Assembly: GCA_964609855.1 (NCBI GenBank)
Contig: CAZSTB010000001.1
Location: forward strand, 119,170 to 183,169
DNA from: an uncultured Bdellovibrionales bacterium
Lineage (GTDB): Bacteria > Patescibacteriota > Minisyncoccia > Moranbacterales > GWC2-37-73
Direction: 5' to 3'
Length of the DNA stretch: 64,000 bases
Notes under the pieces: model-generated
The model's input: only the letters and a program-made list of their open reading frames with translations
Databases searched by the model: none
Told to the model about the DNA's origin: nothing
Position numbers and translations under genes: made by a program
Part shown: positions 1 to 64,000 of the stretch, one piece after another
Position numbering within the stretch: position 1 is the stretch's first letter
Layout: every line of letters starts with the position of its first letter

Positions 1-960
1 CATTTAACCGAATTTTTAATCGGTTATCAAAATACTTGTATTGTGATTTCGCATGATGCTGACTTCTTGAATTCTTTTACGGACGGAGTTTTGTACCTGG
101 ATGTTTTTACGCGAAAAGTTGATCAATATCTAGGCGATTATTATGTGGTGGTTGCTGAAATCGCTGCGCGCATCGAAAAAGAAAAAATGAAAAATGCGCA
201 ATATGAAAAAGAAATTATTGCCAACAAGGAAAAGGCGAACTTTTTTGCGAATAAAGGAGGAAAAATGCGTCTTGTGGCGCGCCGCATGCGTGATAAAGCC
301 GAAGAAATGGAAGCTGCAAAGGTTGATGTGCGAAGAGAAGACCAGTCAATTAGAGGCTTTACGATTCCCACACAAGACGACCTTGTCGGTGATATCATTA
401 AAATCTCTGCTTTAACAGTGGTTATTAATCATCATCCATACCCGAAAGAGGTTAATGTTTCCCTGAAGAAAAATCAGCATCTGCTGCTGGCTGGGCCTAA
501 CGGAATCGGAAAAAGTACCCTATTGGAATCTATGGCAACCGGAAAAGCTGAGGGCGCAAAAATTTCTGAAAGTGTCCGGGTGGGATATTACCGTCAGGAT
601 TTTTCTACACTGAATTTTGAAGATACTGTATATGAATCTTTGGCTGGAGTAATGAACAGGACAGATGAGGAGAAATTACGTTCGGTGGCGTCAGGATTTT
701 TGATTGATCGCAAAATGATCAATTCGAAAATCGGCGTACTTTCTGAAGGACAAAAGGGCTTGGTTGCTTTTGCGCGCTTAGTGCTGCAAGAACCGGGACT
801 ACTGATTTTAGATGAACCCACTAATCACATAAACTTCCGCCATCTGCCGATTATTGCTCAGGCCTTGAGTAAATATGAAGGAGCGATGATATTGGTTTCC
901 CATGTTGCGGAATTCGTGGAGCAAATTCGCATTGATGAAATCTTGGACTTGGAAAAATAA
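1..960 (+). CDS. ABC-F family ATPase, 5'-truncated at window edge (C-terminal ABC domain present)
   Basis: Frame is open from nt 1. VISHD H-loop motif lies at the very start. A second Walker A (GPNGIGKST) and an LSEGQK...LILDEPTNH signature/Walker B follow. This is the tandem-ABC ABC-F architecture with no TM domain. Confidence 0.8.
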   Translation, partial: HLTEFLIGYQNTCIVISHDADFLNSFTDGVLYLDVFTRKVDQYLGDYYVVVAEIAARIEKEKMKNAQYEKEIIANKEKANFFANKGGKMRLVARRMRDKAEEMEAAKVDVRREDQSIRGFTIPTQDDLVGDIIKISALTVVINHHPYPKEVNVSLKKNQHLLLAGPNGIGKSTLLESMATGKAEGAKISESVRVGYYRQDFSTLNFEDTVYESLAGVMNRTDEEKLRSVASGFLIDRKMINSKIGVLSEGQKGLVAFARLVLQEPGLLILDEPTNHINFRHLPIIAQALSKYEGAMILVSHVAEFVEQIRIDEILDLEK

Positions 961-1046
961 TTTTTCAGCTCTCATCTTTCGACAAAGTGAAAGTGAAATT
1001 AAAAAACTGCAGATTTTGGGGAAATAAGAAAATTTATTGACCCTAT

Positions 1047-1076
1047 TGACAAAATCTCTGAAAGTGCTATTATTAA
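1047..1076 (+). promoter_or_regulatory. Candidate sigma70 promoter (TTGACA-16/17-TATTAT) for the cold-shock gene, leaving a ~95 nt 5'UTR
   Basis: ttgacaaaatctctgaaagtgctattatt upstream of csp. Long 5'UTRs are typical of csp genes. Confidence 0.35.
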
Positions 1077-1172
1077 AGGGCAAAAGTAGGACCTTCGCAA
1101 TAGAGTAGTCGAGCTTGTTTTAAAGCGCAGCCCACCCAACCCATGCATTTAACCAAACTTAGAAAATCTCAC

Positions 1173-1373
1173 ATGTCACAAGGAACAATCAAAAGATTGA
1201 CTGATCGTGGATTCGGATTCATTGCCCAAGAGGGTTCTGATAAGGATCTTTTCTTCCATGCCAAAGAACTGCAAAACGCAGAATTCAATGAAATGAAAGA
1301 AGGCGACCGTGTTGAATTCGAAGTTAGCGAAAGCCCGAAAGGACCTTGCGCTATCAACGTTTCACGCATCTAA
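1173..1373 (+). CDS. Cold-shock protein (CspA family, S1-like cold-shock domain)
   Basis: MSQGTIKRLTDRGFGFI...DLFFH carries the RNP1/RNP2 motifs. The internal Met at 1173 gives the typical ~66 aa length. The listed ORF begins at 1143. Confidence 0.9.
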   Translation: MSQGTIKRLTDRGFGFIAQEGSDKDLFFHAKELQNAEFNEMKEGDRVEFEVSESPKGPCAINVSRI

Positions 1374-1395
1374 TTATACTTCGTATAGTTTAGAG

Positions 1396-1436
1396 ATCTC
1401 AAAAACCCTCTTCGGAGGGTTTTTGTTTTGTTTTGA
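1396..1436 (+). terminator. Rho-independent terminator
   Basis: aaaaaccctcttcggagggtttttgttttgtttt: GC stem, loop and T-run directly after the csp stop. Confidence 0.6.
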
Positions 1437-1513
1437 TTGCAATTTATTGAAAATATGTATACAATTGGCAATCATGATATGATACCTATATTAAGCTGAA
1501 TCTGAATAAAAAT

Positions 1514-2602
1514 ATGGAATTTAAACAATTGGGTTGGGAAAAATATCGCGAAGCAGTGAAACTTGAAAGGGATTTCACTGAAAATGAAGTCGCGCGCGTT
1601 GCTATTGAGAACCGTGGCGGTTATTTGCTGTATTCGGTATTTGGGGAGCTGATAGGAATTGTTCAGGGAAAATTTATGCGAAGCGCGGTGAAAGAATCTG
1701 ATTATCCTAAGGTGGGTGATTGGGTATTAATGGAAAAGCTGCCAAGCGAACAAAAGGCTATCATTAAAGAAATATTACCGAGAATCACTAAGGTAAGCCG
1801 CAGGCGTGTGGCAAAAGATCGCAGTGCCAGCGATGATAAACAAGAGGAACAAATAATCGCGACCAATGTCGACATCGTCTTCATTGTGCAGGGACTTGAT
1901 GGCGACTTTAATGTTCCTAGGCTCGAGAGATATATTACCATGACAAAAGAAGGTGGTTGCAGGCCGATAGTCCTGTTGAATAAATGCGATGCAGTGACAG
2001 ATGGCGAAGAAAAAATGCAGCAGCTGCGTTTGTCACAAGAAAGCGTGGAGGCTTTTTTGGTAAGTGCAGTATCGGGCTATGGAATCGATCAGCTTCGAAA
2101 ATTCATCGAGCCAGGAACCTCGGTAGTTTTCGTAGGTTCTTCGGGTGTCGGAAAATCAACGCTATTGAACGCATTGGTGGGGATTGATTTGCAAAAGACA
2201 CAAGAAGTACGAATCGATGACAGCAGAGGGAGGCACACGACAACCAAGAGAGAATTATTTCTGTTGCCCCAGGGTGGAATACTTATAGACACACCCGGCA
2301 TGAGGGAGTTGGCACTGTGGGCGACACAGGACGCTGTGGTTGAGACTTTTCAGGACATGGAGCAACTCGCTGCTAACTGTAAATTTAATGACTGCGACCA
2401 CACGGTCAGTAATGGCTGCGCGATTTTGGCGGCCATTGAAAGTGGGGAAGTTTCCGAGGATAGATATCAGAGCTTCATAAAATTGCATGGAAATGTTTCA
2501 TCCGGAGATGGAAAAAGTAAAAAAAATGCTGCACTGGAAATGCGAACTTTGAAAAAGCAGATGCGCAAAGACGTTAATCGTTTCACGAAAAAGAAAAAAT
2601 GA
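1514..2602 (+). CDS. rsgA: Ribosome small-subunit-dependent GTPase A (RsgA/YjeQ)
   Basis: Circularly permuted GTPase order: NKCD (G4) comes before GSSGVGKSTLLNAL (G1) and DTPGMRE (G3). C-terminal zinc motif CKFNDCDHTVSNGC is present. Confidence 0.9.
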   Translation: MEFKQLGWEKYREAVKLERDFTENEVARVAIENRGGYLLYSVFGELIGIVQGKFMRSAVKESDYPKVGDWVLMEKLPSEQKAIIKEILPRITKVSRRRVAKDRSASDDKQEEQIIATNVDIVFIVQGLDGDFNVPRLERYITMTKEGGCRPIVLLNKCDAVTDGEEKMQQLRLSQESVEAFLVSAVSGYGIDQLRKFIEPGTSVVFVGSSGVGKSTLLNALVGIDLQKTQEVRIDDSRGRHTTTKRELFLLPQGGILIDTPGMRELALWATQDAVVETFQDMEQLAANCKFNDCDHTVSNGCAILAAIESGEVSEDRYQSFIKLHGNVSSGDGKSKKNAALEMRTLKKQMRKDVNRFTKKKK

Positions 2603-3012
2603 ACAAGAATAATTTAAGGGTCCTATTGAAGAAGCTTAACCGCCAAAATAAGAAAAAATTACTTGTGTTCAATGCTCCGAGAGAATTCCTATCAGTTTTG
2701 TGGGATATCGGACATGAGATAGAAGTGATTAGGTCATTGGGGAAAAATGAAAAAGTTGCCCTGGTGCTGACTTTTGTACGACAGGCAAAAGAAATTGAAA
2801 AATATGGTTCTCTAATAAATGATAGTGCGGAGACAGATGCAGTCATTTGGTTTGCTTTCCCAAAGAAGACCTCCAAGACTTACAAATCCAATATTGACGG
2901 AGAAAATGGTTGGGATGGATTGATTACTATGGGCTTTGAAAAAGCCGGAAGCATTTCCGTTGATAATGATTGGTCAGCGCTTCGCTTTAAAAAACTTCAA
3001 AAACGGCAATAA
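2599..3012 (+). CDS. Hypothetical protein (possibly DUF3052-like)
   Basis: ATGA overlap with the rsgA stop. Good coding frame. No motif recognised with certainty. Confidence 0.45.
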   Translation: MNKNNLRVLLKKLNRQNKKKLLVFNAPREFLSVLWDIGHEIEVIRSLGKNEKVALVLTFVRQAKEIEKYGSLINDSAETDAVIWFAFPKKTSKTYKSNIDGENGWDGLITMGFEKAGSISVDNDWSALRFKKLQKRQ

Positions 3013-3028
3013 GCCGTTTTTTTTATTT
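3001..3028 (+). terminator. Rho-independent terminator
   Basis: aaacggcaataagccgtttttttt overlaps the stop codon. Confidence 0.45.
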
Positions 3029-3084
3029 GTAATGAAAATTCTCAGACGGCGTATTAATGTATGTGATTTTCTAATGCAAGCAAT

Positions 3085-3498
3085 ATGGAAAAAATAATCA
3101 GGTCTGAGGATGAATGGCGAAAAATTCTTACACCCGAGCAGTTTCATGTTATGCGAGAAAAGGGCACGGAAATGGCATATTCATGCGCATGGAACGAGGA
3201 TAAACTTGAAAATGGAATTTTTCATTGTGCGGCTTGCGACTTGCCTCTGTTTTCAAGCGTCACGAAATTCGCATCAGGAACTGGCTGGCCTAGTTATTTT
3301 GCACCGCTTGAAAAAGAAAATATTGAAGAAAAAGAAGATTGGTCTTTGGGAGTTTTGCGCACTGAAGTCAGCTGCGCCCGTTGCGGCTCGCATTTGGGGC
3401 ATGTTTTTGAAGATGCCGCCGATACGCCGACAGGAAAAAGATATTGCATAAATTCCGTGGCGTTGAATTTTAAGTTTGAAAAGAATAATGAACAATGA
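3085..3498 (+). CDS. msrB: Peptide-methionine (R)-S-oxide reductase MsrB
   Basis: CAACDLPLF and CARCGSHLGHVF zinc CxxC pairs. GTGWPS catalytic region. Confidence 0.9.
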   Translation: MEKIIRSEDEWRKILTPEQFHVMREKGTEMAYSCAWNEDKLENGIFHCAACDLPLFSSVTKFASGTGWPSYFAPLEKENIEEKEDWSLGVLRTEVSCARCGSHLGHVFEDAADTPTGKRYCINSVALNFKFEKNNEQ

Positions 3499-4051
3499 TA
3501 ATCAAAAGAAAATTGAAAATTTTACGTTAGGCGGCGGGTGCTTTTGGTGCCTGCAGGCTATTTTTGAGCAGGTTCAAGGGGTAGAAAAAGTTATAGCGGG
3601 TTACAGTGGAGGAGTGGTTGCTAATCCAAATTATGAAGAGGTTTCCAGTGGCAAAACTGGATATGCTGAGGTTGTAAGGATTTATTATGATGCACAAAGC
3701 ATTTCCTTGGAGGATATTTTAAACATTTTTTTCAGTATTCATGACCCCACAACACTCAATAGGCAAGGTGCGGACGTTGGAACTCAGTATCGCTCAATAA
3801 TTTTATATGAAAATAAATTGGAGCATGATACGGCTGAGAAAGTAATGCTAAAATTAATTAATGAAAAAATTTTTGACGGCATGATTGTGACTGAACTTGC
3901 AGCGTTAGAAAATTTCTATCCAGCTGAAGAATATCATCAGCATTATTTTGAAAAAAACCCGACTGCGGCCTATTGCCAGTTAGTTGTTGCTCCAAAGGTT
4001 GCAAAATTCAGAAATGAATATCAAAAATTATTCAAGAAAAATTCCCTATGA
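3476..4051 (+). CDS. msrA: Peptide-methionine (S)-S-oxide reductase MsrA
   Basis: GGGCFWC active-site motif near the N-terminus. AGYSGG. Overlaps the msrB stop. Confidence 0.9.
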   Translation: MKRIMNNDNQKKIENFTLGGGCFWCLQAIFEQVQGVEKVIAGYSGGVVANPNYEEVSSGKTGYAEVVRIYYDAQSISLEDILNIFFSIHDPTTLNRQGADVGTQYRSIILYENKLEHDTAEKVMLKLINEKIFDGMIVTELAALENFYPAEEYHQHYFEKNPTAAYCQLVVAPKVAKFRNEYQKLFKKNSL

Positions 4052-4734
4052 AAAAGAAATATTTATTTTTTCTTTTTGGTATTTTGTTTTTGAGCTTTTT
4101 CATTATTTTTTACAGGAATTATTCTCCAGTAGCGCAGCAAATTCAAGAAAGCAAGCAAAGTCCAGCCGCGAAAAAAATAGAAAGTCAAGTGAATGAGAAT
4201 AATCTAGCGGTGCCTGGTCAGAATAAATCAGATGAATTTAAAATGCCTCTTGAAAAGACTTCGGAAAGAGTCACAAAGAAAGAATTCGGAAAATATGTAA
4301 CGCCCGAAAATTCTCCAGTCAGTCCGGAAAGATTCTCCGGATACCACACTGGTGTGGATTTCGAAATATTTCCCGGGGAAGAAAACGTTGAAATAAAAGT
4401 CTCTGCCATGTGCTCGGGAAAGTTGTTGGAGAAAAGATATGCTAGCGGATATGGCGGCGCGCTAGTTCAGTCTTGCCGGCTTAATAATGAGGACGTGACT
4501 GTAATTTATGGACATCTGGAGCTTGCCAGCATAGATAAAAAAATTGGTGACGATTTAAATGCTGGAGATCTTTTAGGAATTCTGGGCGATGGAAATAGCC
4601 AAGAAACAGATGGCGAACGTAAGCATTTACATCTTGGTATTCACAAAGGAAAAGATATAAATCTTTTGGGTTATGCAAAAAATCAAACTCAACTTTCGCA
4701 GTGGCACGATCCTTGTAAATGGGTTTGTGATTGA
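4048..4734 (+). CDS. M23 family metallopeptidase (LytM domain), membrane-anchored
   Basis: N-terminal TM segment. HTGVDF and GHLE...HLHLGIH zinc-binding motifs of peptidase M23. Confidence 0.75.
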   Translation: MKKKYLFFLFGILFLSFFIIFYRNYSPVAQQIQESKQSPAAKKIESQVNENNLAVPGQNKSDEFKMPLEKTSERVTKKEFGKYVTPENSPVSPERFSGYHTGVDFEIFPGEENVEIKVSAMCSGKLLEKRYASGYGGALVQSCRLNNEDVTVIYGHLELASIDKKIGDDLNAGDLLGILGDGNSQETDGERKHLHLGIHKGKDINLLGYAKNQTQLSQWHDPCKWVCD

Positions 4735-4805
4735 GTTTAAAGATAAAATTTCATAAACATTACTGCAAAATTATTAATCCATACTCATTAACATACGATA
4801 AAACC

Positions 4806-4834
4806 TTGACTTTTTCATTTTTATCCTGTATACT
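4806..4834 (+). promoter_or_regulatory. Strong sigma70-like promoter (TTGACT-17-TATACT) with no downstream ORF
   Basis: ttgactttttcatttttatcctgtatact. The next ~500 bp are palindrome-rich and have no convincing ORF. Confidence 0.45.
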
Positions 4835-4933
4835 ACTATGGTGCTAAAAAATAAAATAGTGATATTTTGCTGGGCCCGCAACAAATTTGAGTGGGCAAAT
4901 AAATATTTTATCTAATCAATAAGATATTTTTTT

Positions 4934-4996
4934 ATTGTCGAACGAAGTCGAGCGAAACGAAAATAAACTTTTCGTTTCCGAGCGAGTGATGACATC
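4934..4996. repeat. MITE-like inverted-repeat element, copy 1 (short form)
   Basis: attgtcgaacgaagtcgagcg...cgagcgagtgatgacatc. The termini match, in inverted orientation, the termini of the elements at 39627-39749 and 50724-50903. Confidence 0.5.
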
Positions 4997-5518
4997 AAAT
5001 AGGTTTAACCTGCCTGCCGGCAGGCAGGTACCTCGATGCTTGCGAGGGTTCGGGGCTTGCCCCAGGGTTAATACCTTTTATTTTCAAGCGACGCAAGTTG
5101 AAGTGATGAAATATTTCATCACTACTGATCAGTGCGGGGACGCATGAGCTTGAACAGCCTACTTTCCAGGGTGAGGAGAGTGAAAAATATTCTACTGTTA
5201 TTTTTAGGCCGAAACAAAACACCAATCGTTTACAAATAGCATTTATAAGTAAGCGAGCCATCATTAATATAGGACTTACGCGTTTATCATCAAATCTTTC
5301 GTTTTTTACGTCGGGTGGGATGGATTAGGATAATGAATGCGTGCGCCTTGAAAAAAATATGTCAAAATTTGAATTGCTTAAAAAGCTGGAATATTTAATC
5401 GCGTTTCAATCTAATTGTTTGCAGAGTGGGAACTGGGATGAATTCGACAAGATTGAAGATAGTATTAAGAAATTAGAAGTAAATATCCTTAAATCTATCG
5501 AATAAGAAATTTTGCTTT

Positions 5519-5935
5519 TCACTTGCGCCCTTTTCTTGAAGTGCAATATGCACATTTGCAGCCCATAGGTTTTATATAGGTATAAAAATACTCTTTGCCG
5601 TAATCATAACCAAGTTGTTCTCCAACCTCGATATTTCTCAGTGCAAAAATCAGTATCTGCTTTCTGCGAATTTGAACTTCACAGTTGGGCTGACATGAGT
5701 GATTGATGTAACGGCTCAAATTTTCGCGACCCTTGCCGTCAATGGCCCATTTGGAATCTATTTGGAATAAGTATTTTCCGCCTCTTAGCTCAGCTTCCTC
5801 GGTTGAAATCAGGTCGCCGGTATATTCAGAAACAAGTTTTCCTTGAGTGATTTTTTCTTTAGCAAAAAGTCCTAAACCGCTTGCAGAACGGCTTACTTGC
5901 ATTAAATTCGAATTTGTTAGTATGTATTTTGCCAT
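5519..5935 (-). CDS. SET-domain protein (putative lysine methyltransferase) with post-SET Cys cluster
   Basis: RYINHSCQPNC (NHSC SET signature), ELGEQLGYDY, and a C-terminal CKCAYC cysteine cluster. Confidence 0.8.
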   Translation of the reverse strand: MAKYILTNSNLMQVSRSASGLGLFAKEKITQGKLVSEYTGDLISTEEAELRGGKYLFQIDSKWAIDGKGRENLSRYINHSCQPNCEVQIRRKQILIFALRNIEVGEQLGYDYGKEYFYTYIKPMGCKCAYCTSRKGRK

Positions 5936-6071
5936 GATAGTTTATACAAACAACGCTCGAAAATTATTTTAGATTTAGATGGTCAAGATTGAATTTAGGT
6001 GCTAAAATATTTTCAAGTAATATTTAACGGCAGTTGCTTGAAAGTTGTTTTCCTAGCATGCATAAAAAATA

Positions 6072-6416
6072 ATGAAAATTGAAACTGAAGATGGTAAAAA
6101 AATTGAAGCTATTTTTAGGGTGCTAGAAATGCCTCAGAAAGAAATAGTTGAGCATATGGACAGGATCGGGGAAGCGTTGCTTATGGATGTTGTCGCTGAG
6201 GCCTTTGCGCAGAAAGATTTTTCTCCCGAGGAGGAACTCGCTAGCAAGGATGATTTAGCTAAATTCTTGTTGGAAAATTGCAGTGAGCAGGAAATAAAAG
6301 AATTTACCGCAATTGTTTTGCATGATGTGGTGGTTGAGTATTTTTCAAAAATGCTAAAAGAACTTCCGGATGAGAAAAGGGAAGAAATTGAAAGCATCTT
6401 AAACTCCATTGAATAA
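6072..6416 (+). CDS. Hypothetical acidic protein; 8 bp overlap suggests co-translation with the downstream sigma factor
   Basis: 114 aa, Glu/Asp-rich. No motif recognised. Confidence 0.45.
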   Translation: MKIETEDGKKIEAIFRVLEMPQKEIVEHMDRIGEALLMDVVAEAFAQKDFSPEEELASKDDLAKFLLENCSEQEIKEFTAIVLHDVVVEYFSKMLKELPDEKREEIESILNSIE

Positions 6417-6996
6417 GTTATCGAAAACTGATTCGGAACTGGTTGCTGATTATTTGGCGGGGGAAGAAGCTGTACTGGAGGAACTCGTTGAAAAATATCT
6501 CAAGCCACTTTATAATTTCGTCTACCAGCTTACGCATGATTCTGGTGCGGCTGAAGATATCGTGCAGGATGTATTTGTGAAAATGTGGAAAAATCTGGAT
6601 TCTTTCGATAGAGAAAAAAAATTCTCAACTTGGATTTTTGCGATAGCTAAGAATGCGGCATTGGATTGGTTGAAAAAGAAAAGAAGTTTTAGTTTTTCTT
6701 TTTTCTCGAGTGAGGCTGAAGCCAATGGGCTTGATGAAATTGAAGATGATTCCGCTTGGCATGGAAATGATCTATTAGAATTAATCGATAATAGAAAGGA
6801 TATAGAGAAATTACTGTCAACCATTTCTTCAGAAGCAAAGACAATTTTACTGCTTCATCAGGTGCATGGTTTTTCTTTGATGGAGGTTTCGCAAATCATG
6901 GGGCAATCTTCAAACACAACTAAAAGTAAGTATCGTAGAGCTATTTTGAATTTACGGAAGTTGGTAGGTGGCACTGCGCTGAAGACCTCGAAATAA
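6409..6996 (+). CDS. ECF-type RNA polymerase sigma-70 family factor
   Basis: Region 2 (DIVQDVFVKMWKNLDSFD...FSTWIFAIAKNAALDW) and region 4 HTH (LHQVHGFSLMEVSQIMGQSSNTTKSKYRRA). Confidence 0.85.
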   Translation: MNKLSKTDSELVADYLAGEEAVLEELVEKYLKPLYNFVYQLTHDSGAAEDIVQDVFVKMWKNLDSFDREKKFSTWIFAIAKNAALDWLKKKRSFSFSFFSSEAEANGLDEIEDDSAWHGNDLLELIDNRKDIEKLLSTISSEAKTILLLHQVHGFSLMEVSQIMGQSSNTTKSKYRRAILNLRKLVGGTALKTSK

Positions 6997-7103
6997 AAAG
7001 ATCAATCCCCTCGGATTGGTTTTTTATCGTCCAATGAAGTAAATGAAGTGGGTCCTAATCTTTTATTGCACCCAGACTGACAATTAATTCGTATTATAAA
7101 TAT

Positions 7104-7505
7104 ATGGAAAACAACTTGAATAAAATTTTTGCCCAAACGGAGCCTCCAAAACATTTGAAAGCTGCAGTTTTAAGGCAAATTAAGCTTGCTCAGACAAGAA
7201 AACTTCAGCGTGAGAAGCGTCTTTTTATGTTTGGTTTTTGCGCCAATGCGGCAATTTTTGCTTCTGCTATATTTATTTTTGGAAAACAATTGTTAGTTTC
7301 TGATTTTTGGAGCATTGCCTTGTTGGCTTTTACTGATTTCACTACAGTGGCTAGCTACTGGCAATCACTCGGAATGTCGCTGCTGGAAACATTTCCGGCA
7401 ATTTCGGTTGTAGGAATCTTGTTTCCGATATTCTTATTCCTATTCTTAGTGAGACAGTATGTTAATCAACATTTGAATAAGTTTACTCTAAAATTTTTAT
7501 ATTAA
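7104..7505 (+). CDS. Putative membrane anti-sigma factor (call rests on position and topology only)
   Basis: Directly downstream of the ECF sigma. Cytoplasmic N-terminal segment followed by hydrophobic helices. Confidence 0.35.
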   Translation: MENNLNKIFAQTEPPKHLKAAVLRQIKLAQTRKLQREKRLFMFGFCANAAIFASAIFIFGKQLLVSDFWSIALLAFTDFTTVASYWQSLGMSLLETFPAISVVGILFPIFLFLFLVRQYVNQHLNKFTLKFLY

Positions 7506-7506
7506 T

Positions 7507-7998
7507 ATGATGAAAAATATTGATCAAGTAGTTACTTCAAAATACTTTAAATTTATTTTATTTGGTCTGGGAGCAATAATTCTCTTGATAGCAGTCTTTT
7601 CCGCTGGGGTTAGGGTTGGTTTCAGGAAAGCCAGTTTTTCGAATGAATTTGGAGAAAATTATGAAAGAAATTTCATGGGTGGACCAAGAGGTCAAATGAT
7701 GGAAGGCCGGGGAAAATCCAATGGGCCAATGGGCGCATTCAGGGAATTTGAAGGGAGAGGCTTTCGTAATGCGCACGGAGTTGCTGGAAACATAATTTCA
7801 GTAAATGATGAAGTAATCATCATAAAAGATGGTGATAATAAAGAAAACACCGTAAGTATTACTGAAAAGACCCTAATTAAATCGCGCGGTGGCGATTTGG
7901 AAAAAAGCAGTCTCGAAAACGGTCAGCGTCTGGTTGTCGTGGGGAAGCCTGACAAAATGGGAACTATTGTGGCTGAGCTAATTAGGGTGTTTGAATAG
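7507..7998 (+). CDS. Membrane-anchored protein with a Gly/Arg-rich linker and a C-terminal beta-rich domain (paralog family A)
   Basis: N-terminal TM. C-terminal region aligns with 11291..11752 and 43641..44048 on a shared GxIISxx...IKxxDG...GQxxxVxGxxxxDGxIxAxxI pattern. Confidence 0.5.
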   Translation: MMKNIDQVVTSKYFKFILFGLGAIILLIAVFSAGVRVGFRKASFSNEFGENYERNFMGGPRGQMMEGRGKSNGPMGAFREFEGRGFRNAHGVAGNIISVNDEVIIIKDGDNKENTVSITEKTLIKSRGGDLEKSSLENGQRLVVVGKPDKMGTIVAELIRVFE

Positions 7999-9199
7999 AT
8001 TTAATAAAAAATTTAAAATAAAAGTTGCTATGAAAAAATGGAAGATTTTTGCCATCGTTGCATTATTAGGAGTCGTGATATATTACTGGTATAGTCAGAA
8101 AAATGATATTGCTAAGGCCATTCAATATAAAACAACTGTTGCGGAAAAGAGCAGTTTGACGACTTCAGTTTCTGCGAGCGGAAATGTCGTGGTTGACCAA
8201 TTGGCAACTGTTGATCCTACAATCACGGGAACAGTTGCAGATTTGGCGGTAAATGTTGGAGAAAATGTAAAAAGGGGGGCTCGGCTCTTTACTATTATCA
8301 ATGACGATCTTTCAGTAAGTAACAACAAATCAGTAGCATCTTTGCAGCAAGCTGAAAATTCAGTAGCCTCGGCGAAGCTTCAGGTGAAGCAGGCAAAAGA
8401 AGATTATGACCAGGCTAAAGATAATGACCAAAGCAGTTCCGACCAACGAAGGATACTTAAGGATAAAATTGCAATTGCTGAAAGAGGCGTACTTGCGGCA
8501 GAAAAAAATTATGCAGCCTCTTTGGCGGACTACAAAAACCAACTTTCAGATGGCGCCAAAAGAACTGTCACCGCACCAATTGATGGAACAGTCAGTGCGA
8601 TCAATATAAAAAACGGAGATGATCTGAGCCGTCTTGCATCGAGTAGTAGCTCCAATAGTGCTCCGATTATTATCGGAGATTTGAAAACTTTGAAAGCGCA
8701 GGTGGCGGTCAATGAAGTCGATATTTCTGATGTGGAAATAGGACAGAAAGTTATGTTAACTTTCAGCGCCATCGACGGACTTTCTCTGACAGGAAAAGTT
8801 GAAAAGATGGACGCGCTCGGAACGCTTTCGCAAGGAGTTGTGACATATAATGTGACAGTGGGTTTTGATGAGATTGACTCCCGAATAAAACCGCAGATGA
8901 GTGTTTCTGCTAAAATCATTACCGAGGTGAAGCAAAATATTGTGGTCGTGCCTAACGGCGCACTTAAAACCCAAGGTAATGCTATATATATTGAAGTTTT
9001 AAATATCCAAAAGCAGCCAGAGAAGCGAACCATAGAAATCGGCGCTGCCAATAATACGGAAACCGAAATAGTCAGTGGCATCGATATTGGAGATGCTGTG
9101 ATTACGCAGACCATTGATCCCAATATTAAGACAACTACTGCTTCCAGCGGCTCTAGTAGTGGTGTTAGAATTCCAGGGCTGGGCGGAGGAGTAAGATAA
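7991..9199 (+). CDS. Periplasmic adaptor subunit (HlyD/MacA-type membrane-fusion protein)
   Basis: N-terminal TM, coiled-coil hairpin region, beta-barrel/lipoyl segments. Placed upstream of the MacB-like ATPase and permease. Confidence 0.8.
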   Translation: MNRFNKKFKIKVAMKKWKIFAIVALLGVVIYYWYSQKNDIAKAIQYKTTVAEKSSLTTSVSASGNVVVDQLATVDPTITGTVADLAVNVGENVKRGARLFTIINDDLSVSNNKSVASLQQAENSVASAKLQVKQAKEDYDQAKDNDQSSSDQRRILKDKIAIAERGVLAAEKNYAASLADYKNQLSDGAKRTVTAPIDGTVSAINIKNGDDLSRLASSSSSNSAPIIIGDLKTLKAQVAVNEVDISDVEIGQKVMLTFSAIDGLSLTGKVEKMDALGTLSQGVVTYNVTVGFDEIDSRIKPQMSVSAKIITEVKQNIVVVPNGALKTQGNAIYIEVLNIQKQPEKRTIEIGAANNTETEIVSGIDIGDAVITQTIDPNIKTTTASSGSSSGVRIPGLGGGVR

Positions 9200-9269
9200 T
9201 TTCAATAATATAGCATATACAAAAGACAAACTAAACTTATTGTTTTTTTTGAATATTGACTATTGAATA

Positions 9270-9965
9270 TTGACAATGATTGAATGCAAAAATATAACTA
9301 AAATTTATCGAAGCGGAGACGTGGAAACGGTGGCGCTCAAGGACATATCTTTTTCAATTGAGAAAGGTGAGTTTGTCGCAATTATCGGACCTTCAGGATC
9401 TGGAAAATCGACGCTGATGCATATTTTGGGCGCTCTCGATACGCCGACTTCAGGAACTTATTTGCTGGATGGATTGAAAGTGTCATCGCTCGATGACGAT
9501 AAGTTGTCACAACTCAGAAGAGATAAAATCGGTTTCGTCTTTCAGTCTTTCAATCTCTTGCCACGGACTACGGTGATGAGAAATGTCATGTTGCCACTTC
9601 TGTATAGTGACACGACATTAAAGGAGAGAGAAGCGCGCGCCAGGTTATGTTTGAAATATGCGGGCATGGAAGAGAATAAATTTTTTAATCTTTCCAATCA
9701 GCTTTCTGGTGGGCAGATGCAACGTGTGGCTATTGCTCGTTCGCTAATAAATAATCCTGCGATCATTTTGGCTGATGAACCGACTGGAAATTTGGACACT
9801 AAAACTAGCAACATCGTCATGGAAGCCTTTCAAGAATTGAATAAAAAAGGTCACACCATTATATTAATCACACATGAACCGGAAATCGCCGCATTTGCGG
9901 ACCGGATTATCACAATTCGTGATGGATTGATTGAGAGCGATAAAATAATGAAAGATAAATCGTAA
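9270..9965 (+). CDS. ABC transporter ATP-binding protein (MacB/LolD type)
   Basis: GPSGSGKST Walker [16 protein letters not shown] signature, [11 protein letters not shown] Walker B. Confidence 0.9.
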
Positions 9966-9976
9966 AAGTTAGAAAT

Positions 9977-11194
9977 ATGATCTTAGATGATTTATTGAAA
10001 GAAACCTTTTGGTCTCTTTCTGCAAACAAAGTTCGCAGCGGACTTACTATTTTGGGAATCGTTATCGGAATTGCTTCCGTGATTACAATGGTTTCTATCG
10101 GACAAGGCGCTCAAAATTCCATTCAAAGTAGTATTCAGGCAATCGGGTCAAACCTTATTATTATCAGACCAGGGGCTCAGCGAAGCGGCGGAGTGAGTGG
10201 CGGGAGCGGAAGCGGGGAAACACTTACAGTTGAAGATGCAAATGCTATCAAAAATGTCGTTGAAAATGTTGTCGCAGTTGCTCCTGAGGATTCAAAACGT
10301 GCTCAAGTTACTGCCAAGGGTACAAACACAAACACTCAAATAGTTGGGACAGTAGCTGATTACGCGATTGTGCGGAGTATCGCAATGGAGTCAGGAATTT
10401 TTATCACTGAACAGGCGGTTAAGGGATTTTCCAAAGTTGCAGTACTGGGCTCAACGACGCGAAATGATTTGTTTGGAATAAATTCTGATCCAGTCGGCAA
10501 GATTATTCGCATTAAAAATGTAGATTTCGAGGTTATTGGAGTTACTGTTGCTAAGGGTGGCAGTGGTTTTACAAATCCTGATGACAGCATCTACATCCCA
10601 ATTTCCAGCTCGCAGCATTTTATTACTGGAAATACTTTCGTGTCTTCAATCAGCGCCGCGGCATCAGATCAAGGTTCAATGACTGCGGTGCAGGAAAGTA
10701 TTTCACAGCTGCTCTTGTCGCGCCATGGTTTTTCGGATCCTAAGCAAGCAGATTTCAATCTCATGAATCAAGCCGACATAATCGCCACAGCCTCAAGCAT
10801 CACGGGGACGTTTACGATTTTACTCTCCTCAATTGCTGGAATTTCACTACTGGTCGGAGGCATCGGAATCATGAATATGATGTTGACTACAGTGACGGAG
10901 CGAACCAGGGAGATTGGCTTGAGAAAAGCTGTGGGTATCAGGAAGATTTATATTAATTTGCAATTTTTATCCGAAGCAGTGGCACTGACGTTTCTTGGAG
11001 GACTGATAGGTGTTCTACTTGGATGGGGCGCTTCGCTGGCCGTGGCTAAATTTGCAAATATGGCGACTCAAATTTCATCCTCTTCGATCCTTTTGGCTTT
11101 CGGTGTGTCTGCTGGAGTCGGAATCATCTTCGGATTCTATCCTGCGCGCCGTGCTGCAAATTTAAGTCCCATGGAGGCGTTAAGATATGAGTAA
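9977..11194 (+). CDS. ABC transporter permease (FtsX/MacB family)
   Basis: MacB-like topology: N-terminal TM, large periplasmic domain, C-terminal 3-TM FtsX domain (GIGIMNMMLTTVTERTREIGLRKAVG). Confidence 0.85.
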   Translation: MILDDLLKETFWSLSANKVRSGLTILGIVIGIASVITMVSIGQGAQNSIQSSIQAIGSNLIIIRPGAQRSGGVSGGSGSGETLTVEDANAIKNVVENVVAVAPEDSKRAQVTAKGTNTNTQIVGTVADYAIVRSIAMESGIFITEQAVKGFSKVAVLGSTTRNDLFGINSDPVGKIIRIKNVDFEVIGVTVAKGGSGFTNPDDSIYIPISSSQHFITGNTFVSSISAAASDQGSMTAVQESISQLLLSRHGFSDPKQADFNLMNQADIIATASSITGTFTILLSSIAGISLLVGGIGIMNMMLTTVTERTREIGLRKAVGIRKIYINLQFLSEAVALTFLGGLIGVLLGWGASLAVAKFANMATQISSSSILLAFGVSAGVGIIFGFYPARRAANLSPMEALRYE

Positions 11195-11290
11195 ATAATT
11201 TCTAAGGTATATAAATTTCGTAAAATTATAAGGTTAAGCGGTGACTTTACGAAAATAATAATAATTTAAAATTTTAAAATTAAAAACATT

Positions 11291-11752
11291 ATGCAAAAGA
11301 GAAATATCGCAATCGGAGTAATTGTTTCATTGGTGCTTGTCGGTTTAAGTTTTTACGGCGGCATGCGATATCAAAATGCTAAGGATGGAAAATTGCAGAT
11401 TGTACCATCTGATAAATATTCCGGTAGCGACATTGGTGGGGGCGCCAATGTGAGGCAACGCATGTCAGGAAGTCAAAGTGGGCAAAGAACTTCGGGGATG
11501 CGACCTGGCGGAAATGGGGAAGATTTTGTCGGTGGGGAGATAATTTCAAAAGATGAAAATGGAATGACTTTGAAAGCTAAAGATGGTAGCTCAAAAATAA
11601 TTTTTTTCACTTCCTCTACAACTATTGATAAATCCGTAAATGTGCAAAGTGCGGAGCTGGAAATTGGCCAGCAGATTTCTGCCAATGGGAAAATTAGTCC
11701 CGATGGAAGTATGACAGCTCAAAATATTATAATCAGACCAAATTTAAAATAA
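11291..11752 (+). CDS. Membrane-anchored protein with a Gly-rich linker and a C-terminal beta-rich domain (paralog family A)
   Basis: See 7507..7998. Last gene of the ECF/MacAB cluster. Confidence 0.5.
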   Translation: MQKRNIAIGVIVSLVLVGLSFYGGMRYQNAKDGKLQIVPSDKYSGSDIGGGANVRQRMSGSQSGQRTSGMRPGGNGEDFVGGEIISKDENGMTLKAKDGSSKIIFFTSSTTIDKSVNVQSAELEIGQQISANGKISPDGSMTAQNIIIRPNLK

Positions 11753-11892
11753 GGTTTAGCTTGTTATATTATATTTCTGTATTCATTGTCGTATCTGACT
11801 GAAGTGGGAGAGAAGGCATTGTGTGTAGACGTTTGAAGTGAGGGCAGTTTAAGTTTGTGCGGCTTGTCGAGTAGTGAACATGCATAGTTAAG

Positions 11893-11927
11893 AAAAAGAC
11901 CCTTGAGGGTCTTTTTACTTAAGGGAA
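11893..11927 (+). terminator. Rho-independent terminator
   Basis: aaaaagacccttgagggtctttttact. Confidence 0.55.
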
Positions 11928-11991
11928 TTTTTATTTTTTTAAGTAGTATTATAGTTAGTTGTAAGTTAAGCTATTAAAATTTGAAAAAAAT

Positions 11992-12249
11992 ATGTACGGT
12001 TATGATTATCCGAATATGTGCGGAGTAATTGGAGGATTCGGCTTTGGGTGGATCTTTATGCTAATCTTTTGGGGCATAATTATTTGGGCAATTGTCGCGC
12101 TGGTGCAATATGCCACAGGCAGCGATTCGCATTGGAGTAAAAAAGAAAAAGAAGATGAGGCCGTGAGAATTTTAAAGGAGCGATATGCGCGCGGTGAGAT
12201 AAATAAGGAAGAATACGAAGAGCGCAAGAGCTTGCTTGACAGACGATAA
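11992..12249 (+). CDS. SHOCT-domain membrane protein
   Basis: TM helix followed by ILKERYARGEINKEEYEERK, the short C-terminal SHOCT motif. Confidence 0.7.
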   Translation: MYGYDYPNMCGVIGGFGFGWIFMLIFWGIIIWAIVALVQYATGSDSHWSKKEKEDEAVRILKERYARGEINKEEYEERKSLLDRR

Positions 12250-12275
12250 CTCCAAGATATTGGCAGTATAATATT

Positions 12276-12659
12276 ATGCAATGTGGTTTAAAGAAAAAAA
12301 GTAAGCTCACTTTTGCTGAGACTATATCCGTTGTAAAGAAAAGGTTGGCGGAAGAAGGTTTTCAGATAATTACGGAAAATAATGTGCGAGCAATCTTGAA
12401 AGATACGCTCGATATTGAATTTGAAAGTTACGTGCTGCTGGGAATTTTTAATCCATCACTTTCACACAGGGTTTTGCTCTCTCAAAAAGATGCGGGCGTA
12501 TTTTTGCCGCTGCAAATTGCTATTTATGAAGAATTCGGACATATTTGGATTTGCAGTGAATCTGCCAATGACTCCATGGGCGCTGCAACTAATCCATTAT
12601 TAGCGCAAATTGCCGGAGAGATGGATATTTTAATCGGGCGAGCGATAAATCGCATTTAG
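12276..12659 (+). CDS. DUF302 domain protein
   Basis: Length and conserved pattern (GFQI...NP...LPLQIAIYEE) fit DUF302. Confidence 0.6.
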   Translation: MQCGLKKKSKLTFAETISVVKKRLAEEGFQIITENNVRAILKDTLDIEFESYVLLGIFNPSLSHRVLLSQKDAGVFLPLQIAIYEEFGHIWICSESANDSMGAATNPLLAQIAGEMDILIGRAINRI

Positions 12660-12708
12660 TTTTGTGTTCCCGAAAGATATGCTAGATTATATATAGTCAT
12701 AACGAGAC

Positions 12709-12888
12709 ATGAAAAATATGGTTCCAAAATGGTTTATGTGGTTTTTGATATTAATAGGTTCTGCGGCGGGAGCTTATGCGCCAATGATTTGGGGTGTTGG
12801 TGGGTTCTCTTTTTCTTCGGTTATTTTTTCAGGGATAGGTGGATTTTTAGGCATTTGGATAGCGCTAAAGATAGGCAACTCCTTGTAA
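12709..12888 (+). CDS. Small hydrophobic membrane protein (59 aa), below the ORF-track cutoff
   Basis: Hand translation: MKNMVPKWFMWFLILIGSAAGAYAPMIWGVGGFSFSSVIFSGIGGFLGIWIALKIGNSL. Two predicted TM helices with Gly-zipper-like GxxxG motifs. Confidence 0.3.
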   Translation: MKNMVPKWFMWFLILIGSAAGAYAPMIWGVGGFSFSSVIFSGIGGFLGIWIALKIGNSL

Positions 12889-12904
12889 GGTAGTTATCAC
12901 AAAA

Positions 12905-14113
12905 ATGAAAAAACAAGCACTTCTTCAAAATGCACCCTTAGCTGATCGCATGCGACCTCAAACTCTTGAGGAATTTTTCGGTCAGGAGGAATTAGTCGGG
13001 GAGGGATCATTTTTAAGGAGTGCGATTGAAAATGACCGCGTGCCGTCGATGATTCTTTGGGGTCCTCCCGGTAGCGGTAAAACAACTTTAGCATCAATCA
13101 TCGCAGGAGAAACAAAATCAGAATTTATCCAAATCAGCGCAGTAACCAGTGGAATAAAAGAACTTCGAAAGGTTATTGCTCAGGCTCAGGAAAATGAATG
13201 GCAGAAAAAGAAGACAATTTTATTTGTAGACGAAATCCACCGCTGGAATAAATCCCAGCAGGATGCACTTTTACCTCATGTGGAACACGGTTTGGTGACT
13301 TTGATCGGAGCAACTACCGAGAATCCGAGCTTCGAAGTCAACAGCGCGCTTGTTTCGCGGACGCGCGTACTGGTTTTGAAAAAACTTGAAAGTGAAAATA
13401 TTGCAAAAATAATTACGCATGCTCTAAATGACAAGGAAAAAGGTTTGGGAAAAATGCAGATTGAAATTGAGGAGGAGATGATCAAGGAAATTTCTCTGCT
13501 TGCCAATGGAGATGCGCGCATGGCGCTCAATACTGTGGAGCTTGCAGCAAATCAGAGCAAAAAAATCACTCGCGAAGTCATCAAGCAAGTTATTCAGAAA
13601 TCCCATCTCTATTACGACAAAGGCGGGGAAGAACATTACAATATTATTTCAGCGCTGCATAAATCAATGCGCGGCGGGGACGAAAACGCAGCACTTTATT
13701 GGTTGGCCCGCATGCTTGAAGGTGGAGAGCAACCGACCTATATTGCAAGAAGACTACTGCGATTTGCATCAGAAGATGTCGGGATGGCTGACAGCTTCGC
13801 TTTGGTTTTAGCTAATAACGTGTTTGATGCTTGTCATAAAATCGGATATCCGGAATGCAGCGTCCATCTCGCTCAGCTCGTGGTCTATCTTTCGAAAGCT
13901 CCAAAAAGTGTGAAAACATATTTTGCTTACAATAAGGCCAAGAAAGATGTGGAGGAATATGGCAATCTCCCTGTTCCGATGCACATCAGAAATGCCCCAA
14001 CTAAATTAATGGAAAAATTAGGCTATGGTAAGGGTTATAAATATACGCCCGTTGAAGACAGTGGGGGGCAGGAATATTTGCCAAAGGAAATAAAGAATAG
14101 AAAATATTTGTGA
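12905..14113 (+). CDS. rarA: Replication-associated recombination protein A (RarA/MgsA AAA+ ATPase)
   Basis: ILWGPPGSGKTTLA Walker A, LFVDEIHRWNKSQQDALLPHVE Walker B/sensor region, C-terminal MgsA domain. Confidence 0.9.
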   Translation: MKKQALLQNAPLADRMRPQTLEEFFGQEELVGEGSFLRSAIENDRVPSMILWGPPGSGKTTLASIIAGETKSEFIQISAVTSGIKELRKVIAQAQENEWQKKKTILFVDEIHRWNKSQQDALLPHVEHGLVTLIGATTENPSFEVNSALVSRTRVLVLKKLESENIAKIITHALNDKEKGLGKMQIEIEEEMIKEISLLANGDARMALNTVELAANQSKKITREVIKQVIQKSHLYYDKGGEEHYNIISALHKSMRGGDENAALYWLARMLEGGEQPTYIARRLLRFASEDVGMADSFALVLANNVFDACHKIGYPECSVHLAQLVVYLSKAPKSVKTYFAYNKAKKDVEEYGNLPVPMHIRNAPTKLMEKLGYGKGYKYTPVEDSGGQEYLPKEIKNRKYL

Positions 14114-14126
14114 TATTAATAACACC

Positions 14127-14558
14127 ATGAAAAGAAACTCAATAAGATTTTTTCAGTTCATTATCGTGCTTATCGGAGTTGGAGCACTTTTCTTTCTGCT
14201 TTGGGAACCACAGATAGAAGGGAGAAACACGTATGCCACACAGTTCGAAATATATTTCAAAGATCCTTTCTTGGCTTATGTGTATTTTGCATCCATTCCG
14301 TTTTTTATCTTGCTTTTTCAAGCATTCAAGGTTTTGGGAGGCGGTGGAAAAAGTTCGCAAGATGCGGTGAATGCTTTGCGGAGGATAAAATACTGTGCAA
14401 TATCTATGATCGGTTTCGTCGCAATAGGAGAAGTGTTCATTATGCTTAATAATAGCGACGATCGAGCAGGCGGAGTTTTCATGGGCATTCTCGTCACTTT
14501 ATTTTCGATTGTAATAGCTGTTACCGCGGAGATGTTCGAAAAAAAATATCGCAAATAA
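14127..14558 (+). CDS. Hypothetical integral membrane protein (4 TM)
   Basis: Hydrophobic helices throughout; no motif recognised. Confidence 0.45.
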   Translation: MKRNSIRFFQFIIVLIGVGALFFLLWEPQIEGRNTYATQFEIYFKDPFLAYVYFASIPFFILLFQAFKVLGGGGKSSQDAVNALRRIKYCAISMIGFVAIGEVFIMLNNSDDRAGGVFMGILVTLFSIVIAVTAEMFEKKYRK

Positions 14559-14566
14559 GCTACTGC

Positions 14567-15013
14567 TCATTTACCGTTAAGCTTTACCATCATCAAGCTT
14601 GCTAAAATTGTGAGTAATGTTCCAAAACCAGCAACTGCCATTATCAAAATCACTGGCCAGGCAAGGGTTGTGGTGAAATATGCAAAACCCACAAATAGCG
14701 CAACCCATGCTCCGGTGCACCATGGACAATCCAAGAGATCATGCATGGATAATTTCAGACCACCGGTGGCTCCAGCGAATTGATCTCTTACGAAATCCAA
14801 AACCAGATCGTGCACCAAAAGTCTGGTTATCCTAAATGTTGCCAAGGTCAGCATGAAAAAATCAAACGTCGGAATGGAATGTGGAATCTTTCCATTGAAG
14901 CTGAGCGCCGTTAGCATCAGTAAAAAGATTGCTCCGTAAATAAGAGAAGTTATGAAATGCCAGAAATGCTGGTCTTTTTTGTTGCGCTCGTCCATAATTG
15001 TAATCGTTATCAT
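14567..15013 (-). CDS. DUF1360-like membrane protein (CPWC motif)
   Basis: DLLDCPWCTGAWVALFV motif inside a multi-TM protein. Confidence 0.5.
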   Translation of the reverse strand: MITITIMDERNKKDQHFWHFITSLIYGAIFLLMLTALSFNGKIPHSIPTFDFFMLTLATFRITRLLVHDLVLDFVRDQFAGATGGLKLSMHDLLDCPWCTGAWVALFVGFAYFTTTLAWPVILIMAVAGFGTLLTILASLMMVKLNGK

Positions 15014-15057
15014 TTAAGAGTAATACGTAGCAAGCGAAAAATAAATTCCAACAATAT

Positions 15058-15083
15058 TAAACCCCATTTTGCAGATGGGGTTT
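15058..15083 (-). terminator. Rho-independent terminator downstream of the RND pump gene
   Basis: aaaccccattttgcagatggggttt hairpin between convergently ordered minus-strand genes. Confidence 0.45.
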
Positions 15084-15131
15084 AATTAATTTCAACCTAA
15101 TTCCTAATTCCTAAATCCTGATGCCTAAAAA

Positions 15132-18100
15132 TTAGAACCTTTCGTTTTCATCTATAAATGTCATATATAAGGTGGGAACAATGAAGAGGGTGAAAAAGGA
15201 TGAAATGGAAAGACCGAAAATGACCGCGCTTCCCAGGGCTGTCCAGGTTTCATTGGAAAGTGTAATCGGAATGATGCCGGCAATTGTCACAATAGAAGTG
15301 ATAAAAATAGCTTCGAGTCTGGATTTTCCAGCGTCGATGATAGCTTCATTGAAAAGAATGCCAGTTTTGATATTGAGATTTATTTTGTCGATCAGGATGA
15401 TAGCATTTTTAACCACGATTCCAAAGAGAGCAAGGATTCCTATGAGCCCTGGGAAGCTCAAAGTTACCCCCAGAAGAGCCATTCCTAGGAAAACACCAAT
15501 AAGGGCCAGTGGCAAAGTTACGAGCACTATGATGGCTTTTTTGAACGAATTGAACTGTATCACAAGCGTTGAAATAATCAGGAGTGCTGCAATAGCCATG
15601 GCTCTGATAATAGAGAGAACTGACTCGGCATTCTGTTCATTTTCACCTCCAAAACTGATGACATATCCTTCAGGTAAAGAATAATTCTTGTGCATTTGGT
15701 CTTGGAATTTTTTGACAACTTCATTTGAATTAGTCGTACCGCTTACATCTGCTGTCAAAAGAACCGTCCTTTTCTGATCGATTCTGGAAATGGAATCGAC
15801 CGCAGGCGTGAGCTTGATTTGCGCCACATCCTTGATGAAAACAGGTTGCTTTTTATTATTAAGTATCTGAAGATTGGCGATGGCATCAAGCGTTGGAATG
15901 TTGTCACTTCCGAAGCGTGCCAGTACATCGATATCTTTGTTGTCGCGAATGACTGTGGTCACTGTAGTTCCAGAAATTGCAGTGCGCAAAATTGAGCCGA
16001 CTGCAGTTGCATTAAGATCATACATTTCCATTTTAAAATTATCCAAGGCAAATGTATATTCAGCTGGAGCATCTTTGAGGGAAATGTCGGAATTGATTGT
16101 GCCTTCAACTGCATCAATGATCGGTTTGAGATCGTTAGCGATCTTGTCCAAGGTCTGTAGATTTTCGCCGCTTATCTGAGCTTGAAAGGCGCTGCCTGAT
16201 GGCGGTCCTCCGCGGGGAGCGGAAACTGTAATAGTTGCATCTTGAATGTCAGAAAGTGCGCTTCTTATTTCATTTGCGATGTCGTAAGCTTTGACGGAGC
16301 GATTTTCAGTGGCTGTAAGCTTGATCGTGATAGCGGCAGTATTTGATTTGTTTGCGCCACCTCCGCCCATGCCTCCATTCGAGCCTGCATTACCGACGAT
16401 AGTTGAAAAGTTTTCTATATTTTCAATTTTCAGTAATCTGTTTTCAATTTCATTTGTGATTTTGTCGGTCTTATCCAAACTTAGTCCGACAGGACCGCGC
16501 AAGCTCACATAGAGCACATCTCCATCAGCAGCAGGGAAAAATTCCGACTTCACTACGCCAGTTATCGGCAGCGCAACTGCAAAAAGGAAGAGTGCGAGCG
16601 TTGAAAAAAGTGTAACCAGTCTTCTTTTTTTGGTACTCGTTGTCATTCTTAAATATTTTTCATAGACAGGTAGAATCTGATCAAAATGAATAATTCCGTG
16701 AATGAGCTTGCTAGCCAGTGTCGCGTCCTTTCGGTTTCCTTGAACAAGCAATTTTTGTTTGATAAGTTCATCGCTGTCCCATTCCTTTTCAGCTAAAGTG
16801 AAATTAGATTCCAACGTTATTTTGCCATTTGTGAAATACCAGAAAATCATCCAAGTAGTTATGGCGAAAGAAAAAGCTGCAAAAATATAACCGAGCGTTG
16901 AGTGTGCGGTTACTGATGATAAGCCTACCAGAAGAGTGGAGAATAGAATAAGCCAAAAGAATTTTTTGGTAAGTCTGATTCTTTCAAGCACAGCAGCCAG
17001 TGGATGATTGATCATTAAGGCGATTAACAGTGATGATACCAGTGTGACGGAAACAGTGATGGGAATTGATTTAATGAATTGTCCCATCATGCCCGAAGCC
17101 ATTAAGAGTGGCAAGAATGCCCAGACCGTTGCGAACGTTGTGGAAACTAAAACTACTTTGAAATCATTAAGCACAAGTAACACTGCTTCTTCCGGCGTAT
17201 ATTTCCCAGTTTTCATATACTGCTTGGTGGCGCTAACCACCACGATCGCGTCATCAACCAAAAGTCCAAGTGAAAGAAGTAGTGCAAAAATTGAAAGAAA
17301 ATTTAGCGACGTTCCCGTGGCCTGCATTACTCCAAACGTCACAAAGAAAACCAGGGGGATTGCAATTCCGGCCACGAAAGCTTCTTTTAGTCCGACGATT
17401 AAAAATAATATTCCAACCACCAAAATCAATGTCAACATGAAATCATGCGTCAATTGATCGAAATCTTTTCTAATTCTATCTGCTTGATTTACAGTGTCGT
17501 CATAGGCGATACCAGCTGGGAAAGTTTTGATCATCTCATCCATTTTCAGGTGAGCGCTGTCGACGCTGTCGATAATCGAGCCGCCTGTTCTCTTGACGAT
17601 TTGTAGGGTCACTGCGTTTTCTGGTGCATTTCCCGCAATAGAGAGACGGGAGTATAGAGTTTTTTCAATTGATTTTTCCTGCACTGCAGCAATATCTTTC
17701 AAAAAAACAACAGCACCTTGTTCGCTGTGAGTAATGGGAATTTCGCCTAATGTTTTGGCGTCGTAAAATCTTCCATCAGTTCTCACTGGGTAATTGAATT
17801 CACTCCCCTTGAAATTGCCGGCAGGAATTGCACGGTTGGCGAGTGCGATTGCGCTATTTGCTTGATCTGCTGAAATATTGAAAAGTGTTAATTTTTGCGG
17901 GTCATAAGCTACTTCGAATTCACTTTGGTCTCCTCCTGAAATATTCACCTCGCGAATTCCGGGAATTTTTTCAAGCTCATCTTGCATTTTTTCGGCATAC
18001 GTCCTCAATGTAAAACCATCATAGGGACCGACCAGTGCAAAGGTCACGATCGGCGTATCATCCAAAGAAATTTCGCGCACCTCGGGTTCATTTGCATCAG

Positions 18101-18542
18101 CTGGCAGATCTTGTTTGATGGCTGGCAGCTTGTCTCGCAATTTTCTTACGGAATCTTCGACATCCTGATCGGCTTCAAATTCAACGACGACTGTCGAAAA
18201 AGAGTTGGCAGAAGTAGAGGTTAATTTTTTGATACCAGTTATGCCGGAAACATTGGTCTCAATTTTTTTGGTCACCAATTCTTCCACATCAGAAGGAGAA
18301 GCGCCCGGATAAGCTGCGCTCACAATGGCTGTAGGAATTTTTACTTCAGGATTAGATTCAAGTGGGAGTTGTAGGAAAGAGTATATGCCCCAGCCTGAAA
18401 TTAAAATGATGAGCAGAACTACTACTCTAAAGTTTGAGACGAAAAAATTCAGCCAAGTATTTCTTAGTTCAGGTCTGAATTCAAGTTTTTCCAAATATGC
18501 GCCGTCACTCGAGGTGGCATGATTATTATTTTGAGTTTCCAT
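15132..18542 (-). CDS. RND superfamily efflux transporter permease (AcrB/HAE-type, 12 TM, two large periplasmic loops)
   Basis: 1136 aa with duplicated TM bundles and periplasmic domains. Sits with an adaptor and a MarR regulator. Confidence 0.85.
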   Translation of the reverse strand: METQNNNHATSSDGAYLEKLEFRPELRNTWLNFFVSNFRVVVLLIILISGWGIYSFLQLPLESNPEVKIPTAIVSAAYPGASPSDVEELVTKKIETNVSGITGIKKLTSTSANSFSTVVVEFEADQDVEDSVRKLRDKLPAIKQDLPADANEPEVREISLDDTPIVTFALVGPYDGFTLRTYAEKMQDELEKIPGIREVNISGGDQSEFEVAYDPQKLTLFNISADQANSAIALANRAIPAGNFKGSEFNYPVRTDGRFYDAKTLGEIPITHSEQGAVVFLKDIAAVQEKSIEKTLYSRLSIAGNAPENAVTLQIVKRTGGSIIDSVDSAHLKMDEMIKTFPAGIAYDDTVNQADRIRKDFDQLTHDFMLTLILVVGILFLIVGLKEAFVAGIAIPLVFFVTFGVMQATGTSLNFLSIFALLLSLGLLVDDAIVVVSATKQYMKTGKYTPEEAVLLVLNDFKVVLVSTTFATVWAFLPLLMASGMMGQFIKSIPITVSVTLVSSLLIALMINHPLAAVLERIRLTKKFFWLILFSTLLVGLSSVTAHSTLGYIFAAFSFAITTWMIFWYFTNGKITLESNFTLAEKEWDSDELIKQKLLVQGNRKDATLASKLIHGIIHFDQILPVYEKYLRMTTSTKKRRLVTLFSTLALFLFAVALPITGVVKSEFFPAADGDVLYVSLRGPVGLSLDKTDKITNEIENRLLKIENIENFSTIVGNAGSNGGMGGGGANKSNTAAITIKLTATENRSVKAYDIANEIRSALSDIQDATITVSAPRGGPPSGSAFQAQISGENLQTLDKIANDLKPIIDAVEGTINSDISLKDAPAEYTFALDNFKMEMYDLNATAVGSILRTAISGTTVTTVIRDNKDIDVLARFGSDNIPTLDAIANLQILNNKKQPVFIKDVAQIKLTPAVDSISRIDQKRTVLLTADVSGTTNSNEVVKKFQDQMHKNYSLPEGYVISFGGENEQNAESVLSIIRAMAIAALLIISTLVIQFNSFKKAIIVLVTLPLALIGVFLGMALLGVTLSFPGLIGILALFGIVVKNAIILIDKINLNIKTGILFNEAIIDAGKSRLEAIFITSIVTIAGIIPITLSNETWTALGSAVIFGLSISSFFTLFIVPTLYMTFIDENERF

Positions 18543-18591
18543 AAAGGTATCTTTAGTTATTCAGCTTGAGTTATCAGTAAGCTTTTGAAAA

Positions 18592-19698
18592 TTACTTTTT
18601 TAGCTCCACGGTTTCTCCGTCGCGAATTAATTTGTTTCCATCGACAATGATCTGAGTTTGATTAGGGATCGCCGCTGAAACCTCAGCCAATTCGCCGCTT
18701 ACATGCACCACGTCAACAAGAATTTTTTTAGCAACATTATTTTCTAAAACAAAAATATAACTTTCATTTTGACCTATGCCGATTGCGGACAGAGGTAGGA
18801 GGAGATTTTCAGGTTTTTCAACTGTCGCAATACTTTCAATGGTAACGGTAGCGATTGTTCCTGCTAGAAGAGGGGAGTCGGTAGTATTTTTCGGATAGGC
18901 TTCAATCAAAAAACGTTTCGTTATCGGGTCTGCAGCAGAAGCAATATTTCTTACCACTAAAGAATAAGCATTTCCATTGGCAGCAACGGCTGAAACTTCC
19001 TGTCCACGTGTAATTTTCTCTTTTTCAGTTTGATCGACATAGAACTTTACTTTCACATTGAATGATTTGCTGATACTGGCAATCAGTTGTCCGGCGGAAA
19101 CAGAATCCCCAATAGAAACGGCCTTGTTAGTGATGACACCAGAGATAGGACTAGTTATTAAGCGGTTATCCACATTTCCCTCAAGTCCCAAGGCTGCATT
19201 TTCAAATTGTAATTTGGCAATATCTTTCTGCGCCTTGGCGCTATCTTTCTGCGAGTTAGTAGCTTCGCTGGAATCTTTCAGGTTATCGTACAAATCTTTT
19301 GCTAATTCATAAGATTCCTTAGCCTGCTTGGCGGCAATTTCTGATTGCTGAACTTGCAGGCTTTTTAAACCCTGATCTCCAACTGCGATGTTTCCTGTGT
19401 CATCAATTTTTGCCAGAATAGAACCGGCCCTTACTGAATCTCCGATATTTGAGGGTGCGAAAGTGATAGTCCCGGAAGACTTGGCGGTAATTTTTATTTC
19501 CTGGTCGCCAACAATGCTGGCAGGATACTTTCTTGTCTGCGAAAACGTTTTTGTGTCAGAGGCAAGTTTTGCGGAGACTTTTGTGATTTTCTTTTCTGGT
19601 TGACTGGAATCTGTGGCGGCTTTTTGAGGTAGTCGCATCGCGATTATAAAGAGAGCTGCGATTGCTAGTGTAGATGCGATGATTTTTTTCTTGTTCAT
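18592..19698 (-). CDS. Efflux RND periplasmic adaptor subunit (HlyD family)
   Basis: Probable start is Met39 of the listed ORF (MNKKKIIASTLAIAALFII signal anchor), which removes the overlap with marR. Lipoyl/beta-barrel MFP domains present. Confidence 0.8.
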   Translation of the reverse strand: MNKKKIIASTLAIAALFIIAMRLPQKAATDSSQPEKKITKVSAKLASDTKTFSQTRKYPASIVGDQEIKITAKSSGTITFAPSNIGDSVRAGSILAKIDDTGNIAVGDQGLKSLQVQQSEIAAKQAKESYELAKDLYDNLKDSSEATNSQKDSAKAQKDIAKLQFENAALGLEGNVDNRLITSPISGVITNKAVSIGDSVSAGQLIASISKSFNVKVKFYVDQTEKEKITRGQEVSAVAANGNAYSLVVRNIASAADPITKRFLIEAYPKNTTDSPLLAGTIATVTIESIATVEKPENLLLPLSAIGIGQNESYIFVLENNVAKKILVDVVHVSGELAEVSAAIPNQTQIIVDGNKLIRDGETVELKK

Positions 19699-19735
19699 AA
19701 TTTCTTTACTGTAATTTATATTATTTGGCATCGAT

Positions 19736-20140
19736 TTAAAATCTAAATAGTTTTTCCAGTTCGCTTTCGCTGTTGTCCATGATGTCGTTAAGTTTTTGCA
19801 TGAACGCTTCATGCTGGGTTATTTCGTTTTTGCTTAATTTTTTCTCAACCGAAATTTTGGCCTTGGTCATGACTTTACGCATTTCTTTTAATTTCTTCTG
19901 ACCTTGGTCTGTAAGCAGCACTTTTACTTTACGTTTGTCTTTTTTGTCGGTTGCATAATCCCTCGTTATTAATCCTTCTTTTTCTAGAAAACTTAGCCGT
20001 TGGCTGATATTAGACTTGGTGGAATTGCTCAGCTCGATTATTTGACTTGGAGTCAATGATTTGTGATGAGAAAGCATACCCAAGATTTTCACGCTAGTTG
20101 AAGATAGCCCCATTGGGATAAAGATATATTTGTTGGCCAT
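19736..20140 (-). CDS. MarR family transcriptional regulator
   Basis: Winged HTH (LTPSQIIELSNSTKSNISQRLSFLEKEGLITR). Probable start at Met20 of the listed ORF. First gene of the MarR-adaptor-RND operon. Confidence 0.8.
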   Translation of the reverse strand: MANKYIFIPMGLSSTSVKILGMLSHHKSLTPSQIIELSNSTKSNISQRLSFLEKEGLITRDYATDKKDKRKVKVLLTDQGQKKLKEMRKVMTKAKISVEKKLSKNEITQHEAFMQKLNDIMDNSESELEKLFRF

Positions 20141-20261
20141 TGCTTCAATGCGATGCGCCAAACACACTATTGAGTGCAGGCTCGAATCGTTATGCATATT
20201 TGAGTGATTGTTAGATTGTTAACGTCTACATAGTTTATCAATAAACCATCTTTTGTCAAGG

Positions 20262-20423
20262 CACTAATCATTTAAACAGCTAATCATTCAAGCATTTAAA
20301 CAAATAAACATGTAAACATGTAAACACTTAATCATTTAAACATGTAAACATTCAAACATTCAAACATTCAAACATTCAAACAATATGAATCGCTGTTTAA
20401 ATGTTTACATGTTTAAATGATCA
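20262..20423. repeat. Iteron-like repeat block in the marR divergent promoter region
   Basis: taatcatttaaaca occurs twice, aacatgtaaaca three times, ttcaaaca four times in tandem. A 22-24 bp inverted repeat: taatcatttaaacatgtaaacatt (20329-20352) against aatgtttacatgtttaaatgatca (20399-20422). Confidence 0.6.
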
Positions 20424-20433
20424 TATGAAATGG

Positions 20434-20462
20434 TTGACTTTTTCCAAATTTGGGTGTATAAT
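20434..20462 (+). promoter_or_regulatory. Consensus sigma70 promoter (TTGACT-17-TATAAT)
   Basis: ttgactttttccaaatttgggtgtataat, immediately right of the repeat block. Confidence 0.5.
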
Positions 20463-20485
20463 AGATATAGTTGAATAGATAGAGT

Positions 20486-20509
20486 AAAAACGGGTGAAAG
20501 CCCGTTTTT
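20486..20509. terminator. Terminator-like hairpin with flanking A/T runs, about 25 nt downstream of the promoter (possible leader attenuator or bidirectional terminator)
   Basis: aaaaacgggtgaaagcccgttttt. A near-identical hairpin occurs at 38978-39002. Confidence 0.4.
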
Positions 20510-20596
20510 GCTTATTTTTCAAATTAATTTTAGCTTAACAAAGCCATTTAACCTTAAAAAGAGTTCGAAAGCGGGTGGTTAAATAGGTCAAAACAA

Positions 20597-21343
20597 ATGC
20601 GTAAAAAAGTAACAGCAAAAAAATCAAAAGCTTCAGTTAAGCCTAAAAAGGCTAAGACTATGCAAATGGTGAAAACTCAAAAAATCGCCAAGAAAGTTAA
20701 ACCTGCCAAGAAAGCTGTAGCAATAAGGAAAATTCGTAAGACTACGAAAGCGCTTTTCGCTTTAGGTAATTTAAATTCCTCGCATGCTAGAATTTTAATT
20801 TTATTGATCCTGATTATTTTTACTTTAACTTTCATGGTTGCATGGAGAATGCAAACTGATGATAATGATAATCTAAAAAATGCACAGATAAAGGTTGCCC
20901 AGGTTAAGCAGCAAACTCCCCTTGAAAAAGAAATTGCTGATATGGTGCAAGGTTATCCGATTGAAAAAATGATGCCATATATTTTGAAACAGGAGCCGAA
21001 GACCGCGATGTTTCTGGTGGCTATCGCTAAGAAAGAAAGTGCATGGGGAAAAAGGAAGCCGGTTTTAAATGGCGAAGATTGTTTCAATTATTGGGGCTTT
21101 CGTCTGAAAGCTGAACGAATGGGCTCAGGAGGTCATACTTGTTTTGACTCTCCAAAGCAAGCTGTTGAGAAAGTAGCTGAACGTATTGATCAGTTAGTCA
21201 AAGAAGAGGAAATCGATACGCCGTCTGACATGATCGTTTGGAAATGCGGTTATGGTTGTCAGGATAAACCCAAGACTATCAGTGAAAAAAAATGGATTAA
21301 TGATGTGGATTTCTATTACAGTGCGATGAATGAATATCTGTAA
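20597..21343 (+). CDS. Membrane-anchored GH73-like (ESxWG) putative peptidoglycan hydrolase with Lys-rich N-terminal tail (paralog family B)
   Basis: KAKK-rich N-terminus, one TM, then AIAKKESAWGKR...NYWGF...GSGGHTCF...WKCG. Paralogs at 48634 and 49871. Confidence 0.5.
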   Translation: MRKKVTAKKSKASVKPKKAKTMQMVKTQKIAKKVKPAKKAVAIRKIRKTTKALFALGNLNSSHARILILLILIIFTLTFMVAWRMQTDDNDNLKNAQIKVAQVKQQTPLEKEIADMVQGYPIEKMMPYILKQEPKTAMFLVAIAKKESAWGKRKPVLNGEDCFNYWGFRLKAERMGSGGHTCFDSPKQAVEKVAERIDQLVKEEEIDTPSDMIVWKCGYGCQDKPKTISEKKWINDVDFYYSAMNEYL

Positions 21344-21364
21344 AGATTCAATAGTGATATTTTC

Positions 21365-21389
21365 AAAAAAGGACTCCGGTCCTTTTTTG
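21365..21389 (+). terminator. Rho-independent terminator
   Basis: aaaaaaggactccggtccttttttg. Confidence 0.6.
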
Positions 21390-21477
21390 CTTCTTTTCAT
21401 TGTTTACATTTCTTTTTATCCATGTTATTGTCTTTTATTCTTTGAAAATTAAAAAACGATAAAGGGAGGAGAGCAGT

Positions 21478-22536
21478 ATGAGTGATATTACGCTTCTTGT
21501 GAATTTTTATCCGACTACCAGATGCAATGTGGGTTGTTCGCACTGCATTGATGATGCATGCATGAAAAACCCGATTGATCTTCCGATTGAATATGTTCAC
21601 TTGCTAAACAAGCAGCTCGAGAAGCATCAATACTATGCCCAATATTGCGCCACAGGGAATGGAGAACCATTGCTTCATCCGAAATTCAACGCGTTGATTG
21701 ATTCGTTGTTTTCTTATCGCAGAAATAAGGGCATGACTTTACTCACTGCTGGTTATAACAATAAGGAATTGGAAAAACGTGATAATTTCAGAAGGCTCCT
21801 GCAAAAGGATTATATCAGAAGAATTCAGCCACATTTGAGTTTCAATTTGTACTCGGATTTTCCTGAGCGGTGGGATGCTGTTTTGCCAGACATTATGAAC
21901 TGTGAAAGGGATTTCAGTGTTCTTGCAAATATTTGTTACAGTGTCAGTAATCGGCTGGAAACGTTGAAAAGTTTTGATGATATATTCCGACGATATGCAC
22001 TGAACAGTGGATATGGCGAAAATCTGAGAGCATTAATTTGTGGAGGAGGGAGTCAATTTTGTCTTCGAGCTGAGCCTTTAGTGGATAGCCATGGCTTCCC
22101 ATATCATGAAAGACAAATGCTTTTGCCTCAAAACTTCATCTACTTTCTGTCTGGAAAGCATGGAAGACGCTTTTTCGGAGTGCGACGTGCGCATATTGCC
22201 AAACAAGGAAGAGCGGCGCAATTGAGGGAGATTATTGCAGGAAAAGATTATTGCCCAGATTTCTTGAGTGAATTTAATCTCGAGCTTCATCTTAATCCGG
22301 ACGGATTTTGGTATGCCAATCACACTTGTCCTAAAATTCCGCAATTGTGCCTGGGTCATATCGAAAAAGATGATATTGACGTGATAGTGCGTAGAAAGTT
22401 TTTCTTTTGGAGATTTATAAATAGCGCACTTATCTTGGAACGTAGGAATTATGATCCAATGGAGCCTTGCGCCGCATGCCTCATGCTATGCAATGAGCAT
22501 GACGTTATGAGTGTTATCAGCGAAATTGCTGAATAG
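21478..22536 (+). CDS. Radical SAM enzyme with Cys-rich C-terminal (SPASM/twitch-like) extension
   Basis: CNVGCSHC (Cx3Cx2C) at residues 16-23. GNGEPLLHP SAM-binding motif. C-terminal cysteines CPKIPQLC...CAACLMLC. Confidence 0.7.
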   Translation: MSDITLLVNFYPTTRCNVGCSHCIDDACMKNPIDLPIEYVHLLNKQLEKHQYYAQYCATGNGEPLLHPKFNALIDSLFSYRRNKGMTLLTAGYNNKELEKRDNFRRLLQKDYIRRIQPHLSFNLYSDFPERWDAVLPDIMNCERDFSVLANICYSVSNRLETLKSFDDIFRRYALNSGYGENLRALICGGGSQFCLRAEPLVDSHGFPYHERQMLLPQNFIYFLSGKHGRRFFGVRRAHIAKQGRAAQLREIIAGKDYCPDFLSEFNLELHLNPDGFWYANHTCPKIPQLCLGHIEKDDIDVIVRRKFFFWRFINSALILERRNYDPMEPCAACLMLCNEHDVMSVISEIAE

Positions 22537-22540
22537 TTTC

Positions 22541-22571
22541 GATGCCGACTTGAAAAAGTCGGCATTTTTTT
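22541..22571 (+). terminator. Rho-independent terminator
   Basis: gatgccgacttgaaaaagtcggcattttttt overlaps the first 60 nt of the listed ORF 22511, which argues for a later true start. Confidence 0.6.
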
Positions 22572-22618
22572 ATAAAAAACAAAACTTAAAGGACTTTTTA
22601 CAATTTTTAATTTATGCT

Positions 22619-23047
22619 ATGATGGAAAAACGTTGCGGAGCAACACGGAAAGTAATAAATAAAACTAATAATAAAATTATGCAAAACATCCAAGACGTTT
22701 TCAATCATATTCGTGAGATGAAAAAAGAACAAAAAGATTTGCGCGATATGTATAAGGATGCGCTTGTGCAAGCCGATGAATATGAGGAAATTGTAGAAAA
22801 AATTACAGTTTTGCGTGAAAAGAAAAAAGAGATTGAAGCTCGTATCCAAGCTCAATTAGGAAGAGCTTACGAAAAACTGGAGGACTTGAAGCGTGAAGTT
22901 GATACCGAAAAAGAAATGATGAATGATATCGCAATCTCAACTTTGATGAAAGGGGAGACTGTTTTGGTGAAAGATGAATTTGATAACGACTATGAACCCA
23001 ACTGGAAAGTGGCTTTTAAAAAAGCTAACGGTGGAACTACGGTTTAG
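22619..23047 (+). CDS. Hypothetical coiled-coil protein (start uncertain; alternative Met at 22679)
   Basis: Charged heptad-like region EIVEKITVLREKKKEIEARIQAQLGRAYEKLEDLKREVD. The start was moved past the upstream terminator. Confidence 0.4.
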   Translation: MMEKRCGATRKVINKTNNKIMQNIQDVFNHIREMKKEQKDLRDMYKDALVQADEYEEIVEKITVLREKKKEIEARIQAQLGRAYEKLEDLKREVDTEKEMMNDIAISTLMKGETVLVKDEFDNDYEPNWKVAFKKANGGTTV

Positions 23048-23068
23048 TTTATATCCAAAAAAGCTCTT

Positions 23069-23099
23069 AAAAAATCTCGCATTTATGCGGGATTTTTTT
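23069..23099 (+). terminator. Rho-independent terminator
   Basis: aaaaaatctcgcatttatgcgggattttttt. Confidence 0.45.
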
Positions 23100-23175
23100 G
23101 TTGCCTAAAGAATAAGCAAAAAATCAAATTGTAATATTCGGTAGCTGAAAAGCTGATAACAATAAATATGAAGAT

Positions 23176-24141
23176 ATGAAAAATAATAATCGAGTAGCTT
23201 TAATCGGTAGCGGTTTCGTCGGTGAAGCGGCTGGCAGGGGCTTTCATGAAAAGGGAAATGACGTTTTCTTTTTCGATATAAATAAATTCGTAATAGCTGC
23301 TTTGCAACAAGCGGGATTTAAAGCCGACCATATTAGTAGGCTTGACGACACTTCTAGTTTTTTTGATTTTTTATTATTAAGTTTGCCGACTCCCACCATC
23401 GGCGGACACACCTCCCTCGAGTTTTTAAAAGTCGCTTTAACGGATGTGGGAAAATATTTAAAAGGTGCAAGCAACTATCCGGTTATTGTGGTTAGAAGCA
23501 CTGTTCCACCTGGCACAACTGAGGATTTGGTTATTTCTATTTTAGAAAAAAAATCCGGAAAAAAAATAGGCAGAGATTTCGGTGTTTGTATGAATCCGGA
23601 ATTTCTCAGGGAGGCAACAGCAAAAGAGGATTTTGCGAGACCATGGATAATCGTAATCGGAAGTAATGATGAAAGATCGCGCACACGTTTGCATGACTTG
23701 TATGCGCCTTTTAAGAGTCCGATTGTTCACATGTCCATTAAAGAAGCGGAAATGACAAAATATGTGCACAACCTTTTAAATGCCACCAAGATCTCTTTCT
23801 TCAACGAAATGAGGGCAGTGAATGAGATGATGGGAATCGATTCGGAACTTGAATTCAAAACAGTTGTAAAGAGCGCGGAAGCGATTTGGAATCCCGAATA
23901 CGGAACAAAAGATTTCGGACCTTTCGGAGGTTCATGTCTGCCGAAGGATACGAGCGGATTTTTTAGCTGGGTGAAAGATAGACACAAGATGGAACTCCCG
24001 GTTTTAAAGGGAACGATAGAAACTAATGAGTGGATGAAAAAAAACAAGACAGTTGAAGCTGAAAAAGGTGTTAAAAATTACCCTAAAATGCTTGGCGTTT
24101 TAAAAATCAAAAAACTGCATAAGAAAAAAATTAATATTTAA
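23176..24141 (+). CDS. Short UDP-glucose/GDP-mannose dehydrogenase family protein, lacking the C-terminal nucleotide-sugar-binding domain
   Basis: Rossmann IGSGFVGEAAG. Catalytic GFGGSCLPKD Cys motif. Only 321 aa, ending shortly after the central domain. Confidence 0.65.
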   Translation: MKNNNRVALIGSGFVGEAAGRGFHEKGNDVFFFDINKFVIAALQQAGFKADHISRLDDTSSFFDFLLLSLPTPTIGGHTSLEFLKVALTDVGKYLKGASNYPVIVVRSTVPPGTTEDLVISILEKKSGKKIGRDFGVCMNPEFLREATAKEDFARPWIIVIGSNDERSRTRLHDLYAPFKSPIVHMSIKEAEMTKYVHNLLNATKISFFNEMRAVNEMMGIDSELEFKTVVKSAEAIWNPEYGTKDFGPFGGSCLPKDTSGFFSWVKDRHKMELPVLKGTIETNEWMKKNKTVEAEKGVKNYPKMLGVLKIKKLHKKKINI

Positions 24142-24145
24142 AGGT

Positions 24146-26914
24146 ATGTACGAAGATTTTTTAAGATATTTGAATATTGTATGGTTTTTTGTGCCTTTGG
24201 GCGTAGTGGGAATTTGGAGGTGGTCAATCTGGCTCACAAAAAAGTTGGTAGCGGCATTTTATCGGATGCCATCGGGAGAAATTCTCAAAGCCACCTTGGC
24301 GATAATAACGCCGGTTTATAATGAAAATCCACAAATATTCAAATGCGCCTTGAATTCCTGGAAAATGAATGGATCGCCTGATGAGATTATTGCCGTAATA
24401 GATTTTACAGATGAGGCATGCATTGAAGTGTTTAAAAGTTTTGCAAGAAAAAATCTTAGCGCAAAACTTATCGTCACGAAACTGCCGGGCAAAAGACAAG
24501 CATTAGCGGATGGCATTAGAAATGCAAGCAGCGAATTTGTGGCGCTTGTTGATAGTGACACGCTCTGGATTGATCCAATCAGGGATAAACTGCTGGCGCC
24601 TTTTTCGGATAATTTAGTTGGTGGAGTTTCGCCGCGGCAAGATATTTATCAGCCCAATAGTTTGGCGAGAAAATTATTCCAACTGAATTTATATAATCGG
24701 TATTTCGTTGAGATGCCTTTTTTGGGAGCGGTTGGCGATGCCCTGACTTGCTTGTCTGGCAGAACTGCTGTTTATAGGAAGTCTGCGGTCGAAGATGTGC
24801 TTGACCGACTGGTTGAAGAAAAATTTTTAGGTACGCCGTCGGTAAGCGGCGACGATAAGACATTGACGAGATTGATTCAGCAGGCCGGATGGAAAGCGAA
24901 ATACTTACGCGAAGCAGTGGTTTATACGCCGGGATTTAAGCGTCTTACTCCTTTTCTGCAGCAGATTATTCGTTGGAGTCGAAACAGTTGGCGTAGCGAT
25001 CTGCAAACCGTCTTTGACGGCTGGGTCTGGAAAAACCATAAAGTTCTCGGTTTGTATATGCTCGATAGGTTCCTGCAACCGTTTACATTGCTTTTGTCGC
25101 CGGTTTATTTGGTAGTGGCCCTAAGCTCTGGATATTGGAGATTCGCAGTTATTCTTATTATCTGGTGGCTGTTTAGCAGATCGATAAAAGTTTTTGGTCA
25201 TTTGAAAAAGCATCCAAGAGATATCTTAATCATTACACAGTATGTGATATTCACATTTGTTTCAGCGCTGATAAAAATTTATGCCTTGATAACTATCATG
25301 CAGCAAGGGTGGATTACTCGTTGGGACAAGAGCCGCATGCGAAAAATATCACTGCCGCTTCAATCATTCGCTTATGCGTTCACAGCTTTAATTATCTTTG
25401 CTTATGTGGGCATGATTTTTACATATAGAAATGAATCAAATCAAACTCAAAATTTTGATAATATCGCAATTAAAAGCGTCATTGCGACCGGTCCGAGAGA
25501 ACTTTCCAATTCTCGGCTAGTTGCCATGAAGCAGGATATATTAGCGGGAAGCGTAAATGATTCCAACGGAATTTACGCCGTAAAGTCAGGTGATTTTTTG
25601 CTGCTCTTGAAAAACAAGTTCAATCTAGCTTCCATTGATTTTTTGAAAACTGCAGATAATGAACCAATTGTGAATCCTAATAATATTTCCGTCGGACAAA
25701 AAATCGCCATCCCGTCGAAAGAAATGCGAAATATTTTAAATGCGGATGAGCTTCGCAAAAAGTCATATCGCCCTGCGATAATATTTTATGACAGCGGCTT
25801 GGATACGATATTTATTAAAGGCAGCGGAAGTGTGGTTACACCAACCATAATCAATAAGGCGCTTGGACGAAATTCTTCACTGCAAAAAACAAGCGATGGG
25901 GAATGGCTTTTGAAATCCAATCTTTACATAGGAAAAAATGTTACCTTGGTAATTGATAAACAGGATACGAAATATTTAAAATTAAAAAGTGACAATGAAA
26001 AATTTATCTGGATTCGTTCGCAAAATGGAAACATTCTGATTTCAGATACGAAAGTAACATCTTGGAATGAAAAAACTCAGCAACCAGATGACGAGCATAT
26101 TGATGGTAGAAGTTACATAACGGCTAAATCCAGCGGACGAATGGATATAACTAATTCTGAAATCGGACATTTGGGATATGTGGGTCTGCCGAAAAGAGGA
26201 GGACCGTTTGGCGGCTCATATGGGTTGTCTTGGAAAATAACCAGCGGAAAATTCAAGGACAATTTACTGACAGGTTCAGTCATGAACAGTTCGATTCATG
26301 ATAATTATTTCGGAATCTACTCTTTCGGCGCAACTGGGATTCTAATAAAAAATAACGATGTATTTCATAATGTGGAATACGGAATCGACCCACATGATGA
26401 TTCCAATAATTTTTTGATTACAGAAAATAGGACATACGAAAATGGAAATCATGGCATTATTCTTTCCAAGCGGTGTGTTAATAACGAAATTACAAATAAT
26501 ATTTCTTATAATAACAAGCTGCACGGAATAATGCTTGATCGGGATTCTAATAATAATTATGTGATTGGGAATGAGGTTTATGGAAATATTGACGGGATAA
26601 CTGTTTTCGAATCCGAACGAAATTTCATATTTGAGAATAAAATTGCTGATAACAAGCAAGGCATTCGACTCAATGGTGGTTCGGAATTTAACTATATCGA
26701 AAAAAATAATATTAGGAATAATGAAACGGGCATGCATGTGTATGGCGGCTCGAATAATAACGTAGCACTTAATAACAGTATTGTATCGAATAAAATAGGC
26801 TTATCTATTCAAAATTCGAACGGGAATATTTTTTATGGCAACTTTAAGCCGCATGACAATGAAAAAGATGGACACATAAATGTTGAATTAATCAGAAATG
26901 AAATTAAATTATAA
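24146..26914 (+). CDS. Processive family-2 glycosyltransferase (HasA/NodC/chitin-synthase-like) fused to a LysM domain and a right-handed parallel beta-helix domain
   Basis: ITPVYNE, DSDT, LSGRTAVYRK, SGDDKTLTR and QQIIRWSRNSW (QxxRW) motifs. About 6 TM helices. LysM (YAVKSGDFLLLL...VGQKIAIP). More than 10 ~22-residue NxxxxN beta-helix coils (NNxIxxN...GIxL). Confidence 0.7.
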   Translation: MYEDFLRYLNIVWFFVPLGVVGIWRWSIWLTKKLVAAFYRMPSGEILKATLAIITPVYNENPQIFKCALNSWKMNGSPDEIIAVIDFTDEACIEVFKSFARKNLSAKLIVTKLPGKRQALADGIRNASSEFVALVDSDTLWIDPIRDKLLAPFSDNLVGGVSPRQDIYQPNSLARKLFQLNLYNRYFVEMPFLGAVGDALTCLSGRTAVYRKSAVEDVLDRLVEEKFLGTPSVSGDDKTLTRLIQQAGWKAKYLREAVVYTPGFKRLTPFLQQIIRWSRNSWRSDLQTVFDGWVWKNHKVLGLYMLDRFLQPFTLLLSPVYLVVALSSGYWRFAVILIIWWLFSRSIKVFGHLKKHPRDILIITQYVIFTFVSALIKIYALITIMQQGWITRWDKSRMRKISLPLQSFAYAFTALIIFAYVGMIFTYRNESNQTQNFDNIAIKSVIATGPRELSNSRLVAMKQDILAGSVNDSNGIYAVKSGDFLLLLKNKFNLASIDFLKTADNEPIVNPNNISVGQKIAIPSKEMRNILNADELRKKSYRPAIIFYDSGLDTIFIKGSGSVVTPTIINKALGRNSSLQKTSDGEWLLKSNLYIGKNVTLVIDKQDTKYLKLKSDNEKFIWIRSQNGNILISDTKVTSWNEKTQQPDDEHIDGRSYITAKSSGRMDITNSEIGHLGYVGLPKRGGPFGGSYGLSWKITSGKFKDNLLTGSVMNSSIHDNYFGIYSFGATGILIKNNDVFHNVEYGIDPHDDSNNFLITENRTYENGNHGIILSKRCVNNEITNNISYNNKLHGIMLDRDSNNNYVIGNEVYGNIDGITVFESERNFIFENKIADNKQGIRLNGGSEFNYIEKNNIRNNETGMHVYGGSNNNVALNNSIVSNKIGLSIQNSNGNIFYGNFKPHDNEKDGHINVELIRNEIKL

Positions 26915-28184
26915 AAAAATTATAATATTTTTGATGCTTATACTCTTGGCAACATTTTTTCTGTCAAAGTTTTTTAGAAATGGTGAAGGCGCGGAAGCAA
27001 CTATACTTGTAGATGACACGGATGATGTTAAAGGTCTAGGTTATTCAGGTCAACAAAAAATCGTGCAAGATTCTAACGGAAATTTCTTCGTAACCTACAG
27101 AAAAAAATATCAGGGCAGGTATGAAATATTTGTTGCTAGAATATATTTGAAAGACCAAAATTGGAAAGTATCAGGTACAGAAAAACCGGTAGCATTGGTA
27201 GGGTCAAAAGCTGATCAGCGTGTGCCTTCAATCAATATTGGTACCGACGGAGTCTTGTATGTGGTTTGGTACGGAAGCGATGCGAATGAAAAAAACCAGG
27301 TAAATAATCGACAGATAAAGTTTGTAAAGTCTGCTGATAGAGGAAATACCTGGTCGTCAGCAAAAAACATTTCCCATGTTGACGGCTATGAGAGCAGTCA
27401 AGCTTATTGGCAGGAACATCCGTATATTTTAGTCGGCAAGAATAATAATTTATATGTAACTTGGGAAGGAAAGGACCGCGAAAATTCCAATCAACAAATA
27501 AAATTTTCAAAGTCAACTGATGGAGGTGAATCGTGGTCAGACTGGAAAAATATTTCTCCGGCAAAAGATAATACGCAATCGCGACCAACGCTCGTAATTG
27601 ATAGCAGTAAAAGATTACATTTATTTTTCTACTCTTCCCAATTAAATCAGCAAGATAACCAACAAATTAATTATTCCTGGTCTGATGATGGAGGCGATTC
27701 CTGGAGCCCATTTGTGGCTCTTTCCCCAGAGGATGTTGATGCGCGGCATGTAACTGCAGCAGGGATATCTGACAGCGTGCATATTGCTTGGCGGCAATGG
27801 GATTTAAAAGGAGAAGCTAGAATAATGTATAAAAAACTAAGTAAGGGAAATTGGCAAGCTGCAGAGATAGTTAGTAATGATGGAGAAAATCAATTTTTCC
27901 CTTCGATATCTGCAGGTAGTGTTGGAAATGTAGTTATTGGTTGGATGGAAACAGAAGATTCATTCAGTTTGCCTAGGGAGGATCCTGATAGTGGAAAAAT
28001 ATACGCAGCAGTTTTACGCGGAAATTCATTCGGCAAGCGAATAAAAATTGCAACTGATGGAGAAAATTTATACGCCAATTTCCCTCAGAATAATGAAAAT
28101 AAGCATTTTACACCTTTAATTTTTGAGTCGGCAGCTTCTTCTGCTGGCGGATATAGCATAATTTTTAAATACTTAAAATTGTAG
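26898..28184 (+). CDS. BNR/Asp-box repeat beta-propeller protein (sialidase-like fold), N-terminally anchored
   Basis: Asp-box repeats SADRGNTWS, STDGGESWS, SDDGGDSWS. 17 bp overlap with the upstream synthase gene. Confidence 0.7.
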   Translation: MKLNYKKIIIFLMLILLATFFLSKFFRNGEGAEATILVDDTDDVKGLGYSGQQKIVQDSNGNFFVTYRKKYQGRYEIFVARIYLKDQNWKVSGTEKPVALVGSKADQRVPSINIGTDGVLYVVWYGSDANEKNQVNNRQIKFVKSADRGNTWSSAKNISHVDGYESSQAYWQEHPYILVGKNNNLYVTWEGKDRENSNQQIKFSKSTDGGESWSDWKNISPAKDNTQSRPTLVIDSSKRLHLFFYSSQLNQQDNQQINYSWSDDGGDSWSPFVALSPEDVDARHVTAAGISDSVHIAWRQWDLKGEARIMYKKLSKGNWQAAEIVSNDGENQFFPSISAGSVGNVVIGWMETEDSFSLPREDPDSGKIYAAVLRGNSFGKRIKIATDGENLYANFPQNNENKHFTPLIFESAASSAGGYSIIFKYLKL

Positions 28185-28231
28185 CCTTAAAGCTTTGCAA
28201 AAATGCGCATTAGTTGGTATAGTGTTCAGAT

Positions 28232-29206
28232 ATGAAAAAGAATTTTTGGGAAAATTTAAAGCGACCCTTTTTTGTGCTGGCGCCAATGGCTGACGTGACT
28301 GATTTTGCGCAGCGTCAGATGTTGGCTAAGTATGGGAAGCCTGATGTGACTTATACCGAATTTGTCAGCGCTGACGGGCTGGCAAATGAAAAGGGCAGAG
28401 AAGTTTTAATCAAAGATCTTCGCTTCAAGAAAAACGAGCATCCGATTGTAGCTCAAATTTTTGGCGCCAGGCCTGAGAATATCAAAATATCGGCGCGTAT
28501 CATTGCAGAGCTGGGTTTCGACGGAGTAGAAATAAACATGGGATGTCCGGACAAGAACGTTATTAAACAAGGCGCCGGAGCGGCGCTGATGAAAAATCCA
28601 GAGCTTGCGCGGGAACTTATCAGAGCAGCTAAAGAAGGCGCAGGAGAAATTCCCGTTTCAGTGAAAACTCGTATAGGCTTCAACAAAAATGAAATTGAAA
28701 CTTGGCTACCGGAACTTTTAGCGGAAAAGCCCGCGGTCATCACTATTCATGGTCGCACCAAAAAAGAGATGTCCGAAGTTGATGCTCATTGGGATGTGAT
28801 TGCCAGAGCTGTCCAAATCGCTCAAGGCAGCGGAGTTTTAGTGATAGGGAACGGCGATGTGAAAAATCTGGATGATGGGAGAAAAAAAGCTGAGCAGTCA
28901 GGAGTCGATGGGATTATGGTTGGACGCGCAATCTTTGGTGATCCTTGGTTTTTCAATACTGGTTTTGAAATTGAAAATATTCCGCTTGAAGAAAGATTCG
29001 CGGCGATGGTTGAGCACACGAAACTTTTTGAAAAAGAAATTTCTAATCTTAACATCAAAGGCTTTCATGTGATGAAAAAACATTTCAAAGCCTATGTCAG
29101 CGGTTTCGATGGTGCCAAAGAATTGAGAGCAAAATTAATGGAAACTGAAAATAGCTCACAGGTGAAAAAAATTATTGCCGAGTACTTTAAGGGTTTTACC
29201 GACTAG
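28232..29206 (+). CDS. tRNA-dihydrouridine synthase (Dus family)
   Basis: FVLAPMADVTDFAQRQ, INMGCP TIM-barrel FMN site, catalytic Cys region. Confidence 0.85.
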   Translation: MKKNFWENLKRPFFVLAPMADVTDFAQRQMLAKYGKPDVTYTEFVSADGLANEKGREVLIKDLRFKKNEHPIVAQIFGARPENIKISARIIAELGFDGVEINMGCPDKNVIKQGAGAALMKNPELARELIRAAKEGAGEIPVSVKTRIGFNKNEIETWLPELLAEKPAVITIHGRTKKEMSEVDAHWDVIARAVQIAQGSGVLVIGNGDVKNLDDGRKKAEQSGVDGIMVGRAIFGDPWFFNTGFEIENIPLEERFAAMVEHTKLFEKEISNLNIKGFHVMKKHFKAYVSGFDGAKELRAKLMETENSSQVKKIIAEYFKGFTD

Positions 29207-29266
29207 TTTTTTCTTCCCTATGTTAGATATGCTATAATTAAGGAGTCATATTTGTAATATAATATT

Positions 29267-29734
29267 ATGGATGAAAAAGAGTACCAACTTGAGATAGTGT
29301 CGCAACTGGAAAAAAATGAAGTTGCGTTGAGTGAGCTTTACGCACTATACCAAAGTAAGTTTCCGACTCGCAGAGAATTCTGGCAAGGCTTAGTTGATGA
29401 TGAGCAAAGTCATGCGCAGTGGATCAGGACGCTTAAGAGAAAAATCGAAGAAGGTGAAGTCAATATTAAAGAGCATCGCTTCAATATAGACATAATTAAT
29501 GATTTCAATAAGGAGGTTAAACAAAAGGAGCTTGAAATCAATCAAAATAATATTCCCTTGATTGAGGCGCTTGCAAACGCAGTAAAATTTGAACAAACCC
29601 TGATTGAAAGACGATTTTTTGAAGTATTTAAAGATGATTCACCTGAATTGGAAATGCTTTTGCTGGCACTGGAATATTCCACAAAAAATCATTTTGCAGC
29701 AATTCAAAAAGCCTATAATGCGGAAAATATCTAA
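29267..29734 (+). CDS. Hypothetical helical protein
   Basis: 155 aa; no motif recognised. Confidence 0.4.
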   Translation: MDEKEYQLEIVSQLEKNEVALSELYALYQSKFPTRREFWQGLVDDEQSHAQWIRTLKRKIEEGEVNIKEHRFNIDIINDFNKEVKQKELEINQNNIPLIEALANAVKFEQTLIERRFFEVFKDDSPELEMLLLALEYSTKNHFAAIQKAYNAENI

Positions 29735-29753
29735 GTACTTTTTTGAAAAAAAT

Positions 29754-30101
29754 ATGCGAACAATTACACATTGGCTTTTATCAGCAATTGCGATAATGAT
29801 TACGGCTTATTTTTTGCCGGGAATTATTGTTGAGGGATTTCTCACTGCGCTTGTTGTGGCGGTGGTTTTGGGATTCTTTAATGTGATCATCAAGCCCATT
29901 TTGATAGTGCTGACTTTGCCGATAAATATTCTTACGCTAGGTTTATTTACATTTGTAATTAACGCTGGACTGGTCAAGCTCACCAGCAATCTTGTGGATG
30001 GATTCGCTGTGACATCATTTTGGTGGGCGCTGCTTTTCAGTTTGATACTTTCTTTAGTGAGTGGAATCTTGAACCGCTTTGAGCCAAGTGGAAAAAACTA
30101 A
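29754..30101 (+). CDS. Small 4-TM membrane protein (holin superfamily IV / YvlD-DUF360-like)
   Basis: Start moved to an internal Met after the upstream stop. Characteristic IKPILIVLTLPINILTLGLFTFVINA pattern. Confidence 0.55.
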   Translation: MRTITHWLLSAIAIMITAYFLPGIIVEGFLTALVVAVVLGFFNVIIKPILIVLTLPINILTLGLFTFVINAGLVKLTSNLVDGFAVTSFWWALLFSLILSLVSGILNRFEPSGKN

Positions 30102-30114
30102 ATTCCAAAAAATC

Positions 30115-30152
30115 AAAAGGGCGCCGAATGTTTCGGTGCCCCATTTTTTTTT
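30115..30152. terminator. Bidirectional terminator between convergent genes
   Basis: aaaagggcgccgaatgtttcggtgccccattttttttt. Confidence 0.55.
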
Positions 30153-30604
30153 CACTCTTTGAAATTGAGCGTTTTGTAGACATGTTTCAGAAGCTTCTCT
30201 CTCCAGTTGATCTGGCAAGGATTGGAAAAAAGCAGTTCAAGCGCGGTTTCCATCATGGAAAAGTAGTGAAAATAATCCTCATGCGCGGCGGTTTCTTTGC
30301 TGTGAATTATCGCGTAGCGAATTACGATGTGTGCCTGACGCTCTCTTTCACATACATTTTTGTGAGAAATTTTTTCAGTCTGAATGTGACCAATTTTTTC
30401 AAAGCAATCAGCTGAAACATATTCAATGGCTTGACGAACGCCGTCGATGGCGACATTGTCATTTTCTAAAATCGATTCTGCAAGATACTTTGCGATTCTG
30501 AGTATTATCAATGAGCGCATTTTTGAGGTCAGCGGCTTTTTCATGCTTAAAAAATGTGACTGTATCTCGCTGATAAGTCTTATTGCTAGCTTGTCCTTTT
30601 GCAT
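30152..30604 (-). CDS. Hypothetical protein, co-oriented downstream of obg
   Basis: 150 aa; no motif recognised. Confidence 0.4.
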   Translation of the reverse strand: MQKDKLAIRLISEIQSHFLSMKKPLTSKMRSLIILRIAKYLAESILENDNVAIDGVRQAIEYVSADCFEKIGHIQTEKISHKNVCERERQAHIVIRYAIIHSKETAAHEDYFHYFSMMETALELLFSNPCQINWREKLLKHVYKTLNFKE

Positions 30605-30641
30605 GGTTCCCTCCTTTTTAAAGTGCGATAGATTTTTTAAC

Positions 30642-31604
30642 CTATTTTTCCTTATCTAACTCGTTTAAAATATTTTTAACTTTCTGGAGTTCATCCCAGT
30701 TGTGGATGGAAATCGGAATTGCTTTCTTGTTGATTTTTTTAGCTTCTTTTAATTTTTCTTTTAAAATTTCCGGGGTAACGGTGTCTGAACGTGAGACTAG
30801 AATATATTCCGGTTTTTCTAACAATGTTGGATTGAAAGCGCCAAGCTCAGCGCGAATAGTTTTGTAATCAGCGGTAATGTCTTCACTGTCAGCGGCCAAG
30901 AAATGAAAAATAATCTTTGTTCGCTCGACGTGTTTCAAGAATTTGATTCCCAAGCCTTTGCCGTCGGACGCACCTTCAATCAATCCAGGAATGTCAGCTA
31001 GGATAAGACTGTAATAAACGCCGAGATTAGGTTCAAGGGTGGTAAATTGATAGTTGGCAACTTTTACGTTGGCGTTGGTAAGTTCATTTAGCAGCGAAGA
31101 TTTACCAAGATTTGGAAGTCCGACAAAGCCGATATCCGCTATCATTTTCAGTTCAAGTCGAAGTTCAAATGCCTGTCCCGGTTTACCTTCCTCGAATTCT
31201 TTCGGAGTTGTATTTTTCGAACCACGGAACTGAAAGTTTCCGCGACCTCCGCGTCCTCCTTTGGCAATCAAAATTTCCTCTCCAACTTTGGTGATTTCTT
31301 GAGATTCTCCAGTAGTAAGATTGTTGATCACTGTCCCAACGGGAATTTTGATGATTTCATCTTTTGCATCAGGACCATCACAAAATTGGCCTTTGCCCTC
31401 GCGCCCGTTTTCAGCATTAACTTGTTTTCTGAAACGAAATTGATTGAGGGCATTAAGATCGGAGACGCCTTTAAAGATAACGCTTCCTCCTCGTCCGCCA
31501 CTTCCGCCAGCTGGTCCAAGACTCATCAGGTTCTTGTTGAAAGCCACGCAGCCCTTGCCTCCGTTTCCAGCTGAAACTTCAATTTTAATATCATCTATGA
31601 GCAT
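30642..31604 (-). CDS. obg: GTPase Obg/CgtA
   Basis: Gly-rich Obg fold (DEAKIxVKAGNGGKG, GPAGGSGGRGGSVIF). G domain GLPNLGKSSLLN. Start assigned to Met16 of the listed ORF (MLIDDIKIEV). Confidence 0.9.
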   Translation of the reverse strand: MLIDDIKIEVSAGNGGKGCVAFNKNLMSLGPAGGSGGRGGSVIFKGVSDLNALNQFRFRKQVNAENGREGKGQFCDGPDAKDEIIKIPVGTVINNLTTGESQEITKVGEEILIAKGGRGGRGNFQFRGSKNTTPKEFEEGKPGQAFELRLELKMIADIGFVGLPNLGKSSLLNELTNANVKVANYQFTTLEPNLGVYYSLILADIPGLIEGASDGKGLGIKFLKHVERTKIIFHFLAADSEDITADYKTIRAELGAFNPTLLEKPEYILVSRSDTVTPEILKEKLKEAKKINKKAIPISIHNWDELQKVKNILNELDKEK

Positions 31605-31791
31605 AAATTTGTATATCGTATTTAGTATATTGTATCTTGTATGGAACACGCATATATTTCCAATAACGCAGTATAGCCTAATATGTAAAAAATATCAAGC
31701 CTACGAGTATATGTCACTTAATTGATTAAATATACATTAAATATACATTAATCTCTTGCTATTTCTAATATAATGTGTCATTATGTAATTT

Positions 31792-33063
31792 ATGAAAAAA
31801 TTAATCGAAGAACAATTTGACGTGGTAGTGATTGGGGCTGGGCCAGCTGGAATGATGGCTGCCTTTAGAGCTGCACAAAAAGGAGCGCGCGTTGCCTTGG
31901 TTGATAAGAAAGAAGAGCCTGGAAAAAAGCTTTTAATGGCAGGTGGGGGGCGCTGCAATCTAACGCAGGATGAAAATGATTTAATGGAACTGGCTTTAAA
32001 ATATGGCAAGCATGGAAGATTTTTGCTTAGCTCTTTTAAGGCATTCAGGCCTAGTGCAGTGCGGGAATTTTTTGCAGGTCGCGGAGTGCCAACAAAGGTT
32101 GAAAAAAATGGACGCGTGTTTCCTGAAAGTGATAAAGCTGAAGATGTGCTGAGAGCTTTAATCCAAGGAATGAAAGAAAACGGCATCACTTTTTTATACA
32201 AAGCACATGTTACAGATTTGGTCGTTGAGGAGGGAAAAATTGTTAAAATAGTCCTCAAGAAACGCGAACTTTTTCCACGAAATGTGATTATCGCCACTGG
32301 CGGGAAATCTTATCCAGCCACCGGTTCAACGGGGGAAGGATATGATTGGGCTAAGGAGTTGGGTCATAACATTATTAATACCCAGCCAGCACTCGTGCCA
32401 ATCCAAGTTAGGGAAGATTGGGTAGGGGAGCTTCAAGGCGTAAGCGTAGGAAGCGCTAAACTTTCTGTTTTTCAAAATAACAAAAAACAATTTTCAGATA
32501 GCGGAGATTTGATGTTCGCGCATTTTGGACTAAGCGGTCCTTTGGCCTTGAATATGAGCAGGCAAATAAGCAAGATTGCGGAAGACAGCGACATTAAATT
32601 GTTGCTTGATCTTAAGCCATACCTGACACCTGAGCAGCTTGACGAAATTGTGCGTGCAGACTTTGAACGCAATGCTGATAAGAAGCTGGCAAATTGCTTG
32701 GCTGATGTCTTTTCGCCAAAACTTTTAGATTTTCTCTTGCGCTATTCCGGTCTTGATTTAGAAAAGCATGCCGCTAAAATTAGTCGCAAAGAAAGACATA
32801 TCCTTGTAAACTTATTCAAAAATTTGGAAATGAATTTTGAAAGTCTGTTTGGCTTTGAGCGCGCGATGGTTACGAGCGGCGGAGTTGATATCAAAGAGAT
32901 TGAATCAAAAACTATGCGTTCAAAAATCGTAAATAATCTTTTTTTTGCCGGGGAAATCATCGATGTTGATGGCCCGACTGGCGGATTTAATCTCCAGCTT
33001 TGTTGGAGCACTGGATTTTTAGCTGGAGATAATGCAGCTAAGAATTCGAAATTTAGAATTTGA
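31792..33063 (+). CDS. HI0933/YhiN-family FAD-dependent oxidoreductase (BaiN-like flavoprotein)
   Basis: VVVIGAGPAGMMAA FAD motif, GGGRCNLT, C-terminal GEIIDVDGPTGGFNLQ. Confidence 0.8.
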   Translation: MKKLIEEQFDVVVIGAGPAGMMAAFRAAQKGARVALVDKKEEPGKKLLMAGGGRCNLTQDENDLMELALKYGKHGRFLLSSFKAFRPSAVREFFAGRGVPTKVEKNGRVFPESDKAEDVLRALIQGMKENGITFLYKAHVTDLVVEEGKIVKIVLKKRELFPRNVIIATGGKSYPATGSTGEGYDWAKELGHNIINTQPALVPIQVREDWVGELQGVSVGSAKLSVFQNNKKQFSDSGDLMFAHFGLSGPLALNMSRQISKIAEDSDIKLLLDLKPYLTPEQLDEIVRADFERNADKKLANCLADVFSPKLLDFLLRYSGLDLEKHAAKISRKERHILVNLFKNLEMNFESLFGFERAMVTSGGVDIKEIESKTMRSKIVNNLFFAGEIIDVDGPTGGFNLQLCWSTGFLAGDNAAKNSKFRI

Positions 33064-33248
33064 AATAAGATTTAAATTCCAAGATATTTAAAGTCTTGAA
33101 GAATTTAAGCATTGAAATTGAAAAATAAAACATAAAGAAAGAATGTTCCGCAATACGCGGTTTTTTGGTTTGTGCTTCAATATTATTGTGCTATATTAAA
33201 GTTGATGAAATTAAATCAATAAGGATAAAATATTTTGCGTAAAGATTT

Positions 33249-34031
33249 ATGAAAAATACTGTTTGGTTGAAAATTTTCATGTTTATGTTCTTGATAATAC
33301 CATTTTTATCTCATGCTGGAAGTTGTAAGAAACCAAGTAGATCTTCTGATTGGGGAGCCTGTTCTGATAACTTCAAAAAAGCCGAAGATTTTTGTGATTC
33401 CAAAAATGCGCAATATAATCTCAGTGAATGTGACAAATGCTGTGGATACTTTGAAAATGTTTCTTGTGGAAAACCAAGTGAGTGTAAGATTTTAAAAAAT
33501 CCTCCAAAAACAACAGTTTCCATTCCGATTGTCAATGAGTCCAACGCAGTTGAAAATACATCTTCTGGCGAAGTAAGGCAAGAAATTCAATTAGAAAAGC
33601 AAAAAATTGAAGAAGATCAAAGGAGACAGGAGGAGTTGAAAAAAATTGAAGAAGAAAAACGATTGCAAGGGGAAAAAAATATCGCGGCTAAGCAAAAAAT
33701 TGAAAATATAAAAGTTGAGATAGATAATTTGATTAAGGAGCAAGATAGTACGATATTATTCGTGGAAAGCAGATCTGAAATAAAAAGATTTTTTCTTGGC
33801 GAGGATTATAAAAATATTGGTCAATTGAGAAGTGCATTGGTTAAAAATGACGCGCAAATAAGAAAACTCCAGCTATTATTACAGGAATCGCAATTTGAAG
33901 AAATAACAGTTGTTGTTCAGCAAGAATTGGAACAACTTTTGAATCAACAGTCAAAAATGAGTGAAACAATCGAGAGAAATAAAAGCACTTTTAGTTTGCT
34001 TGGTTGGTTTGTGAAAATATTAAGCAATTAG
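33249..34031 (+). CDS. Hypothetical secreted protein with Cys-rich N-domain and coiled-coil C-terminus
   Basis: Signal peptide, 8 cysteines in the first 90 aa, then charged heptad repeats. Confidence 0.45.
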   Translation: MKNTVWLKIFMFMFLIIPFLSHAGSCKKPSRSSDWGACSDNFKKAEDFCDSKNAQYNLSECDKCCGYFENVSCGKPSECKILKNPPKTTVSIPIVNESNAVENTSSGEVRQEIQLEKQKIEEDQRRQEELKKIEEEKRLQGEKNIAAKQKIENIKVEIDNLIKEQDSTILFVESRSEIKRFFLGEDYKNIGQLRSALVKNDAQIRKLQLLLQESQFEEITVVVQQELEQLLNQQSKMSETIERNKSTFSLLGWFVKILSN

Positions 34032-34081
34032 TTTTGTGCCTGATAAATTGAATGAAGTAATTAACAGGTGCTGATGGGTTT

Positions 34082-34852
34082 ATGCTCATAAGGATTGTAA
34101 ATAAAAAAATTTTTTCTATTTTTATAATAACTACACTCATAATAGTGGGTTGTATTATCTTTGGCTTGTATTCTTTATTTTTAAATTTTCAAAATGATTC
34201 AAAATTAAATATTCAAAATTCTTTTTCTGCAACCGAAACTAATTCTTCTCAAAATAATCAAGAAAGTGTGAAACAAGGAGACTTACTGCAAGAACCTGCT
34301 AAAGGTCAGTCTGAAAGTGTAACTGAGGATTTGACGGAAAAGGACGAAACCGTTATTGAGGTAATTGAATATGTTAACCAAAAATATGGATATGCGGTGT
34401 ATTTTCCTAGAAAATGGCACATTAATACTGATTCTTCCGAGAATCCTTTTCGAGAAATTGATCTGAATGAGAAGGAAAAATTCATGGTGAGTGGCCAAAC
34501 TTTCTGGTCAAATTACCAAGATATAAATAAATTTACACCGTCGGACAAACCTGATGATTTTCGCCTGCTTAGTCTTGCTGTTTATAAAAAAGATTCTTTG
34601 AAAGCTATTGAGGAATTCGCATCAGCGGCTGGATTTTATATCGAAGGCGATACGCAAAAAATACCTTTTTCAGCAAAGGATGCATCGGGGATTGAATTTT
34701 TGACACCTGGAATGTCAAAGGAAAATCCAAAAATACATATCATTTTTCAAAGGGAGGATATTTTCTATGTATTCACGCTAGCATTTACAAATTCCGATCC
34801 CGAAGTGATATCTGATATGGAAAGGATAGCAAAAGGATTAAAATTGATGTGA
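34082..34852 (+). CDS. Hypothetical membrane-anchored protein
   Basis: N-terminal TM, Ser/Gln-rich linker, globular C-terminal domain. Confidence 0.45.
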   Translation: MLIRIVNKKIFSIFIITTLIIVGCIIFGLYSLFLNFQNDSKLNIQNSFSATETNSSQNNQESVKQGDLLQEPAKGQSESVTEDLTEKDETVIEVIEYVNQKYGYAVYFPRKWHINTDSSENPFREIDLNEKEKFMVSGQTFWSNYQDINKFTPSDKPDDFRLLSLAVYKKDSLKAIEEFASAAGFYIEGDTQKIPFSAKDASGIEFLTPGMSKENPKIHIIFQREDIFYVFTLAFTNSDPEVISDMERIAKGLKLM

Positions 34853-34930
34853 TCGTATCAATATTAATTTCTTGTATTTTTTGATTAAAGTATTATAATT
34901 GAATCAATAATAAATTTAATAAAATAAAAA

Positions 34931-35509
34931 ATGAAAACAACAAAGAAATTGCTTGTTGTCGTATCAGTCTTGACTGTTTTAGTAGGCATTTCTGGAACGG
35001 CTTCTGCAAAAAGTTCTTGGGAAGACTTCTTTACGAGGGATGAGGCGAAAACCATTAAAAATATGGTTAAGGAGAGTATTATTCATGAATTTGAAAATCC
35101 TGATGGTGATTGGAAGAAGTTGATATCATCTAAAATGATTAAGAATGGTGCAATTGACGCAGAAAAAGTTGGGGATGAAATTGTAAAACAAAAAATATTT
35201 TCAGCTACTGCACCAAATAGCGCTGCTGGTGCAGATTTCTCTGTTTGTGATTCTGTGGACACGGATGAATGTTCATATTATGATGATGTAACAATTCCTG
35301 AAATAGATGTATCTAAAGCAGTTGATGCTTATGTTATATATGAAGTTGATGACGCAAATTGGAAATCGGATACTGGATTTGGTGTTACGTATCAATTTAT
35401 GAATAATATAAAGATTCGCAGCGGTCATGTCTATGTTCCTTATGGACATGGAGATAACGGTGTTTATGATGGAACTTTTACAGACTATAGGGTTATCGTG
35501 AACTACTAA
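34931..35509 (+). CDS. Hypothetical secreted protein
   Basis: Signal peptide ending ASA-KS. Confidence 0.45.
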   Translation: MKTTKKLLVVVSVLTVLVGISGTASAKSSWEDFFTRDEAKTIKNMVKESIIHEFENPDGDWKKLISSKMIKNGAIDAEKVGDEIVKQKIFSATAPNSAAGADFSVCDSVDTDECSYYDDVTIPEIDVSKAVDAYVIYEVDDANWKSDTGFGVTYQFMNNIKIRSGHVYVPYGHGDNGVYDGTFTDYRVIVNY

Positions 35510-35529
35510 TACAGAAAATCATTCAAAAA

Positions 35530-35555
35530 GAAGCCTAAAATAAAGGCTTCTTTTT
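35530..35555 (+). terminator. Rho-independent terminator
   Basis: aagcctaaaataaaggcttcttttt. Confidence 0.55.
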
Positions 35556-35625
35556 GTTTTGATTGAAATTTTTGTTTTTAACCCAAAAGTTTCAATACAT
35601 TGCGTTCATAGCAGTTCTGGTTGAC

Positions 35626-35654
35626 TATTTGGTGAAAATACTATATGCTAGAAT
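35626..35654 (+). promoter_or_regulatory. Candidate sigma70 promoter (TTGACT-17-TATGCT) upstream of the RRM gene
   Basis: ttgactatttggtgaaaatactatatgct, followed by a ~90 nt leader. Confidence 0.35.
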
Positions 35655-35747
35655 CAATTGTAAGTGTCTTACTGGTTTTGCCTTTTTGTGGCTAAAATTA
35701 AGAGAGGAGGTCGCCTTACAAAGTAATAAGTTCACAAATGCAAAACT

Positions 35748-36068
35748 ATGGCAACAAAACTCTATGTAGGTGGTCTTCCTTATTCAACTTCGGAAGATGC
35801 AATGCGAGATCTTTTTGCTCAAGCAGGAAGCGTTACCTCAGCAACGATCATCATGGATAAAATGACTGGTCGCAGCAAAGGTTTCGGATTCGTTGAAATG
35901 TCTTCTGACGAAGAAGCACAAGCAGCAATCGAAATGTTTGACAAAAAAGAGTACGAAGGACGTACTTTGACTGTAAATGAAGCTCGTCCAATGGAAGCTC
36001 GTCCTCCAAGACGTGATTTCAATGGTGGTGGTAACCGCGGTGGTTACGGAAGCCGAAACAACTACTAG
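35748..36068 (+). CDS. Glycine-rich RNA-binding protein with RRM (RNP-1/RNP-2) domain
   Basis: KLYVGGLPY (RNP-2), KGFGFVEM (RNP-1), C-terminal GGGNRGGYG tail. Confidence 0.85.
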   Translation: MATKLYVGGLPYSTSEDAMRDLFAQAGSVTSATIIMDKMTGRSKGFGFVEMSSDEEAQAAIEMFDKKEYEGRTLTVNEARPMEARPPRRDFNGGGNRGGYGSRNNY

Positions 36069-36088
36069 TTAATAGTCGTTGAGTCAAC

Positions 36089-36119
36089 AAAAAAAGAGGC
36101 AGTGATGCCTCTTTTTTTG
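36089..36119 (+). terminator. Rho-independent terminator
   Basis: aaaaaagaggcagtgatgcctcttttttt. Confidence 0.6.
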
Positions 36120-36338
36120 TTGTGTAATTTTTTTATTCCCGTAGAAGTGGAAATCCATTTACTGTATTTTGAATCATATTTGTATGCTTGTTATAAGGTC
36201 TGATTGGGATATCTTTCTTTCGGACAAGATAACGATAATGCGGGCTTAACCTTGCTTGGGTGTTTTATGCTGCTGAATATTGAAATTGCAAATACAAATA
36301 GACCCACATCCAGCAGGGTGCTATAATGACAACATGAA

Positions 36339-36536
36339 ATGATGTTAATGATTTATTTTTGCTGGTTTATGTCTGAGAATGAAACAACTGAAAAATATAA
36401 AAAAGCCTGGGAAAAATTTCAGGAAAAGATGGCCTCATTGAAAAAGAGACGCCATGAAATTTTGGCGCGCATTTCTGAGAAGTTGGATAGGCAACATATC
36501 GAAAAACTAAGAAAAAAATTAGAAGATCATGTATAA
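36339..36536 (+). CDS. Small hypothetical protein, overlaps downstream gene by 8 bp (ATGTATAA)
   Basis: 65 aa charged helical ORF, translationally coupled with 36529. Confidence 0.3.
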   Translation: MMLMIYFCWFMSENETTEKYKKAWEKFQEKMASLKKRRHEILARISEKLDRQHIEKLRKKLEDHV

Positions 36537-38451
36537 AGAACCATCATCAATTGAAACTACAGAAAGACAAGAGGCTCATGAAAAGCATGAAGCTCCGCGA
36601 AGCGTTGAAAAATCTGCTGCGGAAATTGGTGAGCAAATGATAGAGCAAGCAGGAAAAGAAGTTGCTGATTTTCAACAAGAAGGAATTGCTGAACTTGCTC
36701 TAGTCGAGGCACGGGCTGAGAAAGAGGGGCTTTCTATTGATGGCGCAGACAAAGAAGAATTGCAAGGACTAGGCAAAGAAGTAATTATTGCAAAAGAAGA
36801 ATTGGTTGCTGAAATTATGCCTCCATTAATTCCTAATATACCGCCTCCATTACCACAAGAATATCTGCAGAGGTTTTTAGTAACTCCACCTCCATTACCT
36901 AATACGCCCCCGCCACTTCCAGCGGAATATTTAAGCACTATACTGCCGTATTTACCAAGTACGCCTCCGCCTTTGCCTGAGGAGTATTTGCGTAGCACCC
37001 CACCTCCATTGCCAAATATGCCACCACCCTTGCCAGAAATGTCAACAAAAATTCAACAAGAAGAAGAAAAAAGCTCCACCATGAAAGAACGAGTCATTGA
37101 AAATCCTGAATTGTTGAGCGAAAAAGAAGCTTCAAAAAAATTACTTTCAGAAGAACGTATAAAACTTGCACAAGAAATTCGCGAACAAAGAAACGCTCAA
37201 GGCAGCAGGCTTTCTAGAATGAAAAATGTTCTTGAAACTGGACAAGAAAAATTAGAAGGAGAACAAGGCGACAAACAATTTGGAAGACTTTCGCAGTTGC
37301 AAAGCGCTGAAGCTAATTTGATGGCGGAAAGAATTTCTTCTGAAGAATTGAGCGAGCAAGATGCTGGTACAGAGAAAGAAAACATGAATCAGCTTATTGA
37401 AAATAGTGAAAAATTAAAATCAGTAAAGGAAAAAATAAAAGAGCATTACGAAAAGGCTGGTGAGATTTCAAGAGAAAGATTTGAAACCATTCAAAAAAGT
37501 GTAGAACAAACGGCTTTGAGAAATGGAGTATTTTTTGTGCATACAATACAGGAAAGTTCTCTTAAAAGACATAATGAACTCTCGAATGTTGCAAGTGAGG
37601 CAACATATGAAGATGATACCGACATTCTTCTTTCGCTGGAGCCAACGATATCTGCATCATCAATTTTTTCAGGAAAGTCAGAAGAAGGAAAAGTAAGTGG
37701 ATTATGGAGTGATACAGGCGGATTTATATTGGGTGGCGGCGATATTCAATATGCGGACAGAAATGATGCTGATTCTGTAAGTGAAGGAATAAAAAAACGA
37801 ACGATAGTTGGTGGTCCCAATAAGCAATCGATTGAAGATATTGATAAAGTAGTTTCAAAACGTGGAGAAATGGAATCCATGATTAAGGAGCGTGATGGTG
37901 TGAAAATGCAAGAGCAGGGTTCTGTTTATAATGAATTTATAATAAATAATCCTAAGGTTTTTGGATATTATCAGCCAGTTGGAATTGAGGAAGACGAGCT
38001 TTTTGCAGACGGTAAGTATTATGCTGGGGATATAAGTACCAAAACTGACTACGAAGAATTGACTTATATAAAAAGCAGACTTGAAAAATTTAAAACAAGA
38101 CCCGATCTTGTTTCTTCATTCACCATGGAAACTCCAGAACTGTATCAAGAAAAATTATCAGCGTTTCAAGCAAAGATAGCTCGTTTTAAAGAAAGATTTG
38201 AAAAAATGGCTGCGCGAGGTAATTCTCTGTATATAATGACACCAGACAAGAGCATGCATGAATATAATGGAGTAAATGAGGATGGTTCTGTAAACATGGG
38301 AAAACAATTGACACCAGAGGAAGTTGCTACTGGGCGCGCAGGTTTGTCAACTGAAAAGCGTAAAGAGCTTGGCGAAAAAGTTCTTGAGAAAAAAGTGTTT
38401 AAGAAGCAAGAAACCGCTGAAGAAGCAAGACAAATTATAAATAATTTATAA
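36529..38451 (+). CDS. Large acidic hypothetical protein with five tandem PPPLPxEYL proline-rich repeats
   Basis: IPNIPPPLPQEYL / TPPPLPNTPPPLPAEYL / STPPPLPEEYL / TPPPLPNMPPPLPEM. The rest is coiled-coil and charged. Confidence 0.6.
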   Translation: MYKEPSSIETTERQEAHEKHEAPRSVEKSAAEIGEQMIEQAGKEVADFQQEGIAELALVEARAEKEGLSIDGADKEELQGLGKEVIIAKEELVAEIMPPLIPNIPPPLPQEYLQRFLVTPPPLPNTPPPLPAEYLSTILPYLPSTPPPLPEEYLRSTPPPLPNMPPPLPEMSTKIQQEEEKSSTMKERVIENPELLSEKEASKKLLSEERIKLAQEIREQRNAQGSRLSRMKNVLETGQEKLEGEQGDKQFGRLSQLQSAEANLMAERISSEELSEQDAGTEKENMNQLIENSEKLKSVKEKIKEHYEKAGEISRERFETIQKSVEQTALRNGVFFVHTIQESSLKRHNELSNVASEATYEDDTDILLSLEPTISASSIFSGKSEEGKVSGLWSDTGGFILGGGDIQYADRNDADSVSEGIKKRTIVGGPNKQSIEDIDKVVSKRGEMESMIKERDGVKMQEQGSVYNEFIINNPKVFGYYQPVGIEEDELFADGKYYAGDISTKTDYEELTYIKSRLEKFKTRPDLVSSFTMETPELYQEKLSAFQAKIARFKERFEKMAARGNSLYIMTPDKSMHEYNGVNEDGSVNMGKQLTPEEVATGRAGLSTEKRKELGEKVLEKKVFKKQETAEEARQIINNL

Positions 38452-38551
38452 TCAAATTTTTGAAGATAGCTAATAGCATTATTCTTGCAGTGTTCTTCCC
38501 GGTTATGTTTTCATGCTTCTGTTTTATTTTCCCCTCACCACAAAGTTAACA

Positions 38552-38776
38552 ATGATTAATCTATTGGAAACAAGAGGTTTGCTGATTATGCTCGGTGGTT
38601 TTCTATGGGCAGTTGTATTTGGATTGCTATCATTCAAAAAAGAATATTTTTTAGCGATCAGCTTCATAGGATGGGGAATATCTTTTGTCGGCAATGATAT
38701 TGACAGTCGACAAACAGTCGATGTCAATGAGAATCTTTGTAGCGAGCCAAGAAATGACTTGGGGCACGGAAAATAG
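38552..38776 (+). CDS. Possible small 2-TM membrane protein (weak)
   Basis: MINLLETRGLLIMLGGFLWAVVFGLLSF...; short with no homology signal. Confidence 0.2.
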   Translation: MINLLETRGLLIMLGGFLWAVVFGLLSFKKEYFLAISFIGWGISFVGNDIDSRQTVDVNENLCSEPRNDLGHGK

Positions 38777-38977
38777 TGAGGGCACAATTACATGCAAGAC
38801 TGGCGCCAATGCGGGAGTTTATCCCAGTATTTGTAATTAAATACTTATAGCTGTGAAGCAGAATTAATTGGTTAATGAATAGAATTAAAAATAAAAACAG
38901 GCATTGGACAAGAGTCAAAAAACATGCTACAATTAATGTATGCTTGATATGCGGGATTTTTCCCGGAAAAATAAGTA

Positions 38978-39002
38978 AAGACGGGTGAAGCCCGTCTTTT
39001 TT
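38978..39002. terminator. Terminator-like hairpin (paralog of the 20486 hairpin)
   Basis: aaagacgggtgaagcccgtctttttt. Confidence 0.4.
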
Positions 39003-39044
39003 GTGGTAAATATTTAAATTTGGTAGTTTAAAAGGCTTAAATTT

Positions 39045-39602
39045 ATGGAAGAAATCTATAAAACTAAAAAAATATTAAGTGCGGTTGCCAAAAACACCAG
39101 TCTGGGGCGCTTTTTAGGCACTGAAAAAAGCAAGAATGCAGTTTTAGGGGTAATGAATAAGCAGCATATAACAGTGGACCCTGGCAAACTTTCAGGTAGC
39201 AAGAAAGCTGCTTTTTTGAGAGCGGTATCGGATACGCACGTGTTTGGCGCTACCGCTAAGAAAGCTTTCGGCAGCGTTTACGGAAAAAATAAGGAGCAGG
39301 CTGAAAAGCAGCCTGCGGCAGCGGGAAATTCCAGGCAGGAAATTTATGATAAAATTATGAGTAAGAAAAATGGCTTTATGGAAAGAAAAGCTCTTGCTGA
39401 AAATAAAACTTCCAGTGGACCGGCTCGCGAAAAATCAAAAGTTTTGGATTTCCGAGTTAGTGGAATGAATATCAGAGAAGCTGACGGATTACTTGCGAAA
39501 GCGCAGGATAATCGGCATCCAATATATGACACCGGACATGGCATGGGAGCAGGAAATGAAAAAGAGGATAGGATTGCTCGTCTGAAAAATATTCAGTCCT
39601 GA
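39045..39602 (+). CDS. Hypothetical Lys/Ala-rich protein
   Basis: 185 aa, low complexity; no motif recognised. Confidence 0.35.
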   Translation: MEEIYKTKKILSAVAKNTSLGRFLGTEKSKNAVLGVMNKQHITVDPGKLSGSKKAAFLRAVSDTHVFGATAKKAFGSVYGKNKEQAEKQPAAAGNSRQEIYDKIMSKKNGFMERKALAENKTSSGPAREKSKVLDFRVSGMNIREADGLLAKAQDNRHPIYDTGHGMGAGNEKEDRIARLKNIQS

Positions 39603-39626
39603 GAATAAAAGGGGCCATACCTTTTT

Positions 39627-39749
39627 GATGTCATTACTCGCTCGGAAATGGAAACATGCCTTACATATTTCTGCGTTCACTCGGAAAAGAAAAAAAGTAT
39701 AGTTTCTGTTTGAAAATTAATTTCCATTTCGCTCACTTCGCTCGACAAT
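39627..39749. repeat. MITE-like inverted-repeat element, copy 2
   Basis: gatgtcattactcgctcggaaatggaaa...tttccatttcgctcacttcgctcgacaat. Termini are reverse complements of the copy-1 termini. Contains an internal long palindrome. Confidence 0.5.
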
Positions 39750-39781
39750 AAAAATAGGAACCCGCGCTTTGCATCGGATTC

Positions 39782-40108
39782 CTAAAATTCAATTGTGATT
39801 CCCATTTTTTCCAGTACCTTTTTTGTTTGGGGGTCGGAAGCTATCTTCCAACTCGCCGTCGTGACAAGTTTTTCCAGAGAAGGAAATTTTTTTCGTAAGC
39901 TGGGGTTGTCGTATACCAGATTACTAAGGTCGGTTACGAAAGCGTTTAAACTTTCAATTATGCCGTTTCTTTGACTTTCACTGGATTGGTCAAAAATTTT
40001 GCATAGCCTGAAAATTTCGGCTGCTAGGTGAAAGGCGTTCTCTTTGAAACCTTGAAGTTTCTTTGGCGAAATTCTTTGACTGGTGGGATATCTGTATTTG
40101 ATTGTCAA
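39782..40108 (-). CDS. Hypothetical protein
   Basis: 108 aa; no motif recognised. Confidence 0.4.
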   Translation of the reverse strand: MTIKYRYPTSQRISPKKLQGFKENAFHLAAEIFRLCKIFDQSSESQRNGIIESLNAFVTDLSNLVYDNPSLRKKFPSLEKLVTTASWKIASDPQTKKVLEKMGITIEF

Positions 40109-40223
40109 TGTTCTCCTCCTTTTTTGGTAGATATAACTTTCCGGATATTTTAGTATAAAATTAGCGACTTGTCAACATAAGCATTGCTTCCAGTTGTAAT
40201 AATATTATAAATGCGCTAGGATA

Positions 40224-40802
40224 GTGATTATGAATATCATCAAAACAGCACAATTTGTAAAGGGAATCGTAGGCTCTGATTCCATTTTAAAAGAGAAAAT
40301 TCCCCAAATTGCTTTTGTGGGGCGCTCTAATGTGGGAAAATCCAGTGTAATCAATGCGCTTACGGGAACAAAAGGATTAGCGATCTCTTCTTCAACTCCA
40401 GGGCGCACCTTGCAGCTGAATTTCTTCTTGGTTAACGAAAAAGCATATTTCGTCGATCTTCCCGGTTATGGCTATGCTAAGACTTCGCTTAAACAGGCGG
40501 AAAAAATGCGTAGGATGATCATGTGGTATCTTGAGCAAAACGAGCATCGTCCGGATATGGTCGTGCTTATTATCGATGGAAATGTCGGTCCTAAAAAATT
40601 CGATACGGAAATGATGGAATTGCTGACTGAAAATGGCTATAAAGTTGTTGTAGTAGCCAATAAGATGGATAAAGTGAAGGCAAGCGAAATGGTCAAGAAA
40701 AAAAGAATGATCGTGGAGCTTTTGGACAGTGAAAATATCGTTTATTTTTCCACAAAAACAAAAGCAGGAAAAGAAGAGCTGCTAGAAAAGATCTTAGGAT
40801 AA
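40224..40802 (+). CDS. engB: Ribosome-biogenesis GTP-binding protein EngB/YihA/YsxC
   Basis: IAFVGRSNVGKSSVINALTG (G1), DLPGYG (G3), NKMDK (G4). Confidence 0.9.
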   Translation: MIMNIIKTAQFVKGIVGSDSILKEKIPQIAFVGRSNVGKSSVINALTGTKGLAISSSTPGRTLQLNFFLVNEKAYFVDLPGYGYAKTSLKQAEKMRRMIMWYLEQNEHRPDMVVLIIDGNVGPKKFDTEMMELLTENGYKVVVVANKMDKVKASEMVKKKRMIVELLDSENIVYFSTKTKAGKEELLEKILG

Positions 40803-40818
40803 GAAAACTCAATTAGTG

Positions 40819-40848
40819 AAAACTCCAATCTTCAGGTTGGAGTTTTTT
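40819..40848 (+). terminator. Rho-independent terminator
   Basis: aaaactccaatcttcaggttggagtttttt; lies inside the 5' part of listed ORF 40816. Confidence 0.55.
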
Positions 40849-40962
40849 GTTTGTCTTAAGAAAGTTATTGCCCGGCGCCGCTTTTTTTACCTTGAAATAC
40901 TGAAAAAACCGGTCTGTATTAATTTTAGGAATAACCCAGAGTCAGTTAAAAAAATTCTAATT

Positions 40963-41223
40963 ATGAAAAGATGGAGTGAAATCGCGTTGGATTTTATCCA
41001 AGCCGCTCAAGGCGGGGTGAATTTGGTTATTAAGCAGCAAAGAAAAAAGTTTCTAAAAAAGCTCATCGCACTGGCTGTAATTTTTTTGGGAGCTATATTG
41101 CTGCTTAGCGGCATCGCAGGTTTTTTGGGCGAGATGCTGAACGGTAAAAATTGGTCTGGATATTTGCTGGTGGGAATATTGCTGATAATAAGCGGATTTT
41201 TCGTCTCAAAACTTAAAGATTAA
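40963..41223 (+). CDS. Small 2-TM membrane protein (holin-X/phage-shock-like topology)
   Basis: True start is an internal Met downstream of the engB terminator. KKLIALAVIFLGAILLLSGIAGFLG...LLVGILLIISGFFV. Confidence 0.4.
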   Translation: MKRWSEIALDFIQAAQGGVNLVIKQQRKKFLKKLIALAVIFLGAILLLSGIAGFLGEMLNGKNWSGYLLVGILLIISGFFVSKLKD

Positions 41224-41237
41224 ATAATTTTAAAAAT

Positions 41238-41486
41238 ATGAACAAGGAAAAAATGAAAAAAGAATTAGTAAAGATGCTGGATCAATTGGAAGATGATGCC
41301 GGCGAGCTTAAGGATTCGGTTCAGGAGAGTTTGCAGGAGGCTAGGGAAAAAGCGCAGGAAGCTCGAGATAAAGCCAACCGCTATGTCAGGGAAAATCCAG
41401 AAAAATCAGTGCTGGCTGCAGTCGGACTAGGCCTTTTTGTAGGCATTGTTTTGACGATGATGAAGAAGCACAAGTGCGACAGATGA
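41238..41486 (+). CDS. DUF883 (ElaB/YqjD/YgaM-like) C-tail-anchored protein
   Basis: Charged helical N-terminus plus C-terminal TM (SVLAAVGLGLFVGIVL). Confidence 0.6.
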   Translation: MNKEKMKKELVKMLDQLEDDAGELKDSVQESLQEAREKAQEARDKANRYVRENPEKSVLAAVGLGLFVGIVLTMMKKHKCDR

Positions 41487-41579
41487 TAGGGCGGTTAAAG
41501 CAAATCAGAGGTTAAATTTCGAATGTTTTATGAGTAAAATGAAAAAATGCGATTGTCCTTTTAAATAAGGGGATATTTC

Positions 41580-41608
41580 TTGACAATGTTCTTATTTCCT
41601 GCTATATT
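41580..41608 (+). promoter_or_regulatory. Consensus sigma70 promoter (TTGACA-17-TATATT) followed by a short hairpin+T-run in the typA leader
   Basis: ttgacaatgttcttatttcctgctatatt. Hairpin actgcctggcggcagttttttt at 41629-41651. Confidence 0.4.
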
Positions 41609-41751
41609 TGTATGGCTTTGGAAGTCTTACTGCCTGGCGGCAGTTTTTTTAATTTAGTTCGCAAAGTTGGCAGTGTTCGTCAGGTTCATCAAGTGCATAT
41701 TTTATTTGCTTGATAAACTTGAAGAACTTGAAAACTTTAACTCAAAAACCT

Positions 41752-43542
41752 ATGGAAATCAGAAACATTGCAATCATCGCCCATGTGGATCATGGCAAAA
41801 CAACTTTGACTGACGCAATCATGCGCCAGACTGGAATGGTGGAAGAGGGAATAAGTATGGATAATAACGCGCTTGAACAAGAACGCGGGATTACGATTTA
41901 CGCTAAAAATACTTCTATCTTTTATCGTGACACTAAAATTAACATCGTAGACACTCCTGGTCATGCCGACTTCGGCTCTGAAGTGGAGCGCGTGCTTCGT
42001 TCAATCGACAGCGTGCTTTTGATTGTGGATGCACAAGAAGGACCGATGCCTCAGACACGTTTTGTTTTGAAAAAATCTTTAGAGCTTGGCTTGAAACCGA
42101 TCGTGGTGATCAATAAAATCGACAAGCCTGCTGCTGATCCAGATTTGGTTCAGGAGCAAGTGTACGAGCTTTTCATGGATTTGGGAGCAACTGACGAACA
42201 ACTTGATTTCACAACCATGTATGCAATCGGACGCGAAGGAATTGCAAAAGAGCATCTTTCTGATGAATCTTCAAACCTCGAGCCGCTTTTGGATATGATT
42301 TTGCTAAAAGTAAAGCCTGCCAAGGCTGATGCGACTGCTGAACTTCGTATGCAACCTTTCAATCTTGGGTATGACAATTTCTTAGGACGCTTGGCTGTTG
42401 GTCGCATTCATGAGGGAACTATCAAGATGGGAGCAACCTACCTTTTGAAAAAGACTGACGGAACTTCTGAGAAGTCTCGTGTGACCAAACTTTATACTTT
42501 CCGCGGAACTGTGAGGGAAGAAGTTCAAGAAGCTTATGCGGGAGATATTGTGATGGTTGCTGGTTTTCCAAAGATTGATATTGGAGAAACTATTTGTGAA
42601 AACGAAGCGCAGGAAGCTTTGCCTGCTATCACAATTGACGAACCTACTATATCACTTCAATTCATGGTTAATGATTCTCCATTTTGCGGACGTGAAGGAA
42701 AATTTGTGACTTCAAAACAAATTAAAGAACGATTGGAGAAAGAATTGGAAGTAAACGTTGGACTTAATGTTGATTTTTCTACTTCTGAATACTTCACGGT
42801 TTATGGTCGCGGAGAACTTCACATTGCGGTGCTTTTGGAAAATATGCGTCGCGAAGGTTTTGAAATGCAAGTTTCGCAGCCACACGTTATTATTAAAGAC
42901 ATTGACGGTGTGAAATCGGAACCATTTGAAGAAGCTACAATCGATGTTCCTTCTGAACTTGCTGGATCTGTAATCGAAAGCATGGGAAAGCGTAAGGGTT
43001 TGATGACCGATATGCATGTGCACGGAAGCCAGACCAGACTCTTGTTTGAAGTTCCGACTCGTGGAATTTTAGGATTCCGAGGACAATTCGTGGTTGACAC
43101 TAAAGGAGAGGGAATTTTCTCATCACGTGTGATTGGCTTTAAGCCTTACGTTGGAGAAATTAAAAGACGTTCTGTTGGATCAATGATTTCTAATGGAACC
43201 GGAAAAGCTCTTGGATTCTCACTTGCAAATCTTCAAGACCGCGGCGTGCTATATATTGCTGCTGCTACGGAAGTTTATGAGGGGCAGGTTATTGGTAATG
43301 TTACTAAGGGAGAAGAAATGACAGTAAATCCTTTGAAAGGTAAGCAACTTACTAATATGCGCTCTTCAGGAACTGACGATGCGATTCATCTTGTTCCTCC
43401 ATACACAATTTCAATCGAAAGAGGTTTGGAAGTTATTAATGATGATGAATATCTTGAAGTTACGCCAGAATCAGTACGTCTACGAAAACAATACCTGAAA
43501 GAAGGAGACCGAACTAAAGCCGGAAGAAAACCTAAAAAATAG
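41752..43542 (+). CDS. typA: Translational GTPase TypA/BipA
   Basis: IRNIAIIAHVDHGKTTL, DTPGHADF, NKIDK. EF-G-like domains. Start assigned to Met15 of the listed ORF. Confidence 0.9.
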   Translation: MEIRNIAIIAHVDHGKTTLTDAIMRQTGMVEEGISMDNNALEQERGITIYAKNTSIFYRDTKINIVDTPGHADFGSEVERVLRSIDSVLLIVDAQEGPMPQTRFVLKKSLELGLKPIVVINKIDKPAADPDLVQEQVYELFMDLGATDEQLDFTTMYAIGREGIAKEHLSDESSNLEPLLDMILLKVKPAKADATAELRMQPFNLGYDNFLGRLAVGRIHEGTIKMGATYLLKKTDGTSEKSRVTKLYTFRGTVREEVQEAYAGDIVMVAGFPKIDIGETICENEAQEALPAITIDEPTISLQFMVNDSPFCGREGKFVTSKQIKERLEKELEVNVGLNVDFSTSEYFTVYGRGELHIAVLLENMRREGFEMQVSQPHVIIKDIDGVKSEPFEEATIDVPSELAGSVIESMGKRKGLMTDMHVHGSQTRLLFEVPTRGILGFRGQFVVDTKGEGIFSSRVIGFKPYVGEIKRRSVGSMISNGTGKALGFSLANLQDRGVLYIAAATEVYEGQVIGNVTKGEEMTVNPLKGKQLTNMRSSGTDDAIHLVPPYTISIERGLEVINDDEYLEVTPESVRLRKQYLKEGDRTKAGRKPKK

Positions 43543-43564
43543 TATTGCTATAAAAACAGACGAT

Positions 43565-43598
43565 AAAAAATCCCGATGAAAATCGGGATTTTTTTTAT
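43565..43598 (+). terminator. Rho-independent terminator
   Basis: aaaaaatcccgatgaaaatcgggatttttttt. Confidence 0.6.
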
Positions 43599-43640
43599 CT
43601 TAGTTAAGGCATTTTACATTAAACGCGGTGGGACTTCAGT

Positions 43641-44048
43641 TTATCTGTTGGAAATATTTCTGATGGTTTTTGCGCTGATAACGCCATCTGAGGTTGTTCC
43701 AAAAACTTTTACCCTGTCACCAATTTTAATGTCCGACAGTGTAATATTATTCCAAGCCCCATCAAGTAGGCGAGTTTCGGCAGAAATACGCGCACTGAAA
43801 TGCTTAGATTTATTTTCAATGGTTATAAAATTTTCAGAAATTACGCTGACGGTTCCAATAGCAAAGCCGCGGGTATGCGAAATTCTTTCACTTTTTAAAT
43901 TTTTTACCCTCACTATGCGTTCTTGATGGGAGCGCTGAATGCGGGCTGTGGTATCATTTCCAGCATTTGCCCTAAGCGTGAAGCTGGAAGCTCCAATGGC
44001 GAATGCTAAACCTGAAATGGCTAAAGCCTTGCGTACATTTTTTTTCAT
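43641..44048 (-). CDS. Secreted beta-rich small protein (paralog family A, third member)
   Basis: Signal peptide (AFAIGASSFTLRANA). C-terminal alignment with 7507 and 11291 (GxxVxVxGxxxxDGxIxAxxI). Confidence 0.5.
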   Translation of the reverse strand: MKKNVRKALAISGLAFAIGASSFTLRANAGNDTTARIQRSHQERIVRVKNLKSERISHTRGFAIGTVSVISENFITIENKSKHFSARISAETRLLDGAWNNITLSDIKIGDRVKVFGTTSDGVISAKTIRNISNR

Positions 44049-44294
44049 ATTTTTATCTTTGTAAAATGGAAAAGTTAGAAGTAAAATTCAAGAGGAAACT
44101 CTATGTTCGATTTTAAGTTTCTAGTTTTCTTTTGCACGCAGAAAATTAAAATTTTATCCGCACAAGAATTTATACGCGTCCGCTTTCAATTGTTTTCATT
44201 TTTTATGCTCGATTTGATACGGGGGAGATAACAAAGTATTGATTATTTGGCTACTATCAGCTAGAATATTGTATGTGTACAGATTATCTTTTTT

Positions 44295-44753
44295 TTGAAA
44301 AAGTGTATGGAATTTAAAGAAGCTTATGCAAAAATAAAATTGTGGCAGATTGCATTTATTGTTGTGGCATTAATGTTGATTTGCGGACTGTATTTTTTTG
44401 GACTTGATCCCTCAAAAAAAATGTTGGAAAGGCGAAATGCTCAGCGGCGCAACGACGTGACGAATATTTTAAATGCTGTTTACAGATACAATGAAGACCA
44501 TAAGGATGCTAACCTCGAAGGCCTTACCGAAGTTCCGAAAATAATTTGTCGCACTGCGGCGAAATCTTGCGATGGCATGGTTGATATTTCACCTGTGATC
44601 GCTAATGAAAAATATCTTCTGTCCGAGGTTCCTATTGATGTAAATGAAAAAGCTGGAAATGCTTCCGGTTATCTTATTTATAAATCAAAAAAAGGCAGAA
44701 TTAGTGTAGAAGCGGTAAACGCTGAGAATGCGAAAATAATTTTGAGCAAGTAA
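44295..44753 (+). CDS. Hypothetical membrane-anchored protein with a pilin-like N-terminal helix (non-canonical, no GFTLIE site)
   Basis: TM helix then ERRNAQRRNDVTNILNAVYRY resembles the pilin alpha1 helix. The prepilin peptidase motif is absent. Confidence 0.3.
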   Translation: MKKCMEFKEAYAKIKLWQIAFIVVALMLICGLYFFGLDPSKKMLERRNAQRRNDVTNILNAVYRYNEDHKDANLEGLTEVPKIICRTAAKSCDGMVDISPVIANEKYLLSEVPIDVNEKAGNASGYLIYKSKKGRISVEAVNAENAKIILSK

Positions 44754-44770
44754 AAAGTAAAGAAAAATTA

Positions 44771-45385
44771 GTGTTTGATTTAAATTTTCACGACATGGCT
44801 TTCATCGCTGGTTCCATTAAAGGTGGTTCTTATTTTGCTATATTTCTGCTTTCAATATTTATCAGCTACGTAATACCCTTGCCTGAAGTAGTGCTACTTC
44901 TTTTGATTGGGCATATCTTAAGAACTACGGGGATAAACCCGCAAATTACAATTCTTGCCTGCACTGCGGGAATAATATTAGGAGACAACATTCTTTACCG
45001 CTTAAGTTTTTTTGGCAATAAATACGTAGAAAGATTCAAGCACAAAATGCGTAAACACGCACTTATTAGATACGAGAATTTGGTTGAGGATAATATTGGT
45101 AAGACAATTTACTTTTTAAGATTCGTTACTGGCGTGCGATTTTTTGGGCCGGTTATTTCAGGAACTTTGGGAATTTCATGGAAAAAGTTCTTCTTTTATA
45201 ACGCTATTGCCACAATTATCCATAGCATGTTCTTCCTGTTGTTAGGATATTATTACCGAGGCGGCATTGTAATACTTATTACGGAAGTGGAAATTGTTCG
45301 AAATATCCTATTATTTTCTTCAGCTGTAATAGTTGGTGGGCTTATTGGTATCTTTTCTAAGCAGAATAAGATATCTAATAAATAG
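44771..45385 (+). CDS. DedA/TVP38-family membrane protein
   Basis: RFVTGVRFFGPVISGTLGISWKKFFFYNAIATIIHSMFFLLLGY matches the DedA core. Confidence 0.55.
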   Translation: MFDLNFHDMAFIAGSIKGGSYFAIFLLSIFISYVIPLPEVVLLLLIGHILRTTGINPQITILACTAGIILGDNILYRLSFFGNKYVERFKHKMRKHALIRYENLVEDNIGKTIYFLRFVTGVRFFGPVISGTLGISWKKFFFYNAIATIIHSMFFLLLGYYYRGGIVILITEVEIVRNILLFSSAVIVGGLIGIFSKQNKISNK

Positions 45386-45400
45386 TTGAAGGTGATTTGA

Positions 45401-46123
45401 TTAAAAATATTTTTTTACGCTGACAAAATCTTCAGCGATTGCCGGGTGGCAGACAAATTCAATTGTTCCAGCTGGAAGATTATCCAGAAAATTGTCCATA
45501 TCTCTGATCCAGTCAATACTGACAAGCGATTTACTTGAAACATTTGAAGAAGCGGAGAATTTCTTTTTATTTAATATTCTCAGGAGGTGTAAAATCTTGG
45601 ATATCAGTGATGTACTGATGCTGATCCCACTTTCACCGATGCGGATGTATGGAATGGAATATTGCTCCGCTATTTTAAGGGCAAGCTTGAAAAATGGCGG
45701 AAAGAAGTGCACATGCTCATGGGAATTAATGCCGTCAGGATTTCTACCCACTAGCTTATTGAACATTTCAATTTGCTCGCACCAGTCACGTTGAACTTTA
45801 CTGGTGGAAAATTTTCTGGAGACATAGCTCCATAAAAAGGTGAGACCCCTTACAAGGACATTTTTTGGCAAAGCGGTCTGCGCTGGAAATTCATGCTTGA
45901 TATCCAGATGGATATCTAACTTAACCCCACTTTTCAATAACTGGTCGAGCTCGTTTGGTGTGATATTTCCATGCACCATTACCCCAACCCTATCAATTTT
46001 TCCTAGTGAAATAAGATGCAGAATATTCCTATTGGCGCGAGAGCTGAGTCCAAAATCATCTGCTGTTACGATTAAGCGCTGTCTGTCCATTCTGTAAAAT
46101 TCCATAACTTTTGAAGAATTCAT
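45401..46123 (-). CDS. YdjC/ChbG-family carbohydrate deacetylase
   Basis: LIVTADDFGLS...N.NILHLISLGKIDRVGVMVHG N-terminal signature. His-rich metal site (HEHVHFF). Confidence 0.7.
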   Translation of the reverse strand: MNSSKVMEFYRMDRQRLIVTADDFGLSSRANRNILHLISLGKIDRVGVMVHGNITPNELDQLLKSGVKLDIHLDIKHEFPAQTALPKNVLVRGLTFLWSYVSRKFSTSKVQRDWCEQIEMFNKLVGRNPDGINSHEHVHFFPPFFKLALKIAEQYSIPYIRIGESGISISTSLISKILHLLRILNKKKFSASSNVSSKSLVSIDWIRDMDNFLDNLPAGTIEFVCHPAIAEDFVSVKKYF

Positions 46124-46171
46124 TATGTATGATATTATAATCTTAACAAATTAACCAAGAAACACAAACAT

Positions 46172-47263
46172 ATGGCTCTTAGATCTACTTCAAAAGCTAC
46201 AATGCAACTTAAGAACTATAATGTGCATTTTTTCTTCGTGCTTCTGGTGGGAATCAGCCTGGCATCTTTTTTCATTTTCAAGCCTTTCTTGATTGCGATT
46301 TTGCTCGCTGCAATTTTTGCCGTAATTTTTCAGCGTCCCTATGAAATGTTTCTTAAGGTTACTGGTGATAGAAAAAAAATCAGCGCATTTTTAACATCGT
46401 TGGTAGGGATAATTCTATTCATCGGCTTGTTTTTTTCCATTCTGGGGCTCATTGCAAATGAAGCGTCAAATTTCTACCGAGATATTGCATCTGAGGGAAA
46501 CATTTATCAGAAATATATTGATCCGCTTGTTGCCAATATAAACAACAATAAGCTGTTGAAATCTTTGGGTATCGATAATTTGATAAACAAAGAATCAATA
46601 AATAATTCACTCAGTCAGTTGGGTCAAAGTTCTTTGGCTATCCTGCAGAAAACTTACCAGGGTGTGGCACATTTCCTTTTCCTTTCAGTTGTAATGTTTT
46701 TCACTTTATATTACTTTCTTGCTGGGGGGCGCGATCTTGTAAGGAAGATAATGTATCTAAGTCCATTAAAAGATGAATACGAAAGAATTCTGATTGAAAG
46801 ATTCATCTCAATAAGTAGGGCTACGATAAAAGGTACATTGGTTGTTGGTATTGTGCAGGGAACAATTGGTGGATTGACTCTTGCCCTGGTGGGTGTGCCA
46901 TCAGCCGTTGTGTGGGGAATTGTTATGGTTTTCTTATCGCTTATTCCGATGGTTGGTACTAGCATTGTTTGGTTTCCTGCTGGCATCATGATGCTGCTAC
47001 TGGGTAATATTTGGCAAGGAGTCGTTATTTTAGCAGTCGGCTTTGGAATCATTTCAATTATTGATAATTTCCTAAGGCCGGAATTGGTTGGTAAGGATAC
47101 TCAAATGCATCCCCTGATCGTATTTTTTGCAACGCTTGGTGGAATCAGTCTCTTTGGCTTTCTCGGATTTATTATAGGGCCAATCGTAGTGGCTTTATTT
47201 TTGGCGCTTTGGGATATTTATGCAATAGAATTTAAGGGACAACTTAAGAAATACAATGCATAG
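46172..47263 (+). CDS. AI-2E family transporter (UPF0118/PerM/YhhT-like)
   Basis: 8-TM topology with the conserved C-terminal GxxxFGxxGxxxGP region. Confidence 0.75.
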   Translation: MALRSTSKATMQLKNYNVHFFFVLLVGISLASFFIFKPFLIAILLAAIFAVIFQRPYEMFLKVTGDRKKISAFLTSLVGIILFIGLFFSILGLIANEASNFYRDIASEGNIYQKYIDPLVANINNNKLLKSLGIDNLINKESINNSLSQLGQSSLAILQKTYQGVAHFLFLSVVMFFTLYYFLAGGRDLVRKIMYLSPLKDEYERILIERFISISRATIKGTLVVGIVQGTIGGLTLALVGVPSAVVWGIVMVFLSLIPMVGTSIVWFPAGIMMLLLGNIWQGVVILAVGFGIISIIDNFLRPELVGKDTQMHPLIVFFATLGGISLFGFLGFIIGPIVVALFLALWDIYAIEFKGQLKKYNA

Positions 47264-48142
47264 TTGATGATGTTGATTGATTATTACCAAAATATTCCCC
47301 GATATCTTGATCCGATCGCTTTTGCGGTCGGTTCTTTTTCTGTACGTTGGTACGCATTATCATACATGGTTGGTTTCCTTGTGGTTTATTTGGTTTTGCT
47401 AAGGAGAATTGAGAGAGGTGAGTTTGCGCATTTAATTAAAGTTTCAAATTTAAAATTTAAAATTAAAAATGAGATAGTCGGAAATGCGACTAAGGATATT
47501 TTAAGTGATTTCTTTTTGCTAGCTTTCTTTGCCGCATTAATTGGTGGGCGCTTAGGGTACGTGATTTTTTATAATTTTTCTTTTTACGCAAGCAATCCTT
47601 TGGCGATAATTTCACCATATGTGGGCGGAGAATATGTCGGAATTTACGGGATGAGTTACCATGGCGCCTTGTTGGCAATAATAATTTCAAGTTGGTTTTT
47701 TTTACGGGCCAAGAAAATCCCTTTTTTACCCTGGGCAGATTTTGTTTCATTGGCAATTCCGTTGGGATATTTCTTTGGAAGGATAGGAAATTTTTTAAAT
47801 GGAGAACTGTATGGAAAAATCACGACATCGCAATGGGGAATGTATTTCTCCACTAATGAATTAAGACACCCGTCCCAATTATATGAGGCAATCCTGGAAG
47901 GGTTATTGCTTTTTATCCTTTTGCGAGGTTGTGAAAAAAGGAAAATGCCAAGTGGGAGTATTTTCTCTCTATATTTTATTGCATATGGAACAATGAGAAT
48001 CGTAGTTGAATTTTTCAGGGAGCCTGATTCGCAAGTAGGTCTACTATTCAACATTTTAACTTTAGGACAATTATTATCGATACTTATGATAATTATGGGC
48101 ATCATTTCCATTTCCAGAATATTTGTTTTTAAAAAAGAATAA
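47264..48142 (+). CDS. lgt: Prolipoprotein diacylglyceryl transferase
   Basis: Lgt signature FFGRIGNFLNGELYGK. Multi-TM. Start abuts the upstream stop. Confidence 0.85.
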   Translation: MMMLIDYYQNIPRYLDPIAFAVGSFSVRWYALSYMVGFLVVYLVLLRRIERGEFAHLIKVSNLKFKIKNEIVGNATKDILSDFFLLAFFAALIGGRLGYVIFYNFSFYASNPLAIISPYVGGEYVGIYGMSYHGALLAIIISSWFFLRAKKIPFLPWADFVSLAIPLGYFFGRIGNFLNGELYGKITTSQWGMYFSTNELRHPSQLYEAILEGLLLFILLRGCEKRKMPSGSIFSLYFIAYGTMRIVVEFFREPDSQVGLLFNILTLGQLLSILMIIMGIISISRIFVFKKE

Positions 48143-48191
48143 AATATGTTATACTTTTAAAAGCAAATCGCATATAAAGTTTTAAAAAAAT

Positions 48192-48593
48192 ATGAACAAA
48201 AAAATATTCAGTTCAATTTTAATAGTTGCTGTTTTTATTATTGTTGTGTTTATGGTTCGAGAAGATCAGCAGCCTGAAAATGAAGCTGCGACAATTCTTC
48301 TAGCGAAAGGCGGGGAGGCAAATTCAGACATTCATTATTTTTATGGACAGGAATGCTCGCACAGTAAAAATGTTGAAAAATTCATTAGTGAAAATAAGGT
48401 AGAGGAAAAAATTTTTATTACGAAAAAAGAGGTCTGGCATAATACTGAAAATGAATCTGATATGCAGATAAAAGCCATGGGTTGTGGACTTAGCAGTGAT
48501 AAGGTTGGGGTTCCGTTTCTATTTGCAAGAGGTAAGTGTTATGTTGGTGAAATAGAGGTTAAAAAATTCCTTCAAATGGAAATTGGCTTGTAA
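48192..48593 (+). CDS. Hypothetical membrane-anchored protein (possible thioredoxin-like fold, single Cys)
   Basis: N-terminal TM. YFYGQECSHSKNVEKFI is weak evidence only. Confidence 0.3.
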   Translation: MNKKIFSSILIVAVFIIVVFMVREDQQPENEAATILLAKGGEANSDIHYFYGQECSHSKNVEKFISENKVEEKIFITKKEVWHNTENESDMQIKAMGCGLSSDKVGVPFLFARGKCYVGEIEVKKFLQMEIGL

Positions 48594-48633
48594 ATGCCAT
48601 GAGGCACAAGACTATAAGAATTAAGGGTTTTAA

Positions 48634-49650
48634 ATGAAACAAAAACAAAAATCATTAGATATAAGCAAGGCTAGGGTGGTCCAGGATGAATCAAATTATG
48701 ATGCTCGATCTGTTAAATCGGTACTTTTTTCGCGAGGAAAAAAGACCGAAACATTTTTCACGGAAGATTCTCGTTTATATGTGACTCCTCGCGAACAAAT
48801 ATTGATTAGAAAAGGAATAAATCTTGATAGAGGTACTAGGCAATGGGATAGTCTTAGTTCGCGGATTGTTTCTCGTTTCGTTTATCAAAAACCAATGGGA
48901 ACAAGTATTCTCCTTAGGCACTTGGAAAATCGTTATTCGATTCTCAATGCTTCAATTGATGAAGCTTCGCAGGGATTTGCTGATTATTTCTCCGTTGTAC
49001 GACTTTGGAATCTTTCAATAGTCGGCTCAATTTTATTTGGTATGGTGACGATGACCTTCATATATCGTTATCTGGGACAAGGTGCAGCAGCTGACCAGCT
49101 CAATGCTCCTGAGGTTTCACAGGAACTTATTCAGGCAGAAAAGGTTTTAGGAGCAGATGTCAGTAGTAATGACGCAGTAGAATTTACCAAGCAGATAATG
49201 CAAATACAGGAGGAAAATGATCAGAAAAAATTTGAAAAAGAATTAAAAGAAATGGTTAAAGGTCACCCGATTGAAAAGATGGTTCCTTATATTATCAAAA
49301 AGGATCGCATAACAGCAGCCTTCATTGTGGCAATTGCTAGAAAAGAGAGTAATTGGGGCAAGCGTCGACCAGTGCTGAATGGTCAGGATTGCTATAATTA
49401 TTGGGGTTATCGCGGTCAGAGAAAATTAATGGGTTCAGGTGGACATACGTGTTTTAATAGTCCTCAAGATGCAGTCGATACTATTGCCAAAAGACTCGAC
49501 ACTTTGATCAAGAAAGATGGTCGCAATACACCCTCAGAAATGGTCATTTGGAAATGCGGCTCAAACTGTTCTGTAACCGGTGGTCAGGCTGCGGCTAATA
49601 AGTGGATCAGTGATGTTGAAGGAATTTTTGAGCAATTAAATATTGATTAA
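48634..49650 (+). CDS. Membrane-anchored GH73-like (ESxWG) putative peptidoglycan hydrolase (paralog family B)
   Basis: AIARKESNWGKR...NYWGY...GSGGHTCF...WKCG. Long N-terminal extension with a TM segment. Confidence 0.5.
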   Translation: MKQKQKSLDISKARVVQDESNYDARSVKSVLFSRGKKTETFFTEDSRLYVTPREQILIRKGINLDRGTRQWDSLSSRIVSRFVYQKPMGTSILLRHLENRYSILNASIDEASQGFADYFSVVRLWNLSIVGSILFGMVTMTFIYRYLGQGAAADQLNAPEVSQELIQAEKVLGADVSSNDAVEFTKQIMQIQEENDQKKFEKELKEMVKGHPIEKMVPYIIKKDRITAAFIVAIARKESNWGKRRPVLNGQDCYNYWGYRGQRKLMGSGGHTCFNSPQDAVDTIAKRLDTLIKKDGRNTPSEMVIWKCGSNCSVTGGQAAANKWISDVEGIFEQLNID

Positions 49651-49687
49651 ATAAGCCCGAAAACTACCTAGCTTCTTAAAAAGCCCA

Positions 49688-49713
49688 TTTTTATGGGCTT
49701 TTTAAATTATGGT
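49688..49713 (+). terminator. Rho-independent terminator
   Basis: aaaaagcccatttttatgggcttttt. Confidence 0.6.
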
Positions 49714-49870
49714 TAAAAAATACCCGCATTATTGCTGAAATAAATCTAAACTGGCTATGTATAAACTGTGGATAAGTAGCTTGACCCGGGAGGCTGTTGT
49801 TGGTAGCATTGAATCTGTGTCTCTGGTGGGAAAACTGCCTAAGGACAGAATAAAATTTTAAACTTAAACT

Positions 49871-50617
49871 ATGAGTGACCCTTTACCCTTGGGGAAAACG
49901 TACAAATTAAAGACCCTTAAATTAATTAAACGATTTATGGGCGCCCTAAGAAATCTCAATTTTCTATCTGTAGCGGTCGTAGTGATAATTTTTGGCTTAA
50001 TGCTGCGCATTAATGACGTACAGTCAGCTGCCAGGGCTAAGGCTGAGCAGGATCTGCCTGATAAGAAAATTGAAGAAATGGTCAATAAAAGTGCTTTATT
50101 TCAAGAAAGCTACCTATTTGACAGCTCTGCTGAAACTATTGAGCAACTAAATGAGAATAATAAGACCGTTTTAAAACGGGATATTGTAAAAGATGGCTCA
50201 AATGAGCTATTTTCCAAGAAATTACAGGAAATTGTGGGTGATGCGCCTATCTCTGAAATGGTGCCATTTATCTCAAAAAGAGACGAAAAAGTTGCGGCTT
50301 TTTTGGTGGGCATTGCTAAAAAGGAGAGTAGCTGGGGACAACACGCACCTAGTCAAAACGGTAGAAATTGTCATAACTATTGGGGATATAAAGGTTCAGG
50401 CAGTTTGGGAACAGGAATGGGATATGCTTGTTTTGCAAGTGCTGAGGAGGCTGTAGAAGTTGTAGGAAATAGAATTGAGGTTTTGATAAATAAGAAAAGA
50501 GACACTCCATCTCGCATGGTCGATACCTGGAAATGTGGTACAACCTGTAAAGGTGATCCGGGAGCTCCAAGTTGGGTAGCAACTGTTGCGCTATATTTTG
50601 AAAAAATTACAAGTTAG
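49871..50617 (+). CDS. Membrane-anchored GH73-like (ESxWG) putative peptidoglycan hydrolase (paralog family B)
   Basis: GIAKKESSWGQH...NYWGY...WKCGTTC. Tandem with 48634. Confidence 0.5.
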   Translation: MSDPLPLGKTYKLKTLKLIKRFMGALRNLNFLSVAVVVIIFGLMLRINDVQSAARAKAEQDLPDKKIEEMVNKSALFQESYLFDSSAETIEQLNENNKTVLKRDIVKDGSNELFSKKLQEIVGDAPISEMVPFISKRDEKVAAFLVGIAKKESSWGQHAPSQNGRNCHNYWGYKGSGSLGTGMGYACFASAEEAVEVVGNRIEVLINKKRDTPSRMVDTWKCGTTCKGDPGAPSWVATVALYFEKITS

Positions 50618-50650
50618 ATAGCGGCGGCGATTTTACGCCAGTTCTCGAAA

Positions 50651-50677
50651 AGTCCTGCAGATGCAGGGCTTTTTTTG
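50651..50677 (+). terminator. Rho-independent terminator
   Basis: agtcctgcagatgcagggcttttttt. Confidence 0.6.
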
Positions 50678-50699
50678 TTTGGCTACAATTTTCGGCTCT

Positions 50700-50905
50700 C
50701 TGTCATTTTGTGTGCAATTCCTGTGTCATTCCGAGCGAAGTGAGTCGACCAAGGGGAGATGAGCGCAGTTGAGGAATCTGAGTTAAATAATTTTTAAAAT
50801 CTGGCATTGAATGCGGATCCCTGCGCCATCGCTAAAGCTAAAGGCGGCACGCGGTCGGCTACATTTCTCCGCTATCGCGTCGTCATTTTGCTCGGGATGA
50901 CAAAT
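50700..50905. repeat. MITE-like element, copy 3 (~180 bp, terminal inverted repeats tgtcattccgagcg / gctcgggatgaca)
   Basis: TIRs at 50724-50737 and 50891-50903. Left end is shared with copy 2 (gtcattactcgctcgg) and, inverted, with the copy-1 end. Confidence 0.5.
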
Positions 50906-51190
50906 AACAAATAGTTATGGTGCAAATTGTTGTTCTTTTCTTTTGCTAAGGTGTGATTTGAACTTAGCCACCACTCTGGTTAATATAGAGTCCATTTTTC
51001 TTTAAAAGAAGATTTTAGTGTATAATGAAGTTAATATAATTCTTAATTTTAAATTTAAATTTTTTTTAAGTAATTTTTAATGATAAAGGGTAATTTGCAG
51101 AATTTAAAAAGCTCAGGAACTTGCACTTGAATATTTACATCTTATTTCATTTCAAATTTAAAAATTTAAAAATTTAAAATTTAATCAGTA

Positions 51191-52132
51191 ATGTCTTGGA
51201 TTTTTTTAGCTACAACTTCATACTTCTTTGGGGCATTAACGATTATCTTGGATAAGTATCTTTTACGTTCGGAAAAAATTTCCTCCCCCCCTATTTATGC
51301 CTTTTATGTTGGTCTAGCTGGGATGGGCGTGCTTGCATTTTCACCGCTAGCTTTTTTTTATCCTCAATTTGCATTGAAAATCATTTCTGGATATGAATTT
51401 TTGCTGGCGCTTGTCTCAGGTATCTTATTTTTGGCATCTATAACCGCGATGTATTTTGCGATTAAAAAATCTGAAGCCAGTAGGGTCACGCCTGTTGTTT
51501 ATTCAATTATCCCCCTGGTAACCCTCTCATTGTCTTGGATTATGGGTACGGAGATTTTTTCCGGGCAAAATATTTTCGGTATCGCACTTCTGATCGCAGG
51601 TGGCTTGCTTGTTTCTTTTGACTTGCCGCTTAAGCTAAAAAAGAAAAAATTCTTTGCAGGTTTTTATCTTTCTATTTTTTCTGGAATTCTAATGGGAATC
51701 TCGCTTCTTACGCTCAAGGAGATTTATCTACACCAAAGTTTTTTTAATGGTTTTGTCTGGTCACGTGGCGGAGCTTTGATTGGGTCCTTATTATTACTTC
51801 TGCACCCCTTGTGGCGCAAGGGGATAAGCAAGAGTTTTACTCACGCGCATAAAAATAAGCAAGAAAATCTTAAAACTGGAGGATTATTCGCTCTCAATAA
51901 ACTCTTGGGCGGTTCAAGCTCGGCCTTGATAAATCTTGCAATTGGTGCTGGCAGCGTCACACTGATTAGCTCCCTGATATCGATTCAATATGTTTTTGTT
52001 TTAATCATCGCAATTTTAGCAGGAAGACGGCTGCCACATATTTTTGAAGAAAGAATGCATTTTTGGGATTGGGCACAGAAAGTCATGGCCATTTTTATTA
52101 TAGCAGTCGGCATGTTCTACATTTTTAAATAA
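51191..52132 (+). CDS. EamA/DMT-family transporter (10 TM)
   Basis: Duplicated 5-TM EamA halves. Confidence 0.65.
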   Translation: MSWIFLATTSYFFGALTIILDKYLLRSEKISSPPIYAFYVGLAGMGVLAFSPLAFFYPQFALKIISGYEFLLALVSGILFLASITAMYFAIKKSEASRVTPVVYSIIPLVTLSLSWIMGTEIFSGQNIFGIALLIAGGLLVSFDLPLKLKKKKFFAGFYLSIFSGILMGISLLTLKEIYLHQSFFNGFVWSRGGALIGSLLLLLHPLWRKGISKSFTHAHKNKQENLKTGGLFALNKLLGGSSSALINLAIGAGSVTLISSLISIQYVFVLIIAILAGRRLPHIFEERMHFWDWAQKVMAIFIIAVGMFYIFK

Positions 52133-53203
52133 ATGTACTCTAAATCTAAATCTAAATCTAAAATAATTATGGATCCAAGTAAAAAGCTGGCTGATTTTGG
52201 AAAAAAAACCATGCAAATCCTACTATACATTTTCGGAAGCCTTTTAGTGCTGGTGATTATTTTTTTTATCTGGATTAATTTACCAGTAAGCGCTAGAAAA
52301 GAGAATGTCAAAGTCGGTGTTACCTTCTCGAATATTTATGCTGAGCAAATCGGACTTGATTGGCGTCAGGTATATCTTGCTATGCTTAGTGAGCTTAATA
52401 TTAAGGATATCAGACTTCCGGTTTATTGGGATCGAGTGGAGACGGGTCCTGGCCAGTATGATTTTACAGATTTGGATTGGCAACTGCAGCAAGCTCAAGC
52501 GCATGGAGCAAGGGTGATTCTAGTTATTGGCGAAAAAGTTCCAAGATGGCCGGAATGCTATGTTCCTAAATGGGTAGGAGTCGATGAAAAAGATCTTACT
52601 GGAAAATTATTGGCCTTTGAAGTTGAAGTGATAAACAGGTATAAGGATGGACATCCGGAGATAATTCATTGGCAGGTTGAAAACGAGCCATTTTTAGGAT
52701 TTGGAATCTGCGGTGAAGTTGATCCGGCAAGACTTGATGCTGAAATTGCTCAAACGCGCAGACTTGATTCATCTCGTTCTATAATAGTTACTGATAGTGG
52801 GGAACTTAGTCTTTGGATAAAGGCAGCTTCGCGAGCTGACATCTTTGGTACTACTATGTATCGCGAAGTTTACAGCGCGGAAATGGGTCACTGGCGTTAT
52901 CCTATTGGGCCAAATTTTTTCAAGGCCAAACAGTTGTTGATTAGAATTTTTGCAAAACAAAAAAATGCGATTGTAATTGAACTTCAAGGTGAGCCATGGG
53001 TAAAGGGATGGACTGTGGATGCACCTGTTGATGTTCAGCTTGCTTCAATGAACTCTTCCATTCTTATGGATAATGTGGAATTTGCCAAAAAAACAGGAAT
53101 GGACGAAATCTATGTTTGGGGCGTCGAGTGGTGGTATTGGATGAAAACAAATCAAAATAACGCGACACTTTGGGAGACTGCAAAGAGTTTTAATGAAAAA
53201 TAA
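52133..53203 (+). CDS. Membrane-anchored glycoside hydrolase, clan GH-A TIM-barrel (family not assignable by eye)
   Basis: VENEP catalytic acid/base motif. W..VE..PG.YDF..LD pattern common to GH-A (GH5/GH42-like). N-terminus contains an SKSKSKSK tandem (tctaaa repeated four times). Confidence 0.5.
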   Translation: MYSKSKSKSKIIMDPSKKLADFGKKTMQILLYIFGSLLVLVIIFFIWINLPVSARKENVKVGVTFSNIYAEQIGLDWRQVYLAMLSELNIKDIRLPVYWDRVETGPGQYDFTDLDWQLQQAQAHGARVILVIGEKVPRWPECYVPKWVGVDEKDLTGKLLAFEVEVINRYKDGHPEIIHWQVENEPFLGFGICGEVDPARLDAEIAQTRRLDSSRSIIVTDSGELSLWIKAASRADIFGTTMYREVYSAEMGHWRYPIGPNFFKAKQLLIRIFAKQKNAIVIELQGEPWVKGWTVDAPVDVQLASMNSSILMDNVEFAKKTGMDEIYVWGVEWWYWMKTNQNNATLWETAKSFNEK

Positions 53204-53245
53204 AATCCCTGTAAATTTCGACCAAATCGGCAAGACAAATACGAA

Positions 53246-54394
53246 ATGCAAGCATACATTCCTCATAGAAATAAAAAGCACTCGTGGCGGACAGCAATCT
53301 TTGTTGTTTTTATGGTGCTTATTTCTGCGGCGGTGACATATTCCGTGAAAGCATATTCTCAAAATCTTAAAACCGTGGCGACACTTGAAAAGTCATTAGT
53401 TGATGAATTCACTTCTGGTTTAGTTTTGAATTTTTCAATTCCCGTTAATCAAGCTAGCGTTGAAAAAAAATTGACTTTAATGCCCACACAAAAAATCATT
53501 ATGCGGTGGGAGAATAGCAGTCGGCTTATAATTTTGCCTGTAGAGAGTTGGAGAAATCAAGTAGAATACAGAATAAATCTGGAGGGGGAGAATATCTTTT
53601 TTCAAAGTTTTACGCAAGAATTAAATTTTAAGACACGCTCTTTTCCAATGATCCAGGAAACTTTCCCGCAAGACGGCCAAAGAGACGTTTCGGTAGATAT
53701 CGAGCAACCTATAAAAATAAAGTTCAATGCTTCTCTGGAAGATTTCAATGTGAATTTTAAGGTAAATCCTCGCACTTCATTGACTTGGCAATTAAATGAA
53801 GAAAAAACCGAGGTGAGCTTATTGGCTACTGATGACTTTTCTTGGGACACGCAATATTCAATAGCTGTAATGATCAAGCATAAAAAGCAGACAGATAATG
53901 AATATGTGAAAACGAAGCAAATAACTTTCCGCACGGCGAAAAAGCCTCAACTTGAAGCTTGGGAGTCTAATCCCTTGCTTCGAGTAGAGCAGGCAAAGAA
54001 GTTTGCAGTCGCAAGAATTAAAGCTGGAAAATATATTGATATTGATCTAGTTCATCAAGTGATGGTAATTTTTGAAGATGGAAAAGCGCTCGATTCCTTT
54101 ATGATTTCTTCGGGAAAAAAAGGGATGGAAACTCCACAAGGTGAATTTTCAATTCAAAACAAGCACCCTCGTGCATGGTCCAGGAAGTATGCTCTTTTTA
54201 TGCCTAATTGGATGGCGATAGTTCCCTCTGGGGAATATGGTATCCATGAACTTCCAGAGTGGCCAGGCGGGTATAAGGAGGGCGCAGATCATCTTGGCAA
54301 GCCAGTCTCGCATGGTTGTGTGCGACTTGGTGAGGATAGTGCTGAAAAAGTATATGCCTGGACTGAAACTGGAACACCGGTCGTGATTCACTAA
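53246..54394 (+). CDS. L,D-transpeptidase (YkuD domain) with N-terminal Ig-like domains
   Basis: C-terminal catalytic SHGCVRL motif. Membrane anchor. Confidence 0.8.
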   Translation: MQAYIPHRNKKHSWRTAIFVVFMVLISAAVTYSVKAYSQNLKTVATLEKSLVDEFTSGLVLNFSIPVNQASVEKKLTLMPTQKIIMRWENSSRLIILPVESWRNQVEYRINLEGENIFFQSFTQELNFKTRSFPMIQETFPQDGQRDVSVDIEQPIKIKFNASLEDFNVNFKVNPRTSLTWQLNEEKTEVSLLATDDFSWDTQYSIAVMIKHKKQTDNEYVKTKQITFRTAKKPQLEAWESNPLLRVEQAKKFAVARIKAGKYIDIDLVHQVMVIFEDGKALDSFMISSGKKGMETPQGEFSIQNKHPRAWSRKYALFMPNWMAIVPSGEYGIHELPEWPGGYKEGADHLGKPVSHGCVRLGEDSAEKVYAWTETGTPVVIH

Positions 54395-54525
54395 TGGATA
54401 TATTTTTGCTATAATGAAAGAAGAATGTAGACTTTTTCTATGGGCGTCATTGTTTTTGCTGAAAAGCAAATTTGGGAGATAGGAATTTTCATTGCATTTT
54501 TCTTCACTAAAAATAAAATATAAAA

Positions 54526-56169
54526 ATGAAAAATTTTAAAAAGAATAGTTTTGTTTTTTTTGGCATTATTTTTTTTACAGCTGCAAGCGTATTTATTGCT
54601 ACGAATCTTCTTGCGCAAACCCAAGCTGGAATTGATTTTGATACTACAGCTTCTGCTTCGGTTTGCGGTAGTGCTAATGGCGGTGCGTTTAGTGAGCCTC
54701 CAAAGGCTGAAACATTATGTTTGAACGGAACAGCTAAGCCTGATATTCCAGGCTTTGCTAATAATCAATGGCTTTGGTATTGTTCAAATGCGATTGCAAC
54801 GGTTAAATGCGGAGCAAGCTTTTTAATCCCAGCTTCCAAGCAAATAATCAATGGTGCCTGCGGCTTAAATAGTAGTGATGCTGTGAGGATAGCGCCAAGT
54901 GGCGCAGCTCTTTGTGCTGCCGGAACCAGTGGCGAGGTAAAAACTACTTCAGAAGGTTGGAGCTGGTTTTGTTTGGGCGCGAACGGTGGAGATAATGCAC
55001 AGTGTCAGATAAAGAAAAGTGTAACGATTACGCAGGTTGTTACAAACGGAGAGTGCGGAGCTTCAAATGGTAAAACTTTTTCAACGGCTCCTGCGAGTGG
55101 ACTTTGTTTGAGAGGAGCTGCTACGAATGTTTTAAATATAGGTGATAAATGGAATTGGAAATGCGAGGGAATAAATGGAGGTGCGGTTGCAAATTGTGCC
55201 GCTGGTAAGACAGCTTCCATAACATCATCTACGACAAATCCAAGTACTGCAACTTCCAAGACGGAAACCACGCCTACATATCAATCAGGCTCCTTTACGC
55301 AAAGTAGTCCAGTTGTGGAAGAAAAAAATATCTCCGAAGAGCAAGTTTCCGCGTCTACATCCAATGTTGTCAAAGAAGATGTTGGAGAAGTTATTTGTGG
55401 CGCAGCAAACGGCTGGTCATTTGAAAATGTTCCATCCGACAACACTTTTTGCATGAATGGATTCATGACTGATTTTAAAACGCTTAGTAATGGCTGGGCA
55501 TGGAAATGTACAGTTTCTGGTAAAGAAGTTCAATGTGGGGCAGGAAAAACGGCACAGTTGCAGAATTTTTCAAGGGAGATTTCAGTTCAGCAGCAGCAAG
55601 TCAGTCAAAAAATAATATTAGAAAGTTTGGAAAAAGTTCAGCCTGCGGTACCTGAAGTGCGCGATGGAAAATCTTTTGAAAGTCCTAAGCAAGCAGGGGA
55701 GATTGATTGGGAACTTAAAGTGGAGCATGTCGGGATGGTGGAGCAGGCGGGCGCTAAGAAAGTTGCGCTTGTTGGAAAGGCGCAGCCGGAAACTTTCATC
55801 ACTATTTTTGTGTATAGCGAAGATCCTGTAGTGATCACTGTTAAAGCAGATAAGGATGGAAACTGGCATTACGCTCTAGATAAAGAGTTAGCGGATGGGG
55901 AACATGAGGTTTATGTTGCGGTTACCGATGAGGAGGGAAAAGTAATGAAGAAAAGTGAACCGCTTGCATTTGTTAAGACGGCACAAGCAGCTACTGCCAT
56001 TGCTAGCGAGAGAATTGGTAATATCGAAAATAATAAATCACCATTGCAACGAGCTGGACAAAGTTTTTTAGCGGTAGGAGTTGTCATTATAATGGTGTTT
56101 TTCGCACTAGCTCTGACATTGATTGGCGTTTTAACTCATAAGCATAACGGAGATGAAGAAATTTCTTAA
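54526..56169 (+). CDS. Surface protein with four tandem ~55 aa 4-Cys modules, Ser/Thr-rich linker, Ig-like domain and C-terminal TM anchor
   Basis: Signal peptide. Repeats CG(S/A)xNGxxF...P...LC..G...............W.W.C.G.NGG....C occur four times. Final TM VGVVIIMVFFALALTLIGVL. Confidence 0.6.
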   Translation: MKNFKKNSFVFFGIIFFTAASVFIATNLLAQTQAGIDFDTTASASVCGSANGGAFSEPPKAETLCLNGTAKPDIPGFANNQWLWYCSNAIATVKCGASFLIPASKQIINGACGLNSSDAVRIAPSGAALCAAGTSGEVKTTSEGWSWFCLGANGGDNAQCQIKKSVTITQVVTNGECGASNGKTFSTAPASGLCLRGAATNVLNIGDKWNWKCEGINGGAVANCAAGKTASITSSTTNPSTATSKTETTPTYQSGSFTQSSPVVEEKNISEEQVSASTSNVVKEDVGEVICGAANGWSFENVPSDNTFCMNGFMTDFKTLSNGWAWKCTVSGKEVQCGAGKTAQLQNFSREISVQQQQVSQKIILESLEKVQPAVPEVRDGKSFESPKQAGEIDWELKVEHVGMVEQAGAKKVALVGKAQPETFITIFVYSEDPVVITVKADKDGNWHYALDKELADGEHEVYVAVTDEEGKVMKKSEPLAFVKTAQAATAIASERIGNIENNKSPLQRAGQSFLAVGVVIIMVFFALALTLIGVLTHKHNGDEEIS

Positions 56170-57529
56170 AAGAGGCATTGAATTTGTTAGCAAGAATCCC
56201 ACCATTATATCTTCACTGATACTTATTTTTGTTGTTGTTTCCGCAATTTTTTTGAATTCTTTTTTTACATTAAACAAATTTCAGGAAAATTTAGATACAA
56301 CTCTTAGGACAAAAGCAGTTTTAGCTGAGAATGTTTTAGGAATTGCGGCCGATAAATATTTTTCAGATATCAAAAATAATGCGCCTGAGCTGGAAACAAA
56401 AATAAATGCCATTCGTCAACAAAGTTCTGAAGTTTCAGAAATAACGATTTATGTTTTTAATGATGAGAAAAAAGATTTTGTGCCGCTTATCTCTACTGAA
56501 CATAATGAAAACAATCCAACTTCTTCTGAGACGGATTTGGTTGCGCAAAATGCGCGCAAATTTGCAGGATCAGTGAATGACGCTTTTGCATATGTGAGTA
56601 ATTTCGAAGGAGAGCGTTTTTGGAATGTAGTTAAGGCGCTGCGGTTGCCTGACGGGAATGTTGCAGGAATTTTATCAATGAAATTTTCTTTAGCTAAATC
56701 GGATGAATTAGTAAGAGAAACGATCCTGCGGGTTTATGCACTTTCGGTTGGCGCTGTAATTGTGGTACTACTTTTGATGTTGAATCATATCAGACTTTTT
56801 ACTTTTGAAATTAAAGCAAAAAAACTGGAAGAGATTGATAAAATGAAAGATGATTTCATTTCTATGGCTTCCCATGAGCTTAAAAGTCCGTTAACGGCAA
56901 TCAGCGGATATACGGATTTACTTGTGGATACAATTTCCTGTGAATCCGAAAAAGCAGTTGCACTGCAGCAACGGAAATATTTAGATAACATAAATATTTC
57001 CGTAGATAGGCTTAAGACATTGGTGGAAGATTTATTGGTGGTTTCCAGAATCGAACAAAATAGGTTGCCTGTTGAATGTGTGAACATGAACGCTACAAAT
57101 ATTGCTGGACAAATTATTGATGAAATGAAAGTTACCTCAGATCAGAAAGGGCTATTGCTTAAAAAATCTCTATCCGAGGTTTCGAATGTCTTGGCTGACC
57201 CTGAACGAGTTAAACAGATCATGGTAAACCTACTTAGTAATGCGATAAAATACACTGAAAAAGGTACAGTGGAAATTATTTCAAAGGAGGATGCGGAAGC
57301 GGTTTATATAACCGTCGCTGACACAGGCATGGGTATTTCGGCAGAAAATATGCAACAGCTTTTTTCCAAGTTCTATCGCGTGAAAAACTCCCAGACAATG
57401 CAAATTTCCGGAACTGGACTTGGTCTTTGGATTGCGCGTGAAATTGCCCAAAAGATGGGCGGAAATCTTACTGTGGAGAGTATTGAAGGCGTGGGGTCGC
57501 ATTTCACCCTTAAATTGAAAAAAAATTAA
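56153..57529 (+). CDS. Sensor histidine kinase (2 TM with extracytoplasmic sensor; HisKA + HATPase_c), no cognate response regulator in window
   Basis: H-box SHELKSPLTAISGY. N box LLSNAIKYT, G1 DTGMGI, G2 GTGLGLWIA. 17 bp overlap with the upstream gene. Confidence 0.85.
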   Translation: MKKFLKRGIEFVSKNPTIISSLILIFVVVSAIFLNSFFTLNKFQENLDTTLRTKAVLAENVLGIAADKYFSDIKNNAPELETKINAIRQQSSEVSEITIYVFNDEKKDFVPLISTEHNENNPTSSETDLVAQNARKFAGSVNDAFAYVSNFEGERFWNVVKALRLPDGNVAGILSMKFSLAKSDELVRETILRVYALSVGAVIVVLLLMLNHIRLFTFEIKAKKLEEIDKMKDDFISMASHELKSPLTAISGYTDLLVDTISCESEKAVALQQRKYLDNINISVDRLKTLVEDLLVVSRIEQNRLPVECVNMNATNIAGQIIDEMKVTSDQKGLLLKKSLSEVSNVLADPERVKQIMVNLLSNAIKYTEKGTVEIISKEDAEAVYITVADTGMGISAENMQQLFSKFYRVKNSQTMQISGTGLGLWIAREIAQKMGGNLTVESIEGVGSHFTLKLKKN

Positions 57530-57633
57530 ACGCGATACGAAACTACGAATTCATTCGAATATGACGAATGGAATGCAAGAATCTAAATTTGTAGATTCGC
57601 AATAATTTGTAGATTCGAATCGGTTAGATATTT

Positions 57634-58344
57634 ATGAATAAACAACAAAAAATAGCAATCTTTGATATTGATGGAACAATTTTTCGCAAAAATCTACAGT
57701 TTGAACTGATTAATGAAATGTCATGGATGGATATTTTTCCGCGCAAAGTCAGAGACCAAATCGTCACCTTATACACGAACTGGATTGAGCATAAGGGTAC
57801 ATATGAGCAATATAGGGCAGGGCTGGTGGATTTATATGAGAAATATATTTGCGGTTGTAGGCTTACTGATGTGCAGCGAGCCAGTAAGGCTGTTGTTTCC
57901 TTTCATCAAGATAGGACTTATGTTTTTGCAGAAAAGATTATTTCCAAGCTTAGAAAAGAGGGCTATCATTTGATTGCGATTTCTGGTTCGCCGATTGAAA
58001 TTGTACGCGAATATGACGTTAAGCATCTTAAATTCGATGCTGTCTTTGGCAGCGTATACGACATCGATGCCAAAGGAAAGTATACCGGCAAGACTGATTA
58101 CGAACCAGTGCAGCATAAGGGCGCTCTTGTAAAGCAATATGTTTACGAGCATGATTTAACGCTTGAAGACTCTTACGGCATGGGTGATACTGAATCTGAT
58201 GCTAGTTTTTTGGAGCTTGTGGCTAATCCGATTGCTTTCAATCCTAACGAGAATCTTAGAGCAATTGCAGAAGCCAAGGGATGGAGAATAGTTGTGGAAA
58301 AGAAAGATGTCATTTATGATATGACTAGCTGCGTATTAATATGA
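57634..58344 (+). CDS. HAD-superfamily hydrolase (HAD-IB/phosphoserine-phosphatase-like)
   Basis: IFDIDGTIF motif I, ISGS motif II, GDTESD motif IV. Confidence 0.75.
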   Translation: MNKQQKIAIFDIDGTIFRKNLQFELINEMSWMDIFPRKVRDQIVTLYTNWIEHKGTYEQYRAGLVDLYEKYICGCRLTDVQRASKAVVSFHQDRTYVFAEKIISKLRKEGYHLIAISGSPIEIVREYDVKHLKFDAVFGSVYDIDAKGKYTGKTDYEPVQHKGALVKQYVYEHDLTLEDSYGMGDTESDASFLELVANPIAFNPNENLRAIAEAKGWRIVVEKKDVIYDMTSCVLI

Positions 58345-58778
58345 AAATAATGCAATAATATGACACTCAACGAATTCCTTGAAAAGAAAATTATTAAAAG
58401 ATTCCTTTGGCTTTGGTTGCCAATCCATGCATTTCGGCGTCTCACTAAGGAGATTAAGAATAAATGAGTCAGGTTTAAGTTGCAATAAGTTTATTGGCAT
58501 GCGTGAGAATCTTACGCGAAAATATTGGTAGTTATCATTGTTTCTTACCGTTGATGATTTTATCCTTAGATTGGATCACTAAATTTATTGCACTGGAGGC
58601 TTTAAAAAACTTGGCAGAACTTCTAATATTAGCTAGTTGCTAAGATTATCCTGAGAAAAAAAGAATATACAACAATCCTATTACTTGTGGGTCATATTGC
58701 TTATTGAGAGTCATGGAATTTTAAAAAAATTCTGAAATATGCTATAATCTAAAAAGTTAGTTTGGCTTAAGATTATAA

Positions 58779-60035
58779 GTGAAAAATATGTTAGGCAAAA
58801 TAAAAAATTTCTTCAAAGACCATTATCACATCCTTTTCAAATCTGCAGCAGTCAATCACTTGCGTATTCAGGAAATCTTGAAAAGCCCTGATGGGACATA
58901 TAATCTGACTGTAAAGTTCGGATCATATTCCGAGCTTAAAAAATATCAGCGAAAAATGAGAAGGCTCACGATCAGTCTTTCTTCAGCAGTGGCGATGGTT
59001 GTCGTGGCTCTTGTTGTTGCGCCCTATGTCATGAATCCAAACAGATCAAGCGCTTCAAATTTTTTGTGGACGCAGAATTCCTGGACCACACAATCTAACG
59101 CTGCCAAAACTTATCCTTCTAATGGAGGGGTTGAATATGTTTCAAAAACTACCAACATTGATTTGACTGGCGGAAAAATAGCCATGGCAACTCCAACCGT
59201 GGCGAGTACGGGTGATTCGAGTTATTCAACTGCACCGGACGGATTTTATCTGGATGGCAGCGCCCGCGTTTTGAAAAAAGTTCAAGGTGCGACATGTGGA
59301 GGTGTTGGAGAATGTAAATCAGGACTTTGCACAAATGGAACTTGTTGCAATGATGCTTGCTGCGGAGTTTCTTCCATTACGGATAATCGCGATACTAATA
59401 ATCCGACTTATGAAACTGTCGCACTTGGAACACAATGTTGGCTGAAAAGAAATTTGAATGTAGGAACGATGATAGGTTCGAAATTAGCTGACAATGTGAC
59501 CTATCAAAATCAAGCAAACAACTCCATTGTTGAAAAATATTGCTTTAATTATGTCAAACAAGGGGATGCAACTCAAATAGCTACGGGAAACAGTAATTGC
59601 GCATCGTACGGAGGACTTTATCAATGGCCCGAGGCAAACGCTTTGTCTGCCAGTTGCATTTCGACAAGTTGCGCTGTGCCAAGTCCGAATCAGGGGATCT
59701 GTCCCGCTGGTTGGCATGTTCCGACGGATGCGGAAATTAAAACTTTGGAAATGCATTTTGGTATGTCTCAGACAGATGCTGATGGAACTGGTTGGCGAGG
59801 AACGGTGTCTGCCTCATTTAGGACTGGGCTTAATATTTTATCTGCAGCTGGGTATTTCAGCCAGTCAAGCATGGCTTTTTCTAATAATGGTGGTACGAAT
59901 ACAGGGTTAGCAACCGCTACTGAAAATAGCACAACTACTGCATGGTATCGCGAGCTTAATAGCTCTCTTGCCGGTATACAACGTGGTATTCCATCAAAAA
60001 TATCAGCGTATCCATTAAGGTGTGTCAAGAATTAG
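58779..60035 (+). CDS. Secreted protein with Cys-rich segment and C-terminal FISUMP-type domain (Fibrobacter succinogenes major paralogous domain, TIGR02145-like)
   Basis: CPAGWHVPTDAEIKTLE and terminal YPLRCVKN fit the FISUMP signature. CGGVGECKSGLCTNGTCCNDACCG cluster. N-terminal TM/signal. Confidence 0.55.
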   Translation: MKNMLGKIKNFFKDHYHILFKSAAVNHLRIQEILKSPDGTYNLTVKFGSYSELKKYQRKMRRLTISLSSAVAMVVVALVVAPYVMNPNRSSASNFLWTQNSWTTQSNAAKTYPSNGGVEYVSKTTNIDLTGGKIAMATPTVASTGDSSYSTAPDGFYLDGSARVLKKVQGATCGGVGECKSGLCTNGTCCNDACCGVSSITDNRDTNNPTYETVALGTQCWLKRNLNVGTMIGSKLADNVTYQNQANNSIVEKYCFNYVKQGDATQIATGNSNCASYGGLYQWPEANALSASCISTSCAVPSPNQGICPAGWHVPTDAEIKTLEMHFGMSQTDADGTGWRGTVSASFRTGLNILSAAGYFSQSSMAFSNNGGTNTGLATATENSTTTAWYRELNSSLAGIQRGIPSKISAYPLRCVKN

Positions 60036-60054
60036 AGTAATAAGAATAAAAAAT

Positions 60055-60294
60055 ATGTCTAAAAAAATAAAAAACATTTTATCTCTTTCTGTCCTGGTCT
60101 TTGTCGTCGGTTTTGTTGGCGCATTTTTGGGAAAAAGTTTTGAAAAAACCAAACTTGGTCAAAAACTGGAAAAAACCTTTGGCATCAAAAGTGAAAACAA
60201 ATCCGTTGAGACTGCTCAGGCCACAAGTTGCATCGAGCAAGCACAAGAAGAAGACAACAGCGTGATGTTTGTGGGGTGCAATGGGATATTTTAG
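60055..60294 (+). CDS. Small membrane-anchored hypothetical protein
   Basis: MSKKIKNILSLSVLVFVVGFVGAFLG...; internal Met start chosen. Confidence 0.3.
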   Translation: MSKKIKNILSLSVLVFVVGFVGAFLGKSFEKTKLGQKLEKTFGIKSENKSVETAQATSCIEQAQEEDNSVMFVGCNGIF

Positions 60295-60295
60295 G

Positions 60296-60356
60296 GGAAA
60301 TTTCTAATTTTCAATTTTCAATTTCTAAACAATTTCCAATTCATAAATTTTCAATT
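60296..60356. repeat. Left arm of ~55 bp imperfect inverted repeat (TTTTCAATT-motif rich) flanking the four-helix-bundle gene
   Basis: tctaattttcaattttcaatttctaaacaatttccaattcataaattttcaattgc; reverse complement of 60699-60764. Confidence 0.55.
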
Positions 60357-60358
60357 GC

Positions 60359-60715
60359 ATGAATTATGATTTAGAAAATAGAACAAGAAAATTCAGTAAA
60401 GAAATTATTGGATTCTTAAAGCGTTTGAAGAAAGATGATATCAATAAAAGTATGGTTTCTCAGCTAGTAAGGTCTGCAACTAGTGTGGGAGCTAACTATT
60501 GCGAGGCAAATGGTGCAAGCTCCAAGAAAGACTTCAAAAACAAAATATTTATCTGCAGAAAAGAAATTCAGGAAACTAAATACTGGCTTGAACTCATAGC
60601 TGAATCGAATGATGAAGAAAAGGAAAATCTGAAAATTCTTTGGAAAGAAGCTCATGAGCTGACATTAATTTTTAATAAGATATCCTCAACCCTAAATAGT
60701 GAATTGAAAAATTGA
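60359..60715 (+). CDS. Four-helix-bundle protein (TIGR02436 / 23S rRNA intervening-sequence protein family; bAvd-like)
   Basis: QLVRSATSVGANYCEANGASSKKDFKNKIFICRKEIQETKYWLELI matches the family core (QLxRSxxSIgaNIAEG...F..k..ia.kE..ET.yWL.l). Confidence 0.7.
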   Translation: MNYDLENRTRKFSKEIIGFLKRLKKDDINKSMVSQLVRSATSVGANYCEANGASSKKDFKNKIFICRKEIQETKYWLELIAESNDEEKENLKILWKEAHELTLIFNKISSTLNSELKN

Positions 60716-60764
60716 AAATTGATCTATTGTTTGAAAATTGAAAATTAGAAATTGAAAATTAACA
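60699..60764. repeat. Right arm of the inverted repeat; overlaps the stop codon of the four-helix-bundle gene
   Basis: gaattgaaaaattgaaaattgatctattgtttgaaaattgaaaattagaaattgaaaattaac. Confidence 0.55.
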
Positions 60765-60812
60765 AACAGGTTCTCCCTGTTTTTTTATATAAAGTTCCCT
60801 TATAATGAGTCT

Positions 60813-61544
60813 ATGCTCAAGATAAACAATCTCCACGTGAAATACAGAGGCGCAAATACTCCCTCCATCCAGGATGTTTCTTTTGAGGTGGAGAAGGGGG
60901 ATCGAGTTGCAATTTTGGGGCCGTCGGGATGCGGGAAGAGCACGACGTTGAATGCTATCGCGGGACTTTTGGATGAAAAAAATGTTGAAATTAAGGGAGA
61001 AATAAAATGGAATGATATGGAAAAAACTGAGCTCGGCTCCGGAGAGCCCCCTGTTATCCGTATGGTTTTTCAAGAAGCCACACTGCTTCCCTGGAGGACG
61101 GTTGAGAAAAATATCGCTTTCGGTTTGGAAATCAAGAAACTGCCAAAAAATGAAATCAAAAGCAGGGTAGCAGAAATGCTCAGAGTCGTAGGGCTTTTGG
61201 AAAATGCTAAGAGTTATCCGCATGAGCTTTCGGTCGGCATGCAGCAACGGGTGAATTTTGCTCGCGCCCTCGTTTGTGAACCGGAGCTGCTTTTGATGGA
61301 TGAACCATTTTCCGCGTTGGATGTGGAAACCAAGAAAAAACTGCAAGAAGAATTTTCAAGAATCATCAATGAAAAGAAAATGACAACGATTTTCGTGACT
61401 CACAATATCCAAGAAGCGCTTTCCATGTCGGACAATGTCATAACTTTTTCCGCCGCTCCAGCTGTAGTTGAAAACATTTTTGCCAGTACAGCTATTTTTG
61501 GGGGTGATGAGTGTGTTATAAATTTTGAACAATATGAAGGATAA
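60813..61544 (+). CDS. ABC transporter ATP-binding protein (NitT/TauT family)
   Basis: GPSGCGKST, LSVGMQQRVNFARAL, LLMDEPFSALD. Confidence 0.85.
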   Translation: MLKINNLHVKYRGANTPSIQDVSFEVEKGDRVAILGPSGCGKSTTLNAIAGLLDEKNVEIKGEIKWNDMEKTELGSGEPPVIRMVFQEATLLPWRTVEKNIAFGLEIKKLPKNEIKSRVAEMLRVVGLLENAKSYPHELSVGMQQRVNFARALVCEPELLLMDEPFSALDVETKKKLQEEFSRIINEKKMTTIFVTHNIQEALSMSDNVITFSAAPAVVENIFASTAIFGGDECVINFEQYEG

Positions 61545-62298
61545 ATTAATTGAATTTTTTAGTAGGTATGTGCACAGCATACTATCCCTAGCTTTTTTTA
61601 TGTTGGCGTGGCAGGCGCTCATACCATTTTTTGAAAAAGAGCTTTTTTTTAGTACTCCACTGAATATCTTGCATGAAGGGTTTGAACTTATTGTGTCTGG
61701 TTATTTAGCCCCACATCTGATGTTTAGCTTGGGGATGCTGCTGGTTGGTTTTTTGGCGGCACTTATTCTAGGTATAATCTCAGGTATTATTCTTGGTTTG
61801 CACACATGGCTACGTAGCTTTTTAAATCCATATGTGTATCTCCTGAATACTACTCCACTTATCGCAATCATGCCGCTGCTTATCATATGGTTTGGGATAG
61901 GAATTTCTTCCAAAATTTTTATAGTATTTCTTATGGCTTTTGTGCCTATCTTGATCAGTACTATTGAGGGTGTTAAGAATGTTGACGCGTCCAGGATTTC
62001 CATGGCTCGTTCTTTTGGGGCTGGAACGTTTGAGATAATAAAATCTGTTATGTTTTTAGATGCGCTGCCATTTATTATTTCGGGAGCTAGAATTGCGATT
62101 GGTCGGTCATTGATCGGGCTGGTTTTGTCGGAAGCATTTGGTAGTGGAAAGGGTATAGGATATCTCGTTTCTTTTTATGGAATAACGTTTCAGACAAGTA
62201 GGCTTATGTTTATGGTGTTTTTATTTTTTTTCTTAGCATTTGTTGCAAATATGACAGTTTTTGCTTTGGAGAAAAAGATGTTAAGATATAGAAATTAA
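61525..62298 (+). CDS. ABC transporter permease (NitT/TauT family, BPD_transp_1)
   Basis: 6 TM with EAA-like loop (ARSFGAGTFEIIKSVMFLDALP). Confidence 0.8.
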   Translation: MNNMKDKLIEFFSRYVHSILSLAFFMLAWQALIPFFEKELFFSTPLNILHEGFELIVSGYLAPHLMFSLGMLLVGFLAALILGIISGIILGLHTWLRSFLNPYVYLLNTTPLIAIMPLLIIWFGIGISSKIFIVFLMAFVPILISTIEGVKNVDASRISMARSFGAGTFEIIKSVMFLDALPFIISGARIAIGRSLIGLVLSEAFGSGKGIGYLVSFYGITFQTSRLMFMVFLFFFLAFVANMTVFALEKKMLRYRN

Positions 62299-62316
62299 TT
62301 TCAATCAAACTTTCTC

Positions 62317-63303
62317 ATGAAAAAGATAATCTTAATTGTAGTTTTCTTTGTTACTATAAGCTCCGGAATATTTTTTTTGATTTATAATCAAAAGGAAAAG
62401 AAGAATAGTGTGAAAGTTTCAGATAATAAACTTACGATGGTGATTCCCAGGAGTGTGCAAGAGGCAAATTTTTTGTTTGATTTTGCTAATGATAATGGAT
62501 ATTTTGAAAAAGAGGCTCTTCAAGTTGAGCGAGTATATGCAGAACAAAATACTTTTCAAATGTTTATTGCCGGGGGAGCGGACGTGTATTCCGCAGGGGC
62601 AAACAGCGCTGTCATTGCTTATATGAATGGTCAAGAACCTCGAATAATTGCAAGACTAGTGGGGCTTTATAGCACGTATGCCTTAGGAAGGTTTCCTAAG
62701 GACGAAATATCTTCAGTGAAACGCGTAGGCGTTGCAAGTCAGACAAGCGAACTTGTTCCTCAGGCCAAGGATATGCTTGCTCAGATGGGAGCCGATTTGA
62801 ATTTGATTGAGATGATTTCTTTTCCAGATGATAGCCCACGCTTTGCAGCTTTCGAAAGAGGCGATTTGGATTTTGTGGTTCTTAATTCGCCGAGTCTTAT
62901 GGAAAAGATTGATATTAATAAATATCACTTTTTTAAATATGAAGATTTTGAGCAATCTCTTCCTTATGATAAATTCCTGATAACCACTGACGCAGCTATA
63001 CAGGAAAAGGAATCGCAATTGCAAAAACTTGTCTTTGCTTACCGCAAAGCTCTCCTCTATATAGATGGGCATCCCGAGGAAGTTCGCAGATATCTGATTG
63101 AAAAGCATAGCTTTTCAGAAGATAAGGCTAAAAAGTATTACGGTTCGTTTGAATTGGCACACCAAGAGAAAAATGTCATACCGGAAATAAACAAGTTGTC
63201 TCCCTTGATGGAGCAGGTTTCTGCGGACATTAAATTTAAGGAGAAAAGGGCATTGAGTGGCATTATCTATGAAGAATTTGCCAAGAAAGAAATGGCTTTG
63301 TGA
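62317..63303 (+). CDS. ABC substrate-binding protein (NMT1/THI5-like, SsuA/TauA/ThiY family), membrane-anchored
   Basis: N-terminal TM anchor then a periplasmic-binding fold typical of nitrate/sulfonate/HMP binders. Completes the three-gene importer. Confidence 0.7.
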   Translation: MKKIILIVVFFVTISSGIFFLIYNQKEKKNSVKVSDNKLTMVIPRSVQEANFLFDFANDNGYFEKEALQVERVYAEQNTFQMFIAGGADVYSAGANSAVIAYMNGQEPRIIARLVGLYSTYALGRFPKDEISSVKRVGVASQTSELVPQAKDMLAQMGADLNLIEMISFPDDSPRFAAFERGDLDFVVLNSPSLMEKIDINKYHFFKYEDFEQSLPYDKFLITTDAAIQEKESQLQKLVFAYRKALLYIDGHPEEVRRYLIEKHSFSEDKAKKYYGSFELAHQEKNVIPEINKLSPLMEQVSADIKFKEKRALSGIIYEEFAKKEMAL

Positions 63304-63348
63304 AAATAATTTGTTCAGCTTGTGATATAAGATAGCCAACTTTTTTGG

Positions 63349-64000
63349 TTATTTTATATGTGAAATGATGTTCTTGCTTTTAGCTCCCAATGGCCAAGTG
63401 TCTACGAAAGTTATTTCAAGCGGTAGGAAGATATTTTTCGAAATAAAATCTGACAAGGTCATTTTTCCGGAGAGTTGAAGGGAGTTGCTGATCTTTTCTT
63501 TAAGAATTTGTAATAGGAGCTCATCTTTTTTTGAGTTTTCGAATTCTTTTTTCAATTTAAGGTGTAGCTCTAATTGTGGGTAAGGTTTTCCATTGATGGA
63601 TTTTTCTATGATATGTAATTGGAACCGAGGCTCTGCGACATCAGTTATTTTTGCTATTGCTTTCGCAACCAATTCTGAATATATGATCGCGCCATGTGTT
63701 TTTAATGCATCAAATCCCATTCTCCCTTCGATTGAGAAAAAGATATCATTTCCGCATGGACATAGTTTTCGATTTAGAGAGCCGGCATCACTCAGCTTGT
63801 AGCGGATTAAGGGAAAAGGTTTTTTCTTAAGGTCGGTGTGAATCATTTCCCCAACTTCTTTGAATGGGGTGAGATTACCTTCTTCATCAACTATTTCAAT
63901 AAGCTCCACTTGTTTGTCTATATGAAAAATACCAGGCCCTTCATTCTTGGTTAAATTTTGACATCTGAAATGGCGTGATCCTCCGCCTATTTCAGAATTT
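63349..64000 (-). CDS. Phenylacetate-CoA ligase (PaaK)/coenzyme F390 synthetase-family adenylate-forming enzyme, C-terminal part only (5' end beyond window)
   Basis: Minus-strand frame is open to nt 64000. C-terminal domain pattern PLIRYKLSDAGSL...CPCG...IEGRMGFDALKTHGAIIY fits the PaaK C-terminal domain. Confidence 0.6.
   Translation of the reverse strand, partial: NSEIGGGSRHFRCQNLTKNEGPGIFHIDKQVELIEIVDEEGNLTPFKEVGEMIHTDLKKKPFPLIRYKLSDAGSLNRKLCPCGNDIFFSIEGRMGFDALKTHGAIIYSELVAKAIAKITDVAEPRFQLHIIEKSINGKPYPQLELHLKLKKEFENSKKDELLLQILKEKISNSLQLSGKMTLSDFISKNIFLPLEITFVDTWPLGAKSKNIISHIK

Follow-up and report, generated by a model that had tools for sequence, protein, structure and literature searches.

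A predicted signalling pair formed by a four-cysteine-module surface protein and the histidine kinase encoded by an overlapping gene

Analysis of a 64-kb stretch of DNA (64,000 nucleotides, hereafter the window) from the genome of an uncultured member of the Moranbacteria (Patescibacteria/CPR) indicates that a gene encoding a surface protein, here designated X, and the gene encoding a histidine kinase, HK, that overlaps it are a conserved, translationally coupled signalling pair. Judging from the sequences compared, the pairing belongs to the base of X, made up of an Ig-like domain and a transmembrane (TM) helix, and not to the cysteine (Cys) modules of the protein. That the pairing is conserved via this base rather than via the Cys modules suggests an accessory-protein-assisted signalling system, one that appears to be previously undescribed. 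The features of the locus, with the basis for each assignment, are as follows:

51191 to 54394, + strand: upstream block, syntenic in Moranbacteria (Pfam and locus comparison)
51191 to 52132, + strand: EamA transporter
52133 to 53203, + strand: cellulase-like glycoside hydrolase
53246 to 54394, + strand: Big_5 and YkuD L,D-transpeptidase
54387 to 54415, + strand: candidate sigma-70-like promoter in the YkuD/X spacer, TTCACT-17-TATAAT with TG (10/12 match, best of the region)
54526 to 56169, + strand: gene X, 547-aa type I membrane surface protein (ORF list, Pfam, Cys count, hydropathy)
54526 to 54615, + strand: signal peptide of X, aa 1-30, hydrophobic core aa 6-32 (Kyte-Doolittle)
54655 to 54819, + strand: Cys module 1, aa 44-98; C47, C65, C86, C95 (independent profile, i-E 1e-6)
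54850 to 55014, + strand: Cys module 2, aa 109-163; C112, C130, C149, C160 (i-E 3e-13)
55045 to 55206, + strand: Cys module 3, aa 174-227; C177, C194, C213, C224 (i-E 6e-18)
55207 to 55386, + strand: Ser/Thr-rich linker joining modules 3 and 4, aa 228-287, 38% S+T (composition)
55387 to 55545, + strand: Cys module 4, aa 288-340; C291, C309, C328, C337 (i-E 5e-7)
55663 to 56166, + strand: C-terminal base of the X family, aa 380-547, NPK-like start; the part adjoining HK (ortholog conservation)
55765 to 55968, + strand: Big_13 Ig-like domain of X, aa 414-481 (Pfam)
55957 to 55995, + strand: invariant EPxxFVKTAQAAT motif of the base, aa 478-490 (ortholog alignment)
56065 to 56136, + strand: TM helix of X with conserved ALxLIG, aa 514-537 (hydropathy and alignment)
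56153 to 56169, + strand: 17-nt overlap of the HK start (ATG 56153) and the X stop (TAA 56167-56169) (ORF coordinates)
56153 to 57529, + strand: sensor histidine kinase HK, 458 aa (ORF, Pfam, hydropathy)
57634 to 58344, + strand: downstream HAD-family hydrolase, syntenic in Moranbacteria (Pfam and locus comparison)

Both reading frames and their overlap had been described in an earlier note on this DNA, and they exist as described there. Within X, the order of elements is signal peptide, four Cys modules with linkers, Big_13, juxtamembrane motif, TM anchor and short cytoplasmic tail; hydropathy and Pfam agree with the signal peptide, Ig-like domain and C-terminal TM segment that had been proposed, and the signal peptide is probably cleaved after A30 (NLLA30). 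The four proposed modules are likewise recovered: the 16 cysteines of X fall into four groups of four, and an independent profile matches each of them. Module 1 is the most divergent copy and lacks the G-x-NGG turn, while module 3 is the most canonical and is the copy used for the structure model. The Ser/Thr stalk, which had been placed after all four modules, actually separates module 3 from module 4; what comes after module 4 is a Q/E-rich linker (aa 341-379). Big_13 and Big_6 are the sole Pfam domains matched in X at E<=0.1; Big_13 (PF19077) scores 37.6 bits against a gathering threshold of 27 (E 3.4e-9) and is present in all X orthologues examined. Residues A529, I533 and G534 within the TM helix are conserved, and a charged tail of mixed sign, HKHNGDEEIS, lies past the helix. 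Anchoring by sortase was considered and rejected, as there is no LPXTG, FVKTAQAAT stops 23 residues before the TM helix and the tail carries charges of both signs. Cleavage of the signal-peptidase type at the invariant AQA-AT was also rejected, the motif being too distant from the TM helix and on its wrong side.

The two-TM histidine kinase that had been claimed to follow X is confirmed, with TM1 at aa ~17-38, an extracytoplasmic domain at aa ~40-190 (nt 56270-56722) and TM2 at aa ~191-213. HisKA (PF00512, 64.0 bits against a cutoff of 26.9, aa 231-302) contains H241 within SHELKSPLT, conserved in 39 orthologues, and HATPase_c (PF02518, 97.8 bits against a cutoff of 26.4, aa 349-457) retains conserved DTGMGIS and GTGLGL boxes; by these two domains, HK classifies as a class I two-component sensor kinase. 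Pfam places neither a HAMP nor a cytoplasmic PAS domain in HK, in which TM2 ends at ~aa 213 and HisKA begins at aa 231. Against the NCBIfam model HK_WalK (NF033092), HK reaches 176.8 bits where the cutoff is 725, the alignment being confined to the catalytic core (aa 226-455). The sensor domain is predicted, with medium confidence, to adopt a PDC/sCache-like fold, its best fold match being the extracellular domain of WalK; the model was built on 12 sequences because homology searches with the HK N-terminus yielded no more than 6 and 17 proteins, most of them partial. From the WalK comparison structure 4ywz only the coordinates were used, the describing paper being marked as retracted (PMC4802049). 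Few residues of the HK sensor are invariant across orthologues, so that no fixed surface for docking is evident.

Conservation of the pairing was assessed in both directions. Among 56 loci from GTDB species, found via X C-terminal motifs, HK lies immediately 3' of X in 48 of the 55 that could be evaluated, the gap being -26 to +25 nt except at one locus, where it is 150 nt, and an X-like protein occurs without a kinase in seven loci. Conversely, when metagenome loci were gathered with the HK sensor domain only, an X base was found directly 5' of HK in 68 of 73 evaluable cases (gaps -26 to +95 nt), the five exceptions being the most distant kinases. Retention of the overlap in orthologues had been proposed as a check, and the identical 17-nt overlap is seen again in many orthologous loci. 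Orthologues at 31-34% identity keep EamA, glycoside hydrolase, YkuD, X, HK and HAD in synteny (X/HK overlaps of 17, 17 and 4 nt), and adjacency of X and HK holds at 25-35% identity across differing flanks, whether the Moranbacteria synteny or uvrB/uvrA. The portion of the X family that is conserved is the C-terminal ~170 aa, comprising Ig-like domain, juxtamembrane motif and TM helix. Cys modules are present in 8/56 species-level orthologues and 12/68 metagenomic ones, or about 15%, the remainder having TSP3, Big_7, fn3, RGI-lyase-like or other heads with the kinase kept. The pairing of the kinase with this gene, put forward in the earlier note, is thus strongly supported, but a tie of the kinase to the Cys modules is not. 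In 39 pairs, distances between X bases correlate with those between HK sensors when the HK catalytic core is controlled for (partial Mantel r = 0.45, reached by 0/5000 permutations; reverse partial r = 0.03), although the p-distances are non-independent and partly saturated, and shared rate variation of two fast-evolving extracytoplasmic regions might itself correlate.

The window holds no receiver domain detectable by tblastn with six queries (CheY, PhoB, Spo0F and three response regulators (RRs) from related loci), as had been claimed. Designation of the kinase as an orphan is therefore correct locally but not for its relatives, in which a single-domain receiver is retained ~5 kb downstream (L003, L010-L013, L029) or a receiver gene lies directly upstream of X in the order RR-X-HK (L052, L053, L059). 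The 64-kb window also lacks the L20/L35/IF3/SmpB block that lies ahead of the RR in relatives. In Kaiserbacteria, Nomurabacteria and Paceibacteria the loci read uvrB-RR-X-HK-uvrA, a self-contained three-gene cassette, and the Kaiserbacteria and Nomurabacteria cassette lacks both the HAD hydrolase gene and the cell-wall neighbour genes. Regarding transcription, sigma-70-like sites in the region are not above chance, so the site in the YkuD/X spacer is only a candidate. Tight linkage of the X and HK genes is also compatible with mere co-expression.

We consider it probable that X, with its exchangeable head, serves as a co-sensor alongside HK in a three-component system. As proposed, X would be exported, lose its signal peptide and remain tethered through its C-terminal TM helix, and its base may dock on HK via the extracytoplasmic PDC domain and/or the TM helices, a physical contact for which the partial Mantel correlation and the conserved TM residues of X are indirect evidence. 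The membrane-distal head, swapped between lineages and here composed of four Cys modules with flexible linkers, may bind an extracellular ligand or surface; binding or mechanical load would then alter the contact between X and HK and shift the balance of kinase and phosphatase activity, in a direction that we can only infer. The recipient of the signal from HK would be a receiver protein whose gene lies elsewhere in the genome.

Control of a histidine kinase by an accessory protein has precedent in QseG-QseE (PMC12691602). In that system and in LuxP-LuxQ, an extracytoplasmic partner protein docks on the kinase sensor domain. QseG, however, is a lipoprotein of the outer membrane, and LuxP is a soluble binding protein of the periplasm; both lack a TM anchor, an Ig-like base and a variable repeat head, and neither is related to X in sequence. 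A membrane-bound third component is encoded beside the HK and RR genes in LiaF-LiaS and VraT-VraS (PMC3543457; bioRxiv 10.1101/2025.01.23.634444), and in CbrX-CbrA translation of the kinase is coupled to that of a small ORF upstream of it (PMC6591292). Neither LiaF nor VraT, which are polytopic or face the cell interior, has the large extracellular adhesin-like parts of X, and CbrX is a small peptide, unlike the 547-aa X. Conserved co-encoding, a criterion for accessory systems of histidine kinases, is observed here in the 48/55 and 68/73 loci and in the RR-X-HK order of L052, L053 and L059. In Bacillota, YycH and YycI are single-pass proteins with large extracellular parts that are encoded in the same operon as WalK (YycG) and control it, probably via TM helices (PMC7355866). 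The X-HK pair has in common with that system a context of cell-wall enzymes and, by model, a PDC-type sensor, but HK is missing the HAMP and cytoplasmic PAS domains of WalK. X itself has a C-terminal anchor (type I) and a cleavable signal peptide where YycH and YycI are anchored N-terminally, and its gene lies upstream of and overlaps that of HK whereas yycHI lie downstream of walK. X has an Ig-like base with an exchangeable head and no Pfam match to YycH or YycI, and the RRs of its relatives are stand-alone or double receivers, in contrast to the OmpR-type WalR.

These differences bear on a reading in which X is an envelope reporter or negative regulator in a WalK-like wall-homeostasis circuit, setting kinase activity only through YycH/YycI-like TM contacts; the kinase would monitor the state of the peptidoglycan or envelope, and the head would be a wall-spanning spacer and no ligand binder. 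The fold match of the sensor, the adjoining L,D-transpeptidase and glycoside hydrolase, and the conserved residues of the X TM helix, given that YycH and YycI work on WalK through TM helices, are all consistent with such a circuit. We nevertheless regard it as improbable: HK falls far short of the WalK cutoff and is without HAMP and cytoplasmic PAS, the Kaiserbacteria and Nomurabacteria cassette travels without cell-wall neighbours, and a spacer role leaves the strong diversification of heads unexplained. The same envelope-related neighbours (EamA, glycoside hydrolase, L,D-transpeptidase), together with Ig-like, TSP3 and repeat heads that are typical adhesin parts and the seven X-like genes without kinase, could indicate that X is an adhesin or structural envelope protein that merely shares an operon with HK, whether as a target of regulation or through an accident of history, with no interaction between the two. 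This is unlikely in view of the two-way adjacency at low identity with different flanks, the recurrent start/stop overlap, the co-variation of the X base with the HK extracellular domain specifically and not with the catalytic core, and the conserved residues within the X TM helix.

A further reading, closest to that of the earlier note, takes the four-Cys modules themselves as the sensory element, with the kinase sensing, or being regulated specifically through, the modules. They are indeed the sole recognisable membrane-distal domains of X in this locus, and the closest relatives of X (L002, L003, L006, L007, L009-L012) also have 1-3 copies each. Yet the pairing survives without them in the many orthologues with unrelated heads, and module-bearing proteins elsewhere (RCC1, YVTN propeller, OmpA and PPC architectures) had no coupled membrane kinase in the four contexts sampled, all of proteins unrelated to X, so that we give this reading little credence.

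CPR/Patescibacteria depend on other cells and have tiny genomes in which signalling systems are very few. To our knowledge, next to nothing has been established about how they sense a host or the environment around them, and a search of the literature for kinase-surface protein pairs of CPR/Moranbacteria found nothing relevant. A kinase coupled in nearly all loci to a surface protein whose base is conserved and whose adhesin-like head is specific to the lineage is a concrete candidate for a CPR perception device. An extension of the co-sensor model, which we advance tentatively and consider rather doubtful, is that X and HK, with an RR where present, form a receptor by which Parcubacteria-type CPR episymbionts sense contact or adhesion and that the Cys module represents a new disulfide-stabilised fold family. 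Were the former true, the lineage-specific head (here the four Cys modules) would bind a ligand on a host cell or environmental surface, the Ig/TM base would relay occupancy or tension to the WalK-like PDC kinase, and the kinase would switch the envelope and attachment programme of the symbiont; were the latter true, thousands of bacterial surface proteins would use the fold.

The Cys module is a widespread extracellular repeat absent from curated families. A profile built from 34 modules of unrelated proteins, with the window and the orthologues left out, matches the four copies in X and nothing further in the six-frame translation of the window; the repeats are thus real and not a product of chance. 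In X, Cys1 to Cys4 span 47-49 aa, and modules 1-3 repeat with a period of 65 aa. The motif proposed earlier was idealised, as NGG occurs in modules 2 and 3 only, CG(S/A)xNG is missing from module 2, and invariant in all four copies are only C1-G, P, C2-x2-G, W-x-W-x-C3 and C4. In the wider family the consensus is NGxCGxANGxxxxxxPxxxLCSxGTxSxVxxxGxxWxWxCxGxNGGxxAxCSA. Whether a known domain would be matched had been raised as a check, and none was: at the permissive thresholds of E<=10 or E<=1, no Pfam or NCBIfam family, small Cys-rich domains such as EGF, Sushi, FN1 and lectin-type ones included, matched the window modules or canonical modules of P0026, P0051, P0052, P0054, P0062, P0064 and P0105, and a PDB profile search gave 0 matches at E<=10. 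Comparison of the modelled fold with the PDB returned no solved structural relative, tblastn gave no match in plasmids or phages, and literature searches with motif strings gave unrelated primer or letter matches only. EGF, Sushi/CCP, FN1 and the Myxococcus Cys-rich repeat resemble the module in having ~50 aa and four conserved cysteines and in being beta-rich tandem repeats of secreted or surface proteins, but the signature C-G...P...C-x2-G...W-x-W-x-C...C is unlike any of theirs.

An AlphaFold2 model of module 3 (pLDDT 96.4) has four beta-strands, and the module is small and beta-rich and probably disulfide-stabilised. Disulfides may form between its cysteines, and our guess at their pattern, C1-C2/C3-C4, is based on the variable C1-C2 loop (7-17 aa, P0046/P0048 versus canonical) and on the position of C3 and C4 in adjacent strands of the model. 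Large Cys-rich extracellular proteins have been reported in CPR genomes (PMC4736985). The module had been termed novel, which is apt in that no curated family covers it, but it is very common: at E<=1e-3 the full profile matches 5,762 cluster representatives, a number that falls to 3,211 at E<=1e-10. With more than 5,700 protein clusters, a high-confidence model and no Pfam/NCBIfam entry, it merits curation. Its spread covers CPR and Proteobacteria, architectures outside the X family include RCC1, YVTN propeller, OmpA and PPC, and a single protein may carry up to 45 copies.

Examination of the sequence bore out the two-gene arrangement claimed in the earlier note, in which X, a surface protein, overlaps by 17 nt HK, a two-TM sensor histidine kinase; the ORF coordinates match, and the signal segment, four groups of four cysteines, Ig-like domain and C-terminal TM of X are all present. 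The features of the pair are as follows:

54526-56169, + strand: X, ORF of 547 aa
56167-56169, + strand: TAA stop of X, 17 nt past the HK ATG at 56153
X aa 6-32: hydrophobic N-terminal signal segment, cleavage probable after A30
X aa 228-287: Ser/Thr-rich stretch between modules 3 and 4
X aa 341-379: Q/E-rich linker after module 4
X aa 414-481: Big_13 Ig-like domain (Pfam, 37.6 bits against a cutoff of 27)
X aa 478-490 (55957-55995, + strand): invariant juxtamembrane motif EPxxFVKTA(Q/E)AAT, ~23 aa ahead of the TM
X aa 514-537 (56065-56136, + strand): C-terminal TM helix, then the tail HKHNGDEEIS
56153-57529, + strand: HK, ORF of 458 aa
HK aa ~17-38 and ~191-213: TM1 and TM2, enclosing an extracytoplasmic domain of ~150 aa
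HK aa 231-302 and 349-457: HisKA (H241) and HATPase_c

X contains exactly 16 cysteines, four in each of its four Cys modules, with C1 to C4 spanning 47-49 aa in every copy. Constant across the copies are C1-G, one P, C2-x2-G, W-x-W-x-C3 and C4; the motif proposed earlier holds for the cysteines but was over-idealised in its written consensus, 'NGG' occurring only in modules 2 and 3, and the Ser/Thr-rich stalk, formerly placed after all four modules, actually separates modules 3 and 4. An identical X protein is on record in an NCBI contig and a Logan assembly.

The pairing of X with HK is conserved when approached from either gene. In three loci from other genomes, L002 (Rifle ACD data), L003 and L004, the order EamA, glycoside hydrolase, YkuD, X, HK, HAD is kept, with orthologues at 31-34% identity and X/HK overlaps of 17, 4 and 17 nt, respectively. 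Scanning the conserved motifs of X against one genome per GTDB species returned 56 loci, and a homologous kinase lies directly downstream in 48 of the 55 that were evaluable, at gaps of -26 to +25 nt plus one of 150 nt; the exceptions include second paralogues (L016/L028, L025/L014), where the other copy in the genome has the kinase, and non-CPR bins. In the reverse direction, the HK N-terminal region alone (profile A4) was scanned against metagenome contigs, yielding 80 loci, 73 of them evaluable (600 nt or more available upstream), and the base of X lies directly upstream of the kinase in 68 (gaps of -26 to +95 nt). The five exceptions, kinases at 25-28% identity, are the most divergent of the set, and an HMM found no X in them. 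The closest loci come from MAGs of Moranbacteria/Moraniibacteriota, within the Parcubacteria group (Patescibacteria/CPR).

Alignment of 20 homologues places the conserved core of the family in this base, the C-terminal ~170 aa comprising the Ig-like domain, EPxxFVKTAQAAT, SP and the TM helix, within which A529, I533 and G534 are invariant in 20/20; the N-terminal part of X is not alignable across the family. The juxtamembrane motif or the TM residues could serve as a docking or processing site. Cys modules occur in 8/56 forward and 12/68 reverse orthologues, in 1-3 copies each, the four of X being the highest count, and heads without them carry TSP3 calcium-binding repeats, Big_7, fn3, an RGI-lyase-like beta-sheet domain or other Cys-rich segments. 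No coupled membrane kinase was found beside four module-rich proteins unrelated to X. Since modules are rare among orthologues and the four unrelated carriers lack a coupled kinase, the pairing belongs to the base and not to the modules; the kinase pairing suggested in the earlier note is thus conserved, but through a different part of X.

Consistent with co-adaptation of the two extracytoplasmic parts, though with shared rate heterogeneity and saturation as caveats, distances among 39 X/HK pairs correlate between the X base and the HK extracytoplasmic domain (r 0.74). The partial r is 0.45 with the HK catalytic core controlled, a value reached by 0/5000 label permutations, and 0.03 for base versus catalytic core given the sensor. 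An AlphaFold2 model of that sensor, built on 12 aligned sequences and of medium confidence (pLDDT 74.6), shows a PDC fold: a long helix continuous with TM1 is followed by a second one, a pair of strands, another helix, three further strands and a last helix that leads into TM2. Its top fold match is the WalK extracellular domain, PDB 4ywz; as the paper on that structure (PMC4802049) is flagged as retracted, the fold comparison alone was used. HK was rejected as a WalK orthologue, since its NF033092 score of 176.8 bits falls short of the 725 cutoff, and a domain scan found neither HAMP nor PAS between TM2 and HisKA.

The absence of a nearby response regulator (RR) likewise held: tblastn with CheY, PhoB, Spo0F and three receivers from related loci found no receiver domain in the 64-kb window. 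Elsewhere, two arrangements include one:

L052 (Kaiserbacteria) 5196-9925, L053 (Nomurabacteria) 5253-9945, L059 (Paceibacteria locus) ~5180-9925: RR-X-HK cassette, a 268-aa protein with a C-terminal receiver directly upstream of X
L003 9419-9808, also L010, L011, L012, L013 and L029: 129-aa single-domain receiver in six Moranbacteria loci, ~5 kb downstream of HK, past L20/L35/IF3/SmpB

The former is a self-contained three-gene cassette in a neighbourhood unrelated to the Moranbacteria one, wedged between uvrB (ahead of the RR) and uvrA (after HK) in L052 and L053; its RR has an N-terminal half resembling a second, degenerate receiver. The 129-aa protein is a candidate cognate RR; both it and the L20/L35/IF3/SmpB block are missing from the window, so here the receiver probably lies elsewhere on the contig.

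Taken together, these data make it fairly probable that X is an accessory protein or co-sensor of HK. X would be a type I membrane protein whose Ig/juxtamembrane/TM base contacts the HK PDC domain and/or TM helices, while the head, exchangeable and set apart by linkers, would point away from the cell and recognise a ligand or surface particular to the lineage; occupancy of or load on the head would alter the X-HK contact and so change kinase output to the receiver protein. The anatomy, the conservation seen from either gene, the overlap, the varying heads, the specific co-variation, the RR-X-HK order and the PDC fold are observed, whereas we infer the contact, the ligand binding, the sign of regulation and the disulfides. 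That X is an adhesin merely co-resident with HK in an operon seems unlikely, its base co-varying specifically with the sensor. Somewhat less likely still is an envelope-homeostasis circuit like that of WalK and YycHI, with the head only a spacer, which has the fold match on its side and the failed WalK assignment set against it. Equally improbable, as a general statement, is the sensing through the modules proposed in the earlier note, given their scarcity among orthologues, although in this lineage ligand binding could well fall to the Cys modules.

Functionally, the nearest known systems are WalK-YycH/YycI (PMC7355866), QseG-QseE (PMC12691602, PMC6075780), LuxP-LuxQ, LiaF-LiaS/VraT-VraS and, in translational coupling, CbrX-CbrA (PMC6591292), none of which shares the architecture, topology or sequence of X. 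Nothing describing the X-HK pair or the Cys module was found in the searchable literature. We regard X-HK as a probable two-component system assisted by an accessory protein, a modular co-sensor that swaps heads and is confined to Parcubacteria-type CPR, and the module as an uncurated new domain family accompanying it. While the accessory-protein principle is unsurprising, X-HK is a specific candidate, open to testing, for the means by which CPR cells sense their surroundings.

The module itself, called novel in the earlier note, proved undescribed but not unique to X. Profile searches with the repeats matched no known domain: neither Pfam nor NCBIfam matched the modules of X or canonical copies taken from elsewhere, with thresholds as loose as E<=10 or E<=1, and a profile of 50 modules (A3) found zero PDB sequences at E<=10. 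Among 1.84 billion cluster representatives, A3 matched 5,762 proteins at E<=1e-3, of which 3,211 pass E<=1e-10 and 796 pass E<=1e-30, with up to 45 copies per protein. A profile from 34 modules of unrelated proteins matched the four copies of X (i-E 1e-6 to 6e-18) and nothing further in the window. Carriers include Paceibacterota and Alpha- and Gammaproteobacteria MAGs, all named ones being 'hypothetical protein', and partner domains include RCC1, YVTN beta-propeller, OmpA and PPC. Module 3 is modelled by AlphaFold2 as compact and four-stranded (mean pLDDT 96.4). The Cys module is thus a genuine extracellular repeat that is widespread yet uncurated and has no relative of solved structure, and is worth curating and solving; its four invariant cysteines and extracellular location suggest two disulfides per module. 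In two Paceibacterota MAGs, proteins consisting almost entirely of the module (L142 4001-7432, 19 copies; L143 3517-5547, 11 copies; no Pfam domain) directly follow dnaA-dnaN.

The window (G+C ~38%) has nearly all genes on the + strand across 1-64000, a monotonically climbing cumulative GC skew and no tRNA genes. Its sole sizeable minus-strand block (15132-19812) encodes an AcrB-type RND transporter (1136 aa) and an HlyD-type adaptor, unusual in a CPR cell, which is thought to lack an outer membrane. At 24146-28184 (+), the gene for a 922-aa fusion of a GT2 glycosyltransferase with a right-handed beta-helix/NosD-like domain shares 17 nt with the gene of a BNR-repeat protein, an overlap as long as that of X/HK. 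Just downstream of the cassette, the product of 58779-60035 (+) combines a FISUMP (Fib_succ_major) domain with an N-terminal TM and, separately, a Cys-rich stretch, CGGVGECKSGLCTNGTCCNDACCG. A small member of the '23S rRNA-intervening sequence protein' family (PF05635) is encoded at 60359-60715 (+). Moranbacteria-type genes also occur in GTDB 'uncultured Bdellovibrionales' records (L008, L009, L015, L019, L021, L031, L037, L040, L044, L061), the titles of which are probably mislabelled; L008, L009, L019, L021 and L031 display full Moranbacteria synteny at 45-70% identity to the window's neighbour genes.

Follow-up and report, generated by a model that had tools for sequence, protein, structure and literature searches.

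The stretch of DNA studied here (64,000 nt in full, referred to as the window) raises the question of what a short S23p/Avd-like gene is doing between two inverted repeats that enclose it on both sides. The original prediction had seen in this geometry a discrete cassette that could be mobile, invertible or framed by protein-binding arrays, and had held that it was not a DGR. The features of the unit, all on the forward (+) strand, are the following:

60298..60356, +, left arm; its outer edge is where homology to four other cassettes (L001, L017, L027 and L028) begins; it consists of AATTTCT AATTTTC AATTTTC AATTTCT, followed by AAACAAT (60327-60333) and a less regular stretch on the inner side
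60299..60321, +, perfect 23-nt core of the left arm, 100% complementary to 60731-60753
60359..60715, +, four-helix-bundle gene of 118 aa, PF05635 / TIGR02436 (S23p / Avd-like), in the hairpin loop
60701..60761, +, right arm; it consists of an inner part, ATTGTTT (60726-60732), then GAAAATT GAAAATT AGAAATT GAAAATT A
60731..60753, +, perfect 23-nt core of the right arm, which pairs with 60299-60321
60764..60789, +, terminator-like hairpin and T-run, directly 3' of the right arm

The whole unit measures about 464 bp (60298-60761). The inverted repeats of about 55 bp proved to be real, and we re-placed the arms from 60296-60356 and 60699-60764 to the positions given above. Their local inverted-repeat (IR) alignment reached a score of 52, whereas 2000 shuffles averaged 17.8 (sd 2.8) and never exceeded 32. 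With a GAAA loop between them, the two arms folded with -35.9 kcal/mol vs -19.05 +/- 2.96 for dinucleotide shuffles (z -5.7), none of the 200 shuffles being as stable. The repeat unit had been described as a 9-mer, which we correct to a heptad, AATTTTC/AATTTCT in the left arm vs GAAAATT/AGAAATT in the right. The left arm ends 2 nt ahead of the ATG, while the inner part of the right arm covers the last 4 codons of the gene, as had been noticed before, and the stop codon as well (..GAA TTG AAA AAT TGA). The pairing of the 23-nt cores, seen in the folds too, is one heptad out of step with the ACAAT/ATTGT anchors, and the stem is almost pure A-U. The terminator-like hairpin at 60764..60789 is missing at other cassettes and at the syntenic locus L120; judged from these comparisons, it is part of the host flank and lies outside the conserved unit. 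The cassette is therefore placed between the stop codon of an upstream 79-aa gene (60292-60294) and this terminator. Elsewhere in the 64-kb window, the arm motif did not occur beyond chance. A second heptad-like pair (51045-51181) folded no better than shuffles and was discarded.

The family assignment of the 118-aa ORF is secure. It matched the PF05635 profile with an E value of 5.7e-18 (65.5 bits vs a curated cut-off of 33.8) and the TIGR02436 profile with 4.7e-23 (81.5 bits vs 24), and a profile built from 35 relatives found PDB 2RLD at 6.8e-16. An AF2 monomer model (pLDDT 93.9) has helices at residues 5-22, 30-51, 56-83 and 85-114 and resembles 2RLD (TM 0.80), 2GSC (0.81) and bAvd 4DWL (0.66-0.72). 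Structures of the PF05635/TIGR02436 family were solved as early as 2006, and the crystals of 2RLD and 2GSC each contain five chains (A-E). To our knowledge, no function of this family, which comprises 7916 clusters (50% identity, E<=1e-3), is known outside DGRs. The protein is basic (pI 9.0) and carries an RxxxSxxxNxxE motif (R38, S42, N46 and E49 within QLVRSATSVGANYCEA), in line with the family motif GxxRxxxSxxxNxxE (PMC3936711). S42, N46 and E49 show no variation among the 35 relatives, and R38 hardly any. Identity between the window ORF and that of L001 is.91/.96/.60 at codon positions 1/2/3, as expected for a gene under purifying selection.

A DGR can be set aside, as had been predicted. 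There is no RT among the ORFs of at least 180 aa (Pfam, 47-64 kb) and no direct repeat of at least 40 nt from 50 to 64 kb (50000-64000), and hence no TR/VR pair. Neither rRNA (Rfam) nor tRNA genes (tRNA scan) were found in the window, and PADLOC and PHROGs gave nothing meaningful. Since the window has no rRNA gene, the element is not an intervening sequence (IVS) in the strict sense. Rfam gave no match of any kind, rRNA included, either in the window or in 20 cassette loci.

The architecture is shared by 81 distinct CPR cassettes (drawn from 80 genome loci and 24 contigs), with arms at median positions -52..-2 relative to the ATG and +7..+53 relative to the stop codon. The mean IR score was 47.7 when arms were taken from the same locus, 36.0 across loci and 19.5 in shuffles, and the lag-7 autocorrelation of the arms was 0.54/0.52 vs 0.29 in the control. 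Arms were found beyond the window at 80 genome loci and at more than 120 metagenome sites, in several phyla. Other copies of the repeats, which the original prediction had suggested looking for, are widespread, and the relatives possess the gene together with the repeats; arms confined to this locus and bare genes in related genomes are not what we found. In fact, 9/12 homologues from other phyla (plasmid-borne genes) display the same architecture with wholly different heptads, some of them G+C-rich. The cyanobacterial genes, for example, are flanked by AATCCCC, TAATTCG, GTCGGAG, CCAGTGA or TTTTAGA, and Chloroflexota homologues also have heptad arms of their own. The two Bacteroidota examples differ in having direct or complex flanking repeats in place of inverted ones.

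It could be argued that this is an ordinary gene with AT-rich, low-complexity flanks that resemble a repeat by chance, or a decayed DGR accessory gene; the genome is AT-rich, after all, and the protein is related to Avd. With an IR score far above shuffles, recurrence in CPR bacteria and in other phyla with different heptads, and the absence of RT and TR/VR pair, we find either version hardly credible.

The window cassette lies between the gene for the small (79-aa) membrane protein and an ABC-transporter operon, and the neighbourhood encodes a Fib_succ_major protein, the 79-aa membrane protein, the ABC transporter, NMT1, HAD and histidine kinase proteins, and others. No promoter-like site above chance was found upstream of the cassette. 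Among the 76 cassettes for which both neighbours could be called, the cassette gene points in the same direction as both neighbours in 66 ('++'), while 7 are '+-', 3 are '-+' and none is '--'. The gaps to the neighbours are 61.5 and 66 nt, and the arms fill both. Four loci represented in about 26 independent assemblies showed one orientation throughout. These counts contradict the proposal of an invertible segment, in which recombination between the inverted repeats would work as a phase-variation switch. The geometry of a gene between inverted repeats is the sole point in favour of such a switch, the arms are only about 80% complementary and no recombinase gene is adjacent, which makes it very improbable.

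As a discrete unit, the cassette turns up again in unrelated operons. Its boundaries are seen in L074 and L075, which lie on different contigs of one MAG and are 95% identical over 476 nt: the identity spans the unit between its two outer ends, and the flanks are unrelated. A five-way alignment (window, L001, L017, L027, L028) again placed the boundaries at the outer arm ends. The view of a cassette bounded by its repeats thus holds. We found neither a target-site duplication nor a target motif; in their flanks, L074/L075 and the five aligned cassettes have only a single A on each side in common. Where one genome has several paralogues, these are usually old, being 45-70% identical and differing in their heptads, and some sites are kept across genera, such as pilC|pilin in 5 loci and the position of an ORF-less hairpin (L046/L077). 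The viral contigs searched contained no homologue.

We also looked for empty sites in relatives, via homologues of the downstream ABC ATPase and of the upstream 79-aa gene, and found no clean one. A strain that is 98% identical (L105) has the cassette, and its contig begins inside the right arm. The relatives of 64-69% identity detected via the ABC ATPase have different upstream genes and are uninformative on this point, and a 54% relative detected via the 79-aa gene showed no synteny. In the syntenic relative L120, also detected via the 79-aa gene, this slot is occupied by another cassette with arms, GxxExxY (TIGR04256). Short-read assemblies tend to break at the arms: the contigs L016 and L105 both begin inside one.

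Arms are not restricted to gene-bearing cassettes. Hairpins that have the same arms but no ORF, about 117 nt long, are found at dispersed places in CPR metagenomes; of 84 sites with the arm motif, the gene is present at only 8, and such solo hairpins account for at least 29. One arm-type hairpin is located inside a complete 16S (SSU) rRNA gene (L151), and some arm copies are read through in frame inside ORFs (L133, L169 and window 47442-47470). For arm sites without a nearby partner, a longer-range search yielded three pairs 420-570 nt apart, of which the two best-scoring ones (L169, L133) run through host ORFs and enclose no new cargo gene. Solo hairpins were oriented '++' in 10 and '--' in 14 cases, a split that is mechanistically uninformative because the hairpin is quasi-symmetric, with the T-rich arm first on either strand. 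Orientation can be defined by the ORF alone.

Taken as a mobile element at the DNA level, the unit would have the arms as terminal inverted repeats, the protein as mobility machinery or part of it, and the solo hairpins as MITE-like derivatives, the RNA stem being a by-product. The sharp ends at the outer heptads, the unrelated contexts, the two 95%-identical copies in one MAG, the different cassette in the slot of L120 and an arm sequence conserved beyond the needs of pairing all fit, as does the ratio of gene-bearing sites to solo hairpins, which is the one expected for autonomous vs non-autonomous elements. A mobility function for the IVS ORF was earlier suggested for Leptospira, according to the citation in PMC4990558. 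We nevertheless regard this explanation as possible but doubtful. The protein, which is the product of the unit's only ORF, is simply a four-helix bundle of the kind seen in 2RLD, 2GSC and bAvd, with no nuclease, recombinase or transposase fold; bursts of near-identical copies were not seen among the divergent paralogues; several sites are conserved across genera; and our searches for a target-site duplication, a recognisable target motif, a true empty site or copies in viral contigs were negative. The predicted mobility is indirectly supported by the recurrence in unrelated contexts, the 95%-identical pair of copies and the different cassette in the L120 slot. An empty site, a transposase and a target-site duplication were looked for and not found.

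We then compared how arms and ORF evolve. Between the window and L001, identity was 60% at third codon positions, 48/60 and 40/48 in the arms and 35-50% in the outer flanks. The orthologous L066 and L072 share 80% of third positions, and their arms are identical at 52/52 and 59/60 positions. The arms change more slowly than synonymous sites, and by this measure both ORF and arms are under purifying selection. The heptad type differs between lineages, with both arms switching together (TTTTCAA, TTTTAAA, TTTTGAA, TTTCCAG), and it is specific to each cassette even where one contig carries two (L027, L034, L068, L070, L091). Complementarity in register was 0.67 within a locus vs 0.594 across loci (permutation p 0.002), and it dropped to 0.53-0.57 when the arms were shifted by +/-7. 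Much of the arm complementarity exists because both arms share a periodic motif, and in their succession of heptad variants the arms are not mirror images. In the orthologous solo hairpins L046 and L077, the inner stems differ in sequence and yet each is still self-complementary; a C.A mismatch recurs every 7 nt in both, although the flanking gene is saturated at third codon positions. Arm sequence is thus kept more tightly than pairing needs, which points to sequence-specific recognition, not to a plain stem.

Two comparisons addressed the RNA strand. The duplex energies of the + and - strands were equal (42 vs 39 loci, p 0.8), and G.U-type and A.C-type mismatches were equally frequent (134 vs 134). 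The signature that an RNA usually leaves is therefore missing, but we consider both comparisons underpowered because TC/CT swaps between heptad variants yield both mismatch types equally.

The conserved arm sequence, including its conserved mismatches, lends some support to the predicted pair of protein-binding arrays. In its pure form, this idea would make the arms operator-like arrays, on DNA or RNA, for the cassette's own putative pentamer, serving autoregulation or insulation of the host operon, with no mobility and no role for RNase III. The omega repressor of pSM19035 is a precedent for a small protein that binds contiguous heptad arrays. The strict period of 7 nt, the cassette-specific heptads, the conservation of non-complementary positions, the unmirrored order of variants with a perfect match offset by one unit in the window, and a basic protein with the fold of the nucleic-acid-binding Avd would all be accounted for. 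However, the ORF-less hairpins keep the arms with no protein gene next to them, one of them inside a 16S rRNA gene, simple operators need neither an inverted layout nor compensation in the inner stem, and no member of the family is known to bind in a sequence-specific manner. As a complete explanation, we consider operator arrays unlikely. A correspondence between a pentamer and five heptads in each arm was considered and dropped: there are 2-4 near-perfect units per arm, with no peak at 5.

The explanation that we prefer, and to which we give about an even chance, is that of an IVS-type palindromic cassette that lies outside rRNA and is transcribed with its host operon, the stem presumably being cut by RNase III or bound by the cassette's own protein. 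The promoter-less four-helix-bundle gene lies exactly in the loop between two inverted arrays of a 7-nt motif, and read-through from the 79-aa gene ahead of it would provide its transcription. Once transcribed, the U-rich 5' arm could pair with the A-rich 3' arm into a stem of about 50 bp that encloses the ORF. By homology of design with the S23p-carrying 23S IVS of Coxiella, this stem may be a substrate for RNase III, whose cut would free the RNA of the ORF from the host message. With such cleavage, the element would do no harm at places where an RNA can be cut and left unjoined, for example at the tips of rRNA helices and in the spaces between genes. The strict 7-nt motif, kept beyond the needs of pairing, is probably also read by a protein. 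The obvious candidate reader is the cassette's own putatively pentameric product, which would give autoregulation or a role in spread.

A wider version would cover a very large class of heptad-armed palindromic elements across phyla, with four-helix-bundle (S23p/Avd-like) proteins as their cognate factor. Gene-bearing cassettes would be the autonomous form, and ORF-less hairpins and ORF-less rRNA IVSs the non-autonomous relatives, together with cyanobacterial STRR-type and Xanthomonas GGGAATC arrays. The putative pentamer would recognise the heptads in the arms of its own cassette, as RNA or DNA, and so control processing or promote spread; the Avd protein of DGRs would be a domesticated member; and the 'associations' of 23S_rRNA_IVP with CRISPR-Cas and other defence loci would reflect hitch-hiking in operons and not function. 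This full reading is tentative, and we would sooner bet against it than for it. If PF05635/TIGR02436 members were generally the cargo of heptad-armed hairpins, three puzzles would become one testable problem: the nature and spread of rRNA intervening sequences, the hundreds of intergenic heptamer arrays in bacteria such as cyanobacteria and Xanthomonas, and the recurrence of a PF05635/TIGR02436 gene inside CRISPR, DISARM/BREX, efflux-pump and pilus operons. We suspect that heptad arrays may at times be mistaken for CRISPR-like repeats in annotation. For CPR genomes, otherwise considered streamlined, the solo hairpins constitute a repeat family not described before. In the literature searched (most subscription journals lay outside the search), we found no account of heptad-armed four-helix-bundle cassettes outside rRNA.

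Among known systems, the DGR accessory protein bAvd (PDB 4DWL, 8UB8) has the fold of the window protein, and both are small and basic. bAvd is a pentamer that binds nucleic acid and the RT. Sequence identity between the two is only about 9%, and the nearest solved relatives of the window protein are the non-DGR structures 2RLD and 2GSC rather than bAvd. A DGR comprises an RT, a TR/VR pair and a target gene, whereas the window cassette is without all three.

Integron cassettes likewise contain a promoter-less ORF that depends on outside transcription, an imperfect inverted repeat, and cargo that is exchangeable in a slot. In integrons, however, there is one attC 3' of the ORF, and cassettes form arrays next to an integrase gene and attI; here we see two flanking arms and single cassettes, with neither the gene nor the site.

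Pairs of autonomous transposons and MITEs, REP elements and Rickettsia palindromic elements resemble the cassette family as a group: palindromes of about 100-130 nt are dispersed between genes, some copies lie in RNA genes (L151) or are read through in frame inside ORFs, and a longer form has a gene between the same ends. The cassettes differ in coming without transposase, RAYT or target-site duplication, and most copies in one genome are old and have diverged. Transposons have unique terminal inverted repeats, whereas the cassette arms are tandem heptads.

Cyanobacterial STRR sequences are further 7-nt tandem arrays. Heptamer tandem repeats have been reported from Xanthomonas (GGGAATC) and Anabaena/Nostoc (GGGGA(C/T)T), and X. 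campestris has 70 convergent (inverted) pairs of such arrays (PMC4692102). Like the cassette arms, they are intergenic 7-nt tandems that often occur as inverted pairs. That literature (PMC4692102) makes no link to four-helix-bundle genes, a link examined here on the 12 plasmid-borne genes.

The 23S IVS of Coxiella burnetii and Leptospira (PMC4990558) carries the same protein family in the loop, with the repeats tightly around the ORF. It is inserted in an rRNA gene, while the window element lies outside rRNA and has the heptad AATTTTC instead of GACAGAT. The Coxiella ORF is decaying, whereas the window ORF is under strong purifying selection. In Coxiella, the inverted-repeat stem around the S23p ORF is cut by RNase III (PMC4990558), an excision that has been shown there and that we infer for the window cassette. 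CPR insertions in 16S and 23S genes have been reported to encode 23S_rRNA_IVP proteins, and short ones that lack an ORF and lie at the classic IVS sites are interpreted as RNase III IVSs (PMC11270868). The original prediction had been made without two links, the ORF-less arm copies and the architecture of rRNA IVSs with its heptamers. The tandem heptamers of the Coxiella IVS, GACAGAT, vary in number between strains (PMC4990558), and it is in these features, tandem heptamers in the arms, a variable number of units, short ORF-less versions and a sporadic distribution, that the 23S IVS and the cassettes described here agree.

The 118-aa product of the ORF clearly exceeds the curated cut-offs for both PF05635 and TIGR02436, and a profile built from 35 of its relatives matches PDB 2RLD at 6.8e-16. 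Its AlphaFold model consists of four helices (pLDDT 93.9) and superposes on 2RLD and 2GSC with a TM of about 0.8; for bAvd, a DGR protein, the TM is 0.66-0.72. The protein is basic, with a pI of 9.0. Its gene is enclosed by inverted arrays of 7-nt units (heptads):

60298-60356: left arm, AATTTCT AATTTTC AATTTTC AATTTCT AAACAAT, then a less regular inner part
60359-60715, + strand: four-helix-bundle ORF, 118 aa, from PF05635 and TIGR02436 profile scores
60701-60761: right arm, inner part, then ATTGTTT, with GAAAATT GAAAATT AGAAATT GAAAATT A at the outer end
60299-60321 and 60731-60753: perfect 23-nt pair, shifted one heptad away from the register of the ACAAT/ATTGT centres
60764-60789: terminator-like hairpin with a T-run, directly 3' of the right arm

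The left arm ends 2 nt upstream of the ATG and the right arm begins within the last four codons. The stop codon of the 79-aa gene upstream (60294) is 3 nt from the left arm, and no promoter-like site above chance was found upstream of the cassette. The inverted repeat (IR) score is 52, while the highest of 2000 shuffles reached 32; this contradicts chance low complexity and, with the profile scores, confirms the original prediction of a four-helix-bundle gene between inverted repeats. On their own the arms have a folding energy of -35.9 kcal/mol (z = -5.7), and in a fold of the whole unit they are paired, with the ORF as loop. A DGR remnant is contradicted, as the ORFs scanned at 47-64 kb contain no RT and the region 50-64 kb has no long direct repeats. 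There are no rRNA or tRNA genes in the 64-kb window.

The cassette behaves as a discrete unit. In a five-way alignment, homology extends from the outer heptad (A/AATTT.., the slash marking the boundary) to ..GAAAATT/A, and the flanks are unrelated. Two contigs of one MAG, L074 and L075, carry copies with 95% identity over 476 nt (-40 to +37), also in unrelated flanks and with no target-site duplication. A 92%-identical homologue in Moranbacteria GW2011_GWE1_36_7 is sited between T4SS pilin genes; further cassettes follow giant surface proteins or separate pilC from a type IV pilin. A single syntenic relative of the window locus was found, L120/L121, with the gene order GPI, ManC, HTH, Fib_succ_major, 79-aa gene, slot, ABC ATPase, permease, NMT1. 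The homology of its flanks with the window ends at the stop codon and returns about 6 nt 5' of the ABC start. The slot holds a different gene:

L120 4241-4815 (also in L121): GxxExxY/PDDEXK_3 gene, 150 aa (TIGR04256, 1e-29)

This gene has inverted arms of its own, made of GCTGAT/ATCAGC units (IR score 34, shuffle maximum 23), which suggests that GxxExxY is a second gene family travelling in armed cassettes. The slot was therefore filled independently, or one content has taken the place of another; no clean empty site was found among the relatives compared.

Thousands of close relatives of the 118-aa protein (70-94% identical) are present in Patescibacteria/CPR assemblies, many of them on contigs of about 1 kb. 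We collected 80 genome loci and the contigs of four near relatives, which after removal of duplicates gave 81 distinct cassettes. In nearly all of them a T-rich heptad array lies 5' of the ATG and its reverse complement 3' of the stop, at median positions -52 to -2 and +7 to +53, with about 47 aligned pairs. Two arms of the same locus gave a mean IR score of 47.7, arms of different loci 36.0 and shuffled sequences 19.5. Arm autocorrelation peaked at lags 7, 14 and 21 (0.54, 0.46 and 0.40, against 0.29 in the control), lag 7 being the best in 68/81 left and 59/81 right arms. The heptad type varies by lineage (TTTTCAA/TTGAAAA, TTTTAAA/TTTAAAA, TTTTGAA/TTCAAAA, TTTCCAG/CTGGAAA), and both arms always change together, even where one contig carries two cassettes. 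Two contigs from the window's strain or one 98% identical to it start inside an arm (L016 1-53, L105 1-30); heptad arrays therefore break short-read assemblies.

Orientation is strongly biased. Both neighbours could be called for 76 cassettes; their strands were '++' in 66, '+-' in 7, '-+' in 3 and '--' in 0, and the gene 5' of the cassette was co-stranded in 77/80. With median gaps of 61.5 and 66 nt on the two sides, the intergenic space is taken up by the arms. An inverted cassette was never seen at four loci across about 26 separate assemblies, which, with the '--' count of 0/76, contradicts an invertible switch. The interpretation in the original prediction is thus partly supported: it holds for a discrete cassette that is not a DGR, and not for an invertible segment.

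Between the window and L001, ORF identity at codon positions 1/2/3 is 91/96/60%, and the arms are identical at 48/60 and 40/48 positions, with the outer flanks at chance. In the orthologous pair L066/L072, identity is 80% at third positions, 52/52 in one arm and 59/60 in the other. Protein and arms alike are therefore under purifying selection, and the arms evolve more slowly than synonymous sites in their own ORF. Arm conservation exceeds the needs of pairing, which favours the heptads being recognised sequence-specifically, by the cassette's own protein or another factor.

Beyond CPR, 9 of 12 plasmid-borne homologues have inverted arms scoring above every shuffle, most of them with heptads:

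Nostoc punctiforme: GTCGGAG
Planktothrix: AATCCCC/AATCGTA
N. flagelliforme and Dolichospermum: TAATTCG
Euhalothece: CCAGTGA x13
Gloeocapsa: TTTTAGA
Chlorohelix: GAAGGAT/ATGAATT

The homologue of Nostoc UHCC 0870 has a perfect, non-periodic IR of 40 nt, and two Bacteroidota and one Pseudanabaena homologues have direct or complex repeats. The heptad-armed design appears general for the four-helix-bundle family. Ten of the 12 genes lie between co-oriented genes, 8 of these inside recognisable operons or defence clusters. Settings include RND adaptor and permease, drmD and pglX, helicase and methylase, the positions before cas1 and before xisH-xisI and, in two phyla, DUF1156 and Swt1-HEPN. On plasmids L110, L111, L114, L115, L117 and L118, from cyanobacteria, Chloroflexota and Bacteroidota, the genes are in defence or efflux operons (DISARM/BREX-like, DUF1156-HEPN, helicase-methylase, CRISPR before cas1, RND efflux). 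Such genes in cas loci (23S_rRNA_IVP) have been interpreted as a functional link (PMC3936711, PMC10910872); this 'CRISPR association' may reflect operon insertion rather than function.

Arms also occur without the gene. Of 39 strict period-7 arrays in CPR loci, 26 are at four-helix-bundle genes, and several of the others consist of two pairing arms around a short loop that lacks an ORF (solo hairpins). Scanning metagenomes for the left-arm motif gave at least 84 sites, 11 of them too close to a contig end. Among the matches listed, the gene was present at only 8/84 sites, and at least 29 of the other 65 are solo hairpins (median length 117 nt), many of which end 5-13 nt 5' of a start codon. 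One lies in an rRNA gene, and a separate pair of solo hairpins is orthologous:

L151 2021-3763: complete CPR 16S rRNA gene, span 1743 nt (model 1533 nt), containing a ~145-nt hairpin whose arms are of the cassette type (motif 3193-3215)
L046 5854-5968 and L077 2078-2195: solo hairpins at corresponding sites of two genomes

Other solo hairpins adjoin tRNA genes. The outer arms of the L046/L077 pair are identical at 37/38 and 35/36 positions and keep a C.A mismatch every 7 nt, while the adjoining gene has 60% protein identity and 41% at third positions (saturated); the inner stems are unlike in sequence and self-complementary in each. The copy-number pattern agrees with a DNA-level mobile element of which the solo hairpins would be MITE-like derivatives, but no transposase, target duplication or empty sites were found. 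Arm-type heptads are also read in frame within two ORFs, one pheT-like and one for a membrane protein (L133 ~660-1180, L169 ~18-600), reminiscent of palindromic elements inserted in coding sequence. In L125 and L143 an arm motif immediately precedes a gene of NYN/LabA-type appearance (translation judged by eye), and no right arm was found 3' of these genes.

The window contains other repeats. An ORF-less palindromic repeat at 20265-20428 has 8-nt units (CATTCAAA x4, CATGTAAA, opposite TGTTTAAATGTTTACATGTTTAAATGAT; best pair 28 nt, 96% complementarity) and is sited between divergent ORFs, one on the - strand with its end at 19812, the other on the + strand with its start at 20597. A weak TTTTAAA-type inverted pair (51045-51181), 10 nt 5' of the ATG (51191) of an EamA-family gene, resembles solo hairpins; as RNA it folds no more stably than shuffled versions (z 0.32). 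A period-7 array, TTTCAAATTTAAAATTTAAAATTAAAAAT, at 47442-47470 within the lgt ORF (47264-48142; LGT at 6e-63) may be an arm remnant read in frame, or chance.

The best-supported reading of the window element is an IVS-type palindromic cassette housed in an operon, not in an rRNA gene. Judged from sequence comparison, it is an IVS-like element outside rRNA with a predicted functional four-helix-bundle gene. The missing RNA signature is the main weakness of this IVS-type reading: neither strand asymmetry nor G.U excess was found in the arms, where both tests are weak. The literature searched contained no description of such a cassette outside rRNA, and the heptad-armed design of the family is apparently undescribed so far. 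Heptamer arrays in Xanthomonas and Anabaena, often convergent pairs with no known function, were reported without a link to four-helix-bundle genes (PMC4692102). In CPR, 23S_rRNA_IVP proteins are sometimes encoded by rRNA insertions, and the short insertions without an ORF that occupy the classic sites have been regarded as RNase III IVSs (PMC11270868). RNase III cuts an inverted-repeat stem in the 23S IVS of Coxiella, which also has an S23p ORF and tandem GACAGAT heptamers that differ in copy number among strains; this IVS has been termed a selfish element, with its ORF proposed as mobility factor (PMC4990558).
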